Part shown: piece by piece, positions 1 to 64,000 of the stretch
Position numbering within the stretch: position 1 is the first letter of the stretch
How the letters are laid out: every line of letters begins with the position of its first letter
DNA from: Gammaproteobacteria bacterium
GTDB lineage: Bacteria; Pseudomonadota; Gammaproteobacteria; JBCCGL01
NCBI GenBank assembly: GCA_965277715.1
Contig: OZ255836.1
Coordinates: forward strand, 2,368,001-2,432,000
DNA length: 64,000 nt
Direction: 5' to 3'
Position numbers and translations under genes: made by a program
Notes under the pieces: generated by a model
The model's database searches: none
Told to the model about the DNA's origin: nothing
Seen by the model: the letters and a program-made list of their open reading frames with translations, nothing else

Positions 1-102
1 TAATTTCATATTGTCGAACATGTAGGTGTTGTTTTTTAATGTGTTGGCCTCGATTGCGGCTTCCACATCGATCATTACGACGACGCCGAGTTGTTGGCTC
101 AT
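1..102 (-). CDS. Partial (runs off window) small protein, paralog of 177..617; AidA/PixA-like
   Basis: ATG at 102 behind GAGGAGG RBS; MSQQLGVVVMIDVEAAIEANTLKNNTYMFDNMKL shares the DVxxA...N..xxDN pattern with the 177..617 protein. Confidence 0.6.
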   Translation of the reverse strand, partial: MSQQLGVVVMIDVEAAIEANTLKNNTYMFDNMKL

Positions 103-176
103 AGCCTTTCCTCCTCAATTAAAATTGTGTTGCTACTAAAAATACTAAAATACTGTACTGACGGTATGTTTCAGGC

Positions 177-617
177 CTACGCCTTAATACATTTCAAAGA
201 CGGTGTATCGACAGACATAATGCTGTTAACCCCCCCATACATCTGCAACTCCAGGTGGTATTTATACTCAACACCCGGCACCATCCAGTAAGGCACAATG
301 CCCTCCCAGACATTTAGGTGAATAGTGTCACCTTCAGCATTCACCCGGTCTGTTGAGGTTTCTTCAAGGCTATAGCCATCAGGTCCTATAAAAGAAATTC
401 GCCGGATGGCAACAGGCGTCTGCAGGTCGAGCGCCACCATATGCCAATAGATGGTCTGCCCTGGGGAACACAGCGTACATAAATCAGCCGTTCCCTGATC
501 CAGGCTAGAATAAGGACTGTTATCCATCATGCAGAGGTTGCCATTTAATAGCGTTCCACCTGAAAGTGCCTCTATGACATCGGTAACACAAAAGATAGTT
601 ATTTTTGATTTCATCAT
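177..617 (-). CDS. Hypothetical protein, AidA/PixA inclusion-body-like family
   Basis: ATG at 617 behind AGGAG; motifs MDNS..QGT..L.T.C..GQ.I.W resemble AidA/PixA; family call is from memory. Confidence 0.55.
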   Translation of the reverse strand: MMKSKITIFCVTDVIEALSGGTLLNGNLCMMDNSPYSSLDQGTADLCTLCSPGQTIYWHMVALDLQTPVAIRRISFIGPDGYSLEETSTDRVNAEGDTIHLNVWEGIVPYWMVPGVEYKYHLELQMYGGVNSIMSVDTPSLKCIKA

Positions 618-645
618 TGTTCTCCTGATAAAGTTAAAAACTGCA

Positions 646-2217
646 TTAAAATACATCCCTGACAAAAGGCACTTTCCCTAATGGTGTTCTGAAAATTTCA
701 TCGGACCATCGGTTAACCAATTTAATGTCAAAACAGTATCCTGTATTGTCGAGATAACCGGTATTCGCCTCCCCTCTGTTGAATATTGACAATGCACTCG
801 GTAAAGCACCGAAAAACAAATGTTTTATTCCTTCGGGATCAAGCCTGTTTTTCATTTGTGGCGCCAAATTATCAGCGTTGTCTACCGACGCTATTAACAA
901 TAAGGTTTTTGTTTTTCGGTTATTTAAAAATTGAATTTCATGCGCCTGGGTTTCCAGGTCAAAAATACCCGCTGCTTTTAATCCGTGACACAAGGCGGCA
1001 TAAACCGGGGAAGCAGGAAATTGCGTATCACCAAGATGAATCACATCACCACTGCGACCCAGGAATTCAAATTGTTGGGTTTTCAATCCCGGCCCACCCA
1101 AATTGGGCCGACGGATCACCCGATCCCCTGATTTAAACCTTAAAAACGGCGTTTCATGGGCATGCAGACGGGTAACAACCAATTCGCCTTCCTCCCCTTC
1201 GGCGACCCAACGCCCCTGCTCATCGACCACCTCGACCAGATGCAGGCCTGGCACTGCGCTCAAATAAGGCGATTGCGGCGTTAGCTGTAAACCGATGGCT
1301 TCATTTTGAACCGTGGCAAAGTAACTGAGGATAGTGATATTGGGGTAAAGCGCTTTGAGTTCCTGCCGCTTGCGATGCGGTAACACCCCACTGCCGTACA
1401 TGGCAACCCGAAAGCTCTCCCTCGCTTCCGGGGTCAGGCCAATACCGAGATCAACCAATATGGCGATACCGGCAGAAATGGCCATAATCGCTTTCGGTCC
1501 CTTGTATGACATCATATGCTGGTAGACTTCCAGGGCCATGGGGCCTGCGCCAATATAGTTAATGCCCGGGATATTTTGTAACACGCCACCCACCATGGTG
1601 CCGCTACTCCACATTTGAAAATCTGCCAGGGTGGTAGCTACCCACTTGGGATCATCCCCTGCCAGGTAATCACGCAGCATATAGTTGCCGATAAAATCAC
1701 CGGCAAGTTTGTAGGTATCCTGCAACTCCCTCAACGAATAGACCATTTCCACCGGCGCACCTTCTGTGGTGCCACCACTGGCGACTATTTCGAAACCACC
1801 GTAATTTAATGGCACAACCATTCCAGGTCTCGTGCCCATAAAAAAATCACCCATGATTTTTTTGTCGGAAACAGGTAATTGCTGCCATTCTTCAAAATTT
1901 CGAGGCGCAGATTTCAACCCTGAGCACGCAATCAATTCCTTCCAAAGAGGATTGAGCATTGCGGTATTGGTCATTTGCTGTAAGCGCCGCAGCACCAATG
2001 CATTTTGAACCGCGTGGTCAATTTCACTGTAGGGCGCCTTAAAAAAACGCTCGCATTGTTTTATTTTTTCCATAAACGAGGGTAGCTTCGCCACCTCATC
2101 AATTGATTTTGGTATCAATTCTCTGGTAGGTATTAGCTGTGCAATCTTCTCTTCAATCGTTTTACCATCCTGGACGACAGGGTTTAGAAGGGTGTCTTTT
2201 GCACCGGATTTAGCCAT
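646..2217 (-). CDS. Adenylate-forming enzyme, phenylacetate-CoA ligase/LuxE-like
   Basis: ASGGTTEG P-loop-like motif, GELVVTRL, RFKSGD, FLGRSGD (PaaK-like motifs). Confidence 0.75.
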   Translation of the reverse strand: MAKSGAKDTLLNPVVQDGKTIEEKIAQLIPTRELIPKSIDEVAKLPSFMEKIKQCERFFKAPYSEIDHAVQNALVLRRLQQMTNTAMLNPLWKELIACSGLKSAPRNFEEWQQLPVSDKKIMGDFFMGTRPGMVVPLNYGGFEIVASGGTTEGAPVEMVYSLRELQDTYKLAGDFIGNYMLRDYLAGDDPKWVATTLADFQMWSSGTMVGGVLQNIPGINYIGAGPMALEVYQHMMSYKGPKAIMAISAGIAILVDLGIGLTPEARESFRVAMYGSGVLPHRKRQELKALYPNITILSYFATVQNEAIGLQLTPQSPYLSAVPGLHLVEVVDEQGRWVAEGEEGELVVTRLHAHETPFLRFKSGDRVIRRPNLGGPGLKTQQFEFLGRSGDVIHLGDTQFPASPVYAALCHGLKAAGIFDLETQAHEIQFLNNRKTKTLLLIASVDNADNLAPQMKNRLDPEGIKHLFFGALPSALSIFNRGEANTGYLDNTGYCFDIKLVNRWSDEIFRTPLGKVPFVRDVF

Positions 2218-2238
2218 AAGGTGTTTCCTCTTGTTAAT

Positions 2239-3792
2239 TTAACGCGTACCCATTAATTTTTGTGTCAGCAGTGCCTGCCCTGCCCGCCTGATTTCATCAA
2301 GTAACATATTAAAATGACGAATGTCGGCCTCGTGGTTCATAAAAACCACGCGCAGAGCGCCTGTATTATTAATATCAACCTTGGAGATAAAAAATGTCCC
2401 TTCAGATTTAATTCTATTTCTGATGGCAACCTGAAAATCGGGAAAAATGATGGCATTAAAGTTTTGGGGTAAGTACTGGAAAACCAGGATATTCGCTTCC
2501 GGTTTATGCAGGACAGTAAAATCCTGTTGTCGCTGAAGTGTCCGGTATGCCTGCCAGGTAAGCTCACACAGGTATTCAATTTTATCGGCGAATACGCTTT
2601 TTCCGTACAGTGCCCACAATACCCAAAGCGCCATAATCATGGGCCTTTTGGTGCACTCAAAATTCTTTTCAGCACTGTCAAATTCGGTATAAATATCTGG
2701 TTTTTTTTCAAACACATAACTGGCTTCCTGGTGAAAAGCACCATAGCTTTTTTCTTTGTTTTTATAAAAAAGCAACGTGCATGGCGCGGGCACAAACATC
2801 ATTTTGTGCGCATCCCAGATAAACGAATCCGCCTTTTCAATACCTTTCAGTTTATGCCGGTGTTTATCGGCAACCAGTAAGCTGGCACCGTGCGCACCGT
2901 CAACGTGGAACCAGATATTCTTTTCCTGGGTAATCTCCGCCAGTTCATCAATTGGATCAAAAGCGCCAATAGATGTATTCCCTGCCGAAGCCACCAGACA
3001 AAAGACCTCTAACCCCCGTTTCTGTGCGGCATTAAGGGTGGGCCTGACTTTTTCTATACAAATTTGCCGCGCCCGGTTAATCGGCAACCGGACGATTTGC
3101 TCCTCACCAATGCCCAGAATGCCCGCAGCCCGGCTGACGCTGTAATGGGCATCATCACTGATAGCAATAGCCGGACGGGGCTGCCCACTCAAAGCAGGCA
3201 TTCCCTCAGACCAGACATGAGGAAAGCGGTCATTCCTGGCGGCTAAAATAGCGGTTAAGCTGGCCAGCGATCCACCGGAGGTGGTCACCATAGTGAAATG
3301 TCCGGGTTCCCAACCAATAAACTGATTCAGTTCATCCGCCATAATGCGTTCAGCCACATTTGGCAGTTGTGCCGCTTCATAGAAAGAGGCAGGTTGGTTG
3401 ACCGTGGCACTGATAAAATCGATTACGCTGGCCAAAGGAATGACACCGGAAAATTGCCGCCCCATATACCCTGGGGAATGCACCTGAATCCCCGTTTTAA
3501 TATATAAATCGATAATTTCCTCCAGTTTCTTTTCATCCATAAAATCAATCTCTGCATGACTGTCGATCATCAGTTTTTTTGCCTCCTGCAATAATGTAAG
3601 AGGGTCAGTCAACTCAAGCCCTCTGATGGAGGTATCGTTTAGATAGTTCTCCAGTTTGGTAATAGCAAGCTCCGCATGTTTTCGAAACGATTGATAACCG
3701 AGGGCATCGTGCCTGGTGTTTGTGCGCTTATCTGCATTGTCTCTGTTGACAAAATAATGCTGACAGGCGTCTATGGCATTTAGGTTATTCAT
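2239..3792 (-). CDS. PLP-dependent group II decarboxylase (DABA/aromatic amino acid decarboxylase family)
   Basis: TSGGSLA, AHYSV, HVDGAHG, WDAHKMM (PLP lysine); start moved to 3792 because the longer ORF runs into a repeat. Confidence 0.88.
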   Translation of the reverse strand: MNNLNAIDACQHYFVNRDNADKRTNTRHDALGYQSFRKHAELAITKLENYLNDTSIRGLELTDPLTLLQEAKKLMIDSHAEIDFMDEKKLEEIIDLYIKTGIQVHSPGYMGRQFSGVIPLASVIDFISATVNQPASFYEAAQLPNVAERIMADELNQFIGWEPGHFTMVTTSGGSLASLTAILAARNDRFPHVWSEGMPALSGQPRPAIAISDDAHYSVSRAAGILGIGEEQIVRLPINRARQICIEKVRPTLNAAQKRGLEVFCLVASAGNTSIGAFDPIDELAEITQEKNIWFHVDGAHGASLLVADKHRHKLKGIEKADSFIWDAHKMMFVPAPCTLLFYKNKEKSYGAFHQEASYVFEKKPDIYTEFDSAEKNFECTKRPMIMALWVLWALYGKSVFADKIEYLCELTWQAYRTLQRQQDFTVLHKPEANILVFQYLPQNFNAIIFPDFQVAIRNRIKSEGTFFISKVDINNTGALRVVFMNHEADIRHFNMLLDEIRRAGQALLTQKLMGTR

Positions 3793-3816
3793 TTTAATTA
3801 CCGGAAAAAAAACTGA

Positions 3817-3957
3817 AGGAATGTGCATTGAATAATTTACGTTTTTATAATATTTTTTGAAAAACCAGACACTTTTTAATAGCGCACTCAAGCCAGCTCA
3901 GTTATAAGGTAAATCAATGAATTTACGAATCCCGTAATTTATTTAGTGCACGTTCCT
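3817..3957. repeat. MITE-like repeat family B (~120-140 bp), copy 1
   Basis: Ends AGGAATGTGCA...TGCACGTTCCT are inverted; interior matches 8483-8604 and 26309-26448. Confidence 0.7.
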
Positions 3958-3996
3958 AATAAATTACCCCTGGATAATCCAGAATTTTTCTACATA

Positions 3997-5198
<1,202 letters not shown>

Positions 5199-5257
5199 TT
5201 TTTAGTTCCATATAATTCTGGCATACCTTATTAGCGCAGAATCAATTGTGGTGCATA

Positions 5258-5435
5258 AACCTAAATTCCTCAGTTGAATCTACTGCGAGCACCTAATGCA
5301 CAGAATCTAAAGCGTTTTTACCCGCATTTTAGCAATCCTGTAGAATCACTACAGGATTGCTAAAATGCGGGTAAAAACACTTCATCTTCAGCACCTTAGA
5401 CGCCCTCACTACGATTCAACTGCGGAATTTAGGTT
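5258..5435. mobile_element. MITE family A, complete 178-bp copy
   Basis: 23-bp TIR AACCTAAATTCC(T/G)CAGTTGAATC...GATTCAACTGCGGAATTTAGGTT and a long central palindrome TTTTTACCCGCATTTTAGCAATCCTGTAG..CTACAGGATTGCTAAAATGCGGGTAAAAA. Confidence 0.85.
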
Positions 5436-5495
5436 AAAGCTTATAAACGAAGAACCTGCCGGGTTTAGCCATTCCTCGCGAAGGAAAGACCGTTT

Positions 5496-6203
5496 TTAAC
5501 CACCACTCCGATACACACCGATATGGCGTGAAAAAAACAAATTATCGGGCGCCCAGACAACTACCTTATCCCTGCCGCTGGTTTTCGCACGGTAAAGTGC
5601 CTTATCCGCTTTTACGATTGTCATATCGCCGTCATCTTCCGGCGCCCAGGCTGCCACGCCAATAGACGCGCTAATGGAAATTGAATGCCCACTGCAAAAA
5701 GTGAATTTGTTCTCTCTGATACTCCGGCAGAGTCTTGTGGCGTATTGCTTTGCTTCCTCAACAGAGGTTTTAGGTAGTAATAAAATAAACTCCTCACCAC
5801 CAAACCGACCGCAGGCATCGCTCTCCCGGCTATTGGCCTGTAACAGTTCGGCAACCCTCTGAATCACCCGATCACCAATAGGGTGGCCATGGTTATCGTT
5901 TACCTGTTTAAAAAAATCAATATCCAGAATAATAATACTGAAAACATCATCATAACGTTTGGCCCGGGCAAGCTCATCCGTGTATTTTTCATTAAAGGCA
6001 CGCCTGTTTAACAGCTTCGTTAAAAAATCGGTATCCGCCAATTCCTTTAGATTTTTCTCAATGCTGCTCCGTACTACAGCTTCAGCTTTTAATCGTTGAT
6101 TTGAAACAGCCAGCCAAACCACCGCAACAGCCATAACAGAAAACGACAAAAAAATTAATATTTTTAAATCAAATACCACAGCTGAAAGCGCCAATAACAT
6201 CAT
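5496..6203 (-). CDS. Membrane-anchored diguanylate cyclase (GGDEF)
   Basis: N-terminal hydrophobic helices; DFLTKLLNRR, DIDFFKQVND, RESD I-site, RFGGEEF. Confidence 0.92.
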   Translation of the reverse strand: MMLLALSAVVFDLKILIFLSFSVMAVAVVWLAVSNQRLKAEAVVRSSIEKNLKELADTDFLTKLLNRRAFNEKYTDELARAKRYDDVFSIIILDIDFFKQVNDNHGHPIGDRVIQRVAELLQANSRESDACGRFGGEEFILLLPKTSVEEAKQYATRLCRSIRENKFTFCSGHSISISASIGVAAWAPEDDGDMTIVKADKALYRAKTSGRDKVVVWAPDNLFFSRHIGVYRSGG

Positions 6204-6312
6204 CCAAAAAAAAAATAAAACCTGAAAATGTGCATAGAAAGCACAAAAAATTAATTTTTTTATGCAAACAATTTAACTAATCCGTATTAAATTAAAGGGG
6301 TTTCTAAGTGCG

Positions 6313-6981
6313 CTATTTTGGGTACTTTGCGTGATCGTTTATCAGTTCAAGGCGCCTGATTCTTTTTGTAGCATCATCCAGTTTTAATTGAATTAGTTCG
6401 CGTTCACTCTGCTCTTTTTGAATAACTGCTTTAAAAAGGCTATCTATCTCACGGCTACCTAACATGTTATTTTTTAGGTGGTCCATTTTCTTATGGAGAT
6501 CGGCCACAGCCAAAAGAGCGCGTTCAGCGGTTGTGGCAACCTGGGAAATTTTACTGTCCGTTTGGACGAATGGCCGGGTGCTCTTTTCAAGAAACTTCAT
6601 GCGCTGATCAAACCTGGCACTGGAGGTTACCAATGTCTTGATTTCCATACTGCTATTTTCCAGTGCCTCCAGTGCTTTCAGAGCCGCATCTATTTCTGGA
6701 TGACCGGTAGTCTCGTGATTCAATACACTCGACGCCAATCGGCGGGCCTCGTCTTCATGGTCGCTGTCCAATCTTTCAATCTGGCTTCGGATAGGATCAA
6801 CCTGTGAATTTATCAACCACATTACCCCGGATAAAATGACCACAAGCAAGGTGGCCATTGTGCCGATATAAGAGGCAGGTAGTTTGCCACTGGCTACCTG
6901 CAACGTGGTTACCTGAATAGAAAGTTCCTTGACTTCGTTTTTTATCTGTGAAAATTCATCGGCTGATATGTCGTCGGTCAT
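6313..6981 (-). CDS. Hypothetical single-TM coiled-coil protein
   Basis: 222 aa; GGAG RBS; one TM (MATLLVVILSGVMWLI) followed by heptad-rich helices. Confidence 0.7.
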   Translation of the reverse strand: MTDDISADEFSQIKNEVKELSIQVTTLQVASGKLPASYIGTMATLLVVILSGVMWLINSQVDPIRSQIERLDSDHEDEARRLASSVLNHETTGHPEIDAALKALEALENSSMEIKTLVTSSARFDQRMKFLEKSTRPFVQTDSKISQVATTAERALLAVADLHKKMDHLKNNMLGSREIDSLFKAVIQKEQSERELIQLKLDDATKRIRRLELINDHAKYPK

Positions 6982-7168
6982 TAACTATTACTCCACTTCT
7001 TATAGTCGTTTTATAAACAGTAAATAGCCATGAGGTCTGTATTGAACGGGTAATTCATTCACTTAGCACCTATGGTTAAAACGGTAGAAAATTTCATTTT
7101 TTTATCTTTTCAAAAAAGCGATGAAATACCGTGATAGCGTACCGTGACAGGACTGCCAATAAATTGCT

Positions 7169-7603
7169 TTAGACTTTCCGGGTGTCGGTTTTTTTGGTTT
7201 TATCAAACGAACGCATACCGGCAATACCCAGCATACCGGTGATAATGGTATAGAGCATTTGTGGTTCCATTTGCGGTGGTGGTGATACCGGGTCGAGCCA
7301 CAATAACATAGGGTAAACAATAAACTGATAAGCCAGGGCTATCGCCCCGATCCAGCCGATAGCCGGTCGCCAACCGGCGACAAACAAGTTACCACTGCGG
7401 GCCTCTTCTTTATTCACTTCGGTTTGGGCAACGTTTTGCTGGGCAACCAGTTGGGCTTCTTTATAGTCGTATTCGCGCTTTGCCTTAAATCGCTCCAGTT
7501 GTTGCTCTAAACGCTCTTCATCAGACGTAAACAGCTTGTCCACCACGCCGCCCACCGCTTCAACGACGTTACCACCTTGAAATAATGTACTCAGAAAACT
7601 CAT
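7169..7603 (-). CDS. Holin, GTA-type 3TM family
   Basis: DKLFTSDEER, N..EA...FVAGWRPAIGW, GMLGIAGMRSFDK signature. Confidence 0.88.
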   Translation of the reverse strand: MSFLSTLFQGGNVVEAVGGVVDKLFTSDEERLEQQLERFKAKREYDYKEAQLVAQQNVAQTEVNKEEARSGNLFVAGWRPAIGWIGAIALAYQFIVYPMLLWLDPVSPPPQMEPQMLYTIITGMLGIAGMRSFDKTKKTDTRKV

Positions 7604-8088
7604 GATGCAGCCCCCAATGCCCGGTTAATCCAACCGAGTAAAAAACGTCGTTGTGAACTATTGCGTTGGCAGATGGCGACATAGCGCGCAATCTTGGCCA
7701 GTGTAAACTGGGCGATAAACGACCCGTTGTTTACCTGCTGTAAACTCGCGACGGTTTGATTGCCGATAATGCCGTCTACGGGTTCGATATCCAGAGCCAA
7801 CTGCACCAATCTTGCAGTGGTGCGCGGCCCCATATTGACAGCGGTATCAAAAATTGCTTCGGCAATAGCCTGGTCATTTATCGCATCACCCTGGATTTTG
7901 TCCCAGTAATCCGCTTTATAAATCTCTTTCGCCTGAGTCTCGCTCAGGTTGCGAATATCGACATTAGGGTAACTGCGTTGAGAAATGCCGTAACGGGTCA
8001 ACCCTCCTCTATCATTGGGGTCATCGGTAATTTTTGCCCCCCCTTCATGAATCAGGGTTTTGACAACGGCCTGTTCGAAATTAGCCAT
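7600..8088 (-). CDS. Glycoside hydrolase family 108 muramidase with peptidoglycan-binding C-terminus
   Basis: HEGG...DDPNDRGGLTRYGI, YW, FDTAVNMG, VDGIIG..T, FLLGWINR. Confidence 0.92.
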   Translation of the reverse strand: MANFEQAVVKTLIHEGGAKITDDPNDRGGLTRYGISQRSYPNVDIRNLSETQAKEIYKADYWDKIQGDAINDQAIAEAIFDTAVNMGPRTTARLVQLALDIEPVDGIIGNQTVASLQQVNNGSFIAQFTLAKIARYVAICQRNSSQRRFLLGWINRALGAAS

Positions 8089-8482
8089 AAAGTGCGTCTC
8101 CTGGTGTCAGCGATGCTTTATTACACCGCCTACTGTATAAAATAATGTACCTTCAGTGATTGCTATGTTTTTTTATAAACACCACGCTACCGCCCTACAA
8201 ATGTACATGTATGAAATAAAAAATATATTTGAATTATTTCCGTGATTAGATAATCACGGAGGGCAAAAACCACCTGATCGATGTTTTGATAAACCCAGGC
8301 ACTTCGCTTCGCCGCTCAGCGTTCAAGTGCTGGGCAAAATTCGAGTATAGGCAAATGGAATTTTCAAATTTCATATTTTTTCACTAATTTTTCATATTTT
8401 GTCATTGTTTTTTATCCATAAAGGTTGTTAAAATTATTTTTAATATCCCTAAATGAATGAAGGTTTCTTTCCCATTAAATCA

Positions 8483-8686
8483 AGAAATGCGCACGAAATA
8501 AGTTCCGGGATTTGTAAATGCATCGATTTGTTTTATTGCTGAGTTGGTTGGGCGTGTTATTTAAATAACACGATAAAAGCGGGAATTATCTCGTGTACGC
8601 TCCTTATCTTGCTTTTATCAGTCTTTGTATTAGTCGCTTATTGGCTGGTATAGAATAAAAGCGGAAATTATTTCATGCACATTCCT
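8483..8686. repeat. MITE-like family B copy (8483-8604) plus an extra right end (8655-8686)
   Basis: GCGCACGAAATAAGTTCCGGGATTTGTAAATGCA is the near reverse complement of the 26405-26446 segment. Confidence 0.7.
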
Positions 8687-8798
8687 TAGCTCACAACATG
8701 TTTATACAACACATTAGCCCCATGCTCAGTCACGCTCTACTCAAAGTTATCTGCAACGAAAGAGACATACACCATGGCAAGTGACCGTCTACTTGAAT

Positions 8799-9653
8799 CT
8801 AAAAAAACCTCGCCTCAGCCAACACCCCAACTCCACCATCAACAGCATTCGCCCAAAGCACCATTTTCTCTCCCTCCCATTTTCCAGAAAACACAATCGA
8901 TGCTGTATCAAACAGTGGGGATACCGCCCGAAATGAATAGTGGCTAATCATATTAGCCGGATTCGCCTGCACCGCCAGCTCAAACAATAACGTACCACTC
9001 AATGGGCCATGAAAAACCAACCCTGGATAGCCTTCAATATCCCGACAGTAGTCCTTGTCGTAATGGATGCGGTGCCCATTAAACGTCAACGCCGAATAGC
9101 GAAATAACTGTATGGGATCGGGGGAGTGTTCCCGCGTCCACTCAGGGTTTTCCGGTATTGCCAGTGGCGGTGCCTGAACGGCACCCGGCACCGGGTCTTC
9201 GCGGTAGACAATATCCTGCTGCTCGGTGAAACGACACTCACCGTCAACACATAATTCATGCTGTACGGTCACAAAACACAGTGTCCCGCTACGGCCTGAT
9301 TTCACTGCGACATTGTTGATCGTCGACACTTTGGTAACACGTTCACCGATTATCAATGGTTTGTGAAAAGTAAACCGCCCACCGGCCCACATGCGCCGTG
9401 GCAGCGCAACCGGCGGCATAAATCCCCCCAGTTTTGGATGACCTTCACGCCCCAGTGAGGACAGTGGTACAGTCTCTGGAAAATAAACCCAGTGCCACAG
9501 CCCAGGCAGCGGATCGCCCTCCTGCAAACTGGCCTCACGATCCAGCGTCACCTGTAGCATACGCGCCTGACGCGCATCGATAACATCCACACACCGCTCG
9601 GTTTTCCCCAGCCACTGCTTTAACACGGCCTCATCAAGACTCAATTGACTCAC
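8799..9653 (-). CDS. Double hot-dog acyl-CoA hydratase (mesaconyl/itaconyl-CoA hydratase-like)
   Basis: LPRRMWAGG, EQQDIVYR, LFRYSALTFNGHRIHYD, YPGLVFHGPL. Confidence 0.85.
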   Translation of the reverse strand: MSQLSLDEAVLKQWLGKTERCVDVIDARQARMLQVTLDREASLQEGDPLPGLWHWVYFPETVPLSSLGREGHPKLGGFMPPVALPRRMWAGGRFTFHKPLIIGERVTKVSTINNVAVKSGRSGTLCFVTVQHELCVDGECRFTEQQDIVYREDPVPGAVQAPPLAIPENPEWTREHSPDPIQLFRYSALTFNGHRIHYDKDYCRDIEGYPGLVFHGPLSGTLLFELAVQANPANMISHYSFRAVSPLFDTASIVFSGKWEGEKMVLWANAVDGGVGVLAEARFF

Positions 9654-9673
9654 ACCACCCCCATTTTGAAAGT

Positions 9674-10276
9674 TCACCCTTCACGCCGCCACACCAAAAT
9701 ACGGTTATTCGCTGGCATGGCATAATCCCGCAACAGCGAAAATCCCACCGCTACCGCCAGTTGATCGACATCTTCAAAATTGCGAATGCCGCTTAAAGGG
9801 TCGCGTTGACGCAACATTGCATCAAACTGTCGATTACTTTCGCTCGTGTACTGATTGTTGTAGTTAAACGGGCCGTACATAATTAATTTGGCGCCTGGTG
9901 ATGCGACATTAACAAGCCCCTCAAACAAGTGAATAACGTGTTGCCAGGACATGATATGAATGGCATTGGCACAAAACACACCGCCGACGGTCATGGCAGG
10001 CCATTGTTTACTGCCAACATCCAGTTCAAGTGGTGGTGGCAGTTTGTCGCTCCCCGCGTGCTCGATCCAGGCGCGAATGCCGGGGAGGTTTTCCGCCAGC
10101 TCGGTTGTCTGCCAGTTTAAATGCGGCATTTTTTCGGCAAAAAATACGGCGTGCTGGCCTGTGCCACTGCTTATTTCCAGTACATTCTGTGGCTCGCTGA
10201 GCTGCTCTTTTAATACGTCGAGTATGGGTTGTTTATTTTGATCGCAGGCGGCTGCATAAGGTCGGTTTTTGGTCAC
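9674..10276 (-). CDS. DUF938 SAM-dependent methyltransferase-like protein
   Basis: ACDQNKQPIL, VLEISSGTGQHA, YGPF, SN..FD..LR, MPANN. Confidence 0.88.
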   Translation of the reverse strand: MTKNRPYAAACDQNKQPILDVLKEQLSEPQNVLEISSGTGQHAVFFAEKMPHLNWQTTELAENLPGIRAWIEHAGSDKLPPPLELDVGSKQWPAMTVGGVFCANAIHIMSWQHVIHLFEGLVNVASPGAKLIMYGPFNYNNQYTSESNRQFDAMLRQRDPLSGIRNFEDVDQLAVAVGFSLLRDYAMPANNRILVWRREG

Positions 10277-10389
10277 TACCTGCTCCTGACAAGTACGATG
10301 TGAATATTTATTGTATACCGCCTGCTTGTTCGCAGACCAAAAAAAGGCGGCCAATTGGCCGCCAAATAGCGTTACGGGGCGTGCAAGCC

Positions 10390-11886
10390 CTACGCTTTAG
10401 GAACTGTCAGTGCAATAAAATGCGGGGCGTTATTGCGCAGCACCAATACGGGCAGGGCGTGCTCTCTCGGGGCACTCTCGACCAGTTGATCAAGCTGCTG
10501 GGACGACTGCACATCGGCCTTGTTAAACGACACGATAATATCGCCACGGCGAATACCCGCTTTAGCCGCCGGGCTGTTGGCAGCTACATCGGCAGCACGC
10601 ACGCCGTGGGGAATATCAAACTTTTTGCGTTCCTGCTCACTTAAGTCTGCCGCCTTGACGCCCAATACCGAAGGCGCTGTCGGTTTTTGTGCCGCCGTTT
10701 TAACGGTTCCCCGATCCTGTTGCAGCTCGCGCACAGTGACTTGCAAGGTAAGCGGTTCACCATTGCGGATGACCTCAACGCTGGCGGTTTTTCCTGGGTT
10801 GGTGGCACCCACCAATGGCGGTAGTTCTGAGGAGTCACCCACGGATGCACCACCAAATGAAACAATGACATCACCCGTTTGGATACCTGCCTCCTGGGCG
10901 GGGCTGTCAGTGCTCACCTGCGATACCAAGGCGCCTTTAGGGCGATCCAGGCCAAACGATTCGGCCAGGGATTTATCCATATCCTGGATCAACACGCCCA
11001 GCCAACCATAACTGGCGTAACCCTTGGCTTTGAGTTGCTCGCTGACGTTTTTAACCACGTTGATAGGAATGGCAAACGACAAGCCCATAAAACCGCCCGA
11101 GCGGGTGTAGATTTGCGCATTAACGCCAATGACATTGCCGTCGGTGTCAAACAGCGGGCCGCCAGAGTTGCCTGGGTTTACAGCCGCATCGGTCTGGATA
11201 AACGGCACATAGCTATCACCGCGCAGGCTGCGGGAAACCGCACTGATGATGCCCTGGGTGGCGGTGTATTCAAACCCAAACGGCGAGCCAATGGCGAGCA
11301 CCCACTGCCCCACCTGCAAGTCGTCAGAGTCGCCGAGGCTAACCGCTGTCAGGTCGCTGGCATCGATTTTCAACAGCGCCACATCGGTGCGCTTATCAGC
11401 GCCTACCAGGGTTGCAACAAATTCGCGCCGGTCTTGCAGGCTGACGCGGATCTCCTCTGCACCATCGACGACGTGGGCATTAGTGACCACATAACCATCG
11501 TCGCTCATAATAAAGCCGGAGCCAAAACCCGCACCACCTCTCGGGCCGGGTCGATTCGGCATCTGCTCAAAGAAACGCTTAAACTGTTCCGGTATTTGTT
11601 GCGGCATGGACTGGGATCCGGGGGCCGTTGATGAAGTGGCAACGGTGGGGGCCACGGCGGTAACCCGTACAACGGCTGCGCTTTGTTCCTCGACAAGTTT
11701 CGCGTAGTCCGGCAGCGCTTTTGCGAAAGCCGGGGCAACACTGAGCACGGCCAATGCCAACAGTAAAAACAGTGATAATGTCCCGTTAAAAGATGTGCGC
11801 CCCTGTGTGTCAACACTGCGAGCAGGCGCCGCCTGATGGTGGTTTGTGGTGGTCTGGTCAAATGCAAAAATACGGATTAAGTTCAT
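10390..11886 (-). CDS. DegP/DegQ (Do) family periplasmic serine protease with two PDZ domains
   Basis: GSGFI, TNAHV, DVALLKI, IQTDAAVNPGNSGGPL. Confidence 0.95.
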   Translation of the reverse strand: MNLIRIFAFDQTTTNHHQAAPARSVDTQGRTSFNGTLSLFLLLALAVLSVAPAFAKALPDYAKLVEEQSAAVVRVTAVAPTVATSSTAPGSQSMPQQIPEQFKRFFEQMPNRPGPRGGAGFGSGFIMSDDGYVVTNAHVVDGAEEIRVSLQDRREFVATLVGADKRTDVALLKIDASDLTAVSLGDSDDLQVGQWVLAIGSPFGFEYTATQGIISAVSRSLRGDSYVPFIQTDAAVNPGNSGGPLFDTDGNVIGVNAQIYTRSGGFMGLSFAIPINVVKNVSEQLKAKGYASYGWLGVLIQDMDKSLAESFGLDRPKGALVSQVSTDSPAQEAGIQTGDVIVSFGGASVGDSSELPPLVGATNPGKTASVEVIRNGEPLTLQVTVRELQQDRGTVKTAAQKPTAPSVLGVKAADLSEQERKKFDIPHGVRAADVAANSPAAKAGIRRGDIIVSFNKADVQSSQQLDQLVESAPREHALPVLVLRNNAPHFIALTVPKA

Positions 11887-12005
11887 AACGCGTCTCCTGT
11901 GAATGTGTTTTCAGTGTTGCGCCTATGACCTTTCCAAAGCCTTTCCGCTGCATTACAAACCAGTCATATGATTTATTCAGTACAGACACTATTATTGTCA
12001 ACACT

Positions 12006-12683
12006 ATGAGATTACTAATTGTTGAAGACGACAGAGAAACCGCCAGTTACCTGGTTAAAGGGTTAACTGAATGTGGCCACGTGATCGACCATGCAGGCGA
12101 CGGCGATACCGGCCTGGATTACGCACTGGTCAATGCGTATGACGTACTGGTCATCGATCGCATGTTACCCAGGCGGGACGGCTTATCGATTATCGCCGAA
12201 CTGCGCAAAAGCGGTAACAGTACACCGGTGTTGATTCTCAGCGCGCTGGATGCCGTCGATGAACGTGTCGAGGGGCTAGCTGCCGGTGGCGATGATTACC
12301 TGACCAAACCCTATGCGCTCAATGAGTTAATTGCGCGCCTCGAAGCGCTGGTGCGGCGCGCTCACCCAGAGCATGCCTCAACCCTGTTACACGTGGGTGG
12401 TTTGAAGCTCGATTTGTTAAAGCGCAAGGTAAAACGCGACGGTGTGCGGATTAACTTACAGCCGCGTGAGTTCAGGTTGCTCGAATATTTGATGCGCCAC
12501 GCCGGCCAGGTGGTCACCCGCACCATGCTGCTGGAGAATGTCTGGGACTATCACTTTGACCCGCAAACGAATGTGATCGATGTGCAGATCAGCAGGCTGC
12601 GCAGCAAGATAGATAAGGACTTTGAACACTCGATGCTGCATACGGTGCGCGGTGCCGGTTACCGCCTGAATGCGGTGGAGTGA
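12006..12683 (+). CDS. OmpR-family response regulator
   Basis: MRLLIVEDD, DRMLP, DDYLTKP, wHTH ending TVRGAGY. Confidence 0.95.
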   Translation: MRLLIVEDDRETASYLVKGLTECGHVIDHAGDGDTGLDYALVNAYDVLVIDRMLPRRDGLSIIAELRKSGNSTPVLILSALDAVDERVEGLAAGGDDYLTKPYALNELIARLEALVRRAHPEHASTLLHVGGLKLDLLKRKVKRDGVRINLQPREFRLLEYLMRHAGQVVTRTMLLENVWDYHFDPQTNVIDVQISRLRSKIDKDFEHSMLHTVRGAGYRLNAVE

Positions 12684-12784
12684 AGTCACCACCACACGCT
12701 ATCTGTTCCCACTGTCTGTCTGCCAGGCCGTTGGCTAATACGGCTTACTCTGCCTCTGCCGCGCACATGATGTAAGCTAATACT

Positions 12785-14164
12785 ATGCGCCGGATCAGCC
12801 TATTTCGTACCACCGCCCTGCGTTTGACGTTGGTACATGCCACGCTGTTCAGTCTGCTGACGGCCGCCACGCTGGGTTATATCTATTGGTCGACGCGTGA
12901 CCAGATCGAATCACAGGTCGATACACGGTTGCGCCTGGAATCCGATGTGTTGATCAACCTGTACAAATCCGGCGCCCTGCCGGAGTTGATGAACGCCCTG
13001 CAAAAACGCAATCAAATCGATCAGTACGGGCGCTTTTACTATCTATCCAGTGCGGAAAAAGGCCCCCTGACCGGCCCTTCCGGCTGGCCGTTGCGGATCA
13101 ACACGATTCGCACCCACTCAACCGTGCGCCTGGCGGATGTCATCGATTTACCGGCTGACAGTCAGCGTGCCGATTTGCCGGTGCGGGTAGCGGAAACCCA
13201 ACTGGCTGATGGCTTGAAATTATTTATCGGTCACGAGATTACTGATGAGCAGGCACTGCTTGAGCACACTTTTTTGCTGGTAGTGAGCGCTTCAACCCTA
13301 ACGCTGTTATTCGCCTTGATCGGTGGTGTCGCGGTTGCGTATAACGTGCTTCGCCGGGTCGACTCGGTGAGCCGCACCACCAATGAAATTATGGACGGCG
13401 ACCTGACCCAGCGCGTACCGATCACCGGCCGTTACGATGAATTTGATGCTCTGGCCAAACGCATTAACGATATGCTGGATCGTATCGAGCAACTGATGCG
13501 CAGCATGCAACAGGTCACCAGCAATGTTGCCCACGATCTGCGCAGCCCACTTAACCGCCTGCGCAATCGCCTGGAAGTCACCCTGCTCGAACAGCGCGAT
13601 GACGAGGAATACCGCCGCATTATGCAACAGTCTATCGAGGAGGCCGATGGGCTGATCAATACGTTTAACGCGCTGCTCAGTATTGCCAAGCTGCAATCTG
13701 GCATTGATAGAAGCCAGTGGAAAACGGTGCACCTGGGTGAGTTGGCAGAAGAGCTGGCAGAGCTTTATCTGCCGGTTGCCGAGGAGTGTGGTATCCATTT
13801 CACCTGCAACATACATAGCAACCCGGCGATAACCGCCAACCGGCACCTGGTGGCCCAGGCGTTGACTAACTTATTGGACAACGCGATTAAGTACGCCGGG
13901 ACAGGCAGCCGTATTGTGATTTCGGTCAACGATTCGCCAACGGGCGCGAGCCTGTCCATTGCCGATAGTGGGCCGGGGATTCCCCCCACTGAACGCCAGC
14001 GCGTATTGCAACAATTTGTGCGCCTTGAAACCGAGCGCAACACCCCTGGAAATGGCTTGGGTCTGAGCCTGGTTAAGGCGATTTGTCAGTTTCATGGGGC
14101 GGTGCTGGCGCTCGATGACAATGCGCCGGGGTTGATTGCCACCATTCAGTTCAACCCAACTTAG
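12785..14164 (+). CDS. Sensor histidine kinase (HAMP, HisKA, HATPase)
   Basis: Two TMs, AHDLRSPL, NLLDNAIKY, DSGPGI, GLGLS. Confidence 0.95.
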   Translation: MRRISLFRTTALRLTLVHATLFSLLTAATLGYIYWSTRDQIESQVDTRLRLESDVLINLYKSGALPELMNALQKRNQIDQYGRFYYLSSAEKGPLTGPSGWPLRINTIRTHSTVRLADVIDLPADSQRADLPVRVAETQLADGLKLFIGHEITDEQALLEHTFLLVVSASTLTLLFALIGGVAVAYNVLRRVDSVSRTTNEIMDGDLTQRVPITGRYDEFDALAKRINDMLDRIEQLMRSMQQVTSNVAHDLRSPLNRLRNRLEVTLLEQRDDEEYRRIMQQSIEEADGLINTFNALLSIAKLQSGIDRSQWKTVHLGELAEELAELYLPVAEECGIHFTCNIHSNPAITANRHLVAQALTNLLDNAIKYAGTGSRIVISVNDSPTGASLSIADSGPGIPPTERQRVLQQFVRLETERNTPGNGLGLSLVKAICQFHGAVLALDDNAPGLIATIQFNPT

Positions 14165-14203
14165 TGCCCTGGCCCCTCAAATGCCAGGCACTCTGTGCCC
14201 TTT

Positions 14204-15577
14204 TCAGCTACGCGACTTGCCTGTCTCAATCCCCAGGCTACGCAGCTTGCGGTATAAATGAGTACGCTCCATGCCCACCCGTTTCGACAGTTCCCCCATG
14301 CTGCCGTCGGCGGCTTCAAGCTGTTGCACTAAATAACTGCGCTCAAACTCAGCCCGCGCTTCACGTAGCGACAGGTTCAGCGGAATAGCGATCAGCCCCG
14401 GCGTGCCATGCTTGTTTGCCGGTTGGTCACGCAGGACACTTTCAACTTCTTCAAGCTCAATTTCAACGCCACTGCCCATCACCAATAGCTGCTGTACCCG
14501 GTTTTTTAACTCGCGGATATTGCCCGGCCAGGTGTAATTGCGCAGGCGGTTTTGCGCGGCAACGGTAAAGTGACGATAGGGCAGGCTCTCCTGGTCGACA
14601 AGCCAATCGACGTAGTATTCAAGCAGCGCGGGAATATCCTCCGGGTGTTCGCGCAGGCCCAGCGTGTGCACCGGTATAACATTGAGCGTGTAATACAAAT
14701 CCTCATTGAATTCGCCATTCACCAGCAGGCGTTGCAGATCAACCGTTGAAGAGGCCATGAGACGCACATCCAGAGGCAGCGTGCGCATACTCCCGACACG
14801 CGAAAACCGCTTTGCCTTTATCGCACTCAACAACAATGACTGTACCTGTACCGATAAATCACCGACCTCGCCGAGGTGCAATACCCCCCCCTGTGCCTGT
14901 TCCAATACCCCCTTGGAGACAGTGCCCGCATGCTCACTGCCAAACAGCTCAACCGTGGCGTTTTTCTCATCCAGCATATCGCAACGCAGGCTGATAAACG
15001 GCTTGGCTGCCCGCTCACTGTTTTGGTGGATATGGTGCAATATCAAGGTTTTACCTGATGCCGCCTCACCACTCACCAACACGTTGACATCGGTCTTACT
15101 GAGTTTATCGATCTGCTGGCGCAGGCTGTCGATATACACACTGCGCCCGATCAGCGCATTGGCTTTGCCCGGCACTGATTCATCGACGGCGTATTGTGTG
15201 TTGTTGCGGGTACTGGCGAGCGCCTTCTCGACAACCATCAACAATTTAGCCAGCGATAGCGGCTTTTCAACAAAATCATAAGCACCCAGGCGCGTCGCTT
15301 CAACAGCGGTTTCGACCGTGCCATGCCCGGACATCATCACCACAGGAAATGACAATTCCCGCCGGTTGCGCCAATCCTTAAGCAGCGAAATACCGTCTTC
15401 ACCCGGCATCCAGATATCCAATAACATCAAGTCCGGTGTTTGCTCGGCTTTGCTGGCGCGGGCGCTGCGGGCGCTATCGGCCACCTTGACCAGATAACCT
15501 TCGTCCTCAAGGATTTCCTTGACCAGATCGCGAATGCCCGGCTCATCATCCACCACCAGAATATACGGTGCTCTCAT
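14204..15577 (-). CDS. ntrX: NtrX-like response regulator (REC, AAA+, Fis HTH)
   Basis: DIWMPG receiver, degenerate Walker A and no GAFTGA, WPGNIREL, ERTHLYRKL; follows an ntrY-like kinase. Confidence 0.8.
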   Translation of the reverse strand: MRAPYILVVDDEPGIRDLVKEILEDEGYLVKVADSARSARASKAEQTPDLMLLDIWMPGEDGISLLKDWRNRRELSFPVVMMSGHGTVETAVEATRLGAYDFVEKPLSLAKLLMVVEKALASTRNNTQYAVDESVPGKANALIGRSVYIDSLRQQIDKLSKTDVNVLVSGEAASGKTLILHHIHQNSERAAKPFISLRCDMLDEKNATVELFGSEHAGTVSKGVLEQAQGGVLHLGEVGDLSVQVQSLLLSAIKAKRFSRVGSMRTLPLDVRLMASSTVDLQRLLVNGEFNEDLYYTLNVIPVHTLGLREHPEDIPALLEYYVDWLVDQESLPYRHFTVAAQNRLRNYTWPGNIRELKNRVQQLLVMGSGVEIELEEVESVLRDQPANKHGTPGLIAIPLNLSLREARAEFERSYLVQQLEAADGSMGELSKRVGMERTHLYRKLRSLGIETGKSRS

Positions 15578-17766
15578 GCGCTATCACCTTGTTGTTGTGC
15601 AGACGCCACTGGCAATCTCACACGAATACGCGCCCCACCAGATGGGCTATTACCCGCCGAGACACTGCCGCCGTGCTCTTCTACTATCTTTTTTACAATC
15701 GCCAGCCCCAGCCCGCTGCCTTTGGGTTTGGAGGTAACATAAGGTTCAAACAAACGATCGAGTGCCTCAGAGGGCAGGCCGGGGCCTGCATCTTCCACGG
15801 TCAATTCGACGAACTGGCCGCGCCGTGCTGAAAACAGCCGTGTCTGTAGCAATACCGAGGCGACATTGACCTGGCTCTGTGCCTCGATCGCGTTTTTAAT
15901 CAGATTGTGCAGCAACTGGCGCAGACGCGAGCCATCGGCCATCACCATCGGCAATTGCTGATCGAGATCCAGATTCAACGCCAGGGTGGTATCCAGCCCA
16001 TAGTACAATTCGGCGGTCTCGCTCACCAACTGATTCACCGACAAGGCCTGAAAATCCGCCGTAGGGGTATTGGCATAATCGGCAAATGCCTTGACCATTG
16101 ATTTCATCGACTCGACCTGCTGCACAATAGTGTGCGTCGAACGATCCAGTATATCGGCGTCCGCCTGATCCATGGTGTGTTGCATCTTTTCCAGTAGTTT
16201 GTGGCGCATGCGTTCAGCGGACAGTTGAATAGGGGTTAGCGGGTTTTTAATTTCGTGTGCCAGGCGGCGCGCCACCTCACTCCAGGCGGCTTCGCGCTGG
16301 GCGCTGACCATCGTGGTCACATCGTCAAAAACCAGTACATACCCCGAATCGATACCCTCGTGCTCACCAATCTTTGCCCCACGGCAGACAATTATCTTGC
16401 GCCCGTCGACACCAGACAGTTCAAACTCTGCACTCCATTCATCCCCCCCCCTATCGAGGTAGGGAAGCAAAATCGTGCCAAACTGCTGCTGTAACTCGTG
16501 CTCTGCATCAACAGCCCCAAAGGCACTATTGCCCAATAGCGCCGATGTCGTTTCCAGAATGGTGGCGGCGGCCTCGTTGGCGGTGTGTATCACACGGTCA
16601 TTGCCCACCGTTACCACACCGGTAGAAATCCGCGCCAATACCGCTTCGAGATAGGCGTGCTGGCTTTCCACCTGCATTTGGCTGGTTTCCGCTGCATCCC
16701 GTGCGCGGGATATGCGCATGGTCATATCGTTAAATGAGCGCACCAGAAAACCCAATTCGTCCTCACCCGGATTGGGCAGGCGCGTCGAATAGTCACCTTT
16801 GGCGACGGCGTGCGTGCCCTCGACCAAATGATGGATCGGCAACATTAAACGCCGGGCGGCGTAAAATGCAAACCACACCGCCACCAATGCACTCAACATC
16901 AATACCAACGACAAAGTCAGCATATAACTGACCTTGAGTGGCTCGCGCAAAATCACCAGCTGGCGGTAGTTTTGATAGGTTTCCTCGACGCTCCCGGCGA
17001 GCGTGCCAAGGTCTTCAGACAAGGGAAACAGGCCCTGCAACAGGTGGTTGGCAACGGTGGGGTCAGAGGCCAGAACAGGCACGAGAATCCGCGCAAAAAA
17101 ATTGCCGTCACCGATTGTGTCCACCGAGACATACTGGCCTGTTTCACGCACCGTCGACACCAACTCCTCGCCGGGCAGGTGAGACATCACATCGCCAAAC
17201 GCACCGCCCCGCGAGGCCAGAATTTCACCGTCTGAAGACATCAACAACCACTCGACACTGGTATCGCCATCGTCGGCGTTGGTCAGCACCAACACCGCTT
17301 CATCTACGGAGGTATCGGCCAGTTGTTCCGCCACCGAGCGGGCCGACTGTTGCAGCGTGCGCATCTGTAAACTGATCGAATCGCGGCTTAGCTGGGTCGA
17401 TTGATCCAGCGCCTGCTCGACCTCATTATTAAACCAACTGTCGATCCCGGAGCGCAAAAAATTGATCGAGAAAGAATACACAATGCCCACCGGCACCAGC
17501 GCGATCACCACCAGCATAATCACCAGCTTTACCGTCAACTGCGAGCCGGCCTCACGCTGGCGAAACTGGCGCAGCAATTGCCGCGCATTAATGGAAATCA
17601 ACACCAGAATAAACAACACACCGAGCGCATTCAGCACCAGCAACCAACGGTAGTAGCGTTCAAATGTCTCTGGATCCTGGGCGGTATCACCGAGTACATA
17701 CAGCGACAGCAGCAGTAACAGAAAAAGAATCAATATGGGTAACACGCCGTTGGCCAAACGCTGCAT
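15574..17766 (-). CDS. ntrY: NtrY-like sensor histidine kinase
   Basis: TMs, GIDSWF, HAMP, PAS, WSEVARRLAHEIKNPLTPIQLSAER. Confidence 0.85.
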   Translation of the reverse strand: MQRLANGVLPILILFLLLLLSLYVLGDTAQDPETFERYYRWLLVLNALGVLFILVLISINARQLLRQFRQREAGSQLTVKLVIMLVVIALVPVGIVYSFSINFLRSGIDSWFNNEVEQALDQSTQLSRDSISLQMRTLQQSARSVAEQLADTSVDEAVLVLTNADDGDTSVEWLLMSSDGEILASRGGAFGDVMSHLPGEELVSTVRETGQYVSVDTIGDGNFFARILVPVLASDPTVANHLLQGLFPLSEDLGTLAGSVEETYQNYRQLVILREPLKVSYMLTLSLVLMLSALVAVWFAFYAARRLMLPIHHLVEGTHAVAKGDYSTRLPNPGEDELGFLVRSFNDMTMRISRARDAAETSQMQVESQHAYLEAVLARISTGVVTVGNDRVIHTANEAAATILETTSALLGNSAFGAVDAEHELQQQFGTILLPYLDRGGDEWSAEFELSGVDGRKIIVCRGAKIGEHEGIDSGYVLVFDDVTTMVSAQREAAWSEVARRLAHEIKNPLTPIQLSAERMRHKLLEKMQHTMDQADADILDRSTHTIVQQVESMKSMVKAFADYANTPTADFQALSVNQLVSETAELYYGLDTTLALNLDLDQQLPMVMADGSRLRQLLHNLIKNAIEAQSQVNVASVLLQTRLFSARRGQFVELTVEDAGPGLPSEALDRLFEPYVTSKPKGSGLGLAIVKKIVEEHGGSVSAGNSPSGGARIRVRLPVASAQQQGDSA

Positions 17767-18060
17767 CAGCAACGCACTCCAACGCAGAGGAGGATAAGGG
17801 GGAGTCGATACCCGCACGGTGTATACCATCAGTGTTGATAAACGGTGCAATGTAACATAATCGCGGGTCAAAGCGGCCCAATCTGGCTGTTCATTGGCAG
17901 CTTATATCCGCAGTGTTTTGCAGGAAGTGTCTGTGTCGGGCAATGTTCAGACTATTAATAACCTGGATTTAGCTGATCAGTATTTTGGACTCAAAGGGCG
18001 CTACGCTGGCACTACCAGAGCGAGGTTCAAAGCGTGAAGTGGCAAGCTTTGATTGATGAT

Positions 18061-18080
18061 CCTAAATTCCGCAGTTGAAT
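18061..18080. repeat. Isolated MITE family A terminal repeat overlapping the fmt stop codon
   Basis: CCTAAATTCCGCAGTTGAAT is identical to the TIR at 34312. Confidence 0.75.
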
Positions 18081-19009
18081 TGTTCACCCAGCATAGGGTG
18101 GGCGTTGACAAATGGCCCCGCGTCCAGTGGCTTACCACCGGGCAGTTGCACCTGCAACAACCGCAGCAACCCATCACCGGTTACCACATCGATACCCTTT
18201 TTATCCGCATTGACGATATCACCGGGCCGCCCCGTTGCACGGCCACCGGGCAGTGTCGATGCCCAAATGCGCAGGCGCTGGCCCCGCCAGGTGGTTTCAG
18301 CGACCGGCCAGGGCACGAAGGCGCACACCTGCCGGTGCAGGTGCGTGGCGGGGTGCGACCAATCGATAGGCGCTTCCCGCTTGTGCAGTTTCTCTGCGTA
18401 AACGGCGGCATGGTTATCCTGCGCTACGGGCTTCAAGCCACCTGACTGCACGCTTGCCAATACCGGCATGAGCGCCTCAGCCCCCATTGTGGCCAGGCGG
18501 TCATGCAGTGTTTGCGCGGTATCACCCAGGTCAATAGGGCACGCCGCGCTGTGCAGCATAGCGCCTGTATCAAGCCCCGCATCCATTTGCATAATCGTGA
18601 CACCGGTTTCAGTATCACCCGCCAATAATGCGCGCTGGATAGGGGCGGCACCGCGCCAACGCGGCAACAGTGAGGCATGGATATTCAGGCACCCATAAAT
18701 CGGCGTGGTGAGTACGGCTGGCGGCAAAATCAATCCGTAGGCGACGACGACCATCAGGTCAGCATTGAGATCGGCCAACTCGGCTTGGGCGTGTGTATCG
18801 CGCAGTGAAACAGGCTGAAACACCGGGCAACCGGTGGCTTGTGCACACTGCTTGACCGGGCTGGGGGTCAACTTACGCCCCCGACCAGCGGGTCGGTCCG
18901 GCTGGGTGTAAACCGCACACACCTGATGCCTTGAGTGCAGTAAAGCCTGCAAAGTGGGCACCGCAAAATCGGGGGTGCCCGCAAAAATAATGCGTAGAGG
19001 GTCGGCCAT
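18062..19009 (-). CDS. fmt: Methionyl-tRNA formyltransferase
   Basis: FAGTPDFA, TQPDRPAGRG, NIHASLLPRWRGAAPIQ. Confidence 0.97.
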   Translation of the reverse strand: MADPLRIIFAGTPDFAVPTLQALLHSRHQVCAVYTQPDRPAGRGRKLTPSPVKQCAQATGCPVFQPVSLRDTHAQAELADLNADLMVVVAYGLILPPAVLTTPIYGCLNIHASLLPRWRGAAPIQRALLAGDTETGVTIMQMDAGLDTGAMLHSAACPIDLGDTAQTLHDRLATMGAEALMPVLASVQSGGLKPVAQDNHAAVYAEKLHKREAPIDWSHPATHLHRQVCAFVPWPVAETTWRGQRLRIWASTLPGGRATGRPGDIVNADKKGIDVVTGDGLLRLLQVQLPGGKPLDAGPFVNAHPMLGEQFNCGI

Positions 19010-19039
19010 GGGGTAAATCCGGGTGGAGAGTAATCCGGG

Positions 19040-19540
19040 TTAAGCGTTGCGCTTTTCCTTAAGCAGCTTCTTGCGAATCCGGTCTCGCTTCAGGGTGGAT
19101 AGATAATCGACAAATACTTTGCCATCGAGGTGGTCAATCTCGTGTTGAATACACACCGACAGCAGCTCGTCGGCATCCATCTCAAAGGGCTCGCCGTTGC
19201 GATCCAGCGCCTGTACCCGCACTTTTTCAGCGCGCTGCACCGTTTCAAAATAGCCCGGTATAGAGAGGCACCCCTCCTGCATTTCCCCCTCACCCTCGCG
19301 GTGTAGAATCTGCGGGTTGATAAACACCAGAGGCTGCCCAGCCTCTTCAGAAATATCGATCACCAACAACCGCTTATGCACATTCACCTGGGTGGCGGCG
19401 AGCCCGACGCCAGGTGCGGCATACATGGTTTCAAACATGTCATCAATCAAGGTGCGCAGAGCATCATCCACCTGATCGACGGGGGATGCCACCGTGCGCA
19501 GTCGGCTGTCCGGGTAAACTAATATATCGAGAATGGCCAT
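19040..19540 (-). CDS. def: Peptide deformylase
   Basis: [22 protein letters not shown]. Confidence 0.97.
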
Positions 19541-19714
19541 ATACGTAGAGTAAAAATCTAATGTAGAATGAAAAAAAGTGGCGCTAACATTATGATTGTG
19601 CAATACAGTTACACACTGTAAAGGGCTTATTTAACCTGACCCGAATATCTAATAATAAACAGTTGAACAATCTATATAGGCTAAACTTGCTTAAACAATC
19701 ACCTTGTAACTATT

Positions 19715-20899
19715 GTGAATCAAATGACTGTATTGTACACCCTAAACCGGAAAACCCCGCAGCACCGGATTACCGCCCCAGTACTGAGCCTTGCTCTGGT
19801 GTTTTTTTCACTGGGCTGCGCGCAGCAACCAGCAACGCCCCAAACCGCCCCACAGCCTGCACCGGCAAGCGTTAATACAGACACTGAGAGTTCACCCACC
19901 GCAACACCCTCATCGCTCGATGTGGTTGTCGTCGGTGAAGTGGACGATACGGGCGATGGCGATGGCGACAAAAACAGCGATGCCAGGCCACCACCGCTGC
20001 AGATAAAACCATTGGTGGTTAGTGAAAACCCGGGTAGAACGAACCAGGGCAAAACGGACCAGGGTAAAACGAACCCGGGTAAAACGAACCTGGGTAAAAC
20101 GAACCTGGGCAGTGGAGAAGCCCTGACCGAGTCCAGCGGGCAGCAAGACGCCAGACCTACTGTCAAACTAAGACCCCGTTTACGCAGCCTGCCACACAAC
20201 CAGGCGATTCAACTGGTGGCCACCGAAGCCATCAAGCTGTTTACCGACGAACCGCGTGTGCTCGATCAACAAAAAATCGACAGTGCACCGTATATCATTG
20301 GTAGCCTGGATAACCACGTGGCCAGCGCTACCGGTAACACCGTCTATGCACGCGGTATTCTCGATGAAAGCGAACTCTACAGTATCTTCAGGCACGGCAG
20401 AACCCTGAGCAACCCGGATAACGGAAAGGTATTGGGCCAGGAAATGGTCTTTATCGCCGACGCCAAAGTGTTGTCTTACGGTGACCCGTCGACCCTACTC
20501 ATCACCAAAAGCAAACGCGAAACACTCAGCGGTGATGTATTGCTGCCATACAACCGTGACAAATCCAATTACCACTACACCCCCAAAGTACTGGAACAGC
20601 CTGTGCAGGGCACGATTATCTCGTTGTTTAATGCGCTGACACGAGCGGCCCGCAATCAGGTCGTCATTATCAATCGCGGGCAGCGCGATGGTCTGGAGCG
20701 CGGCCATCTGCTAAAACTCGAAAAACGGGGCGAACGGGTGCACGATGTCGTCAGCAAATCGATCAAAAATACACTCACACTGCCAGATATCCGCCTGGGT
20801 ATCGTGATGATTTTCAAAGTCTTTGACCAGGTAAGTTATGGGGTCATCATGGAATCAACCCACACTGTGCAGGTTGGTGATATTGTTACCAACCTTTAA
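19715..20899 (+). CDS. TsaP-like (LysM peptidoglycan-binding family) lipoprotein lacking a recognisable LysM domain
   Basis: def-X-dprA synteny; C-terminal VKLRPR..., APYI, VVIINRG.RDGL..G, FDQVSYG; lipobox-like SLGC. Confidence 0.7.
   Translation: MNQMTVLYTLNRKTPQHRITAPVLSLALVFFSLGCAQQPATPQTAPQPAPASVNTDTESSPTATPSSLDVVVVGEVDDTGDGDGDKNSDARPPPLQIKPLVVSENPGRTNQGKTDQGKTNPGKTNLGKTNLGSGEALTESSGQQDARPTVKLRPRLRSLPHNQAIQLVATEAIKLFTDEPRVLDQQKIDSAPYIIGSLDNHVASATGNTVYARGILDESELYSIFRHGRTLSNPDNGKVLGQEMVFIADAKVLSYGDPSTLLITKSKRETLSGDVLLPYNRDKSNYHYTPKVLEQPVQGTIISLFNALTRAARNQVVIINRGQRDGLERGHLLKLEKRGERVHDVVSKSIKNTLTLPDIRLGIVMIFKVFDQVSYGVIMESTHTVQVGDIVTNL
20027..20110 (+). repeat. In-frame 15-bp tandem repeat (~5.6 copies, GKTN[QPL])
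   Basis: AACCxGGGTAAAACG units. Confidence 0.9.
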
Positions 20900-20955
20900 A
20901 TGACTGTAGGCTAAACCCAGGCTTGCCCCGTTACGCAAAGGAGTGTTATTTAACG

Positions 20956-22116
20956 ATGAATGAACTCAACCACTGGCTACGCTTAAAACACAGCAAAGGT
21001 ATTGGCGTAGCCAGCACCCGCAAACTGCTCGACAACTTCCCCGACCTGGGCACTGCATTGCGTGCCGGGCAGGCGGCATTGAGTGGCAGCGGTTTATCCA
21101 AAAATACCGTGGAGGCACTGCTCGGCGAAGCCGATACACAAGCCATTGAAAGGGATTTAACCTGGGCCTGCAAACCCGGCAACCATATCCTGCCGTTTAT
21201 CAGCCCCCGCTACCCGGCGCGGCTGCGCAGCATCAACGACGCCCCACTGGTACTGTATGTCACGGGTGATGTCGATGTACTGCACACCGCCCAACTGGCG
21301 ATGGTGGGCAGCCGCAACCCATCGCACACTGGCCTCAAAAACGCGCAGCAATTCGCCAAACACCTCGCCGCCAGCGGTATTACCATTACCAGCGGCCTGG
21401 CGATAGGTATCGATGCCGCCAGCCACGAAGGGGCGCTGCAAGGCAATGGTTTGACCATCGCGGTGGCCGGTACCGGGCTGGACCGCATCTACCCGGCAAA
21501 GCACCACGCGCTGGCCAGCCGCATCATTACCGAGGGCGCGATGGTATCTGAATTCCCGATTGGCACCACCGCACGGGCTGAGTACTTCCCCCGCCGCAAC
21601 CGCATTATCAGTGGTCTCAGCCTCGGTACACTGGTGGTCGAGGCGGCGGTGCGCAGCGGTTCATTGAGTACCGCAAAGCACGCGATGGAACAGGGGCGCG
21701 AAGTGTTTGCCATTCCCGGATCGATTCAAAACCCCATGGCACGCGGTTGCCACCAACTCATCAAACAAGGCGCCAAACTGGTTGAAGTCTCCGATGAAAT
21801 ATTCGAAGAACTGGCGCCCCATCTAACCGAGAGCCGACAGCGGTTGGCGGGGAGTGGTGACTTATTTGCCCCCGGCGGGAATGCCTATAACACCCCGGAT
21901 ACCGGCACCGACAACGGGCAATACAACCCCTCTCTCGATACCGTTGACCCAAGCTACCAGCAATTGCTCGACTGCATCGACTACGAACCACAAACCATCG
22001 ATACCCTGATTGAGCGCAGCGGGCTGGCCGCCGCTGAAGTGGCCTCAATGTTGCTAATGCTGGAACTGAACGGGCATATAAACCGCACCGATGGCAGTAA
22101 ATTTGTGCGTTGCTGA
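20956..22116 (+). CDS. dprA: DNA-processing protein DprA
   Basis: AMVGSRN, TSGLAIGID, FPRRNRIISG, GREVFAIPG. Confidence 0.96.
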   Translation: MNELNHWLRLKHSKGIGVASTRKLLDNFPDLGTALRAGQAALSGSGLSKNTVEALLGEADTQAIERDLTWACKPGNHILPFISPRYPARLRSINDAPLVLYVTGDVDVLHTAQLAMVGSRNPSHTGLKNAQQFAKHLAASGITITSGLAIGIDAASHEGALQGNGLTIAVAGTGLDRIYPAKHHALASRIITEGAMVSEFPIGTTARAEYFPRRNRIISGLSLGTLVVEAAVRSGSLSTAKHAMEQGREVFAIPGSIQNPMARGCHQLIKQGAKLVEVSDEIFEELAPHLTESRQRLAGSGDLFAPGGNAYNTPDTGTDNGQYNPSLDTVDPSYQQLLDCIDYEPQTIDTLIERSGLAAAEVASMLLMLELNGHINRTDGSKFVRC

Positions 22117-22250
22117 GTTGTTTCGATATAAAACAGGCATACAGCACTCGACGCGGGTACTGTTTTTATGAAGAATAGTCGGCTTGCTATCACTCTGGTA
22201 TCCCTTTATAAGCCATTGGGATTATCACCACGCTTACACACAAGGCACGC

Positions 22251-24752
22251 ATGAGTAAAAATCTGGTCATTGTTGAATCGCCCGCCAAAGGCAAAACCAT
22301 CGAGAAATACCTGGGCAGGGATTTCACCGTAATGGCATCGTATGGCCATGTGCGCGATTTGGTGCCCAAAGAGGGCGCGGTCGATACCGATAACGATTTC
22401 ACCATGAAATATCAGCTTATTGAGCGCAATGAGAAGCACGTCGACAGGATCGTACGCGCCCTCAAAAAAGCCAACTGCCTGATGCTGGCCACTGACCCGG
22501 ACCGCGAGGGGGAAGCCATATCCTGGCATTTGGTTGAATTACTGCGCGAGAAAAAACTGCTGGAGGGGAAAAAAGTCCAGCGCGTGGTGTTTCACGAAAT
22601 CACCAGACGCGCCGTGCAGGATGCCGTCGACACCCCGCGTGAACTGTCGCTGGACCTCATCAATGCCCAGCAGGCACGCCGTGCACTCGACTACCTGGTG
22701 GGCTTTAACCTTTCACCCCTGCTATGGAAAAAAATTCGCCGTGGCCTATCCGCCGGTCGGGTACAAAGCCCGGCACTGCGCATGATCGCCGAGCGCGAAG
22801 ACGAAATTGAAGCGTTTATTCCGCGTGAATACTGGAGTGTCGACGCCGATCTGCTGCGCGGGGCCTACTCGTTTCAGGCCAAGCTGCGCATCCTCAACGG
22901 CGAAAAAGTCAGCCAGTTCACCATCGAAAACAGCGACCACGCCACAGCCACCAAGCAGGCGCTGGAGACAGCGGCCAACGGCAAACTGACCGTCGCCGAA
23001 GTCACCAAAAAACAACGCAAACGCAACCCTTCGCCGCCGTTTACCACCTCTACACTGCAACAGGAAGCCGTGCGCAAGCTCGGTTTTTCTGCACAGCGCA
23101 CCATGCGCACTGCGCAACAGCTATACGAAGGCGTCGACACAGGCGAAGGTGACGGCCAGGTTGGCCTGATCACCTATATGCGTACCGACTCGGTGACCCT
23201 GGCGCAAGACGCCCTGGATGACATTCGCGCCCTGATTGCCAAACGCTACGGCAAAAACAGCCTGCCAGACAGCCCACGGGCGTTTAAAAACAAATCCAAA
23301 AACGCCCAGGAGGCGCACGAGGCCGTCCGCCCCACCTCGGCGATGCGCACCCCGGAAAAAATCCAGGCACAGCTAAGCCCCGACCAATACAAACTGTACA
23401 GCCTGATCTGGAAACGCACCATCGCCTGCCAAATGATCCACGCCACCATCGACCAGGTCGCTATCGATTTTGACTGCGGGAAAGACAACCAGTTTCGCAT
23501 CACCGGCTCCACCGTGCGCGACCCCGGCTTTATGAGCGTCTACCAGGAGGGGCAGGACGACAGCAAAAAAGACGACGAACAGCGCACCCTGCCACCGATG
23601 GAAAAGGGCGAACAGATCGACTTAAAAGAAATCATCATCGCCCAGCACTTCACCGAGCCGCCACCGCGCTATACCGAGGCCACCCTGGTAAAAACCCTGG
23701 AGGAATACGGTATTGGCCGACCCTCCACCTACGCCTCGATTATCTCCACCCTACAAGCGCGTGAATACGTTGAAATAGAACAGCGGCGCTTTACCCCGAC
23801 TGATGTTGGCCGCGTGGTCAACCGCTTTTTATCCAGGCACTTTACCCAATACGTCGACTACGACTTTACCGCCAAACTGGAAGACGAACTCGATTCGGTT
23901 TCCCGTGGTGAGCAGGATTGGGTGCCATTGATGCGCACCTTCTGGAACCCCTTCAAAACACTGGTTACCGACAAAGAGGAAAACGTCAGCCGTGACGAAG
24001 CGGTGCAGGCGCGTGAGCTGGGCACCGACCCCGCCAGCGGCAAGCCCGTCACCGTGCGCATTGGCCGCTATGGCCCGTTTGTACAGATCGGCACCCGCGA
24101 CGATGAAGAAAAACCCACCTTCGCCGGTTTGCGCCCAGGCCAGAAGATGGACAGCATTACCATGGAAGAGGCTATGGTGTTATTCCAATTGCCACGCGAG
24201 CTGGGCGTCTCCCCCGACGATGAAAAAATCTCTGCCAACATTGGCCGCTTTGGCCCCTACGTAAAATACGGCAGCAAATTTGCCTCACTCAAAGAGGATG
24301 ATCCCTACACCATTACATTTGAGCGCGCACTGGAAGTCGTCGCCGAGAAGAAAATTGCCGACGCAAATAAAATCGTCAAAGTGTTTCCCGGCACCGATGT
24401 GCAAATTCTCAATGGCCGCTGGGGCGCTTATATTACCAATGGCGATAAAAACGCCAGGCTCCCGCCTGAGCTAAAAGAAACACCCCAGGCAATCACCTTT
24501 GAGCAGGCCGGGAAACTGCTCGCCGAAGCACCGGAAAAGAAAGGGCGTGGCAAGAAAAAGGCGGCGGCCAAAAAGACAACAGCAAAGAAAACAGCCGCCA
24601 AGAAAACAGCCACGAAGAAAACCAGCAGTAAAAAGGTCGCTAGCAAGAAAAAAGCCGCGAGCAAAAAGAAAGCAACGGCCAAAAAGACCGCCAGTAAGAA
24701 AACCAGCAGTAAAAAAACAGCCGCAAAAAAAGTGGCCACCAGCAAACCCTAG
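22251..24752 (+). CDS. topA: DNA topoisomerase I with Lys/Ala-rich C-terminal tail
   Basis: LVIVESPAK, ATDPDREGEAI, SAGRVQS, LITYMRTDS, GRYGP repeats. Confidence 0.97.
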   Translation: MSKNLVIVESPAKGKTIEKYLGRDFTVMASYGHVRDLVPKEGAVDTDNDFTMKYQLIERNEKHVDRIVRALKKANCLMLATDPDREGEAISWHLVELLREKKLLEGKKVQRVVFHEITRRAVQDAVDTPRELSLDLINAQQARRALDYLVGFNLSPLLWKKIRRGLSAGRVQSPALRMIAEREDEIEAFIPREYWSVDADLLRGAYSFQAKLRILNGEKVSQFTIENSDHATATKQALETAANGKLTVAEVTKKQRKRNPSPPFTTSTLQQEAVRKLGFSAQRTMRTAQQLYEGVDTGEGDGQVGLITYMRTDSVTLAQDALDDIRALIAKRYGKNSLPDSPRAFKNKSKNAQEAHEAVRPTSAMRTPEKIQAQLSPDQYKLYSLIWKRTIACQMIHATIDQVAIDFDCGKDNQFRITGSTVRDPGFMSVYQEGQDDSKKDDEQRTLPPMEKGEQIDLKEIIIAQHFTEPPPRYTEATLVKTLEEYGIGRPSTYASIISTLQAREYVEIEQRRFTPTDVGRVVNRFLSRHFTQYVDYDFTAKLEDELDSVSRGEQDWVPLMRTFWNPFKTLVTDKEENVSRDEAVQARELGTDPASGKPVTVRIGRYGPFVQIGTRDDEEKPTFAGLRPGQKMDSITMEEAMVLFQLPRELGVSPDDEKISANIGRFGPYVKYGSKFASLKEDDPYTITFERALEVVAEKKIADANKIVKVFPGTDVQILNGRWGAYITNGDKNARLPPELKETPQAITFEQAGKLLAEAPEKKGRGKKKAAAKKTTAKKTAAKKTATKKTSSKKVASKKKAASKKKATAKKTASKKTSSKKTAAKKVATSKP

Positions 24753-24755
24753 CCA

Positions 24756-25307
24756 GTGCCGTCCCCCGACCTTCAACAGGCCGTCGAAAGCCTGCGCGCA
24801 GGCGGCATAATTGCCTACCCCACCGAAGCGGTTTACGGTTTGGGGTGTGACCCGCACAACGAGGCGGCGCTGCAAAAACTGTTGTCGTTAAAACAGCGTG
24901 ACGACGGCAAAGGCGTGATTATCATCGCCGTCGACTACCGCCAATTGGCCGGTTTTATTGCACCGCACACCGGGGCGTTACAGCAGCGTCTGTCGACGCC
25001 TGCGGCAACCCCCACCACCTGGGTGGTAGAGGCCGCAGCCACCCTTTCACCGCACCTCACTGGTGGGCGCACAACGATTGCCGTGCGCATCACTGACCAC
25101 CCTGTCGCTGCGGCTATTTGCCGTTTATTTGCCGGGCCTATTACCTCCACCAGTGCCAATCTGTCCGGTTCTCCACCGGCTAAATCTGCACAGGCCGTTC
25201 GCCAGCAGTTTCCACAGGGTATCGACACATTCATCGATGCGCCTGTGGGCACATTAAGCCAGCCGACACAGATTATCGATGCGCACAGCGGAGCGCGGTT
25301 GCGCTGA
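24756..25307 (+). CDS. tsaC: Threonylcarbamoyl-AMP synthase
   Basis: AYPTEAVYGLGCDP, K.R...KG, STSAN. Confidence 0.92.
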   Translation: MPSPDLQQAVESLRAGGIIAYPTEAVYGLGCDPHNEAALQKLLSLKQRDDGKGVIIIAVDYRQLAGFIAPHTGALQQRLSTPAATPTTWVVEAAATLSPHLTGGRTTIAVRITDHPVAAAICRLFAGPITSTSANLSGSPPAKSAQAVRQQFPQGIDTFIDAPVGTLSQPTQIIDAHSGARLR

Positions 25308-25322
25308 AGCAACCACACCGGG

Positions 25323-26246
25323 ATGACCATGCAAGCCAATACCACACCCAATATCGACGCAATAGCCGGTTACCTGCAACAACTGCAGGATACGATCTCG
25401 AACAGTTTGCAAACCTATGAAACCCAGCACCGCTTCCATGAAGATAACTGGACGCGTGACGCGGGGGGTGGGGGTCGCAGCCGGGTGCTCACGGGCGGCG
25501 AGGTTTTTGAGCAGGCGGGTATTAACTTTTCACACGTGTCTGGCGCGGCGTTGCCCGCCTCGGCCAGCGCGCACCGCCAGTCGCTGGCGGGGCGCAGTTT
25601 TCAGGCCTTGGGGGTTTCTCTGGTGGTGCACCCACGCAATCCCTATGCGCCAACATCGCACTTTAACGTTCGTTTCTTCATTGCAGAAAAGCCGGGCAGC
25701 GAGCCGATATGGTGGTTTGGTGGTGGTTTTGATTTAACCCCGTATTATGGTTTTGATGAGGACTGTGTGCATTGGCACAGTACGGCACGCGATGCCTGCG
25801 CCCCGTTTGGTGACGAGGTTTATCCACGCTATAAAAAGTGGTGTGATGATTATTTTTACCTGAAGCACCGCCAGGAGCCACGGGGTATTGGTGGTTTGTT
25901 TTTTGATGATCTCGATGCGGGCGGATTTGATCGCTGTTTTGATTTTATGCAATGCATTGGCAATCATTATTTACCCGCTTATCTGCCTATATTGGCGCGC
26001 CGCTATAATACGGCTTTTACCGAGCGCGAGCGCGATTGGCAGCTATACCGGCGGGGGCGGTATGTTGAATTTAATCTGGTTTATGATCGCGGTACGCTGT
26101 TTGGTTTGCAGTCCGGGGGACGCACTGAGTCGATATTGATGTCGTTGCCTCCGCTGGTTAAATGGGAATATGGTTATCAGCCACGGGCTGGTGGTGATGA
26201 GGCGCGGTTGTGTAGTGATTATTTGTGTGGTCGGGAGTGGGTTTAG
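25323..26246 (+). CDS. hemF: Oxygen-dependent coproporphyrinogen III oxidase
   Basis: [42 protein letters not shown]. Confidence 0.97.
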
Positions 26247-26308
26247 TTTAGGGTTAATTTGGTATGTCGTGGGTTTTGGGAGTTTATAGGTTTCGCTCGC
26301 GATGCCTG

Positions 26309-26448
26309 GAAACCTGCACGAAATAATTTCCACTTTTATCATGTTGTTTAAATAATGCGCCGTGTGTTAATAACACGTTCAACCAACTCAGATATAAAGT
26401 AAATCGGTGCATTTACGAATCCCGGAATTTATTTCGTGCGCGTTCCCT
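26309..26448. repeat. MITE-like family B copy
   Basis: TGCACGAAATAA...TTATTTCGTGCGCGTTCC inverted ends; interior shared with the 3817 and 8483 copies. Confidence 0.7.
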
Positions 26449-26565
26449 GGCTTCTTTCTCACCGCAGATGAGTGCGGTACAGACCGTAAGCATACCGTGC
26501 TAATCAATACAGGCGTTCGCCAACTTTTTTTGTGAAAAGTAGACTGACGCCCCCAGGCTAAAATC

Positions 26566-27531
26566 TCACTTGTTGGCAATCCCTTCTGCCAGTAGGCAAA
26601 GAATTTCAAACATCATTGTCACGGCTACCAATGCTGTATTGCCAGATGGATCAAACGGTGGCGATACTTCAACAACGTCACCACCGACTAAATTAAGCCC
26701 GCGTAGCCCGCGCAGCATTTTCTGTGCATCGTAGGTGGTGAGGCCGCCAATTTCCGGCGTGCCTGTGCCAGGGGCGTAAACCGGATCGAGTGCATCGACA
26801 TCAAAGCTGACGTAGGTCTTACCATCGCCAACCACCCGCCGCGCCTCGGCGATAACGGCGTCTATACCAAGGTCGTTGTATTCTTCAATTTCAATCACGC
26901 GGATGCCCTGTGCCAACCCCCATTCCTTGTCAGAATCTGAATACAGCGCACCCCGGATACCAATTTGCACCGTGCGTTTAGGGTCGAGTAGGCCCTCTTC
27001 AATAGCGCGCCGAAACGGTGTGCCGTGGGTGTATTTTGAATCGCCGAAATACCTGTCCCAAGTGTCGGTATGGGCATCGAAATGCACCATCCCGACCGCT
27101 TCGTCGGCACACAGCGCACGCATTACCGGCAGTGAAATCAAGTGATCCCCCCCCACAGTTAACGGCACAATCCCCTTTGCAATCACCTCACGATAAAATG
27201 CCTCAACGCGGCTGAGCGTATCGTCAATATCGATGGGATTAACCGGCGAATCCCCCAAGTCAGCGCAATTGCACAAATGAAATGGCTTAATCCCCGTGAC
27301 GTGATGGACATTGCGCGCCATCGTCGATAAATCGCGAATCTGGCGTGGCCCGTGCCGCGCCCCTGCACGGTTAGTAGTACCGCCATCCCAGGGGACACCA
27401 ATCAAGCCAATATCCACCTCACCCGCTTCCTCTACGGCAAGGTGTGGCAAGCGCATAAACGTGGCAATGCCCGCAAAACGTGGCAGGATATCGCCAGAAG
27501 TGGGCTTATATGAACGCGTACTGGTTGTCAT
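26566..27531 (-). CDS. speB: Agmatinase/ureohydrolase family protein
   Basis: GGDH, HFDAHTD, HGTPF, SFDVDALDP, APGTGTP; exact substrate uncertain. Confidence 0.85.
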   Translation of the reverse strand: MTTSTRSYKPTSGDILPRFAGIATFMRLPHLAVEEAGEVDIGLIGVPWDGGTTNRAGARHGPRQIRDLSTMARNVHHVTGIKPFHLCNCADLGDSPVNPIDIDDTLSRVEAFYREVIAKGIVPLTVGGDHLISLPVMRALCADEAVGMVHFDAHTDTWDRYFGDSKYTHGTPFRRAIEEGLLDPKRTVQIGIRGALYSDSDKEWGLAQGIRVIEIEEYNDLGIDAVIAEARRVVGDGKTYVSFDVDALDPVYAPGTGTPEIGGLTTYDAQKMLRGLRGLNLVGGDVVEVSPPFDPSGNTALVAVTMMFEILCLLAEGIANK

Positions 27532-27684
27532 GTGTGCTACCTATATTGTCGGAGTAATACCGCCGTCTTTATAACGGAGTTACCAGCACCTGACAACACA
27601 GAATACTTATAGGTTTATATTAAAAACCAATACACCAAAGGCAAGACCCACACGACCAGTAATTAACAATCAGCAATCGACTAA

Positions 27685-27715
27685 ATTGTTCCAGAAATCC
27701 TTTTTCTGGAACAAT
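27685..27715. terminator. Hairpin downstream of catalase, probable terminator
   Basis: ATTGTTCCAGAAA-N5-TTTCTGGAACAAT perfect stem. Confidence 0.6.
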
Positions 27716-27759
27716 GATTGGCCAATACATCAGCCACCCTGTATTTACTTATGCGCAAG

Positions 27760-29226
27760 TCAATCCACAGAGCCTAACATCGCCTTTTCCACCCGCGCAG
27801 CATAATCCACATCCGCAGCGTGTAAAAATCCCAACATACGCCGCTGCGCAGACTCAGACGCCTGACGTAAACCACCGGCAATATTCTGCGCAAGCTGGTC
27901 TTTTTGCCCCTCATTCATCACACGGTACAAATCACCCGCCTGACTGAAATTATCCTCGTCCCGGCTGTCGTGCGCCTTAATCCACGCCTGTTCCAGAACC
28001 GGCATAGGCGGCTCTGCCACCTGCGGTTGTGGCACAGCCGCGCCATCGTCAGCACGATCATTCGGGTAATAATTAACCCCACCACCCTGGTTATTGCTGC
28101 CGCCAAAAGCCGCTGGCATACCGGCCATAGCCCCGTCACGCTGGTAGTGATTCACCGGGCAGCGCGGCGCATTCACCGGCAACTGATTAACATTGGCACC
28201 CACCCGGTAGCGGTGTGCATCCTGATAAGCCAATAACCTCGCCTGCAGCATCTTATCGGGTGATGCACCGATTCCCGGCACCAGATTGTTAGGCGCAAAC
28301 GCCGACTGCTCGGTTTCGGCAAAGTAATTTTCCACATTGCGATTCAATTCCAACTGACCCACCTCGATCAGCGGGTAATCGCTGTGCGGCCATACTTTGG
28401 TCAAATCAAATGGATTAATCGCGTAATCCCGAGCCTGTGCTTCGGTCATAATTTGCAGCTTCACACTCCAGCTTGGGCAATCCCCCCGCGCTATCGACTC
28501 GACCAAATCCTGTTGCGCACCAAACGCGGGCAAAGCAGCGGCTTCGTCGTCGGTCAGGGTTTTAATCCCCTGATTGGTTTTCAAATGCCACTTGACCCAA
28601 AAGCGTTCGCCGTTGGCATTCCAAAAACTCAAGGTATGTGAACCATAACCGTTCATATGCCGCAAAGAAGCGGGAATCCCCCGGTCAGACATCAGGATAG
28701 TCATCTGATGCAGTGACTGTGGGCTATTGGCCCAAAATTCATACACCGCTGCCGCATCCGGCAGGTTGGTCTGGGGGTTCTTTTTCTGCGAGTGAATAAA
28801 ATCCGGGAACTTGATTGGATCGCGCAGGAAAAACACCGGGGTATTATTCCCCACCAGGTCAAAATTCCCCTGTTGCGTGTAAAACTTAACCGCAAAACCA
28901 CGCGGATCACGGGCGTAATCGCTCGAATCCTGGCCACCCCCCACAGTCGAAAACCGCACAAACACCTCGGTTTGCTGGCCGACCGTTTGCAAAAAATCAG
29001 CGATGCTGTAGTCACTCAATGATTGGCTTAGCGTGAAGGTTCCATAGGCTCCATTGCCGCGTGCATGCACCACCCGTTCGGGGATGCGCTCACGGTTAAA
29101 GTGCGCCAGCTTTTCAAATAATTGATGGTTATTAAACGTGAGCGGGCCACGCTCACCGACGGAAACACTGTTGTCATCGTCGGCGATGGGGGCGCCGGTA
29201 GACGTGGTTAGGATAGTATTGCTCAT
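27760..29226 (-). CDS. katA: Monofunctional heme catalase
   Basis: FNRERIPERVVHARG, RFSTV, VGNNTPVFF, RLLAYQDAHRYR. Confidence 0.93.
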   Translation of the reverse strand: MSNTILTTSTGAPIADDDNSVSVGERGPLTFNNHQLFEKLAHFNRERIPERVVHARGNGAYGTFTLSQSLSDYSIADFLQTVGQQTEVFVRFSTVGGGQDSSDYARDPRGFAVKFYTQQGNFDLVGNNTPVFFLRDPIKFPDFIHSQKKNPQTNLPDAAAVYEFWANSPQSLHQMTILMSDRGIPASLRHMNGYGSHTLSFWNANGERFWVKWHLKTNQGIKTLTDDEAAALPAFGAQQDLVESIARGDCPSWSVKLQIMTEAQARDYAINPFDLTKVWPHSDYPLIEVGQLELNRNVENYFAETEQSAFAPNNLVPGIGASPDKMLQARLLAYQDAHRYRVGANVNQLPVNAPRCPVNHYQRDGAMAGMPAAFGGSNNQGGGVNYYPNDRADDGAAVPQPQVAEPPMPVLEQAWIKAHDSRDEDNFSQAGDLYRVMNEGQKDQLAQNIAGGLRQASESAQRRMLGFLHAADVDYAARVEKAMLGSVD

Positions 29227-29304
29227 ATCGATAACTTCCTCAGGTGGTTAGTGGGTATTCTTACGGATTAACCGTATGCAGATTATCTTATACAACAATG
29301 ATCA

Positions 29305-29345
29305 ATAGTTAAAAAGGATTGTTTGTATCATAACAATCTACTAAA
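29305..29345. promoter_or_regulatory. Possible OxyR-type site upstream of catalase
   Basis: ATAG-N7-GGAT-N7-ATCA-N7-CTAC spacing resembles the OxyR tetramer consensus; degenerate. Confidence 0.3.
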
Positions 29346-29427
29346 TAGATTGATTTGTGCTATCAACAAAGCCTCTATAGAACATTTATATCGTCACATG
29401 CAAACAATTAACGCGAATAATTTAGCA

Positions 29428-29955
29428 TTAATGGGTATGGGTGTGTTTACCGGTACTGTAGCCACGCAGCTTGTCGTATAGCTTGACCTGGTGTTGCGTC
29501 AGTATTTTTACCTGAGATAGATGGGTGCTGAGGTGAACATACCTTATCCTCGCCTCCAGTTGGCTGATGGTAGTGAGCTGGGATTCCAACAACGCCTCAC
29601 TAACAGATTGGTTGGCAAATAGCCTGTCCAGGATGCGCTCTTGCTCAATAAGCGCATTTCCCAGCTTAACCGCCCGGTTTTTCATTGACTGGAAGAGTAA
29701 CTCCGTAGCGCTGAGCTGCTTATCCGTTAACGCAAGCTCGCTGGCCAGGTCGAGCACATGCCGTGGCCCTGGATAATGATTTAACTCCGCCGCTTTGGCG
29801 TATCCCATTCCTTGCCCACTTTGAAGCCCTTCAATTTGCTCTCTTGTGAGTGATTTTATCGCCTGGTTTTCCTCGCCGATATAGGGCGACACCTGCGCCG
29901 CAGAAGCCGTGGCCATCACGCCGATAATCGATAGAAATAATAGTATCTGTTTCAC
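29428..29955 (-). CDS. Secreted helical protein, Spy/CpxP-like or heavy-metal sensor-like
   Basis: Signal peptide; SPY, G.GMG.AKAAELNHYPGP.HVL, LT..Q motifs; His tail. Confidence 0.7.
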   Translation of the reverse strand: MKQILLFLSIIGVMATASAAQVSPYIGEENQAIKSLTREQIEGLQSGQGMGYAKAAELNHYPGPRHVLDLASELALTDKQLSATELLFQSMKNRAVKLGNALIEQERILDRLFANQSVSEALLESQLTTISQLEARIRYVHLSTHLSQVKILTQHQVKLYDKLRGYSTGKHTHTH

Positions 29956-29992
29956 TGTGTATGCTCTGTTGAGTGTGTATTCTTTGGCGCAG

Positions 29993-30451
29993 TTAATGGC
30001 AGGCTTTACCCCATTTTTTTAACCGCCAGTAGTTATACGGCCACGGCGCAACAAAGCCCGCCACCAGCATTAATGGAATGGCCCACCACGTCAGTAAAGC
30101 CCCCCCGGTAAGCACCCAGTCAGTAATATTCATGGCACTCTCCATGCCGATCATCGAGATGAGGCTCATCCCCATCGCCGTTTTCAACGCTAACCCCAAT
30201 GTCATTCCCACACGGAACAGGATAATCGTTTCCAGCAAAATACTGGTCACCAGCCCGTTGATAATGGCCAGCAGCATAATCGCCAGCGTTGGCCAGGGAA
30301 TCTGGGTAAATTGGAAAAAGGCAATAGTGCCGAAATCGCCAATTGAACAACCAATCAGGCACCACATCGTATTTCGTGCACTGGCACGCCAGGTATGTTT
30401 GCACCGCCAAAAGTGGCGGTTGTCTATTAGAGGTTTTACTGCTTCAGTCAT
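29993..30451 (-). CDS. DUF4396 membrane protein
   Basis: T.WCLIGCSIGDF, MSLISM..ME, P.PYNYW. Confidence 0.8.
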   Translation of the reverse strand: MTEAVKPLIDNRHFWRCKHTWRASARNTMWCLIGCSIGDFGTIAFFQFTQIPWPTLAIMLLAIINGLVTSILLETIILFRVGMTLGLALKTAMGMSLISMIGMESAMNITDWVLTGGALLTWWAIPLMLVAGFVAPWPYNYWRLKKWGKACH

Positions 30452-30845
30452 GGGTGGTCTGGTTAGTACACTATCTACATTATATTGTCGGGTTCAGCGC
30501 AACAAATTCATTTTACACGAAGGGTTATCCCACAAGCGTACCAGAACTGCGTTGTTTTTACTCACCATAGCACCACTATGATTGCGCAAAAACGCCTTGC
30601 TCTACCACGCTTGTGGGCCAACTGAACCTGTCAATAGAAGGTAGACGGTGTACTAGCTTATAGAGGATCAGCATAAGCCCTTTACCGATGGGAATGTCAA
30701 GAAAGCGTGCCAGGTGGTTTATCGTTTCTGTCTTAATATCTTATTCATCAGGTAGCCAGTCGAATGAAAGGGATAGACTCTTTCATTCACAATACACATC
30801 CAGGCCGGTTTTCGATAGCCAGTATCTACTGGCTATTAACGATAA

Positions 30846-30869
30846 TGTGTATATACTTTCATATACACA
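30846..30869. promoter_or_regulatory. Inverted repeat, likely VapBC operator
   Basis: TGTGTATAT-N6-ATATACACA directly upstream of vapB. Confidence 0.6.
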
Positions 30870-30888
30870 AAAAACACACCAAGCCTTA

Positions 30889-31125
30889 ATGCAAAATACT
30901 ACTGCAAAAGTCTTCAACAGCGGCAATAGTCAGGCTGTTCGCCTACCTAAGGCATTTCGGCTGGATACCGACGAGGTATTTATCCGCAAAGTGGGCAATC
31001 AATTGATCTTGACACCCAAAAAGGACTGTTGGCAGGGCTTTACCGATGGCTTTACTGGTTTCAGTGAAGATTTTTCCACCTATGCAGAATTACCCGAAGA
31101 TACGCCCCGGAGGCGTTTCGATTGA
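30889..31125 (+). CDS. vapB: VapB antitoxin (AbrB fold)
   Basis: TAKVFNSGNSQAVRLPKAFR. Confidence 0.92.
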   Translation: MQNTTAKVFNSGNSQAVRLPKAFRLDTDEVFIRKVGNQLILTPKKDCWQGFTDGFTGFSEDFSTYAELPEDTPRRRFD

Positions 31126-31532
31126 TCCGTTATATGCTGGATACCAACGCCTGTATTGGTGTCATTAACGGCGCGATTCCATCATTACGCAAACGATTAC
31201 TCAATCACCGCCCCAGTGACCTTAGCATTTCTCAAATTGTATATTTCGAACTGGAATTTGGCATCTGTCGATCAAAACAGCCTCAACGCAACCGGCAAAA
31301 TCTGATTCATTTTCTACAGTATCTGCAAATAGCGAACTGGTCAGATACACAATCGCGGGAAGCTGCGGCAATACGTTGCGAGCTGGCGGAAAAAGGCACG
31401 CCTATAGGACACTACGATACCCTTATCGCAGCGCATGCACGCTCATTAAACACAGTATTGGTTACACACAATGTTCCTGAGTTTTCCAGAGTTGAAGGCC
31501 TGGCACTGGAAGACTGGGAAATCGGTGGCTAA
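31122..31532 (+). CDS. vapC: VapC PIN-domain toxin
   Basis: YMLDTN, EL.FG, PIG.YD.LIAAHA, LVTHN..EF.RV. Confidence 0.93.
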   Translation: MIRYMLDTNACIGVINGAIPSLRKRLLNHRPSDLSISQIVYFELEFGICRSKQPQRNRQNLIHFLQYLQIANWSDTQSREAAAIRCELAEKGTPIGHYDTLIAAHARSLNTVLVTHNVPEFSRVEGLALEDWEIGG

Positions 31533-31607
31533 TCAAACGCTGCTCTACCGGATCAACCCCATAAGCTCCATTAGGCAACCAGGTCCGTACGGCACAATAA
31601 TCAGGTA

Positions 31608-32819
31608 TCAACCGAGTTGCGTTGTCATTACCGTGTACATTTTTTCCGCCACAAGATCAAAATCCGGGTATCGTTGCCGAAGCTTATCCAACAGCGCCAG
31701 GTTGGCGGCAATCCCTTCTGCCACCTCTTCTTCGGCTTGATCCAATAGGGCTTCAGTCAATACACAGTGGCTACGACCAAATCGGCGTAACACCTTGCGT
31801 TTAGGCCACCGTTTAGAGCCTGTGAGGCTGAGCGCCATGATATCCGCCGGGATATAAGGCACAGTGCTCACTACATCAAATACCGGCGACAATTGACGGA
31901 CAGTGGCGGGCAACTCCCCCAGGCGGAAGCCCGTCAGGGTTTTATAGATCACACCAATATTTTTAAGGTGTGCATCACCATTGCGTAAACGCACATTGAG
32001 TAGCGTCAGCTTGTAAAAATCATAGAGCGACTGCGAGCGGTGCTCCGGGGAAATAAACTGTGTAATCGTATTGGCGCAGCTTTCAATGGAAGCATCGTAT
32101 TTTTGCCGTGTGCCCTTCCCCTGCAGTACACAAAAATCCTCAAAGCCTAAGCGCCCGTCGTCGTCGGCAATATCAAAGCGCTTGCTGACCAACAACCGCG
32201 CATTATCACTCAAGTGAAATTTGGCCACGTTCAAACCGGCGCTTTTGGCAATACTGAGGCAAACAAATTCGTTACACGCTAGGTGGGGATATTCCGGCCC
32301 CCAGCTTTTAACCAAATAGTGTTGCGTCGGCAGGCTGATATGGGTTTTCAGTTCCAGTAAAATCTTGGGTTGCACACCGGCCACTCCGGAGTTTTTCGCG
32401 TATTGTGCCAACAATGTATCGAATAAATTGGCATCCAGCTCAGACAACAGCCCGCCCAGCGTTAGCGGGGCCACACTGCGGGCATCCAGACCCTGCCCTG
32501 TCAACGTATAGGCCAACCGACCGATTTGGTGCGCCCCTAAAATAGCCAGCAAAGACAAGTCATCACTACCGTAACGCTTGGTGGTCATCCGTTCCAGCGC
32601 CTCCCGCAACGCGCCTTCTGGCAGGTTCATTTGAAATACGGGGTGTAAATCATCATAGGTATAACTTTCAACACGCAGCGGCATGGTCAGAGACAAAGCC
32701 TCATTTGCCTGATGTTGATAACTCAAAATGTGCCGACCGGCTTCCCGGCTTAATCGGCTATTTAAAGCATATTCCTGCTGCTTTGGCCCCTGCCTGAGGT
32801 ATACGTCTAAAGTGGACAT
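31608..32819 (-). CDS. hipA: HipA-family kinase toxin
   Basis: MNLPEG, SGVAGVQPK, KRFD, FEDF, NGDAHLKN, LSPVFD. Confidence 0.9.
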   Translation of the reverse strand: MSTLDVYLRQGPKQQEYALNSRLSREAGRHILSYQHQANEALSLTMPLRVESYTYDDLHPVFQMNLPEGALREALERMTTKRYGSDDLSLLAILGAHQIGRLAYTLTGQGLDARSVAPLTLGGLLSELDANLFDTLLAQYAKNSGVAGVQPKILLELKTHISLPTQHYLVKSWGPEYPHLACNEFVCLSIAKSAGLNVAKFHLSDNARLLVSKRFDIADDDGRLGFEDFCVLQGKGTRQKYDASIESCANTITQFISPEHRSQSLYDFYKLTLLNVRLRNGDAHLKNIGVIYKTLTGFRLGELPATVRQLSPVFDVVSTVPYIPADIMALSLTGSKRWPKRKVLRRFGRSHCVLTEALLDQAEEEVAEGIAANLALLDKLRQRYPDFDLVAEKMYTVMTTQLG

Positions 32820-32827
32820 AGCGGGGG

Positions 32828-33061
32828 CTAACGCTGTTCCCGCAAGTCATCCAATGTCGGCAGCCCGGCGTTTACAACCGTCAGGCGCTTACCCAGCAGG
32901 GATAAAATGCGCTCCACCTTGCGAATACCGATATCGGCATAGTCATTCCGTTCCAGAGCGCCAACCGTGGTGCGATCCAAGTTGGCAAACCCGGCAAGCT
33001 GCCGCTGCGTCCAGCCCTTTTGTTTACGCAGCTGTCTTACGGTTTCACTGATATTTTGCAT
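32828..33061 (-). CDS. hipB: HipB-like XRE antitoxin
   Basis: HTH_3 (LRKQKGWTQRQLA) immediately upstream of hipA. Confidence 0.85.
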   Translation of the reverse strand: MQNISETVRQLRKQKGWTQRQLAGFANLDRTTVGALERNDYADIGIRKVERILSLLGKRLTVVNAGLPTLDDLREQR

Positions 33062-33351
33062 AAAAAGATAGATATATTCATCTAAAATAAATACTCAGGA
33101 GTCTATCGGGTTTAGGCGCTCGTAGCGAGGGAAAGACTGGTTCGAGTCATTTTTTACGCACTATTGAGGAGAATAGTGGTTCTATTTGCGGACATTGCTC
33201 CGCAATAATACGGGTGAAAATAACTCGGACTTTGGCCCATCGTGGCAAATTTTCATATCTTACCCATGCTTTATTCTCTTTAACGCAAATGGCACTATCT
33301 GCATGGTTTGAGTAGCTGGTACATATTTGACCCATCGCGTACTATCGCACC

Positions 33352-34269
33352 ATGCAAATCGCCAACCCAATCTACGATGTCGTCTTCAAGTACCTGATGG
33401 CCGACGAGCGCGCCGCCAAGCTGATTATTGGTGAAATCATCGGTATGGACGTCACCGACATTGCCCTGCAACCGCAAGAGCACCTGGCCAACCTGCCTGA
33501 AAAAAACCTCACCGTCTACCGGCTCGATTTTTCTGCCAGGGTTAAAACCCGCGATGGACAGTTCAAACAAGTCATTATTGAAATCCAGAAAGCCAAATAC
33601 ACCAGCGATATTATGCGTTTCCGGCGCTACCTGGGGCAGCAGTACAGCGATGAAAAAAATGTCCACGCGACTGTTTCGGCCACGGGGCACAGCACATATC
33701 AGGCGCTGCCGATTATTACCATCTACTTTTTGGGCCATACGCTCAACCACTGCACAGCATCCGTTATCAAAGTAGGCCGAATCTATACCGATGCCATTAC
33801 CGGCGAAACACTGGTCGACAAAGAAGCCTTTATCGAAAGCCTGACCCACGACAGCTATGTGGTACAAATTCCCTACCTGAAAGCCCAACGCCGCAACGAC
33901 CTGGAGAAACTACTGGAAATATTCGACCAGGACCTACAGGTGGAGAACAGACACAGGCTGGTGATTGATGAGACGCTGTTTCCAAAGAAATACCACGTAT
34001 TGATTAGGCGTCTGCAGGCGGCGATTAGCGAACCAGAGATAATTGACACCATGCAAATAGAAGACGAGATATTGCTGGAACTGCAAAACAAGGAACGCGA
34101 GATCGAGGCAAAAGAACAACTGGTTGAAGAACAAAGCAAAGCCCTTGAGGAGAAAGACCAGGCACTTGAGAGGAAAGACCAGATCGTCAGGGAACAAGGG
34201 GAAGCACTTGAAGAAAAAGACAAATTAATCGACGAACTAAAAAGCCAACTCAACCGATTATCTGAATAA
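33352..34269 (+). CDS. Rpn/PD-(D/E)XK nuclease family protein with coiled-coil tail
   Basis: NPIYDVVFKYL, RLDF, IIEIQK, RFRRYLG; C-terminal heptads (EEKDQAL). Confidence 0.85.
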   Translation: MQIANPIYDVVFKYLMADERAAKLIIGEIIGMDVTDIALQPQEHLANLPEKNLTVYRLDFSARVKTRDGQFKQVIIEIQKAKYTSDIMRFRRYLGQQYSDEKNVHATVSATGHSTYQALPIITIYFLGHTLNHCTASVIKVGRIYTDAITGETLVDKEAFIESLTHDSYVVQIPYLKAQRRNDLEKLLEIFDQDLQVENRHRLVIDETLFPKKYHVLIRRLQAAISEPEIIDTMQIEDEILLELQNKEREIEAKEQLVEEQSKALEEKDQALERKDQIVREQGEALEEKDKLIDELKSQLNRLSE

Positions 34270-34309
34270 ATTGCAGAGAAAAAGCAAGCAAATATCATCT
34301 TGAGCGTTT

Positions 34310-34393
34310 AACCTAAATTCCGCAGTTGAATCGTAGCGAGGGCGTCTAAGGTGCTGAAGATGAAGTGTTTTTACCAGAGTTTTAGCAATCCTG
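34310..34393. mobile_element. MITE family A half copy (TIR to central palindrome)
   Basis: Near-identical to the reverse complement of 5352-5435. Confidence 0.85.
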
Positions 34394-34411
34394 ATTGGTG
34401 ATGAGCAATTT

Positions 34412-34754
34412 TTACACTCCTCCAGGTGCGCCAAGGGCTTGTGCAGACTTTCGTGAGGCAACTGCGTTTTCTAGAATGATACAGGGTTGACCGGCAGCAG
34501 CGCGAAACACATGTGCAACAGGAATCTCGCGCCCGCGCATCATCGCGCTGTCAGGCGGCGCCCAGCGGCGAAACAAATAAGGATAGTCACATTGGTGTAG
34601 CAATAGACAAGTCTGGCACTCGGTTTGCGGTGCAACGCATACGCGCTCACACAGCGCACGCGCAAACACGCTGTACCACAAAACCCCAGGAAATACAGGG
34701 TATTCGATGGGGTCCAGCGAAGCGGAATCGGTACTCGGCTAAAGTAAGGTGCAT
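34412..34754 (-). pseudogene. cas6: Cas6 endoribonuclease remnant (frameshifted and truncated)
   Basis: MHLTLAEYRFRF, then shifted frame W..VFARAL...VC....C..CLL...C.Y.YLF typical of Cys-rich Cas6 N-termini; no G-rich C-terminal loop. Confidence 0.72.
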
Positions 34755-35165
34755 GTTTTGATGGTATACATAAAGCTGGTATGGGTCGGCAATAAAAAAA
34801 TAAGACAAAAATAAAATTTAAGCTATAGTTATATAGTTATAGGTAAAATTACATTATTGGTATCTACTAACTAGATCTAAAAATACCCTTATTGCCAATA
34901 CGTTACGGGCTATTGTCAAAATTTATAAAAAATTTAATGCCTGGTGAGAAAGTTATGCTGTGGCTGCGTTAACACAGAAAAATATATTCATCACCTTATT
35001 AGCAATAATAAATGTCTTACTGAGCGCCTAAACCCGACAGGCTCATAGCCCCAAGATGCATCATTGTTGAAATAGGAAAATAATTGAACGAAATAAATGC
35101 GGTAATATGGTCATTCACTAAAAATCATTCGCAATACTAACAACAGATTTTAAAAGGAGATTGCC

Positions 35166-36455
35166 GTGCAAAAAATATCGGCCACCTACGAAATAGTTAC
35201 ACCTATGTTTATAGGCGATGCCAATCAGGAAGCGACAGGTATTTCTGCCGCTGCCGTTAAGGGTGCGCTGCGGTTTTGGTGGCGTGCTTTGAATTGGGGG
35301 AGCATTAGGAATAACTGTAACTCAGATGAAGAAGCCCTTTGTAAGCTGCACAAACGAGAGGGAGTGCTTTTTGGTAGAAGCTCGAAAATACCAGAAGAGA
35401 ATGGAAAGGAGATAGGTGGGCAGGGGAAGTTCATACTCAGAGTAAAGAGTCAGAATCAAAAGGGTTATATTGAATTAAGCACAGAGAAACTAAATAGTCA
35501 CTTTCCCCTAAGTAAAACACCCTGGATAACTTACCTTCTCGGCATGGGACTAATGGAATATAACAAGAAAGATAGAGACAACCGCTATACCAGAAGCGCC
35601 CTTTCACCAGAGAAAGAGAGTGGTTTATCAGAATTCACGGTTGAGCTGATTGGAAAAGAATTGGATTCTCTCAAACCCGCACTCGAAGCATGGGGCATGC
35701 TGGGCGGGCTTGGCAGCCGTAATAGACATGGACTCGGCTCAGTCACCTTAAAAAAACTGGACGGTGTAGACGCACCCAATACTAGAGAGCAATATATAGG
35801 TAAACTTAAAAAAATAGTCTCTGAAACAAAAAAAACAATTAAAGACCCTCCCTTTACTGCATTTAGCGGAGGTATGAGGCTAAGTGTCTCACCTACAGAA
35901 GGTCGCGACTGGTTATCGTTAAACAACCTGGCTAAAATTATGCAGTTGTACAGAGGCTGGGGGTATAAAGGAAATAATACAATCCATAAAATTAATAATA
36001 CTAAAGTTGATCCAGATGCTCATACTCTAAAAAATAGCGATCACTGTTTATTGATGCGCATGGAGCGCAGCCCTCACTCTGTGTCTTCGCTACCAGCAAG
36101 TGCTGTTTTTGGCTTGCCTAGAAGCTATGTAATCTCTTCACGTAGCGCGAAAATAAAACTGGAACCTTCTGCACGCACCTCCAAAGGAAAAGAGGATACA
36201 ACCAACAAACGCTCTCGTAGAGCCTCACCATTATTTATTCATGCACACAAATTGGGAGATGGAAGTTTCGTTGTAACGCAATTATTTCTGCCATCTCTGT
36301 TTTTGCCCACAGGCGATGAAGTGAAACTAGAACATGAAATAAACAAGCACTTCATTAATAAAGCTACTCTATCGCCTCTTGATTCTACGCAATGGCAAGT
36401 CATTACAGAATATTTAGATCTTAACGATTTCAATGCGTGGGATAACGTTATATGA
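35166..36455 (+). CDS. cmr1: Type III-B CRISPR RAMP Cmr1
   Basis: IVTPMFIG, VKGALRFWWRA, LGGLGSRNRHGLG, FGLP, RRASPL. Confidence 0.92.
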   Translation: MQKISATYEIVTPMFIGDANQEATGISAAAVKGALRFWWRALNWGSIRNNCNSDEEALCKLHKREGVLFGRSSKIPEENGKEIGGQGKFILRVKSQNQKGYIELSTEKLNSHFPLSKTPWITYLLGMGLMEYNKKDRDNRYTRSALSPEKESGLSEFTVELIGKELDSLKPALEAWGMLGGLGSRNRHGLGSVTLKKLDGVDAPNTREQYIGKLKKIVSETKKTIKDPPFTAFSGGMRLSVSPTEGRDWLSLNNLAKIMQLYRGWGYKGNNTIHKINNTKVDPDAHTLKNSDHCLLMRMERSPHSVSSLPASAVFGLPRSYVISSRSAKIKLEPSARTSKGKEDTTNKRSRRASPLFIHAHKLGDGSFVVTQLFLPSLFLPTGDEVKLEHEINKHFINKATLSPLDSTQWQVITEYLDLNDFNAWDNVI

Positions 36456-38422
36456 ATAATGAAGCGTATTTCCACTTCACCCTAGGCCCCGTCCAAAGCT
36501 TCATATCCCAGGCGCGTCGCGCACGCGATTTTTGGGCCGGTTCATTCTTACTTTCCTGGCTGTCCGGCGTCGCTATGCAGGAAGTCATTGCTCAGAATCA
36601 CGGCAAAATCGACACCATTCTGTATCCATTGGCAAACCAGAATTTCCTCGATTACTTACAAGGCAAAGACCAGGGCGAAAAGCCCCAACAGGGTTGCATT
36701 CCCAATCGATTTAAAGCCCGCGTCGGACAGGGTTTTCGTCCTGAGGCGGTCGCCGATGCAGTCAATACCGCCTGGCACGGACTCGCAGAAAAAATCTTTA
36801 GTGAAGATATCGCCAACATATCTGTGGAAAATATAAAGCGCTCGAAAAAAATATGGGATAGACAGGTTGAGCATTTTTGGGAGGTCAATTGGGCGATAAC
36901 CGCTTCACCCGAAGGTGACGACCCTTTGAGTCAGCGCAAATATTGGCGCTCACACTACCCCTCAGCAGAAGGTGGGGTGAAATGCATGATGATCGATGGC
37001 TTACAGGAACTCTCCGGGGAGCCACGTCCGATAAAGGAACGCCAAGACAAATTCTGGAACGCCGTTTTGCAAAACGGTAAGCCAGGCATAAAAACCGATA
37101 TACGCACCGGGGAACGTTTGTGCGCCATCGCGTTTATCAAGCGGCGGTTTTCCCGATGCTGTCACTTTCAAAAGCTGGAAGTGCCCATGTCTATATCGAT
37201 GCAATCCAGTTGGTCCTTGCAAGGGTGGGAACTGGATTCGCCTCGACCTTCTGTCTCGTATATGGCAGCGGTGCATTGGCTAGAGCATCTTGTCGAGCAG
37301 GCCGGTAAAAGTAGTGACATCGCAAACTTGCTTACCGATTTTTACAATGCTACCGGCAAGCTGACCAATCAACATAACGAATACGACAATAACATTCACT
37401 GTATTCAGACAGCGCTGGAAAAGAATCCACATATCGACGAAGAATGGTTCGCACGAGACGGTAATATGTTTTTTTCCAGCACGCTGGAAAGCGACTATGT
37501 ACTCGATGATACAAAACAAAATCACGCCATAGCCGCCAGCGAGAAACTGAGGGTATTGCAGCGCAAACTTAACCGCAAAGCCAGCCCGTTTTACGCTGTG
37601 CTGGTAATGGACGGTGATAACCTTGGCGTGCAGCTACGCGATAGCCATAACGCCCAAATTATCGCAAAGGCGCTGGATACATTCACCCAGAACGTACAAA
37701 AAGTAGTAAAGGCATCCAATGGATTTTTAATCTACGCGGGTGGCGACGATGTGCTGGCTATTCTCCCTCTGGAGGATGCCATTCCCTGTGCGTTAGAGCT
37801 GCGAAAGTGTTATATGGGTGCCTTCGATGCCACATCATTAAGCCAGAAGCAATCAATTTCCGCTGCGATCTGCTACCCCTATATCAAAACCCCTCTAACC
37901 AGTGCACTCGCGCAGGCACACACACTTTTGGATGACATCGCCAAGGAGCGCACCGGGCGTAACGCCATCGCTATACAAGTCATCAAGCCAGGCGGTAAGG
38001 GCCCATGCTGGTCGATGCCCTGGCAACGCGCAGTGACCGAAGCGAACGATACACTCGTGTTGGATGCGCTCGCTCAAGATCTCGCCAGCAACGACATTGA
38101 ACGCCGACAATTCAGTGGACGTTTTTTGCACAAGCTCAGTACGTACTTTAACGTACTCACCTCGGAGGATGACGGCAAAGAAGCGTTTACCAGGGAATCC
38201 ATCAACAATTTATTAATCGCTGAATATCTGTCATCCGGTGCTTGCGAACATATCCCCAAGGCAGACAGGCAAACACACGCCAAAAAAGTGGTGGCCCACC
38301 TACTCACGCAGTGCTACCCGATGCGTTCCAAACCAAATGGCGGGGGCTTTGAAGCGGCGGGGCCGCCTTCATCTGACGCCGCGCTGCTGCTGCGTTTTCT
38401 CGCCCAAAAAGGAGTCGAATAA
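36452..38422 (+). CDS. cas10: Cas10/Cmr2 without HD domain, GGDD cyclase motif intact
   Basis: LGPVQSFISQARR.RDFWAGS, C..C zinc site, YAVLVMDGDNLG, IYAGGDDVLA. Confidence 0.93.
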   Translation: MNNEAYFHFTLGPVQSFISQARRARDFWAGSFLLSWLSGVAMQEVIAQNHGKIDTILYPLANQNFLDYLQGKDQGEKPQQGCIPNRFKARVGQGFRPEAVADAVNTAWHGLAEKIFSEDIANISVENIKRSKKIWDRQVEHFWEVNWAITASPEGDDPLSQRKYWRSHYPSAEGGVKCMMIDGLQELSGEPRPIKERQDKFWNAVLQNGKPGIKTDIRTGERLCAIAFIKRRFSRCCHFQKLEVPMSISMQSSWSLQGWELDSPRPSVSYMAAVHWLEHLVEQAGKSSDIANLLTDFYNATGKLTNQHNEYDNNIHCIQTALEKNPHIDEEWFARDGNMFFSSTLESDYVLDDTKQNHAIAASEKLRVLQRKLNRKASPFYAVLVMDGDNLGVQLRDSHNAQIIAKALDTFTQNVQKVVKASNGFLIYAGGDDVLAILPLEDAIPCALELRKCYMGAFDATSLSQKQSISAAICYPYIKTPLTSALAQAHTLLDDIAKERTGRNAIAIQVIKPGGKGPCWSMPWQRAVTEANDTLVLDALAQDLASNDIERRQFSGRFLHKLSTYFNVLTSEDDGKEAFTRESINNLLIAEYLSSGACEHIPKADRQTHAKKVVAHLLTQCYPMRSKPNGGGFEAAGPPSSDAALLLRFLAQKGVE

Positions 38423-39609
38423 TGGCATTCACCTGTCGCTTTACCCCTATCGATACCTGGTTTTTTAAAGAATCACGACCAATGGAAAGTATCGGCGACG
38501 CCGAGCTTAGCAGTGTTTTTCCGCCACCTGCGCGTACTTTGATCGGTGCAATTCGCGCCGCTATCGGTGCGCATAACGGTATCGACTGGCACGACAAAAA
38601 ACACAAACTTATCGACCAAATTGGCGACAACCTGTCATTTGGGCAAATTCGCCTGGAAGGGCCATGGGTCAACTATCCAGGTGACAACAAACGCCCGCCG
38701 CAACGTCTGTTCGCCGCACCTTACAACCTGCTCCGCCATACACCGGAGGGCTCTGTCTCCCGCCTGACTATCGGCACGCCAGTACACTGTGACCTTGGCA
38801 AGGTACGTTTGCCTCGCGCACCAAGCGGCGCTAAGCCCGTACGTGAACGCTGGATTACTCAAGAGGGATTGCAAACTGTATTGAATGGCAATACCCCGCG
38901 ATCAGAGGATCTTATCGACTGCACCCACCTCTATCACCAAGAATCACGGCTAGGCATAGCGCGTGACAATTACAAACGCACCGTCGAGCGCAACCTGCTC
39001 TACCAAACCCGTCATTTGCGCCTCAAGCCCAGTGTTTCGATTGATCTCGATATTAACGGCATCGATCAGTCCCTATTGCCTGACTCTGAAAACAGGCTGC
39101 TACGGCTGGGAGGAGAAGGCCGCATGGCAGCCTACGAATGCCCAAACACAACGAACGCACGCCTCAGCTCACCCACCCCACCTAACGATGCAAAAGGTGT
39201 AATCCTGGTGTTGCTCAGCAACGCTAATGCTCCTGTCGATGGCAATACGCCCACGCCACTACCCGGCTTCACATGCACCAAAGAAAACCACTGTACCGTT
39301 TGGCGCGGTTCGATAAACGGTGTGGAACTAACCCTGCATACCGCCGCTTGTGCCCACTCAGTACGCGAGGGTGGCTGGGATCTCGTCGAAAACGCCCCCC
39401 GGCCCGCAGAGAGTCTTATCCCTGCGGGCAGTGTGTTTTACTGCACTGTCGATAACGGCGATATCCCCTACGCTATAAAAAAACTGCATAACGCTCAATT
39501 ACTGGACAGTGATGCCTCTACTCCCACTGATGCCACCAACCTCACCCTGGGTCGCGGCTTACTGGCCGCTGGCATTTGGCCCGCTAACGAATTTACCGAA
39601 GGAGACTAA
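38422..39609 (+). CDS. cmr3: Cmr3
   Basis: PIDTWFF.E.RP, PPPART..GA, E.RLGI, LGGEGR, GGWD, PAGSV. Confidence 0.92.
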   Translation: MAFTCRFTPIDTWFFKESRPMESIGDAELSSVFPPPARTLIGAIRAAIGAHNGIDWHDKKHKLIDQIGDNLSFGQIRLEGPWVNYPGDNKRPPQRLFAAPYNLLRHTPEGSVSRLTIGTPVHCDLGKVRLPRAPSGAKPVRERWITQEGLQTVLNGNTPRSEDLIDCTHLYHQESRLGIARDNYKRTVERNLLYQTRHLRLKPSVSIDLDINGIDQSLLPDSENRLLRLGGEGRMAAYECPNTTNARLSSPTPPNDAKGVILVLLSNANAPVDGNTPTPLPGFTCTKENHCTVWRGSINGVELTLHTAACAHSVREGGWDLVENAPRPAESLIPAGSVFYCTVDNGDIPYAIKKLHNAQLLDSDASTPTDATNLTLGRGLLAAGIWPANEFTEGD

Positions 39610-39612
39610 CCC

Positions 39613-40620
39613 ATGTATCAAGCCCGCACCCTGCTGGGACTCCATGCACAAACCTCTATTCACGCCGGTAGCGGCTGGCAAACCGGCGCTATCGACCTGC
39701 CGATTCAACGCGAAGGCCACAATGGCTGGCCATGTGTCTTCGGCTCTTCGGTCAAGGGCGCACTGCGCAATCGCGCCGAACAAGAGAAGATGCAAAATTC
39801 ACTCGCAAATAACGAACTCACCCCTGAAAAAGCCCACCAACAGGCACGGGAAGCGCCAGATATAGTAGCGGTCTTTGGCCCACCGACTAATAGGGCATCC
39901 GACCACGCCGGTGCGCTTATCGTTAGCGATGCGCGCTTATTGTTGTTTCCGGTACGCTCGCTGACCTCACAGTTCAAATGGGTTACCTGCCCCAGCGCAT
40001 TACAGCGTTTTAAAGAGGATCACAAACGCCTATTCGGAAAAGACATCGAACTAAAAATACCAGAGTGTGAAGGGGAGGAACAAGCGATTGCGCACTGTAT
40101 AAACCCTTCCGATCAAACATCAACGAAAAAGGAAAAACTGTTTCTGGAAGAGTATTTATTTAATCTGGAATACACGGACATTGAAAAAACACTCATCGAA
40201 CAATTAGCCGCGCTTATGTGCCAACCAGAAGCTAAAAAGGCACTACGCAGGCAACTGGTTATCATCAGTGATGATAACTTCACCCATCTGGTAAACCATG
40301 CCACCCCGGTAAATGCGCATATCGCCATAGCGTCCGACACCAAAACGGCAAAGGATGGCGCACTGTGGTACGAGGAGACTCTGCCACCAGAAGCACTGCT
40401 TTATACCTGCCTAGCGGCCAGCAATGCCCGTACCCCAAAATCGCAAAACACAGAAAACACTGTAAGCCAGTCCGCCCAATGCATTATGAACACAGTCCTT
40501 GGCTGGTTTGGCGATGGTAAGCATTGGCTTCAAATTGGCGCTAATGAAACTGTTGGCATGGGGTGGTGTGCAGTGCAGCCATTACGAGACGTTGCAGACG
40601 ATACAAAGGAGGATGGCTAA
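39613..40620 (+). CDS. cmr4: Cmr4 (target RNA nuclease)
   Basis: SIHAGSG, IDLPIQRE (catalytic Asp), SSVKGALR, ALWYEE.LP, QIGANETVG.G. Confidence 0.94.
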   Translation: MYQARTLLGLHAQTSIHAGSGWQTGAIDLPIQREGHNGWPCVFGSSVKGALRNRAEQEKMQNSLANNELTPEKAHQQAREAPDIVAVFGPPTNRASDHAGALIVSDARLLLFPVRSLTSQFKWVTCPSALQRFKEDHKRLFGKDIELKIPECEGEEQAIAHCINPSDQTSTKKEKLFLEEYLFNLEYTDIEKTLIEQLAALMCQPEAKKALRRQLVIISDDNFTHLVNHATPVNAHIAIASDTKTAKDGALWYEETLPPEALLYTCLAASNARTPKSQNTENTVSQSAQCIMNTVLGWFGDGKHWLQIGANETVGMGWCAVQPLRDVADDTKEDG

Positions 40621-41029
40621 TATGCAAACCATTCAACAACGACGGGCAAAATACGCGCTAGACCAGGTGCAGAACGCCAAATCAAACAGTGGTATTGATA
40701 ACAAAGAATACAAAAGCTACGCCAATGCGCTACCGGCGATGATACACACTAACGGATTGGGACAAGCCACTGCATTTTACAAGTCAAAGGGAGGCACCCA
40801 TAAAGCACTCTATAATTTACTGTCTGGTTGGTTGTGTAAAGACGCACAAATTTACAGCGAATGCAGTGACCTGATGGAAGGCATTACCGGCGGTAATATG
40901 CGCGATTACCGCCTGGCTCAGGCCGAAGCAGTAGCTTTAATGGACTGGGCAAAGAAATTCGCCAACGCTTATATGAGCGAGCAAGAGCAAGAAGATAAAC
41001 AGGAGAGCGCAGATGTTGCCCCTGTATAG
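40613..41029 (+). CDS. cmr5: Cmr5 small subunit
   Basis: QRRAKYA, LPAMI..NGLGQ..AF, W.KKFA. Confidence 0.9.
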   Translation: MANMQTIQQRRAKYALDQVQNAKSNSGIDNKEYKSYANALPAMIHTNGLGQATAFYKSKGGTHKALYNLLSGWLCKDAQIYSECSDLMEGITGGNMRDYRLAQAEAVALMDWAKKFANAYMSEQEQEDKQESADVAPV

Positions 41030-42167
41030 CGAGGCGCAACCCCATGGGCAAGAGCTGGATCGCGATACTTCGGCGAATATGGGGCTGTGGTTTGATCGAT
41101 TCTTTAATGGCTATAACCACAACTTCAGTGAAATTAGCAAACCCACAGATCTCAAAGAGGTAAAAAAACAATGGATCCACACTCTGGATCGACATGCAGG
41201 CAAAGAAGAACAACTAGAGAGTTTTGCTAAAAACCAATGTCGCCTCATTCACTCACTGGGCGGTCTTTGTCAAGAATATCGAACCGAAGGGCGCTTCATT
41301 ACTGGCATGGGCAATTCGCACCCGATAGAAAATGGCCTAAGTTGGCACTTCACCCTGGGCGTGCCCTACCTGCCTGGTTCAGCCGTCAAAGGGTTAGTGC
41401 GAGCTTGGGTTGAGCAATGGCAAGATGAAATCGAAGAGAGTAAAAAACGGCAACTGCTCACATGGTTTGGCAGTGAAGATAAAGAACCAGGCCCTGAGCA
41501 AAACCAACAAGCCGGTGAAATTATTTTTTACGATGCGATTCCCATAAATCCGGTAAAACTGCATATCGACATAATGACGCCACATATGGGGAAATGGTAT
41601 GAAAAAGGCGGTGATATCACGAACGTTGATGATTCACCCGAAGCCGTCCCTGCCGATTGGCACGACCCGGTTCCGATTAAGTTTTTATCGATGGACAAAG
41701 GGGCGGAATTTTTATTTAGCATTGCACCAAGGCAACCTAAGAGTTGGTCGGTAGATTCGTTAACCGAAGTTATACAAGTGCTCAATATGGCATTGGAATG
41801 GCTCGGAGCTGGGGCGAAAACAGCCCTTGGCTATGGGCAAATGGTACAGACTGGGAAAAGCAGTATAGAAGACAAGGTCAAAAACGAAGATGAGAAAGAA
41901 CACACAAGAAAGTTATCGCCCGAAGGGTTGGTTTTACATGGCCTCAAAAAAGAACTGGAGCGAACAAAGAAATTAAACGATGCTAGAGCTAACACTTCGC
42001 TTCGCCAAAGGACATTGGATATTGCATCAAAAGCCAAGAGTTGGCCTCAAGTGCCAGAGAGACAAGAATTAGCCAATCTAATCGTGGAAGTATACGAATT
42101 CATAGGTTGGGGGAAGACTAAAAAAAAGAGAAAAGTACATTGCATAATTAAGGAGTTAAGAAATTAA
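41013..42167 (+). CDS. cmr6: Cmr6
   Basis: TGMGN.HP.ENG, GVPYLPGSAVKG, DIMTPH, DPVPI.F, GAGAKTA.GYG. Confidence 0.93.
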   Translation: MLPLYSEAQPHGQELDRDTSANMGLWFDRFFNGYNHNFSEISKPTDLKEVKKQWIHTLDRHAGKEEQLESFAKNQCRLIHSLGGLCQEYRTEGRFITGMGNSHPIENGLSWHFTLGVPYLPGSAVKGLVRAWVEQWQDEIEESKKRQLLTWFGSEDKEPGPEQNQQAGEIIFYDAIPINPVKLHIDIMTPHMGKWYEKGGDITNVDDSPEAVPADWHDPVPIKFLSMDKGAEFLFSIAPRQPKSWSVDSLTEVIQVLNMALEWLGAGAKTALGYGQMVQTGKSSIEDKVKNEDEKEHTRKLSPEGLVLHGLKKELERTKKLNDARANTSLRQRTLDIASKAKSWPQVPERQELANLIVEVYEFIGWGKTKKKRKVHCIIKELRN

Positions 42168-42402
42168 TTATGCAAACAATATCCTCTTTTTTCAGTACAT
42201 CTGCTTTTGTAATTATAGGATGAATAAGCACACTATTACTGTTAATACGCCCGATAAAACTATTAATAATAATTTCAGGCTTATTACTATTCATTTATAA
42301 AATGGGATTGAGTTACCGGAAAAAAATATAGCGATAAACGTTTACCCGTGACTGCATTTCTTCTTAACGGGACAGCAGTGTTAATAACTACATAATTTTA
42401 TC

Positions 42403-43410
42403 TTACATAATTAAACCGGCGTGTAATACAGAAATTCCACTCCCTGATAGTGCAATGTATACCATATCTCCACTAGACAGATTTCGTTTTACCTCAGCTA
42501 AGGATAGGTTAACAGGTAACGTAGCTGAAGTAATATTTCCCAATCTCGGGTATGTGCATGTCATTTTCTTATCAACAATGTCAAATTGCTCAGACAGGAT
42601 TTTAAATGCCTTGCTACCAACTTGGTGTGTCACCATACAATCGATACTTTCACTTTCCCAATCAAGGCTGCTGATAGTTTGCTTATAAAGCTTTTTATGT
42701 AGATCAATAGTCAAGGAGCAAATGCGATTCATTATCATTTGCCCATCAACACCACTTTCGCACATTTTGTAGTAACAGAGATCAGCGTGTCTTCCCAAGG
42801 ATGTGGAACTAAATTTTATAAACCCTGCGCCATTGAATTTAGACCCCATCAACACCGCACCTCCAGCATCTCCGACACTTAGCATACCAACTTTGCGTTT
42901 GAAGGTATATTTACAGCGACACTCCCGCATTTGCCTAATAACTGCCTTACTAACCACACTCGGACGCTCTCCCGTGCATACCAAAGCATATCGCACCGAG
43001 CCGTTGGCGATCATATCATTAGCTATCTGCATCCCTGTAGCAAAGCCCAGGCAAGCGTTCGAGACATCGAAGCATATCCCCTTCAACCCAAGTTTGTGTT
43101 GAATGTAGTGAGCGGTTGACGGTTCTGCGTAGTCTCCCTCGATCCCACAGAATATTATCAGATCGATATAATCAGGGTTGACTCCTGAGTCGTGCAGCGC
43201 CATTTCGCTGGCAGCGATCGCCAGATCGCTCGGTTTTTCATCACTGGCTGAATGGCGCATTTCCAAAATGCCCATTGTGTTCTCTACTATATTGTTTTCC
43301 AGGCCGAAACGGTGAGCGCCGATCTCCTCCACCATCTCTTTCGGTCTAACGCGGGTTTCAGGCAGATATTTGCCGACAGATACGATTCTTGATGACCCAA
43401 GTTGTTGCAT
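42403..43410 (-). CDS. 3-oxoacyl-ACP synthase III family, OleA-like condensing enzyme
   Basis: EPSTA, DVSNACLGF (Cys), HQVG, GNI; AGAGG RBS before ATG 43410. Confidence 0.8.
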   Translation of the reverse strand: MQQLGSSRIVSVGKYLPETRVRPKEMVEEIGAHRFGLENNIVENTMGILEMRHSASDEKPSDLAIAASEMALHDSGVNPDYIDLIIFCGIEGDYAEPSTAHYIQHKLGLKGICFDVSNACLGFATGMQIANDMIANGSVRYALVCTGERPSVVSKAVIRQMRECRCKYTFKRKVGMLSVGDAGGAVLMGSKFNGAGFIKFSSTSLGRHADLCYYKMCESGVDGQMIMNRICSLTIDLHKKLYKQTISSLDWESESIDCMVTHQVGSKAFKILSEQFDIVDKKMTCTYPRLGNITSATLPVNLSLAEVKRNLSSGDMVYIALSGSGISVLHAGLIM

Positions 43411-43739
43411 TTTTACACCTCTTTCACTTTTGCAATTGATATGAAATACCGATTGCACTCCTGAAATTTGGTAAACACCAGTCATTTCGTCTCTGAAATC
43501 GCTACTAACAGGGTAAGGATGATCAGTGCATGCGTGCGAGAATAAAAATAGCAAGAGGAGAAAGGGCATCTGCCCTTTTAGGTCTTAAGCCGTTGCCTTT
43601 CGTTGGAAGGAAAAGCCGACTCAAAAACGGGGTTATACGATTTTCTACCGATGCCTATCCGGTGGCACATCGGCGTTATATCGGTATTGGAGGATGGGTG
43701 GGGCCGGTATTTCCGCCCATCCAGGGGCCTTGGAGCCTG

Positions 43740-43826
43740 CTACAGGTGAAGCTGAAATGCGGGTAAAAGCGCTTTAGATTCAGCGCATTAGGTGGTCGCA
43801 GTAGATTCAACTGCGGAATTTAGGTT
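43740..43826. mobile_element. MITE family A half copy (central palindrome to TIR)
   Basis: Similar to the reverse complement of 5258-5344; ends GATTCAACTGCGGAATTTAGGTT. Confidence 0.82.
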
Positions 43827-43940
43827 CAATATAGGTATGGCCTACCTCATTTCTCCGCTCTGGCAGGTAGGAGAATACCGCGAGCTATAGTTCCAGTTGA
43901 TAAATATTGCCTTCGCTATCGCGTGCTTTTATATCGACGA

Positions 43941-45062
43941 TTAAGTGATGTGTTCAAGCTGTTTAACAAGGTACTGGGCAAAGTCGTAGTTGGGTCGCTC
44001 AAGGTGGCAGAGGTGGCCAGGCCGGGCCAGTGGGGCATTGGCACCGCGAAATACCGCCTCGGTGCCACGCCGGTCTTCACGGTTTACTTCATCGAGCAGG
44101 GTTTTTAATGCGACGATGGACTGCTGCGCCGCCGGGTCGTCGACAAATTCTGGGGATAAACCACCGGCAAAGGTCATGTGTACCTGGCCGGTGCCCCGTG
44201 GTTGCAGGCATAGATACCAAAAATACCCCGGTGTCAGTGTGATTAGGTGGCTGGGATAGAGCGCGATCAACGCGGTGGTTTGCCGCCACTCACCCTGTAG
44301 CCGCCGGTTATCCGGGTGGGCATTGCCAATGGTCAGTGAGGCTTCTTTTTTTATCCAATGGATGTTGTAGTGTGGTTCGCCAGGCGGGCAGTCCATATCG
44401 TCGATGTGCGAGTGCCCGCCCACGGTAGCTTTGTGCAGTACCGGCAGGTGGTAGCTCTCCATAAAATTCTCGGCGAGGATTTTCCAGTTGGTGTGCCACA
44501 CGTGTTCTTCACGAAAGGTTTCTGTGTAGTGCTGAACGGCATAGGGACGGATTTTTTCCTCCAGTGTCGCCAGTTGCTCAGCAACCGGCCTGGCGTGCTG
44601 GTTTAGCGTTAGGTAGATCCACCCCTGCCAAACCTCGATACGCAGCTCAGGCAATGTGTAGTCACACGGCTTAAAGGCCGGGCTGTGTTTCATTTGTGGC
44701 CCACCCAGCAATTGCCCTTGCAGGTTGTAGTGCCAGCCGTGGTACGGGCAGACTATTTTTTCACAGTGGCCAACACCCTCCAGCAATACCGACAAGCGGT
44801 GCAAGCACACATTGGAATAGGCGCGTAGGGTGTTGGTGGTGTCGCGCAGCACGACAACCGGCTGATTGGCTATTTGTGCCGTCAGGTAATCACCGGTATT
44901 TGGCACGGTGGATTCACGGCCAACGCACAGCCATTCCCGGGAAAAGATATGTTGTTGTTCGAGTGCGAGAAAGTCCTCGCAGGTATAGACCTCTGGCGGC
45001 ATGGTGCGCGCCTGCTCGAAAGGCAGGGCGCAGCTCGCACGCAGTGTGTGTAAGGCCGACAC
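43941..45062 (-). CDS. Rieske non-heme iron oxygenase alpha subunit
   Basis: NVCLHR...CPYHGW Rieske motif; NWK...ENF.E.YH....H; start GTG 45062 inferred. Confidence 0.9.
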   Translation of the reverse strand: MSALHTLRASCALPFEQARTMPPEVYTCEDFLALEQQHIFSREWLCVGRESTVPNTGDYLTAQIANQPVVVLRDTTNTLRAYSNVCLHRLSVLLEGVGHCEKIVCPYHGWHYNLQGQLLGGPQMKHSPAFKPCDYTLPELRIEVWQGWIYLTLNQHARPVAEQLATLEEKIRPYAVQHYTETFREEHVWHTNWKILAENFMESYHLPVLHKATVGGHSHIDDMDCPPGEPHYNIHWIKKEASLTIGNAHPDNRRLQGEWRQTTALIALYPSHLITLTPGYFWYLCLQPRGTGQVHMTFAGGLSPEFVDDPAAQQSIVALKTLLDEVNREDRRGTEAVFRGANAPLARPGHLCHLERPNYDFAQYLVKQLEHIT

Positions 45063-45076
45063 GGGCGGGGTGCCAA

Positions 45077-45499
45077 CTACCGGGCGGCGTCTGGAATCAT
45101 CGCCGTGGCGTCGACTTCCACCAGCCACTCCGGGCGTGCCAGTTTGGAAATCACCACGCCGGTCGACACCGGAAACACGCCTTTTAACCATTTGCCAATC
45201 ACCCGGTACACCGGTTCACGGTAGATGGGGTCGACGATGTAGATCACCAGCTTGCAGATATGGTTCAGCTCACTGCCCGCCTCTTCCAGCAACAGGGCGA
45301 TATTGGCCATGGCTTTTTCGGTTTGCGCTTCGATATCCCCCACGCCAATATTTTCCCGGGTGTCCAGATCCTGGCCAATCTGCCCGCGCAAGAACACCAT
45401 CGTGCCCCTGGCGACGACTGCCTGGCACAGATCATTGTCCAGATTTTGCTCGGGGTAGGTTTCTTTGGTATTGAATTTTCTGATGCGTTGGTGTGCCAT
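45077..45499 (-). CDS. RidA family protein
   Basis: FLRGQIG, AQT..AM.NI..LL..AG, P.STG, LVEVDA. Confidence 0.9.
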   Translation of the reverse strand: MAHQRIRKFNTKETYPEQNLDNDLCQAVVARGTMVFLRGQIGQDLDTRENIGVGDIEAQTEKAMANIALLLEEAGSELNHICKLVIYIVDPIYREPVYRVIGKWLKGVFPVSTGVVISKLARPEWLVEVDATAMIPDAAR

Positions 45500-45501
45500 G
45501 T

Positions 45502-46953
45502 TTATTTCTGCCCGTACACACTGTCCGATAAATCGGCGGCATTTTTAACAAAATCCAGCGGGCCATCCCAACCAAAATTGCGGTACACCGCTGCCAGGTG
45601 CGCAAACGGGGGCGACTGGGCAAACAGATGGAAGGTCAGGCGGTGCCCGGCGTAGCCGGAGTTGAGCAGGTCGCGGGCAAACGCCAGCAGTTTGCGCCGG
45701 TCTGCGGATTGCCAGCTTTCGTTGATTGAATAGTATTTATCCAGCCATTTACCGGATTCCTCTCCTTCAAAGGAGGCGATGTCCGGGGTGACACAAATTT
45801 GCCCACCGCACAATTCACGGGCCAGGTGCATCATCGCGGGCAGGTTGGAGACGGCGTGCACACGGCCAGTCATCAGCATCGATTGATTCGGCATAAAAAA
45901 CCCACCGGGGCTGGTTTCACCAAGTGCTACAGCAGCGGTTAAGTGTGCATTGATGCCTTCGCGGTAGACGGCGAGCTGGGCGAGCTTTTCCTGCACGGCG
46001 GGTTGTTTTTCCAGGCCGGTTTGTTTGACGTTCCACAAGGCCGCGCCAATCATCATGTCGGCGTAGGTGATTAATCGCTGTACAAAGGGCATCGCCGAAT
46101 AGCGGTGCAGGGTGGTGCGGATAAAGGCGGCGGCGCGGGTGTGTTGGTAAAACAGCACGTCTTCCCACGGAACCAACACATCGTCGAGAATCATAATGGT
46201 GTCTACTTCGTCAAATTTGTTCGACAGCGGGTAATCCGCAGGTGAATTGACGCCGGCAAAACCGCCACGACAAATATGCTTAACGCCGGGGGCATTCATT
46301 TTGACGATACAGCCGAGCGCGTAATCAGAGATTGATGCATCCCCCCAATTGGCAATCGTCGGTTTTAAAAAGCCCTGATTGGAATAGGCGGCGGCTGTTT
46401 CGTATTTGGCACCACGGATAATAATGCCCGCACCGGTTTCCCGCACCACATGGGTGAGCATGTCGGGGTCTTGATCCTGCGGGCGCAGCGAGCGGTCACC
46501 TTTTGGGTCTGTATTGGCCGAGACATGAAACGGGTCATTTTCCACAGCCAGCTTAATGTGTTGGTTGATGTTTTTGGCAAAGCGCGGGTCGATCTCGTTG
46601 AGGATATCGGCACCGTCTGCCAGTGACCACATCTCACCCACGGTTTCATCACCGACACGCGTCACCACGCCGCCAATATCTTTCATCACGGTATCGACGG
46701 ATACGCGCTTATCGTGCCAGTGTTGTTGATTGCGCGGGATGCGGTTGCCGGTGGGAAAGCGCTCTCCCCCCTCTTCAAAGGTCATCACTGCCTGGGTTGC
46801 CGGGTCGTGTTGCATATCGTAGATACGCGCCCGCACGTCAATCAGTGGTTTGAATTTGGGGTGGGTGGTCACGTCATCGACGCGCTGACCATCCATATAC
46901 ACCTCGCGTCCGTCACGTAGGGACTCGCGGTATTCATCGCCGGTTCTAATCAT
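45502..46953 (-). CDS. 4-hydroxyphenylacetate 3-monooxygenase (HpaB)-family flavin monooxygenase
   Basis: RTG.EY.ESLRDGREVY..G..V.DVT.HP, DPKGDRS, GAK, PLS..FDE.D. Confidence 0.85.
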   Translation of the reverse strand: MIRTGDEYRESLRDGREVYMDGQRVDDVTTHPKFKPLIDVRARIYDMQHDPATQAVMTFEEGGERFPTGNRIPRNQQHWHDKRVSVDTVMKDIGGVVTRVGDETVGEMWSLADGADILNEIDPRFAKNINQHIKLAVENDPFHVSANTDPKGDRSLRPQDQDPDMLTHVVRETGAGIIIRGAKYETAAAYSNQGFLKPTIANWGDASISDYALGCIVKMNAPGVKHICRGGFAGVNSPADYPLSNKFDEVDTIMILDDVLVPWEDVLFYQHTRAAAFIRTTLHRYSAMPFVQRLITYADMMIGAALWNVKQTGLEKQPAVQEKLAQLAVYREGINAHLTAAVALGETSPGGFFMPNQSMLMTGRVHAVSNLPAMMHLARELCGGQICVTPDIASFEGEESGKWLDKYYSINESWQSADRRKLLAFARDLLNSGYAGHRLTFHLFAQSPPFAHLAAVYRNFGWDGPLDFVKNAADLSDSVYGQK

Positions 46954-47085
46954 ATTGACCTCTATTTTGTTGTTAAAACCCTATTCATTTGGAAGGGTCG
47001 TTCATCGACTGGCAAACCGGGATTTTTCGCTTTCCCAATAGATATGTAAAATAGTATTTTTTGTAATAGTAGATAGATTTTTATT

Positions 47086-47985
47086 ATGTTGTATACATTG
47101 CGTCAATTACAACACCTGGTGGCGATTGCCGACAGTGGCCGTATCTCGGCGGCCGCCAGAGAATTGCACCTTTCCCAACCGGCCCTGTCTGCCTCTTTGC
47201 AACAACTGGAAAGCGCCTGTGGCACCGATCTGTTTGTACGCCACAAGGCACGCGGGGTCAGCCTGACGAACAGCGGTCGCAATCTGGTTGTCGAGGCGCG
47301 TAAATTAATCACGCATGCACTGGAACTGGAAAATTATATCAGCCACCTGGATGACACTATCGATGGGCGTATCGAAATCGGTTGTTTCACCACCCTGGCC
47401 CCCTTGTGGATACCGCGTATGCTGGTGGCGTTGCGCAGCCGCTACCCCACGCTGGAAGTGGGTATTCACGAGGGTGACATCAGAGAATTGCAAGCGGCTA
47501 TCCTGGATGGGCGGATTGAAACGGCCTTGAGTTATGACATTGATATACCCGACAGCCTGCAATCGACGCCGCTGGAAAAAATGGAAACCTATGCGCTGTT
47601 GAGTAAACACCACCCACTGGCCGGGCACAGCCAACTCTCGCTGGCGCAACTGCGCAATGACCCGTTGGTGTTATTGGATTTACCGCATAGCCGCGAGTAT
47701 TTCCAATCGGTATTTGATGCAGTGGGGTTTTCGCCGCTGGTCGCCCATCGTACAGCCAGCTTTGAAATGGTACGGTGTATGGTTGCCAATGGGCATGGGT
47801 ATTCGGTGTTGAACCAAAAACTGGCTACGCCGATCAGTTATGACGGTGGGCAGTTGGTGATGAAGCCACTGACCGATAAATTACCGGCGCTCAATGTGGT
47901 TTTATTGTTTTTGCGTGAGACGCGTTTAACGCGGCGCACGCAGGCGGTGATTACATTTTGTCAGGCGTTTTATTGTGGGCAGTAA
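47086..47985 (+). CDS. LysR-family regulator, divergent from the catabolic operon
   Basis: TLRQL..., SQPALS...LE, LF.R. Confidence 0.95.
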   Translation: MLYTLRQLQHLVAIADSGRISAAARELHLSQPALSASLQQLESACGTDLFVRHKARGVSLTNSGRNLVVEARKLITHALELENYISHLDDTIDGRIEIGCFTTLAPLWIPRMLVALRSRYPTLEVGIHEGDIRELQAAILDGRIETALSYDIDIPDSLQSTPLEKMETYALLSKHHPLAGHSQLSLAQLRNDPLVLLDLPHSREYFQSVFDAVGFSPLVAHRTASFEMVRCMVANGHGYSVLNQKLATPISYDGGQLVMKPLTDKLPALNVVLLFLRETRLTRRTQAVITFCQAFYCGQ

Positions 47986-47995
47986 AAATTTCTCA

Positions 47996-48883
47996 TCACA
48001 ACCAATTCACACCAAAAACTCTATTTCTATACTTCCAGGGTGGGGTATCTCGCAACTGCTTTTCTGTATACACCTTTAATAAGGTATCTCCAAATGTTGA
48101 AATGCCTTTCTGAAGCCCTTTTTCATATTGGAAGTGCCACCATTCAGCTCCTAGCCACGTACCACCAGTCAAAAATGATCGTCTTGCGCGAATCCTCTTG
48201 AACCCCTCACGTTCGAACAACCCGGTAACATCAACAAACTTCCCAGTAACTGATTTGGGGGATTTTCTAGAACCGTAGGTAATAGCATCTAATTCCATTT
48301 CTGTTCCACCCTCGGCTTTTACAAATACCCGCCAATAACGATCACCCTCGGAAACGATAATAAATGGATTACTTCTTGTATTCTCCATGCCACTTCCAAC
48401 AAACAAATCTAATGCTAGCCCTGTATAGTGAAATGACGTGGCACTTCTCGACGAGCTAACGTGGGCATTTAACGACCTCCTTGCCCCCGAGCTTGTCAAT
48501 ACGCCTCCTGCCTCGCTCAGCTTTTCACGAACATTTAGATATGCTTTAGCGGCATCTTCCCGTAGAAAGAATCGATCATATCCATCACGGTATTTATCAG
48601 CGGGAACACGCGTCCACTCCATCAACTTGTCATCAGCATTATGAGTGGAAAAGGGAAGTATTTGCTCATCAAGTTCAACTTCCAGCGCTTTTCTCAATGC
48701 CCTTTCGGTGTTTTCACCAACAACGCCATCTGCATATAAGTTGTGATCCTCTTGGAACTCTACCACTGCCTTTTCAGATTTATTACCAAAAATACCGTCT
48801 ATTTTTCCTACCTTATAACCCAACTTGTCAAGTGCTTCTTGTAAACTTTTTACCCGCTCACCTTTACTTCCACTCTTAATCAT
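47996..48883 (-). CDS. Peptidoglycan-binding domain plus M15-type peptidase (endolysin-like)
   Basis: PG_binding_1 (V..LQ..L, DGIFG, FQ..H.L..DG.VG..T); SFH..G.A.D and EWWHFQ. Confidence 0.8.
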   Translation of the reverse strand: MIKSGSKGERVKSLQEALDKLGYKVGKIDGIFGNKSEKAVVEFQEDHNLYADGVVGENTERALRKALEVELDEQILPFSTHNADDKLMEWTRVPADKYRDGYDRFFLREDAAKAYLNVREKLSEAGGVLTSSGARRSLNAHVSSSRSATSFHYTGLALDLFVGSGMENTRSNPFIIVSEGDRYWRVFVKAEGGTEMELDAITYGSRKSPKSVTGKFVDVTGLFEREGFKRIRARRSFLTGGTWLGAEWWHFQYEKGLQKGISTFGDTLLKVYTEKQLRDTPPWKYRNRVFGVNWL

Positions 48884-49428
48884 TACTCATCTCTTGTTTG
48901 ATTTTTGTGTTTGCTAACACCTTTGGAAATGGCACAGCTTTATCGCGCCCACTCACCAAATTTTTTATGAAAACAACCCTACAAAATATTAACTTGCTGT
49001 TAAAACAGCCTTGATTCCGAGAATGTCTTTTTCCTAGGCACTACTTATTCATAACAATTAATATCAGGCCAATTTGCCCTGATAAGTTGATATTATCTGG
49101 AAAATCAGGCAAGCCAAAATTATAAAACTTACCCACACTTATAGGAAAACAGGACAAATCTGTCAACTTCAACAAAGGATAAAAAAACTGCTTAAAAAAA
49201 TTCGTGATCCCATCAAACATTTCCATTACTCTATTTATACCGAGCGTACTCACTGAGGGGTTTCTGCAGCATTTAGCCATAAAAGCCAATGTGGCTGTGG
49301 CCACGCCAAGCCAAGCCAGGCCAGGCATTTAATGCCTCAATTTTTTATATACCCATGTATGGGGCTAAAATCAAAGGCTTAGGCCATCAGGATATTGGTG
49401 AACTGGCCAGCATCAGCTCGACCACATT

Positions 49429-49457
49429 GATGCGGTTCGTTGTTCACCGCATCCTAT
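49429..49457 (-). repeat. REP-like palindrome
   Basis: (-) ATAG-GATGCGGT-GAACAACGA-ACCGCATC: tetranucleotide foot followed by a GC stem. Confidence 0.5.
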
Positions 49458-49466
49458 GTGCTGCTT

Positions 49467-49510
49467 AAGGTTATCTTTCCAGGTTTATCTTCCCAGGTTT
49501 ATCTTCCTTG
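49467..49510. repeat. Short 14-bp tandem repeat (~3 copies)
   Basis: CAGGTTTATCTTCC units. Confidence 0.7.
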
Positions 49511-49708
49511 GGTTATTTATTCTATCTGCTTGCCCTACGGTAAAATCGTTCTTACCACTCACATCCCTGCCGCGTATCTGGAAAAATGGCCGCTTGCCGT
49601 AGTCGTGCACTGCGTGTGCCTGTCCCATCGCCTGCCGATCTGCTGTTCGCTTAGGTGATGAGAAGGGCTAGGCATGCGGATTTACTCTTGCAGTTGGATG
49701 TGAAGGAA

Positions 49709-51589
49709 CTAATTATCCTCCAGCTCCCCCCAGCGGGAATACAATAACGGCAGCTGAGCCTCCAGCTCGCTATAACGCTGCTGCACCTTGGCCACTGCCT
49801 CCGCACCCTGTTTATAAAAATCCGCCTGGCTCATTGCCGATTCGAGCATGGACTGCTCATTTTCCAGTTGTTCAATTTTTTCCGGAAGTGCATCCAATTC
49901 ACATTGGTGTTTGTAGCTTCGTTTTTTAGTGGCGGTTTTTTGCTTTGATATTTGCTGTGGCCTTTGTCGTGTTTGGGCCGGTTTAGCCTGGGCAGCAGGT
50001 GCGGCTGTTTTTGCGGCTTGTTGGCGCAGCCAATCGTTATACCCACCCACATAATCCCCCACACAACCGCCACCTTCGAGCACCAGTGTGCTGGTAACAA
50101 TGTTATCGATAAATTCACGGTCGTGGCTAACCAACAACAATGTGCCCTGGTAGTTGAGCAGTTGTTCTTCAAGCAGTTCCAGGGTTTCGATGTCGAGGTC
50201 GTTGGTTGGCTCATCCATCACCAATACATTCGAGGACTGGGTAAATAATTTTGCCAATAACAGCCGGTTTCTCTCCCCACCCGATAACGCTTTAATCGGT
50301 GAGCGCGCCCGCTTTGGTGAGAACAGAAAATCTTGCATATAACTGATAATGTGTTTGGGCTTGCCGTTGATGGTGATGGTTTCAGCGCCACCACCCACAT
50401 TATCCTGCGCTGTTTGATTGGGGTCGAGCTGCGCACGCATTTGATCAAAGTAAGCAAATTCGATGTTGGTACCCAGCTTGACACTGCCCGCATCGGCATC
50501 CAGTTGACCCAATAACAGGTTAATCAGTGTGGTCTTGCCCGCACCGTTTGGCCCGACTATCCCCACTTTATCGCCGCGCAGGATGGTCGTACTAAAATTA
50601 TCGACCAGTGTTTTGCCCGCAATGGCGTAGCAGAGATCGTGTGTTTCGATCACGATTTTGCCGGATTTATTGCCCTGCTGGGCCGTAATAGTTGCAGTGC
50701 CGGTGCGGTCGCGGCGCGCGGCGCGCTGTGCACGCAGTTTTTTCAGGTCACGCACACGGCCTTCGTTGCGGGTGCGGCGCGCTTTAATGCCCTGGCGAAT
50801 CCAGACTTCTTCACGCGCCAGCTTTTTGTCAAACTCGGCCTGGTGTTTTTCTTCAGCGTCGAGTGCGGCTTGTTTTTTAACCAAGAAATTATCGTAATCA
50901 CCGGGCCAACTGGTGACCTTGCCCCGGTCGATTTCCAGAATGCGCGTCGCCAGACGGCGCAGAAAAGCGCGATCATGGGTAATAAACAGCAGAGTGCCAT
51001 TGAAGTCGTGGAGAAATTTCTCCAGCCAATCGATGGCGTCAATATCCAGGTGGTTGGTCGGCTCATCGAGTAACAAAATATCGGGCTGGCCGACCAGCGC
51101 ACGCGCCAACAGCGCACGGCGTTTTAAGCCACCAGAGAGCGTTTCAAAGAGAGTGTTACCATCCAGTTGCAGCCGGGAGAGCACCGTTTCGACCCGCTGT
51201 TCAGCCCCCCAGCCATCCAGCGCATCGATGCGTGATTGCAGCTTATCGAGCTTATCGAGCGATTCGCCGGCTTCGATAACCTGGTAATACGCTTCGAGTA
51301 AATCACCGATTTCACCCAGCGCCGACATGACGATGGCCTTGATTGTGCCGGTCAAATCAGTGGGTACTTCCTGTTCTAACTGCGCCACTTTCAAGCCCTG
51401 GCGCCGACTGATTTCGCCGCTATCTGCTGTGATCGTGCCATTGATCACTCGCAGCAAAGTCGATTTACCCTCGCCATTGCGACCCACCAAGCACACGCGC
51501 TCAGCACTGTCGAGATTTAAACTGACACCATCAAGCAGTGGCGGGCCACCAAAACCAATACCGATATTGTGCAAACGGATGAGTGACAT
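49709..51589 (-). CDS. uup: ABC-F ATPase Uup
   Basis: Two ABC domains, WIRQGIKARRTRNEGRVR linker, C-terminal coiled coil. Confidence 0.95.
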   Translation of the reverse strand: MSLIRLHNIGIGFGGPPLLDGVSLNLDSAERVCLVGRNGEGKSTLLRVINGTITADSGEISRRQGLKVAQLEQEVPTDLTGTIKAIVMSALGEIGDLLEAYYQVIEAGESLDKLDKLQSRIDALDGWGAEQRVETVLSRLQLDGNTLFETLSGGLKRRALLARALVGQPDILLLDEPTNHLDIDAIDWLEKFLHDFNGTLLFITHDRAFLRRLATRILEIDRGKVTSWPGDYDNFLVKKQAALDAEEKHQAEFDKKLAREEVWIRQGIKARRTRNEGRVRDLKKLRAQRAARRDRTGTATITAQQGNKSGKIVIETHDLCYAIAGKTLVDNFSTTILRGDKVGIVGPNGAGKTTLINLLLGQLDADAGSVKLGTNIEFAYFDQMRAQLDPNQTAQDNVGGGAETITINGKPKHIISYMQDFLFSPKRARSPIKALSGGERNRLLLAKLFTQSSNVLVMDEPTNDLDIETLELLEEQLLNYQGTLLLVSHDREFIDNIVTSTLVLEGGGCVGDYVGGYNDWLRQQAAKTAAPAAQAKPAQTRQRPQQISKQKTATKKRSYKHQCELDALPEKIEQLENEQSMLESAMSQADFYKQGAEAVAKVQQRYSELEAQLPLLYSRWGELEDN

Positions 51590-51810
51590 TATCTAACCGT
51601 GGGTAAAAAGGGGCGCTACTGTAGCGGTTGGTATGGCTATTTGTCCACATCACAAATAACGGTTCTAGAACTCATGTATTGACTTGTGTGCAAGTCAATA
51701 CATGAGGCCTGGCAAATAACATCTTGGGCAAATAACCGCCTGGGCTTGCAAAACCTGATTTGCATCACCAATTAGAAGCATCACCGCACAATAACTCTGG
51801 AGTCACTATC

Positions 51811-52509
51811 GTGATCACCCTGCGAAAAAGCAATGAGCGTGGCCAGGCCGACCACGGCTGGCTGCAGGCACAACACACATTTTCATTTTCCGGCTACCAG
51901 GATCCGGCGCATACACACTTCCGGCACTTGCGCGTTATCAACGAAGACCGCATCGCTCCTGGCCAGGGTTTTCCGATGCACTCGCACGAAGACATGGAAA
52001 TTATTACCTACATCATCGACGGCGCCTTGGCACACAAAGACGATATGGGCAATGGAGAAGTATTGCGCCCCGGTGAGATCCAACGAATGAGCGCGGGCAC
52101 GGGTATTAGCCACAGCGAATTCAACCCATCGCAAAAAGATCCTACGCACTTATTACAAATGTGGGTTTTTACCGAAGAAAAAGGCATTGCACCGAGTTAC
52201 CAACAGCAGTCTTTTATCGACCGCCACCAACCCAATACGCTGTGCCTGATCGCTAAAAAAGGCGGACAGGACGGTGTAGTACACATCAATCAGGATATCG
52301 CACTGTACTGCGCTGTGCTCGAAGCGGGTCACACGATTGAACACCCTGTTATGGTAGATAGGCATAGTTGGGTGCAAATAGTGCGAGGGTCGTTAGTACT
52401 GAACGGTGTCACCTTGCAGGCAGGGGATGGTGCGGCGGTGAGTGAAGAACCATTGTTGTCATTTAGCGCTGGTGATGACAGTGAGTTTTTGTTGTTTGAT
52501 TTGGCTTAA
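51811..52509 (+). CDS. Pirin family protein (YhhW-like)
   Basis: HGWL...HTFSF, LRVINED, HSH.DMEI, HSEFN. Confidence 0.93.
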   Translation: MITLRKSNERGQADHGWLQAQHTFSFSGYQDPAHTHFRHLRVINEDRIAPGQGFPMHSHEDMEIITYIIDGALAHKDDMGNGEVLRPGEIQRMSAGTGISHSEFNPSQKDPTHLLQMWVFTEEKGIAPSYQQQSFIDRHQPNTLCLIAKKGGQDGVVHINQDIALYCAVLEAGHTIEHPVMVDRHSWVQIVRGSLVLNGVTLQAGDGAAVSEEPLLSFSAGDDSEFLLFDLA

Positions 52510-52701
52510 TGCCATGTGATATCACATATCATTAGCTTATTAAGATCGTATTTACCATCAACTCACCTCCCTTTCCATTCAGATCAAAAAAACAACAGCT
52601 TGTTATTACCATTCTATAAGCCAATAAAAAAACCTCCGGTATACGAGGCTTTAACAAAAAATACTTTGTTTATACTAAATAACTAGCCTGACCCCTTTTC
52701 T
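52227..52701 (+). repeat. 475-bp direct repeat, copy 1
   Basis: Apparently identical to 56867-57341. Confidence 0.92.
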
Positions 52702-52869
52702 CCGCAGTTGTTGAAAAAGGCGTATGTTGATGCCCGTTATTCTGAGCACTATGAAATTACGGCGGAAGAGCTTGAGTGGTTGGCCGAGCGCGTGGTGTGC
52801 TTGCAGGGGATGGTGGAAAGGCTTTGTTTGAGGAAGATTGAGAGTCTCAGCAGTGACCATTTAATTTAG
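52702..52869 (+). pseudogene. 3' fragment of an MNT-HEPN gene
   Basis: QLLKKAYVDARYSEHYEITAEELEWLAERV resembles the C-terminus of 60320..61177. Confidence 0.8.
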
Positions 52870-52909
52870 GTAAAAGAATTCGTATAGTGGCCAGGTAGTG
52901 TAGTGGTCA

Positions 52910-53560
52910 TATATGGACCCGCAGTTAAATTCAACAATTTTTTAATCGTTCAGAGCAGACACAGTAAATAAGGTTAGCAGTCATATATCCGGCTTCTCAA
53001 TAGGACGGATTGTATTTGTTTATCCGTCCAGAGCCATAATGGGAACCGTGCTCAGACACCTCATCAAGCAATCGGTCTGTGAAGACCATGACCCCTCCAG
53101 GTTCTGTCTGAGCCGGTTTAACCTGTTATACCCTTTACTGCTCTTTCGCTACCTCGTGGTAAGAAATCTTCAACGACGCTATTAAGCCGTTTTATGCACG
53201 TAAGTTGTATTATTAGCCGCTACCGCCCAGCTAATTCTGGCGAGCTTATTGGCCAATGCCACCGCCGCCACACAATGGCCCCGACGTGCTTTGACACGAC
53301 AGGCCCAACGACTTAGCCCATTATCGTGTTTAGGCATTCGACTTAATGCCGCTTGCGCCCCCTGTATCAACAAAGTGCGCACGTGTTCGCCCCCGCGTTT
53401 ACTGATACCTTTTAGTTGCGTTTTGCCCCCCGAATTATATTGACGAGGAACGAGACCCAAAAAGGCGGAAAACTCACACCCATTTTTATAAAAACCCGGA
53501 TCGCCCATTGCTGTAAACAAGGCAGTGGCGACCAGAGGCCCTACACCCGGCAGTGTTTTT
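52910..53560 (-). mobile_element. Truncated IS110 (IS1111-like) element: transposase C-terminus 53182-53560 plus 3' non-coding end
   Basis: LPGVGP..A, FSAFLGLVPRQ.SGGK, GISKRG, ALANK.ARI.WA; end motif GGGTCCATATA. Confidence 0.85.
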
Positions 53561-53561
53561 A

Positions 53562-53738
53562 ATAGTACTCATTGCCAGGAAATATACGCTGTCTTCCCCT
53601 ACCTCGGTTCATTACGTGGTAGTAGGCGTTTTCATACTCTATGCGTAGAGATCTTGGCATTTAAGGAGTATAGCAGCACACCAAAATCATGCAATAGTAT
53701 ACTTGACCCTTTTGCATATAGTATACTTGACCCCTTTA
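53562..53738 (-). mobile_element. 5' fragment of the Y1/RAYT-like transposase plus doubled terminal motif
   Basis: MPRSLRIEYENAYYHVMNRG from ATG 53660; ATAGTATACTTGACCC occurs twice. Confidence 0.85.
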
Positions 53739-53787
53739 TTTTTTTATTTTTTATCTCCTTTATTTCTTCTGACAACCCCAACGAGGC

Positions 53788-54474
53788 CTATGGGGCTTGC
53801 ACATTCAATTGAATAACACTGGCAACAAACGACTCCAGCTTTTTTCTATCATTGCCGTAAACAGTCATCGTGTACGTGTCACCGCCTATGTTAATTTTTA
53901 ACTCGATTGAAAGCTCCCCGTCACTAAACTTAAAAACCACATAGTAGTAACCATCAGCAAAATTATGGGCCAATAAAGGTGTTTTTAAGCTGCGAGAAGG
54001 GCCTTTGGCAGGAAACAATACTTCCAATGAGATTGTATGAAAAACGACAAGATCAAGCTTGCCTTGCTCATCTAGTGAGCTACAATCAAAACCAGAATAG
54101 CCATCCAAACGCCTAATAAAATAAACGATAGAGTCCCAATAAGTAAACGGCGTCTTATTGAGATCAAGCCCCAAATACTCAGCTAAATCTACTATGCTTT
54201 TTTCTTCAAAGTCAGATTTTATCTTTGCGATCCTTAACCCTGTATAAATGCCATCCTGTTTCGGATACTTGAGCATCCCGTAATTTTTTACTTCCGCGCG
54301 CTCATCAAGTATAAAGCCTTGCGAAAATACGCCATCTAACTCCAAAATGACTTCCGGGTAAGACACCTGATCAATAGCAATTAATAGCTTTTGACAGTCT
54401 GATTCATTGAAATTCCCCGAAGCCACACAATAGGACGAAATTAACAGCAAAAAAACAGAGATAATGTACTTCAT
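53788..54474 (-). CDS. Secreted hypothetical protein (immunity-like cargo)
   Basis: Signal peptide MKYIISVFLLLISSYCVA; AT-rich; TAATG-coupled to an upstream gene remnant. Confidence 0.65.
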   Translation of the reverse strand: MKYIISVFLLLISSYCVASGNFNESDCQKLLIAIDQVSYPEVILELDGVFSQGFILDERAEVKNYGMLKYPKQDGIYTGLRIAKIKSDFEEKSIVDLAEYLGLDLNKTPFTYWDSIVYFIRRLDGYSGFDCSSLDEQGKLDLVVFHTISLEVLFPAKGPSRSLKTPLLAHNFADGYYYVVFKFSDGELSIELKINIGGDTYTMTVYGNDRKKLESFVASVIQLNVQAP

Positions 54475-54583
54475 TAGATGGGCCACTCTCCAAACAACGT
54501 ATAACTCTGCGGGTAATCTGCCCTGATCATATTCAACCGCCCCGCAGTGACTGTCGCACCACGGACGAGCGAATTCCATAGCA

Positions 54584-55390
54584 ATAAAGGGGTAAAGTAT
54601 CATATGAGTTTTTTAAGTAATTTTTGCAACGTTAAATCACCTGCCAATTGAGTTTCAAAGCGCCTAATAGCTATTGATACACTACCGTATCGCTTGAAAC
54701 CGAAGACTTCGGCAATATCTACCAACTTATGCCCACCCTCTTCCCGACACAGGTACATACATAAATCTCTCGCTACTTTCGCTTTCAACCCTCCCCTTGA
54801 TGGTCGGAGGATATCTTCACGCTCAATCTTCAACGATTTCGACACCCGAATAATCCATTCATCTACCGTAGGTCTAAACTGCTGTAAGTCACTACGGTTA
54901 ACTGCACTATCTATAGTTTCACGTTGCTCGTAGGCCCAACTGCGGAAATCCTCACTGCCCAAATAAGGCATTTGATTTCCCCGTCCGTAGAATCGCCTGA
55001 TTTCTTCATCAATGCCTTGCTCCACATAAGCCCGGTATCGTTGCGCAAAATACCGCTGATGAGGCACACCGAGCTGAGCCTGGATATCTCCCTGGTAAAG
55101 CCACTCCTGTGATGAACGACCATTTGCATAATCGTTGTAACTGGACCAGGGGTAATCCGCCAAATTCTTTACTAACCTAGCTTCCAGCGGGTTTCGGTGA
55201 ATATAGCGAGAGAGTTGAAGCTGATAACTATCTTCTTCAATGCAGATCGCTTTGTAACGCCTCTGAAATAACGGTGCATCGGTACGTTACGTGGTAGTAG
55301 GCGTTTTCATACTCTATGCGTAGAGGTCTTGGCATTTAAGGAGTATAGCAGTACACCAAAATTATTCAATAGTATACTTGACCCCTTTAT
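54584..55390 (-). mobile_element. Y1/RAYT-like element with a 224-bp internal deletion, bounded by 17-bp inverted repeats
   Basis: Near-identical to 55848-56807 except for the deletion at a TACGT microhomology that removes the HUH motif. Confidence 0.9.
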
Positions 55391-55418
55391 CTCTTCTTTA
55401 CCCCCATACCCCTTATCA

Positions 55419-55673
55419 TCACCTAATAAATGTATTTGAAAACCCTGTAAATAGCGCCTTACAAACCAGACTCACCGATATTACGAAACTCAATATATCG
55501 CTTTCTATATATCCGTTTTCAATTAATAGAAACGGTAAACCAAAAGCAATAAGAATAAACACATCAAATATTAATCTGATATGTGCGCTTGTAATTCTTC
55601 TAATATACTTTTTTGAAAAAATTTCTAACAACAATAAAATTATTGTATAGGCAATAAAAACTAATGGAGTCAT
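55419..55673 (-). CDS. Small AT-rich membrane protein
   Basis: 84 aa with ~3 hydrophobic segments, between two element copies. Confidence 0.45.
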   Translation of the reverse strand: MTPLVFIAYTIILLLLEIFSKKYIRRITSAHIRLIFDVFILIAFGLPFLLIENGYIESDILSFVISVSLVCKALFTGFSNTFIR

Positions 55674-55847
55674 ACTTAATTTTCAATATCTATAAACATA
55701 TAAATTTCATTTTTATGAAAACACTTTATTAAAAAATACACAAATAAATATAGTTACATTTCTCTTGTTTTTCATCGTTATATCTAACAGAATTATTCTA
55801 TTTATTAATCACACTAAATAAACAGTAAAGGGTAAAGAGATCAAGTA

Positions 55848-56807
55848 TCATATGAATTTTTTAAGTAATTTTTGCAACGTTAAATCACCTGCCAATTGAG
55901 TTTCAAAGTGCCTAATAGCTGTTGATACACTACCGTATCGCTTGAAACCGAAGACTTCGGCAATATCTACCAACTTATGCCCACCCTCTTCCCGACACAG
56001 GTACATACATAAATCTCTCGCTACTTTCGCTTTCAACCCTCCCCTTGACGGTCGGAGGATATCTTCACGCTCAATCTTCAACGATTTCGACACCCGAATA
56101 ATCCATTCATCTACCGTAGGTCTAAACTGCTGTAAGTCACTACGGTTAACTGCACTATCTATAGTTTCGCGTTGCTCGTAGGCCCAACTGCGGAAATCCT
56201 CACTACCCAAATAAGGCATTTGATTTCCCCGTCCGTAGAATCGCCTGATTTCTTCATCAATGCCTTGCTCCACATAAACCCGGTATCGTTGCGCAAAATA
56301 CCGCTGATGAGGCACACCGAGCTGAGCCTGGATATCTCCCTGGTAAAGCCACTCCTGTGATGAACGACCATTTGCATAGTCGTTGTAGCTGGACCAAGGG
56401 TAATCCGCCAAATTCTTTACTAACCTAGCTTCCAGCGGGTTTCGGTGAATATAGCAAGAGAGTTGAAGCTGATAACTATCTGCTTCAACGCAGATCGCTT
56501 TGTAACGCCCCCGAAATAACGGCCCATCGGTACGTTTCTGTTTATTGTACCGCTGTGTATAAAGCCCATTGATGTGCCGCATACACCGTCCCAGATTACC
56601 TTCCGGTGTCTTCACCAATAAGTGATAGTGGTTGCTCATCAAGCAATAGCAAAGAACCTGTAGGCCAAAACGTCTATGAGCCTGCGCAAGGAGTTCAAGA
56701 AAAAGCGAGTAGTACTCATCGTCAGGAAATATACGCTGTCTTCCCCTACCTCGGTTCATTACGTGGTAGTAGGCATTTTCGTACTCTATGCGTAGCGGTC
56801 TTGGCAT
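55848..56807 (-). mobile_element. Intact Y1 (HUH) transposase, RAYT/TnpA-REP-like, with C-terminal HTH
   Basis: YYHVMNRG, YCLMSNHYHLL, LFRGRY, YIHRNP (catalytic Tyr), YPWSSY; DnaA-C-like HTH tail. Confidence 0.92.
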
Positions 56808-56866
56808 TTAAGGAGTATAGCAGTACACCAAAATTATGCAATAGTATACTTGACCCCTTTATCCTT

Positions 56867-57341
56867 CCAACCCAATACGCTGTGCCTGATCGCTAAAAAA
56901 GGCGGACAGGACGGTGTAGTACACATCAATCAGGATATCGCACTGTACTGCGCTGTGCTCGAAGCGGGTCACACGATTGAACACCCTGTTATGGTAGATA
57001 GGCATAGTTGGGTGCAAATAGTGCGAGGGTCGTTAGTACTGAACGGTGTCACCTTGCAGGCAGGGGATGGTGCGGCGGTGAGTGAAGAACCATTGTTGTC
57101 ATTTAGCGCTGGTGATGACAGTGAGTTTTTGTTGTTTGATTTGGCTTAATGCCATGTGATATCACATATCATTAGCTTATTAAGATCGTATTTACCATCA
57201 ACTCACCTCCCTTTCCATTCAGATCAAAAAAACAACAGCTTGTTATTACCATTCTATAAGCCAATAAAAAAACCTCCGGTATACGAGGCTTTAACAAAAA
57301 ATACTTTGTTTATACTAAATAACTAGCCTGACCCCTTTTCT
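56867..57341 (+). repeat. 475-bp direct repeat, copy 2 (pirin 3' fragment plus downstream DNA)
   Basis: Matches 52227-52701. Confidence 0.92.
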
Positions 57342-57363
57342 TTTCTCTTTTCCCTCGTAAAAG

Positions 57364-57440
57364 TTATAACGCCCCAATAACCGGCGCGCGCTTTTTGCGC
57401 GTCCGGCGTCGCAGGCGCGTAGTTAATTGACTTGTTATGC
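57364..57440 (-). other. attC site 1
   Basis: (-) GCATAAC...GTTATAA with internal imperfect hairpin. Confidence 0.85.
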
Positions 57441-57441
57441 A

Positions 57442-57828
57442 TTAGTGCCGGACTACCGCGTCGTTTTTAAGGAAGTCACACCAAGCCTTTAAAGACCATT
57501 TGGAAAATATATTATTTTCTTTGAGATCATTCTCGGCACTTAGCTTTAACATATAACCCTCAATTGAGATAAGGTTGTTACGTACAGCCGACTCAAAGTC
57601 TATGCCGACATTTTGAGCAAAGAACTCATCTGATTTGTCTGCGTTATTTAGTAAGAACTTCAGATCGTCTGCGGCTTTAATTGCTGCCACTTTAGTAAAG
57701 GCTTCTTCTGGAATAGGCCAGTGGCCCTCTCCAGAGCTTTTTACTGGATCACATAAATTTTCAGCAGTTGCTGAACCTGAAATTAGTGCAAGTAGGATCA
57801 AATATTTCTTCATAGCTTTAAGATGCAT
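57442..57828 (-). CDS. Cassette gene: secreted hypothetical protein
   Basis: Signal peptide MKKYLILLALISGSATA; spans attC2 to attC1. Confidence 0.75.
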   Translation of the reverse strand: MHLKAMKKYLILLALISGSATAENLCDPVKSSGEGHWPIPEEAFTKVAAIKAADDLKFLLNNADKSDEFFAQNVGIDFESAVRNNLISIEGYMLKLSAENDLKENNIFSKWSLKAWCDFLKNDAVVRH

Positions 57829-57896
57829 AACACCGCGCTCGGCGGCAAATTTGGAGCGCAGCGGAAAATTTGTCCGGCAGCAGCACTTTGTTAGGA
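57825..57896 (-). other. attC site 2
   Basis: (-) TCCTAAC...GTTATGC; near-identical to attC4. Confidence 0.9.
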
Positions 57897-58486
57897 GCTG
57901 ACTTCAAGAGCATGCCTAAGTAAGCTTTGCCAGTTACCGAAAATGTACCCATCATAAGCAGAATAAAAACTTCTCTCTATTGCTTGGTGCCCTTCATTTG
58001 ACAAGGCAGCATTAAATCTGTTGAGCTTAACTTTTTTTGCTGCATCGAAGCAGTGGTCATGAAATGCATCATCCAAGTAACCTGATCGTCGGGCATGATA
58101 CGCACCAATCCAATACCATGATTTCTAGCGTAAGAAATTGCTCCGCTTTGGAATGAGTTCTTAGTAGCAATAACGCCTTTTACATTTTTTCCCGCAATTT
58201 GGTCTAGCTTCGCTTTAAACTCCTCAACATCATCTACTGGAACTTTGTGCCCGTAATTCTTGCATTCACATACCCAAAGCAAGGAGTGATTTTTAGCGCC
58301 AGGAGGCCACACTTCAATAGATATATCGACAATGATGTCTTTCTCGCGATCTTTGGAATAGTAGCCCTTCTTCTTGAATATTTTTCCAGAAGCAGCATCA
58401 ATTCCTAAGCGCCCTTTGCTCAATTCTTCTTTGAGGAGATCAAACGTCCTATCTTCCAGCGCATCTCCTTTTGCCACGGTATTCAT
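57891..58486 (-). pseudogene. Cassette gene: Mrr-like restriction endonuclease, probably frameshifted near 58010-58040
   Basis: KG..LE, D..IE, ECKNY...V..DDVEEF, FQSGA; second frame ends exactly in the attC R'' TAAC. Confidence 0.72.
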
Positions 58487-58491
58487 GTGCC

Positions 58492-58551
58492 TCCTAACGC
58501 TGGCCTAAATCGCCGAGCGGTAGCTTGGTCGATTTGAGGCCCTGGTTATGT
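58492..58551 (-). other. attC site 3
   Basis: (-) ACATAAC...GTTAGGA, 60 bp. Confidence 0.85.
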
Positions 58552-58552
58552 T

Positions 58553-58867
58553 TCATTTGTCTAATGCCTTTCTGATAGCCTGTAGTTTTTGTTGACTAGC
58601 TTTTAAACTTTCATAAAGATGCCAAACCAAATCATCGACTTCTTCAATGATGGCTTGACGTTCATGTTTTTTCCCTGTGCTTGCTAGGGTAGACAGGCGA
58701 TTGGCTATAGTTCGTTTTGCGCCAAGTGCACTTTTGCCGCCACCATCATGGACTGCCCAATAAATTTCCCAGTAATCATATTCAGGGTAGTCCTGTTCCA
58801 TAATCTTTGATATCTGCTTGCCTTCCTGCGCGAGTGTTTGTATTCCAGTTCTATCTTTTTTATTCAT
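58553..58867 (-). CDS. Cassette gene: hypothetical helical protein
   Basis: 104 aa with GAGG RBS, between attC4 and attC3. Confidence 0.75.
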   Translation of the reverse strand: MNKKDRTGIQTLAQEGKQISKIMEQDYPEYDYWEIYWAVHDGGGKSALGAKRTIANRLSTLASTGKKHERQAIIEEVDDLVWHLYESLKASQQKLQAIRKALDK

Positions 58868-58909
58868 TGCTGATTCCTCTTAAAGTGAAATTTTCAGTAC
58901 TACTTGAGA

Positions 58910-58981
58910 ACATAACGCCGTGCTCTGCGGCAAATTTGGAGCGCAGCGGAAAATTTGTCCGGCAGCAGCGCCTCGTTAACT
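58910..58981 (-). other. attC site 4
   Basis: (-) AGTTAAC...GTTATGT. Confidence 0.9.
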
Positions 58982-58985
58982 GTGA

Positions 58986-59613
58986 TCACATCGAGTCAAT
59001 TTTAGCGATGATTTCTTTATGTTTTTGAATCTCTTCATTTTGCCACTTACTATTTCAATGCCAGTCGCTAGGCCTTGGATTTTTATGTTCACAGCTTCTG
59101 CAATACTGATTTTCGAAACCGAATTCTTCAATAGGCGACTTGTAAATATTATCCAAATCCCAGCCTCCCGTAGCATGCCCCATTTTTATGCAATGCACCC
59201 ACTTCATTGCTGCGGATGGTAATCCTAGCATTCGAGCAGGGATTCCTTGCGCTCTAGAAGGAAATACTATTAGATTCTCACAATCCTTGATGACTCTCTC
59301 AGGGTTATAATCTTTAAGCCCTTGTTTTATTATCTGGCCCATTTCATCTTTAGGGTCGTCGTAGTTGAATCCTAAAGCTTTTGCCCTTTCACGAAAAAAC
59401 TTTAATTCATCTTCTGGGGTTGCATCTTCATTGCTTTTCTTAATATCAGCTTTTATCTTAGCAATCGTATCAGTAACACTAGTCCTTAGCAAGTTCAATT
59501 TCACCATCTATACCGTAATCCTCTTGATCTTCTTGTGATCTAAATATCCAGTGATCAGGTAAATGGAATTCGAGTATCCTGCCTGCTTTACGTCCAATTT
59601 CTTTCGCGTTCAT
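58986..59613 (-). pseudogene. Cassette gene: DUF4365-like nuclease remnant (frame break plus nonsense codon)
   Basis: ATG 59613 gives ...FRSQEDQEDYGIDGEIELAKD*; other frame runs to TGA 59055 and continues 22 codons to TGA 58986. Confidence 0.65.
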
Positions 59614-59632
59614 TGATTCTCCATTCGTAGGC

Positions 59633-59713
59633 AGTTAACGTCGCACTAAAGGGCGCGCGTTAGCGCGTCCCAGCCCACGTTTTTTGTGGGCGATTTTGAG
59701 CGCCTTGTTAGCA
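59633..59713 (-). other. attC site 5
   Basis: (-) TGCTAAC...GTTAACT. Confidence 0.85.
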
Positions 59714-59722
59714 CTATTGCTT

Positions 59723-60238
59723 TTATTCATCCCATGCATTTTTTAACTCTATATCTTGGCTCTTGCTGCGAATTTGAAAATGAAGGTATGCAAACGGGCC
59801 ATACGAACCTTGACACCGAAGCACGTAGTAAGTATCTGCTGATTCTAACGAAAACTCGCCGGGAGCGCCAAGCTGACTATTGGAAACGGGTGAACTCTTA
59901 TAGTTAGGAAATGCTTGACTGATTAGCAGCGATGCCTTCTCTTTCAGGCTCTCACATTCTTCCCAATTTTTAACTGCCTTTTCTGCTGTTACTATTACCA
60001 CGTGACCTGTTGCATTTAAATAGGCAATTGAATACTCAGAAAAAATAGATGAAATATTACCATGATTTGGCACTCGGAATTGAGTTGTAGGCCTACCTTT
60101 ATCTTTGTTTTGCATCCCTTGAGGGTGGGAAAATCTTTCGCCTACCGGAATTTTGAGTAGTGACGGATACTCAGCGGCAGATAAAACAAGAGGAACAAGC
60201 ATTAATACTAAGGTGAGAATTTTCTTCATTTCTTTCAT
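59723..60238 (-). CDS. Cassette gene: secreted hypothetical protein
   Basis: Signal peptide MKKILTLVLMLVPLVLSA. Confidence 0.75.
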   Translation of the reverse strand: MKEMKKILTLVLMLVPLVLSAAEYPSLLKIPVGERFSHPQGMQNKDKGRPTTQFRVPNHGNISSIFSEYSIAYLNATGHVVIVTAEKAVKNWEECESLKEKASLLISQAFPNYKSSPVSNSQLGAPGEFSLESADTYYVLRCQGSYGPFAYLHFQIRSKSQDIELKNAWDE

Positions 60239-60240
60239 CG

Positions 60241-60304
60241 TGCTAACGTTTGCTTGTGCGGCGCGCAGCAACGCGGAGCGTCCCACATGAAACTATTGTT
60301 ATGC
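60241..60304 (-). other. attC site 6
   Basis: (-) GCATAAC...GTTAGCA. Confidence 0.82.
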
Positions 60305-60319
60305 CTATTTGCTTCATAA

Positions 60320-61177
60320 CTATATAAAGCTTGCAATTTTTTCTTTGCACAGATTTTCTGTTAAAACTTGTAATTTTTGTACCCGCTCTGCTAACCATTT
60401 TAGCTCCTCTTTTGTAATTATGTAGCTGGGTTTATAGCGAGCATCAACATATGCCTTGCGTAAAAGTTTAAAGCGGTTTTTTTCTTCTTCTGTACTTTGT
60501 GGAAATACAGTAAGAAACTGTGGTTCAATGCTGCTTACACGTTGACCCAATTTTACTAAATCATGTGTGCTAGGTTTATAACGGGTAAAAACTAAAAGAA
60601 TTGTGCCGTAAAGGCGCTCTGTGACTTGGTGGAGTAAAAATTCAGCATTATTATAGTTACCCCTATCAAGTGGTGCGTTAAAATCGAGAAAATATTATTT
60701 AGCACTTATAAACCAATATTCAAAATCCTCTTCTGCCAGTTTTTTTCGCTCACTTGGCGATATTTCCTTTGGCTCGACTAACTCAAATGCTCCTGAGTTA
60801 TACAACACAATTCCTTCACGCTTGATATCAATATAAAAGTACTGGCTCTTTCTTAAGCGTCGGTTAATAAATTGGATATCTTCCGCGATCAGGCTGATTG
60901 GAGTTCGGTGGATGGTTTTTATCAAACGCTGATTGAGTTGATTATTTTGCTCAATTTTACTAGCTTCTTTCCGGGTTTCTGTAACAACCAATAGATCAAA
61001 GTCACTTTGATAACGGTAGTGCAGGGTTTCCAGGTCTATATCCTCCACCCAATCACCACGCGCATAACTACCAAACAAAATGAGCATATCGGGATTGATC
61101 TCTTCACGGATAATTTCCACAGCTCGCTGTAGTTCCTGCTGTTTCTGTTCCGGCAGGTGGTCAAGTGAAGTTTTCAT
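60320..61177 (-). pseudogene. Cassette gene: fused nucleotidyltransferase-HEPN protein with in-frame TAA at 60695
   Basis: LFGSYARG, SDFDLLVV; same frame resumes FLLHQVTER, THDL, KAYVDARY. Confidence 0.85.
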
Positions 61178-61228
61178 AGGTGAATAATATCAGTTTCCTT
61201 TCAACAGCACAGACTTAAAGTTTGGGAA

Positions 61229-61299
61229 GCATACGCCTCGCATCAGCGGCTGACAAAGCGCGTAGCGGTTTGGCAGTCCGTTGCATGCGCTTGTTATGT
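61229..61299 (-). other. attC site 7 (R' degenerate)
   Basis: (-) ACATAAC...hairpin...GTATGC (one T missing). Confidence 0.72.
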
Positions 61300-61483
61300 G
61301 TATTTCTGGATCGCCCATTTGAATGCTTCAACACTTGCACTTTGAATTTTTTCATTTCTTTCTTTCGCAGAAATCCAATTAGAAATACCATTTACTGAAA
61401 ACCCATTGCTTTCACCTTGGGCCAGCTCACGAATAGCTTGATAAACTCTATGTTGAATTTCATTTGCGTCCCTAAGCAAAAAG
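61294..61483 (-). pseudogene. 3' fragment of a cassette gene
   Basis: Open frame ending in the attC7 TAAC; 5' end cut at the GACCCCTTTTC motif. Confidence 0.6.
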
Positions 61484-61547
61484 GAAAAGGGGTCAATCGT
61501 ATTTAGTATTTTTCAAACGATTGTAAACCTGCTCAAACACGCCCTTC

Positions 61548-62210
61548 GTAAGCGCCCTTAAATCAGCCTCTATTCCAAGGTAATGTCCAAAACGACATGC
61601 CAAGGTAGCAAGGCCTCTCTCTTTTCAAGAGTATCGGCACTGCCGATATGATTAAGGGCGTGCAGTATGTACGCATAGGGTTCAAGCCCATTAGCTTTGG
61701 CCGTTTCGATCAATGAGTAACATGTGGCACTGGCATGGGCGCCACGGGTTGAATCGGCAAACAACCAGGCTTTTCTACCCACGGCAAAAGGCCTAATGGC
61801 ATTTTCAGCCAGCACGTTGCTGATGTGTAACCGTCCATCATCACAGTAGCCTGTGAGGGTATGCCATTGATTCAGTGCATAGTCCATGGCGTTACGAGTA
61901 AGGGACTTTTTAGCCACCTGGGTAATATGCTTATCCAGCCATTGTTTGAAGTCTTCCAACACCGGTTGGCTAAGTGCTTGGCGAAACCTTTGTTTTTCTG
62001 CGGGTTCAAGCGCTTGTGAGGTAATGCCAGAAATGGCACAGCCATTGGCCAGCGTAAAACACAAACCCGGATCACCCCTTTGCCTATCAGCCACCATCAC
62101 TTGGGTAAAGCCTGCTACAGGCATGTTACTCTGCACTGCTTGAATAGTTTTACGCGAACATTTACGGCTCCAATAGTAAAACTGCTTCAAGTGGATGCCG
62201 TTATCCTTAA
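61548..62210 (-). mobile_element. IS66-family remnant (tnpA fragment fused to the tnpC C-terminus)
   Basis: End GTAAGCG at 61548; QFYYW.RK (TnpA); ISN.LAENAIRP.A.GRK.WLF, YSLIETAK.NG (TnpC). Confidence 0.88.
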
Positions 62211-62440
62211 ACTCCATCGACATGCTGCATGATGCGACTGAGGTTAACATCCGGTGTTTCCAGCAGTAGGTGGTAGTGGTTGCCCGTTAGGCAGTAAACT
62301 TCGCCATGAAAAATCGCCTTACGCTCCCGACCACGGTTCATTATGTGGTAGAAGGCGTTTTCGTATTCTATGCGCTGAGGCCTTGGCATCGGTTGGTATT
62401 GGTACAATCTACACTAAATAACTAGCCTGCCCCCTTTTCC
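62207..62440 (-). mobile_element. Divergent Y1/RAYT-like 5' remnant with terminal motif
   Basis: MPRPQRIEYENAFYHIMNRG...YCLTGNHYHLL from ATG 62389; ACTAAATAACTAGCCTGCCCCCTTTTC end. Confidence 0.82.
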
Positions 62441-62642
62441 GCTATTCCAGCAACGACTAACCGTAACTTCGGCTTGTCATAAATGCTTTCCTTGAGCATG
62501 ATACTCCGTAGCTTCGACCAATACTCATCGTTGAGCAATAATCGGGGCATGGCAAACTCGTATTTGTTGTTTTTATCACATCCAATGATACGAGTTTGCC
62601 TTTTGTTTCAAAAGCTTATAGCCAAACGTCAACAGGCCCTAG
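62441..62642 (-). mobile_element. IS5-family 5' remnant
   Basis: End AGGGCCTGTTGACGTTT; MPRLLLNDEYWSKL...IYDKPKLR. Confidence 0.7.
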
Positions 62643-62649
62643 CAAAATA

Positions 62650-62910
62650 ATAAATTAAGGTTAAAGGCAATTTCTTCGCCTGAAAAATAGCCCCTGCTGT
62701 AATGAGTGTTTGATGGTGGCAACGATGGCATTGTTGGAGCTTGCGCTCGGTCAGTTGATAGCCCTTATTGTGACCACAAACTGGACAGATAAACCCATTG
62801 GGCCAGCGCCACTAGTAGAGGGCTAAAAAACACTGTTCCTCTGTACCGTAGGCTTGGATAAAATCACTTAAACTCAGATCTGCTTGGGATTGTACTGTAT
62901 TGCGTGATGC
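62650..62910 (-). mobile_element. IS1595-family transposase remnant (zinc ribbon)
   Basis: LSLSDF...YGTEEQC...*WRWPNGFICPVCG...QCHRCHHQT.ITAG.IF. Confidence 0.8.
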
Positions 62911-63331
62911 GTGATATGAGAAATACCAATAAATTCAAATGGTTGTATTTTATCCTGGCATAGACTTATATTTGCTTCCTTTATTTTATTCGTCTTTCGA
63001 TTAATCGGCGAGTAATACGATAAATACATCTGCTTGGTTGGCACGCTCTACGCAGGTAGGTGTTTTTTTTGAAAAAAAACAACGACAAGCATAAAAATCT
63101 GCTATAAGATTTTTAACAAAATAATAACGCTTAAAAGGCAAAACCACTCAGCACCCAATACCGCGATTGCTTCATTTAAGCATATTGTGCGTCGTAAATA
63201 TCCAGACAAACCCGCTAGGTGTGATGTATAGACGTTGTCTTTAAGCGATAAAAATCACCAAAGCTGAAATAAATTGTATGGTAGGTACTGTAAAAAAGCG
63301 CACCCTATTGCGCTGCAATGGTTTAATAGAC

Positions 63332-63538
63332 CTAAGAGCCTGTCGGGCTCAGGATGGCTTTACTGCGGAAAAGCAGACTTGGCCTTTTTTCGTGCTCCCT
63401 TTTTTGCACACCATTTCATCAAAGAGAACTACTGTCGTCAGGTATATCCCTATACCTAACCCTTTCAGGGCTAATGCGGAAGAACATTCCATACGTTCTT
63501 TTTGTCCTCATGAACAGCTAAACCCGTCAGGTTCTTAG
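63332..63538. repeat. MITE-like family C (~207 bp)
   Basis: CTAAGAGCCTGTCGGG...CCCGTCAGGTTCTTAG inverted ends; related single ends near 33098-33131 and 35022-35048. Confidence 0.6.
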
Positions 63539-63579
63539 CTTCTCCCTGCCCACCTCACCCCACTTATCATAATACGCTA

Positions 63580-64000
63580 ATGACAATGCTAAAAAATTTA
63601 ACCAGCGGAGAGTGGGCTGTTTTAAGGGATCGGTATGTGGTTGGGCGCAATCGGACGGATGTCCATCTGTATATCGGCGATAACGATATTTCCCGTCATC
63701 ATGCCTATCTATTTTGGCAAGATAGCACTTGGCTTTTGCGTGATGTGAGCCGCAACGGTGTCTGGGTAAATAACCAACGGATCAACCCGGTGCAAGCGGT
63801 GGAGCTCAATCCACGTGACGAAATCCGCTTCGGCCAACAAAACGTCAATACCTGGGCACTGCTGGACACAAACGCACCACGGAGCGCTTTGGTGCCGATA
63901 TCACAGGATTGTGCCGTGATCACATTAGATGCATACAATGCCATACCAGCCGGGAATTCGACCCTGGAGATCATACAAGAGTCTTCAAACCGTTGGCTCC
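63580..64000 (+). CDS. FHA-domain protein (partial, runs off window)
   Basis: VVGR, ISRHHA, LRDVSRNGVWVN, EIRFG. Confidence 0.88.
   Translation, partial: MTMLKNLTSGEWAVLRDRYVVGRNRTDVHLYIGDNDISRHHAYLFWQDSTWLLRDVSRNGVWVNNQRINPVQAVELNPRDEIRFGQQNVNTWALLDTNAPRSALVPISQDCAVITLDAYNAIPAGNSTLEIIQESSNRWL

Follow-up and report, generated by a model that had tools for sequence, protein, structure and literature searches.

A complete type III-B cmr gene set in the 64-kb window (the whole stretch of DNA that was analyzed) lies between two complementary halves of an A-type MITE, and the locus resembles scar tissue left where hairpin-forming repeats suffered DNA breaks and deletions, rather than a transposon carrying a gene cluster. 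We infer that both halves came from one copy and that the joints were made by hairpin breakage and end joining. The matching order and orientation of the halves, first described in the initial annotation, were borne out by BLAST, local alignment and bridging contigs. The annotation had placed ~9.35 kb between them, and the two halves do bracket ~9.3 kb, but the first 82 bases of this interval (34394–34475) proved to be the arm of a B-type MITE.

The intact A-type copy (5260–5434, minus strand, 175 nt) is small and non-coding, has inverted-repeat ends and forms a near-perfect palindrome, so that the entire element is a hairpin. BLAST within the window aligned 5258–5436 with its own reverse complement at 80.4% identity over 179 nt, and folding of the element as single-stranded DNA gave −68.6 kcal/mol (z = −18.3), with 0 of 200 shuffles as good. 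The palindrome was correctly recognized in the initial annotation, although its extent (5258–5435, 178 bp) changes under the 4-bp target duplication rule (form WTNA) by which we set element boundaries; in the minus-strand reading, TTTA is duplicated at 5256–5259 and 5435–5438. This rule replaced an earlier reading of a 3-bp TNA duplication and is based on 28 intact relatives, the elements recognized among 33 loci scanned by script: 20 carry the same 4 bp on both sides, four others do so if the register is moved by 1 nt (judged by eye), and the last four do not fit.

The MITE is multi-copy, with many joints to differing flanks in runs X1, X3 and X5. The window contains one intact A copy versus three partial pieces, and BLAST identified a solo 23-nt terminus at 18061–18083 (plus strand). 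In genome G002 there are 17 full copies and ~12 partial ones, the latter comprising two long pieces (positions 5–113 and 61–179, the second cut by a contig end) and ~10 solo termini of 22–38 nt; none of the partial copies in G002, the relatives examined, is broken at the centre. MITE termini numbered 102 in G666 and 35 in G668, compared with 0 for a reversed control pattern. Three pairs of termini were rejected as ends with cargo: L015/L016 proved to be two MITEs spaced by 1.5 kb next to a TnpB fragment, in the G668 pair at 755004/765069 a 38-nt mini-element and a solo end surround hem and TonB genes, and the G666 pair at 968670/974200 is one whole and one partial MITE. We also discarded the idea that the MITE was born by deletion of a 9.5-kb unit, with the split form ancestral, given that pairing of the arms reaches as far as the loop and that the same MITE architecture is found at 75% identity in Endobugula.

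The parent of these MITEs is an IS1380-like insertion sequence that duplicates 4 bp of its target. Two full elements with the same ends, (A/T)CCTAAATTCCGCAGTTGAAT, were found in L119 (1014–2707) and L126 (672–2367), each with equal 4-bp flanks on both sides (ATGA/ATGA and TTCA/TTCA, respectively); they are 1,692–1,696 bp long and encode a single DDE transposase of 516–520 aa. Five copies in G666 have open transposase frames of 520–523 aa. Members of the IS1380 family are about 1.7–2 kb long and duplicate 4–5 bp in the ISfinder definition, and the full elements fit both values. The best NCBIfam model for the L126 transposase is NF033539 (IS1380; 124.5 bits, E = 4e-36, model positions 26–417 of 419), which has a curated cut-off of 180 bits; the protein is a distant IS1380 relative rather than a certified family member. 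A transposase sharing the MITE ends, as envisaged by the initial annotation, is therefore present in L119 and L126, but none with these ends occurs in the window.

The A-type left arm (half 1; 34311–34393, plus strand) is 95% identical to the intact copy, and BLAST assigned it to one MITE arm (34309–34393; 95.3% over 85 nt, E = 8e-35), with the other arm reaching only 77.4%. The A-type right arm (half 2; 43740–43824, plus strand, 92%) matches the complementary arm (43751–43826; 92.1% over 76 nt, E = 3e-27) better than the other arm (80.5%). Local alignment extended half 2 back to the hairpin stem, CTACAGG, at 43740, the point that is also reached by the Endobugula relative in an alignment from its position 94. 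Upstream of 43740, the DNA is single-copy in run X3 and holds neither a second MITE arm nor a terminus. The outer ends of the two halves form a 26-nt inverted repeat with 96% complementarity. Under the duplication rule, their outer target-site copies are TTTA (34307–34310, plus strand) and TTCA (43825–43828, plus strand), which are unequal, whereas the two copies agree in 24 of 28 intact relatives.

The sequence fused to half 1 (34394–34475, plus strand, 82 bases) is a right arm from another, related MITE family (B-type), and the combined segment 34311–34475 aligns end to end with full B-type copies. The left element is a full-length chimera of two MITE families joined at both hairpin centres: the A/B joint falls where both palindromes have their loops and share the short matches CCT..GTGAT. 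Together with a half 2 that starts exactly at the stem, this joint lends some weight to the earlier suggestion that the hairpin centre is a site of capture or insertion, but not to its generality as a hotspot, as only about one of five large indels was central in 10 aligned B-type copies. The B-type terminus at 34475 is degenerate (CTAGA) and is followed by a 4-bp target copy, ATGA (34476–34479, plus strand). Directly after it, TACAGGGTTG (34480–34489) shares nine of 10 positions with the beginning of the A right arm, and is readable also as cas6 codons.

At this left edge, a cas6 pseudogene (34478–34738, minus strand) retains only the N-terminal third of the gene and is cut off at the MITE, with an in-frame stop at 34739–34741. 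The remnant spans only profile positions 15–86 of 296, yet matched the PADLOC Cas6 profile (E = 8e-13) and was also recognized in the full HMMER search; Pfam did not recognize it and a word-index search found no longer relatives. In three of 12 Cas6 homologues, (E/Q)P is aligned with the QP of the window, and the closest reads C-V at the window's C-I, a pattern that suggests that cas6 coding runs through TACAGGGTTG up to ATGA. Because homologues suggest cas6 coding there, the nine-in-10 match of this segment to the A arm may be due to chance.

The cmr and cas10 gene calls of the initial annotation hold under Pfam and PADLOC. On the plus strand lie cmr1 (35166–36455), cas10/cmr2 (36452–38422, 656 aa), cmr3 (38422–39609), cmr4 (39613–40620), cmr5 (40613–41029, with an approximate start; TTG at 40499 is the start of the listed ORF) and cmr6 (41013–42167). 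All six frames are open and the type III-B set is complete. Cas10 has GGDD at residue 430 and no HD dipeptide anywhere in the protein. No array-like repeat family was detected within the 64-kb window, no CARF effector gene was recognized in the gene scan from 31.6 to 48 kb, and Rfam gave nothing at gathering score in the 64 kb (one chance-level match at 32.9–35.3 kb). With a dead cas6 and no array in the window, the Cmr complex could function only on crRNAs produced at another site in the genome. The gene previously labeled oleA-like (42403–43569, minus strand) is better described as FabH/KAS-III-like, with scores below NCBIfam cut-offs. The gene previously called rpn resembles 'PD-(D/E)XK nuclease family transposase' by a protein-atlas look-alike score of 0.97, and has no Pfam match below E = 0.01 and no NCBIfam match.

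Both MITE junctions are real and are bridged by independent public contigs, namely a run X8 contig on 34009–36676 (0 differences) and run X3 contigs on 34228–34336 (0 differences) and 42812–43781 (5 differences). Two sponge metagenomes (runs X1 and X3) contain strains that are ~99% identical in the flanks and keep both junctions as well as the KAS-III gene beside half 2. No contig at least 85% alike was found in them for the cmr genes, with depth 0 over 35401–39600 and 40201–42000 at this likeness, a threshold at which a more divergent cmr cassette is possible. Contigs of the X3 strain without cmr rejoin the window at 42381, 22 nt beyond the KAS-III stop codon, and run X5 contigs also break at 42412–42414; in run X5, the depth of cmr is 70 versus 69 for the right flank. 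Because the junctions and KAS-III are present where no cmr contig at least 85% alike is found, the interval between the halves is a mosaic and not a unit. A 19-kb query identified no syntenic relative among 401 genomes of G002's order and 277 of its family (best, 68–78%), the families of G062 (2 genomes), G106 (7) and G392 (12) gave only ~70% DNA identity, and metagenome scans with the KAS-III protein and Cas10 found no relative.

We tentatively favor an explanation in which one A-type copy was broken at its hairpin centre by illegitimate recombination. A single copy would have entered the region flanked by the PD-(D/E)XK-like and Rieske genes and later been broken at the centre by a transposase-independent event. 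Its left arm would then have been fused through the loops with a B-type right arm, from a MITE that abuts the truncated cas6, and its right arm with unique DNA upstream of the KAS-III-like gene. The intervening 9.3 kb would be a passive mosaic, in which the cmr cassette varies between near-identical strains and the KAS-III gene does not. Consistent with this, the two arms complement each other in type and agree in order and orientation, the stem is exactly where half 2 starts, the A/B joint is placed in the loops of both palindromes, the palindrome is very stable, TACAGGGTTG matches the A right arm at nine of 10 positions, and a parent insertion sequence exists that has the same ends and is flanked by equal duplications. 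For two copies to have broken at the centre independently would be a coincidence, as no centre-broken partial copy is present in G002. The unequal duplications, the broken gene at one end and the single-copy depth of cmr weigh against transposition of the unit. Against a single split copy stand TTTA versus TTCA, whereas flanks are unequal in only four of 28 intact relatives, the possibility that TACAGGGTTG is cas6 coding, and the finding that changes in relatives do not generally fall at the centre. A serious competitor, plausible if somewhat doubtful, is that two independent A-type copies were involved in the ordinary decay of a resident CRISPR locus, an elaboration of the two independently truncated copies that the initial annotation offered as a mundane alternative and that gains support from the evidence for a B-type MITE within cas6. 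A B-type MITE would have entered cas6 at ATGA, and a deletion from the centre of an upstream A copy to the centre of the B copy would have removed the A right arm, the 3′ two-thirds of cas6 (perhaps with an array) and the B left arm; half 2 would be a second A copy, inserted at TTCA, whose left arm was lost in a separate event. This account explains without extra assumption both TTTA versus TTCA and the TTTA versus ATGA of the chimera, and agrees with the continuation of the cas6 frame and homologue pattern up to ATGA, with MITE insertions in cas genes reported in excerpts of PMC10359306, with the frequency of partial copies (three versus one intact A copy in the window; ~12 versus 17 full copies in G002) and with the retention of the KAS-III-to-half-2 junction in strains without cmr. 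However, it needs a half 2 that by chance has the complementary type of arm and the same orientation, with its cut exactly at the stem, although no centre-cut copy occurs among the G002 partial copies; the nine-in-10 match at 34480–34489 must be chance, and no second arm or terminus is present upstream of 43740, in DNA that is single-copy in run X3.

Movement of the 9.5-kb Cmr segment as a MITE-bounded unit by an IS1380-like transposase acting in trans, either past or potential, is improbable. Both 26-nt termini are intact, cognate transposases with open frames exist in other genomes (five copies in G666), and MITE pairs flanking integrons are described as mobilized units in the excerpts available of PMC3934969 and PMC10969869. 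Nevertheless, the two 4-bp flanks differ, the cargo ends on one side in a truncated pseudogene, cmr depth equals that of the right flank (X5), and the junctions occur at the same site in strains without cmr; no terminus pair encloses cargo at L015/L016, L120 or L121, which are separate small elements or solo ends. The same duplications, truncated cas6 edge and depth, the lack of a transposase with these ends in the window and the non-unit behavior in X1 and X3 oppose the composite transposon carrying Cmr that the initial annotation had proposed. An assembly artifact, with a repeat-induced misjoin placing a cmr contig between two halves of one MITE, is extremely improbable: the MITE does occur in many copies and interrupts short-read graphs, which have loose ends at 34306/34307 and 43826, but the X8 and X3 contigs, which come from other studies, bridge both junctions. 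A bolder reading is that the hairpin centres of these IS1380-type MITEs are break-and-capture sites that took up a defense cassette, leaving a 9.5-kb 'stuffed MITE' that could still be moved in trans by the family transposase, as both 26-nt ends survive; we regard this as unlikely.

If one MITE did take up 9 kb at its hairpin, the locus would be a tangible case of palindromic repeats serving as entry points for defense genes, and if the 'stuffed MITE' holds, MITEs would seed and spread defense islands in sponge-associated bacteria. The locus mainly shows the erosion of a CRISPR–Cas locus by MITEs, with cas6 lost and no array, and a cmr cassette that differs between strains ~99% alike in their flanks.

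Several known systems resemble parts of this locus. In Marinomonas mediterranea, a type III-B Cmr system uses crRNAs of a co-resident system (PMC5576922, excerpts); the complete cmr1-cas10-cmr3-6 set here is similarly without a working cas6 or its own array in the window, but differs in that Cas10 lacks an HD motif and no CARF gene was recognized in the 31.6–48 kb scanned. Inactivation of cas genes by insertion sequences or MITEs, as described in the available part of PMC10359306, parallels the destruction of cas6 at a MITE boundary, but only one side of cas6 remains here, and deletion or capture therefore came after any insertion. According to excerpts of PMC3934969 and PMC10969869, MITE-flanked integrons and other MITE-bounded units (439-bp MITE of Acinetobacter) also have cargo between two inverted MITE-derived ends, and there two whole MITEs and equal duplications argue for movement, in contrast to the window, where one palindrome is represented by two halves, the duplications differ and the gene at the edge is broken. 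The entry of IS1111 into the QMITE2 palindrome of Coxiella, reported in the same portion of PMC10969869, likewise makes a MITE hairpin the entry place of foreign DNA, although in Coxiella a defined insertion sequence recognizes the palindrome, whereas no recombinase or element end occurs at the joints here.

There is also a likeness to MITEs derived from insertion sequences and to the IS1380 family, for example ISEcp1, which the full elements resemble in their 1.69-kb length, one DDE transposase, IS1380 as best model and short AT-rich 4-bp target duplication, with the MITEs keeping only the ends. The ends of ISEcp1 also begin CCTAGATTC. In the parts of the literature that were accessible, no paper was found linking IS1380 with MITEs of this palindromic kind. 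Unlike that family, the transposase here falls below the 180-bit cut-off and the MITEs form long, perfect hairpins whose arms can be exchanged; moreover, the 20-nt family end is identical across MAGs labeled as several phyla, and an IS1380-like superfamily of insertion sequences and MITEs whose arms recombine to chimeras may be of wider use.

The intact A-type MITE of the window (5258-5435) is a near-perfect palindrome, which is 80.4% identical to its reverse complement across 179 nt (BLAST) and folds as single-stranded DNA at -68.6 kcal/mol (z -18.3; 0 of 200 shuffles equally stable). On either side of the cmr interval, half 1 (34309-34393) is 95.3% identical to one MITE arm (E 8e-35) and just 77.4% to the opposite arm, while half 2 (43751-43826) is 92.1% identical to the complementary arm (E 3e-27) and 80.5% to the opposite one. 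Local alignment carries half 2 back to CTACAGG at 43740, where the MITE of an Endobugula MAG also aligns from its own position 94, and the outer ends of the halves form a 26-nt inverted repeat (96% complementary). The arm matches, the start of half 2 at the stem and the inverted outer ends confirm, far beyond chance, the two MITE halves described in the initial annotation. Misassembly was ruled out by contigs from other public sequencing runs, which bridge both the left junction (X8, 34009-36676, and X3, 34228-34336; 0 differences each) and the right (X3, 42812-43781; 5 differences).

The 20-nt end CCTAAATTCC(G/T)CAGTTGAAT has exact matches in at least 53 public-genome stretches, and the matches listed include Endozoicomonadaceae, Sororendozoicomonas, Silicimonas, Nitrosomonas, Thiotrichaceae, Chitinivibrionales, Opitutus, Sulfuricella and others. 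Among these matches, 51 of 53 stretches resemble the window MITE only over the ~20-29 nt of the end; Endobugula (L032) has a whole copy at 75% identity and Cellvibrionaceae (L025) a shorter one. Two genomes carry full elements with these ends: a complete 2.4-Mb gammaproteobacterial chromosome (L119, 1014-2707; frameshifted transposase, flanks ATGA/ATGA) and an Endozoicomonadaceae MAG (L126, 672-2367; 516-aa transposase, flanks TTCA/TTCA) in which 5 copies of the element have open frames (520-523 aa). A transposase sharing the MITE's ends, which the initial annotation proposed to look for, exists in other genomes, but none lies in the window. Its best model is IS1380 (NF033539; E 4e-36, model positions 26-417 of 419), with a score of 124.5 bits that falls short of the curated cut-off of 180 bits, and we therefore call the parent element IS1380-like by sequence, short of curated family membership.

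Insertions follow a 4-bp rule, with the duplication and (A/T)CCTA... at one end and ...TAGG and the duplication at the other, which bounds the intact window copy at 5260-5434 with TTTA at each side. Identical 4-bp flanks accompany 20 of the 28 elements recognised in 33 loci analysed by script; another 4 conform once the register is moved by 1 nt, as judged by eye, and 4 have flanks outside the rule. Across this superfamily the 20-nt end is shared without change by MAGs titled Alpha-, Beta- and Gammaproteobacteria, Chitinivibrionales and Opitutus (L001-L053, L119, L126), interiors vary by genome and MITE sizes range from 38 to ~230 nt. The 38-nt mini-element, barely more than two ends, is flanked by hemD and hemX in a complete gammaproteobacterial genome (L120, 1501-1546; TTTA on both flanks). 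At an Endobugula locus (L058, ~1677-1690), a MITE of the second, related B-type family immediately follows an A-like MITE's target copy, a tandem insertion at a single TTTA site. In the Endozoicomonadaceae MAG (L015, 4141-4464), a MITE adjoins a C-terminal protein fragment with a zinc-ribbon CxxC...ERD motif, which we take to resemble TnpB.

The left junction proved to be a chimera. Window 34390-34484 is repetitive: 9 of 401 genomes searched have it, at 13 places in all, and 12 of these places yielded 13 B-type copies (74-84% identity). B-type MITEs are ~163 nt long, have related ends (CCTAGAAACCGCAGTTGG) and obey the A-type duplication rule. Window 34311-34475 aligns with them end to end and combines an A-type left arm with a B-type right arm, switching in the central loops, where short matches are common to A (CCTG-TAGTGAT) and B (CCTTATTGGTGAT). 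Its own flanks are TTTA on the left and ATGA on the right, and it therefore did not come in as a single transposed unit.

Immediately past ATGA lies the N-terminal third of cas6 on the minus strand (PADLOC Cas6 E 8e-13, profile positions 15-86 of 296), as the initial annotation had proposed; the remnant has an in-frame stop upstream and 195 homologues at E <=1e-3 in a full HMMER search (best 57-60% identity). Six cmr genes follow with all frames open, including cas10 (36452-38422), which has GGDD at residue 430 and lacks an HD dipeptide. Beyond them are an AT-rich spacer, a FabH/KAS-III-like gene (minus strand) and 170 nt of unique sequence. Among the genes scanned at 31.6-48 kb, none was recognised as encoding a CARF effector, and the 64-kb window contains no CRISPR array.

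Sponge metagenomes X1 and X3, from different studies, contain a strain that agrees with the window at ~99% in its flanks (19 differences over 2,576 nt in one case). Contigs from the two runs span the left flank, its junction with half 1, 42381-43781 (with the KAS-III gene and the passage into half 2) and the right flank, with zero depth across 35401-39600 and 40201-42000 at 85% likeness, a threshold below which a cassette would escape detection in these contigs. One X3 contig extends 1,156 nt left of 42381 without a match on 30001-48000. The cmr cassette (~34.5 to 42.38 kb) therefore has a separate history, the strains having in common the KAS-III gene together with both MITE junctions, and the 9.35-kb interval is not one unit.

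Two histories of the halves carry similar weight, on a rough likelihood estimate that was not computed. We tentatively read them as one A-type copy, later split: the two arms complement each other by type, orientation and order, half 2 begins exactly at the hairpin stem, none of ~12 partial copies in Endobugula (which has 17 full copies) is broken at the centre, and TACAGGGTTG past ATGA agrees in 9 of 10 positions with the beginning of the A right arm. Against a single copy, the outer duplications differ (TTTA vs TTCA), as they do in just 4 of 28 intact relatives. It is possible, if somewhat less probable, that a B-type MITE inserted into cas6, a deletion joined the hairpin centre of an A copy upstream to that of this B copy, and half 2 is a second, separately truncated copy. 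To judge from the alignment, cas6 coding sequence may run right up to ATGA, since 3 of 12 homologues have (E/Q)P at the window's QP columns and the closest has C-V at its C-I; this, too, speaks against a single copy and would fit the two-copy history, the simpler one. Mobilisation of a Cmr-carrying unit in trans is conceivable because both ends of the MITE-bounded interval are intact, but very unlikely given its unequal flanks, the broken gene at one edge, a window without a transposase having MITE ends, cmr depth equal to that of the flanks (70 vs 69, run X5) and a mosaic strain pattern. The flanks, edge gene and mosaic likewise fail to bear out the composite transposon first suggested. Three pairs of candidate ends from other genomes also speak against a mobile unit, as they enclosed no cargo.

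A third repeat, of ~100 nt (33087-33188; fragments at 5460-5490 and 35022-35044), has TCGTAGCGAGGG in common with the A-type arm, occupies 13 places across 9 genomes from the order sample (~72-84% identity) and has high depth in X1, X3 and X5. The 305-aa gene at 33352-34269 has chance-level Pfam matches only and zero NCBIfam matches, and a protein atlas groups it with 'PD-(D/E)XK nuclease family transposase' (score 0.97); its depth in X3 (~14,000 vs ~870 for single-copy flanks) points to many paralogues, one of which adjoins a truncated MITE arm (joint 34220/34372). Another palindromic repeat of ~150 nt (30506-30654; CCCACAAGCGT...ACGCTTGTGGG) has elevated depth and joints to MITE ends in X3 and X5, and 30497-30548 (52 nt) is missing from strain X3. 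Immediately left of the locus lies a gene for a HipA-like toxin kinase (31608-32819; Pfam HipA_C, Couple_hipA). The stretch 52227-57340 contains several long direct repeats, of 300 nt (100% and 98% identity) and of 151 nt (three copies), as well as short ATAGTATACTTGACCCC motifs.

A full-text literature search for IS1380 with MITE found, at the level of listed results, no description of an IS1380-like MITE family. Published work already describes MITE pairs around integrons (PMC3934969, PMC10969869), a MITE palindrome as an IS1111 target (PMC10969869) and cas genes hit by a MITE or insertion sequence (PMC10359306). The split-MITE/cmr locus is a fresh instance of known processes; more original is a by-product, the superfamily of IS1380-like MITEs, whose end crosses phyla and whose arms form chimeras.

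Follow-up and report, generated by a model that had tools for sequence, protein, structure and literature searches.

How have the pieces of one transposase gene, a short recurring motif and the cut remains of unrelated genes come to alternate with one another in a gammaproteobacterial genome? The locus in question lies within a window of 64,000 nucleotides, which is the whole stretch of DNA that was analysed. The region is probably a cluster of TIRtrons, present as copies and as broken pieces in and beside a cassette array, and its mosaic structure is likely to stem from successive insertions, with deletion and recombination as later events. This architecture is one that has already been described; the locus contributes a further member and some knowledge of how the ends are built rather than a new system, and no solid sign is seen here that the elements collect foreign genes.

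The TIRtron unit at the locus resembles an insertion sequence, is ~1.03 kb long and holds one gene, which encodes a class-2 Y1 HUH tyrosine transposase (TIRYT) with an HTH resembling domain IV of DnaA. The protein of the intact copy, copy A, matches Y1_Tnp (PF01797) with an E value of 8e-12, while its C-terminal HTH scores 31.9 bits with Bac_DnaA_C (PF08299; cut-off 31.5) and matches the DnaA domain IV chains 2hcb and 1l8q with an E value of 0.002. The residues H60-Y61-H62, Y119, N123 and P124 (HUH and Y---NP) are invariant across 19 aligned relatives, and the score with the NCBIfam REP_Tyr_transpos equivalog NF047646 is 72.1 bits, under the cut-off of 80. The preliminary description had proposed that inverted GGGGTCAAG/CTTGACCCC ends enclose a HUH gene that is Y1/RAYT-like and has an HTH at its C-terminus, and both the domains and the ends were found.

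Two subfamilies are represented (Table 1), where type 1 comprises copies A, B and C, and type 2 comprises one 5' fragment together with three solo ends. Copy B, which shares 97.2% identity with copy A over 704 nt, has lost ~223 bp internally, the HUH codons among them; the 17-bp inverted repeat reported for it (54584-54600 / 55374-55390) is indeed there, matching at 16/17 positions. Copy C aligns with copy A over 151 nt at 94% identity, and its terminal 22 nt are tandemly repeated (53718-53739, 22/22 matching). Identities of 94-97% between the copies point to recent duplication. The earlier count of four copies of a single transposase is therefore reduced to three, as the fourth (62210-62389) belongs to the second subfamily: its protein shows 46% identity to the first 82 residues of copy A, a figure that combines 60 fragment residues with a 22-residue gap, and a blastn match between the two is absent.

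Table 1. Features of the region and its surroundings, in window coordinates (., no strand).
Feature	Position	Strand	Remarks
Pirin gene, intact	51760..52509	+	Pirin, Pirin_C_2 and Cupin_2 domains; 3' 283 bp inside duplicated segment
475-bp direct repeat, copy 1	52227..52701	.	pirin 3' end, terminator-like hairpin and solo type-2 end
Solo type-2 left end (LE-2), 30 nt	52671..52700	-	outer end adjoins HEPN fragment
HEPN gene, 3' fragment	52702..52869	+	cut at motif
IS110-family transposase, 3' fragment	53182..53562	-	Transposase_20, E 1e-14; joined internally to copy C
TIRYT type-1 copy C	53563..53739	-	5' fragment: left end and ~98 nt of gene
Cassette-like ORF	53788..54474	-	signal-peptide-like start; no family assigned
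TIRYT type-1 copy B	54584..55390	-	both ends kept; internal deletion
84-aa membrane-like ORF	55419..55673	-	between copies B and A
TIRYT type-1 copy A	55833..56862	-	intact 319-aa gene 55848-56807; left end intact
475-bp direct repeat, copy 2	56867..57341	.	ends at solo LE-2
Solo type-2 end	57311-57340		inside copy 2 of 475-bp repeat
Cassette array, seven cassettes	57363..61290	-	each closed by attC-type site; Mrr_cat and MNT+HEPN genes included
First cassette gene, 5'-cut	~61297..61479	-	residues 50-109 of 109-aa family; cut exactly at motif
Solo LE-2-like end	61484..61510	+	opposite orientation; outer end toward cassette array
IS66-family transposase, 3' fragment	61570..62207	-	DDE_Tnp_IS66 and IS66_C domains
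TIRYT type-2 5' fragment	62208..62439	-	gene part 62210-62389, start 62389; LE-2 62390-62439
IS5-family 5' fragment	62440..62650	-	cut at LE-2

The TIR of the unit has the form (A)AAGGGGTCAAGT...ACTTGACCCCTT(T). The type-1 end box, GGGGTCAA, agrees with the TIR consensus GGGGWSAS at 7/8 positions, and the type-2 box, GGGGTCAG, also agrees with it. In copy A the GGGG stands 50 nt 5' of the ATG, and the right end, which is degenerate, overlaps the stop codon. Allowing at most one mismatch, TGACCCCTTTW has eight matches in the window, all of which fall inside 52689-62438 with none in the remaining ~54 kb; 2.24 would be expected, and one of 100 shuffles gets to eight. Exact matches to GACCCCTTT number six, at 52690, 53729, 55380, 56852 and 57330 (+) and at 61486 (-), against an expectation of 0.46, a count that none of 100 shuffles attains. 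The clustering of a recurrent motif, as noted in the preliminary description, is thus upheld, with the correction that the matches within 52671-52700, 57311-57340 and 61484-61510 belong to solo type-2 ends, the three ends of 27-30 nt in the region that lack a gene.

Do these ends act as hairpins? Compared with shuffles, the ends within the window show no better folding (z +0.1 to +1.3) and no significant hairpin, which makes a hairpin-guided mechanism of the IS608 type doubtful at this locus. Relatives carry a short palindrome, GTCAAG-N3-8-CTTGAC, at their ends, and stems of at least four pairs occur in 46/56 of their left ends as compared with 334/1120 shuffles. A reading of the ends as hairpins was nevertheless set aside, as the palindromes of the relatives give weak energies (z -1.1 to -2.4) and none occurs in the window ends. 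A search of 51000-64000 against Rfam returned no match at E values up to 0.1.

The same ends recur elsewhere. More than 7500 homologues were scored, and the motif that the preliminary description expected in homologue flanks is found there: GGGGTCA lies ~51 nt before the ATG (mode 51-52 nt) at 54/67 homologue loci, and TGACCCC lies at the stop codon at 45/67, against 40 background matches in 272 kb. In the homologous units the ends stand 51 nt upstream and 0-28 nt downstream of the gene, so close to it that no cargo could fit inside. The terminal 12-27 nt are tandemly repeated at 14/70 homologue loci, and roughly half of the motif matches in five further genomes form inverted pairs ~1 kb apart. 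Plasmid records rarely hold a relative, with a match in 24/72,556, of which two cover at least 80% of the protein.

The preliminary description could not match the architecture to a described system, a view that gives way to TIRtrons and their TIRYT genes (PMC3733652) and to subclass 2.1 (PMC6006769), as far as the available parts of those papers describe them. TIRtrons, with the TIR consensus GGGGWSAS, were reported by Di Nocera, De Gregorio & Rocco (2013; BMC Genomics 14:522; PMC3733652), and the sections available also describe solo, dimeric and clustered TIR repeats and the possibility of several TIRYT types per genome. The locus shares these properties, along with a RAYT-like Y1 gene flanked by the TIRs at a fixed distance. 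It differs in having three near-identical copies in 3.3 kb, nested in a cassette array, in solo ends that stand exactly at cut genes, and in the seven-of-eight match of its type-1 box, GGGGTCAA. Quentin, Siguier, Chandler & Fichant (2018; PMC6006769) treat TIRYT as the Bac_DnaA_C-bearing TnpA_REP subclass 2.1, to which group 1 of the RAYTs of Bertels (2017) corresponds in their mapping. In the portion of that paper available, the C-terminal HTH of subclass 2.1 is Bac_DnaA_C, HTH_23 or HTH_28, subclass 2.3 occurs in multiple copies in Chromatiales and Alteromonadales, and formal evidence of autonomous mobility is absent; similarity between the copies in a genome is described as low, whereas the copies at the locus are nearly identical. 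With its Y---NP, its length of 319 aa and its C-terminal Bac_DnaA_C-like HTH, the copy A protein resembles subclasses 2.1.2 and 2.3 (PMC6006769) and may represent either one or the other.

Likeness extends to the RAYT/TnpA_REP genes with REP/REPIN of E. coli and Pseudomonas, which are also class-2 Y1 HUH enzymes bracketed by inverted short repeats that occur without the gene as well (PMC3333891, PMC3116915). The ends at the locus, however, are GGGG-tagged with a weak palindrome or none, where those of RAYTs are GTAG-tagged REP hairpins, and the gene is multi-copy, has an extra HTH and scores below the REP_Tyr_transpos cut-off. IS200/IS605 elements such as IS608 and ISDra2 share the Y1_Tnp fold family, with HUH and one tyrosine, yet they have subterminal hairpins instead of TIRs and, in many cases, tnpB; the element at the locus carries TIRs and an additional HTH but lacks tnpB. 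The resemblance to the rolling-circle capture of IS91, ISCR and Helitrons lies in HUH chemistry; these enzymes are of the two-tyrosine or Rep-helicase types and act on unlike ends. In such systems missed termination moves flanking DNA, the kind of behaviour that the preliminary description had envisaged, and of read-through in this style there is no sign at the locus.

The surroundings supply the other half of the mosaic. The array contains seven attC-type sites of the form nnnTAAC...GTTAnnn (54-81 nt; six found by regular expression and one by eye), and an integrase gene is absent among the ORFs scanned in the window. The ORF 53788..54474 gave no Pfam or NCBIfam match, with an attC-type palindrome, judged by eye from the fold, upstream of it at ~54495-54580; a family search with the 84-aa ORF likewise gave none. 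The HEPN fragment and the HEPN ORF of the array (60320-60550) share 62% identity over 47 aa, the cut cassette gene is 92% identical to residues 50-109 of P0121, and the IS5 fragment matches IS5-like genes of the ISPa67 family in blastn with 74-83% identity. The segments 52227-52701 and 56867-57341 are an exact 475-bp duplicate, whose second copy begins 4 nt past the left end of copy A.

What happens at the junctions is central to the origin of this arrangement. Four genes, namely HEPN, pirin, the 109-aa cassette gene and IS5, are cut at the outer end of the motif, within 0-4 nt of its terminus, as the preliminary description had it; the gene tail that it placed at 54583 fell away, as the sequence there looks by eye like an attC-type palindrome and not a cut gene. 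Of the six junctions with a cut gene, four coincide exactly with a motif terminus. The IS110/copy C joint (53562/3) and the IS66/type-2 joint (62207/8) are internal-to-internal deletions away from motifs, and in contigs of public runs IS110 goes on past 53563 and IS66 past 62207. Left and right ends abut in an X6 contig, which joins 56862 to 54583 at a depth of 191, and in an X4 contig, which joins 53747 to 54583. In X1 two copies stand 728 nt apart, and the solo end is repeated in tandem in X1 and X3. Copy B is flanked by cassette DNA on both sides and looks like a simple insertion. Two further joints in X4 link 57342 with 61481 (side 25) and 57343 with 62334 (side 33); they are short-sided, may come from other repeat copies and were given no weight, as were the contig gaps over 54017-55309 (X1, X3) and 57465-60912 (X4). 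A metagenome scan with the 19-nt LE-2 end gave one match, in the unrelated high-GC contig L081, and no strain-level empty site; there the 19-mer stands twice in tandem, abutting a 5'-cut Y1 gene.

Insertion followed by deletion and recombination would account for much of this. By extrapolation from the TnpA of IS200/IS605 and the TnpA_REP of E. coli, the HUH-tyrosine site would nick and re-join one strand at the outer border of each end, with the HTH probably reading the GGGGTCAAG box. Elements may have entered the integrase-less array beside pirin again and again at purine-rich spots, cutting genes exactly at their termini, and later ordinary events, that is internal deletions, recombination among the repeated copies and IS110, IS66 and IS5 activity, would have removed the matching halves to leave solo ends. 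The collection of cargo would form no part of this cycle. The conserved ends, paired motifs, near-identical copies, contigs with abutted ends, flanks of copy B and two motif-free junctions all argue for this account, which is judged probable. Against it, the borders of the 475-bp duplicate need a multi-step history that could not be reconstructed, homologous recombination across solo ends of 30 nt is inefficient, and both the degenerate right end of copy A and the four junctions that fall at a motif terminus fit less well.

The rival that fares best, though it is held to be rather unlikely, is that the transposase joins the ends of different copies and in doing so moves, duplicates or swaps adjacent DNA, by transduction or end exchange. 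In this view, held with the same reserve, the enzyme would cut any GGGG-tagged end, whether solo or of the sister subfamily, at its outer edge. Such a process would explain why the exact duplicate has a solo LE-2 terminus as one border and the other 4 nt away from the left end of copy A, why each of the four cut genes breaks off so close to a terminus, and why terminal tandem repeats recur in homologues, in copy C, in the X1/X3 solo end and, against a cut Y1 gene, in L081. The contigs of X1 and X3 run through 52227 without a break, which hints that the duplicate is missing in those strains. However, crossing-over inside the 475 bp yields the same product, two region junctions lie away from motifs, and the homologous units are free of cargo. 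There are no clear second cases in 111 loci: a 152-bp exact duplicate beside two TIRYT copies in G001, considered as a second flank transduction, was traced to a multi-copy ISKra4-like gene, of which it is the end (NF033572, E 4.5e-51, under the curated cut-off; no Pfam match). The capture or shuffling system of the preliminary description is not sustained.

A second alternative, that of a domesticated and immobile RAYT-like host gene whose copies arose by segmental duplication and whose motifs are REP-like host sequences, is very improbable. Class-2 Y1 genes are usually of low copy number with diverged copies, in so far as the available parts of PMC6006769 and PMC5581495 describe them, and the motif is rare in the five other genomes (4-12 matches each), both of which suit a resident gene. 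Yet the copy boundaries are sharp at the repeats with unrelated flanks, the copy pairs of G001 and G004 (99.4% and 96.6% identity) have a similarity that begins and stops at the repeats, and many homologues sit on contigs of ~1 kb. That the mosaic is an assembly artefact is scarcely credible despite the repeat-rich region and the one X6 graph path that links the left end of copy A with a right end, given that the source contig of the copy A protein is 4.29 Mb and that the X6 contigs are 100% identical to the window, with one (53680-54636) spanning two of the few junctions represented among the matches listed.

The broader interest lies in the fact that TIRtrons are a very large family whose mobility has never been demonstrated. 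Were end exchange to be true, the 475-bp duplicate, the four terminal gene cuts and the family-wide tandem terminal repeats would be its footprints, and the locus would offer the first evidence of active TIRtrons reshuffling host genes. Found in a sponge-associated bacterium, the locus combines near-identical, sharp-ended copies, solo ends and strain differences, which make it a convenient natural test case for the movement of DNA by TIRYT enzymes.

The element that recurs in the 52-62 kb part of the window has the architecture of a TIRtron, that is, a Y1 HUH transposase gene (TIRYT) between terminal inverted repeats (TIRs), as set out by Di Nocera et al. 2013 (PMC3733652): the TIR consensus is GGGGWSAS, its spacing from the gene is constant, and TIR copies are found singly, as dimers or in clusters. 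In Quentin et al. 2018 (PMC6006769), TIRYTs fall within TnpA_REP subclass 2.1, which includes a branch 2.1.2 with Bac_DnaA_C; the related subclass 2.3 is multi-copy in Chromatiales and Alteromonadales, and autonomous mobility is stated to be unproven. The preliminary description had found no match to a described system, a claim that these two papers overturn; the transposase element and its motif, which it also reported, are real. The window protein scores 72.1 against the NCBIfam RAYT equivalog, below the cut-off of 80, and is therefore filed as a TIRYT rather than a RAYT. The motif GACCCCTTT has six matches in the window where 0.46 are expected, a number reached by 0/100 shuffles, and all eight matches to TGACCCCTTTW (at most one mismatch) fall within 52689-62438, confirming the motif first noticed and showing it to be tightly clustered.

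Features of the element cluster and its neighbours in the window (copies A, B and C are type 1)
Feature	Position	Strand	Character	Basis
ORF with Y1_Tnp and Bac_DnaA_C domains	55848-56807	-		domain search
Copy A	55833-56862		gene intact; right end degenerate	alignment, blastn
Copy B	54584-55390		both ends present, 16/17 complementary	alignment, blastn
Copy C	53563-53739		5' fragment; terminal 22 nt in tandem	alignment, blastn
Type-2 piece	62208-62439		second subfamily; 46% protein identity
Type-2 30-nt outer end, solo	52671-52700 and 57311-57340
Type-2 outer end, variant	61484-61510		inverted
Seven-cassette array	57363-61290	-	attC-type imperfect palindrome after each cassette
IS110 fragment	53182-53562
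IS66 fragment	61570-62207
IS5 fragment	62440-62650

Comparison of the four gene-bearing pieces by alignment and blastn places copy B at 97.2% identity to copy A across 704 nt (blastn), with the loss of ~223 bp that include the HUH codons. The deletion is flanked in the alignment by two short similar stretches (ACGTAAYG.ACCGA.G), a placement that would be as expected from replication slippage. The type-2 piece gave no DNA match to the type-1 copies in blastn. An alignment of 19 relatives shows no variation in HUH (H60-Y61-H62) or in Y119-x3-N123-P124.

Relatives of the protein number more than 7500 (7582/8000 scored candidates), many of them on contigs of ~1 kb; among the best 120 listed, the precomputed Pfam column assigns both domains to 112 and PF01797 only to 8. 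Eighty homologue loci were taken from genome contigs and 8 partial matches dropped, leaving 72, 70 with a full-length gene. Of 67 testable loci, 54 carry GGGGTCA no more than 100 nt upstream, most often 51-52 nt ahead of the ATG, and TGACCCC sits at the stop codon in 45/67, its TGA most often being that codon; the two occur together in 35/64, the background of the end motif being 40 matches per 272 kb. Within-genome copy pairs (99.4% identity in genome G001, 96.6% in G004) share a similarity that begins precisely at (A)AAAGGGG... and stops at ...CCCCTTTT, their flanks being unrelated. In two loci an ISKra4-like IS adjoins a TIRYT right end through an identical junction, and in a third a 152-bp piece of this IS lies against a GGGG box (L082:2481-3890, L007:5960-6948, L092; genome G001); TIRtron ends may be landing sites for other IS. 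Locus L081, a high-GC metagenome contig from an unrelated organism, carries the same 19-nt type-2 end as a tandem pair that abuts a Y1 transposase gene lacking its 5' part.

How might such ends be processed? IS200/IS605 TnpA and E. coli TnpA_REP both cleave single strands and re-join them via a 5'-phosphotyrosine, and by analogy with these relatives the same chemistry would operate here at the outer edge of the ends. Homologues have a short but weak GTCAAG-N3-8-CTTGAC palindrome beside GGGG, and folding of the ends present in the window does not surpass that of shuffles, so that the GGGGTCAAG box would more likely be recognised as sequence than via a hairpin guide, with the DnaA-like HTH perhaps its reader. 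Signs of recent activity are the 94-97% identity among copies, left ends abutting right ends in contigs from public sequencing runs (X6, 56862 to 54583, depth 191; X4, 53747 to 54583) and two copies 728 nt apart in run X1.

The attC-type sites of the cassette array were located by regex (six) and by eye (one), its genes include Mrr_cat and MNT+HEPN, and no integrase was found among the window ORFs scanned. In the array the MNT gene is paired with a HEPN ORF (60320-60700) of only 76 aa; the part upstream of it looks interrupted, so that this may be a pseudogene. Outside this region the window is ordinary chromosome and carries def, fmt, dprA, topA and hemF, as well as a type III-B CRISPR-Cas effector module (35166-42167: Cmr2/Cas10, Cmr3, several RAMP proteins). 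It also holds toxin-antitoxin-type modules at 30688-32819, namely a MazE-like/PIN pair plus a gene for a HipA-like kinase, and a GTA-type 3-TM holin adjoining a GH108 lysozyme that bears a peptidoglycan-binding domain (7169-8088). Between the ABC-F gene and pirin lies a perfect palindrome of 14+14 around a 4-nt loop (51672-51704); because X1, X3 and X4 contigs diverge on both its sides in several variants, it is a repeat dispersed through these sponge-associated genomes.

Most of the mosaic is probably explained by an insertion sequence that landed in genes and by later deletion and recombination between many repeats, although no short history could be reconstructed for a 475-bp duplicate. Transposase-driven capture or end exchange of flanking DNA, as first proposed, is an unlikely source, yet four genes (HEPN, pirin, IS5 and a cassette gene encoding 109 aa, broken at residue 50) are severed 0-4 nt from a terminus. 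The duplicate, an exact repeat (52227-52701 = 56867-57341) of the pirin 3' end, a terminator-like hairpin and a solo end (a type-2 outer terminus without its gene), is moreover bounded by that solo end and the left end of copy A, beginning 4 nt past the latter. At 52227 the X1 and X3 contigs continue unbroken and the X6 contig ends 30 nt into the repeat, which points tentatively to a duplicate confined to the source strain. Capture also draws on the terminal 12-27 nt standing in tandem just outside the element in 14 distinct loci of 70 (left end in 8, right end in 7; e.g. L002, L011, L044, L062, L071, L073), in copy C (53694-53739) and, in X1 and X3, at the solo end next to pirin. However, the relatives' ends hug the gene, and therefore no cargo lies inside; copy B resembles a simple insertion that separates a cassette ORF from its attC; and junctions 53562/3 and 62207/8, where internal points of two elements are joined and contigs go on as IS110 or IS66, are plain deletions. 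Crossing over at any point of the 475 bp would yield a product identical to that of an enzyme-made joint, and the only other flank duplicate among 111 loci was rejected as the end of an ISKra4-like IS. Element and motif stand and the first interpretation is partly supported, capture being less likely than insertion, deletion and recombination; the locus adds one more TIRtron/TIRYT to a system that is itself already described.
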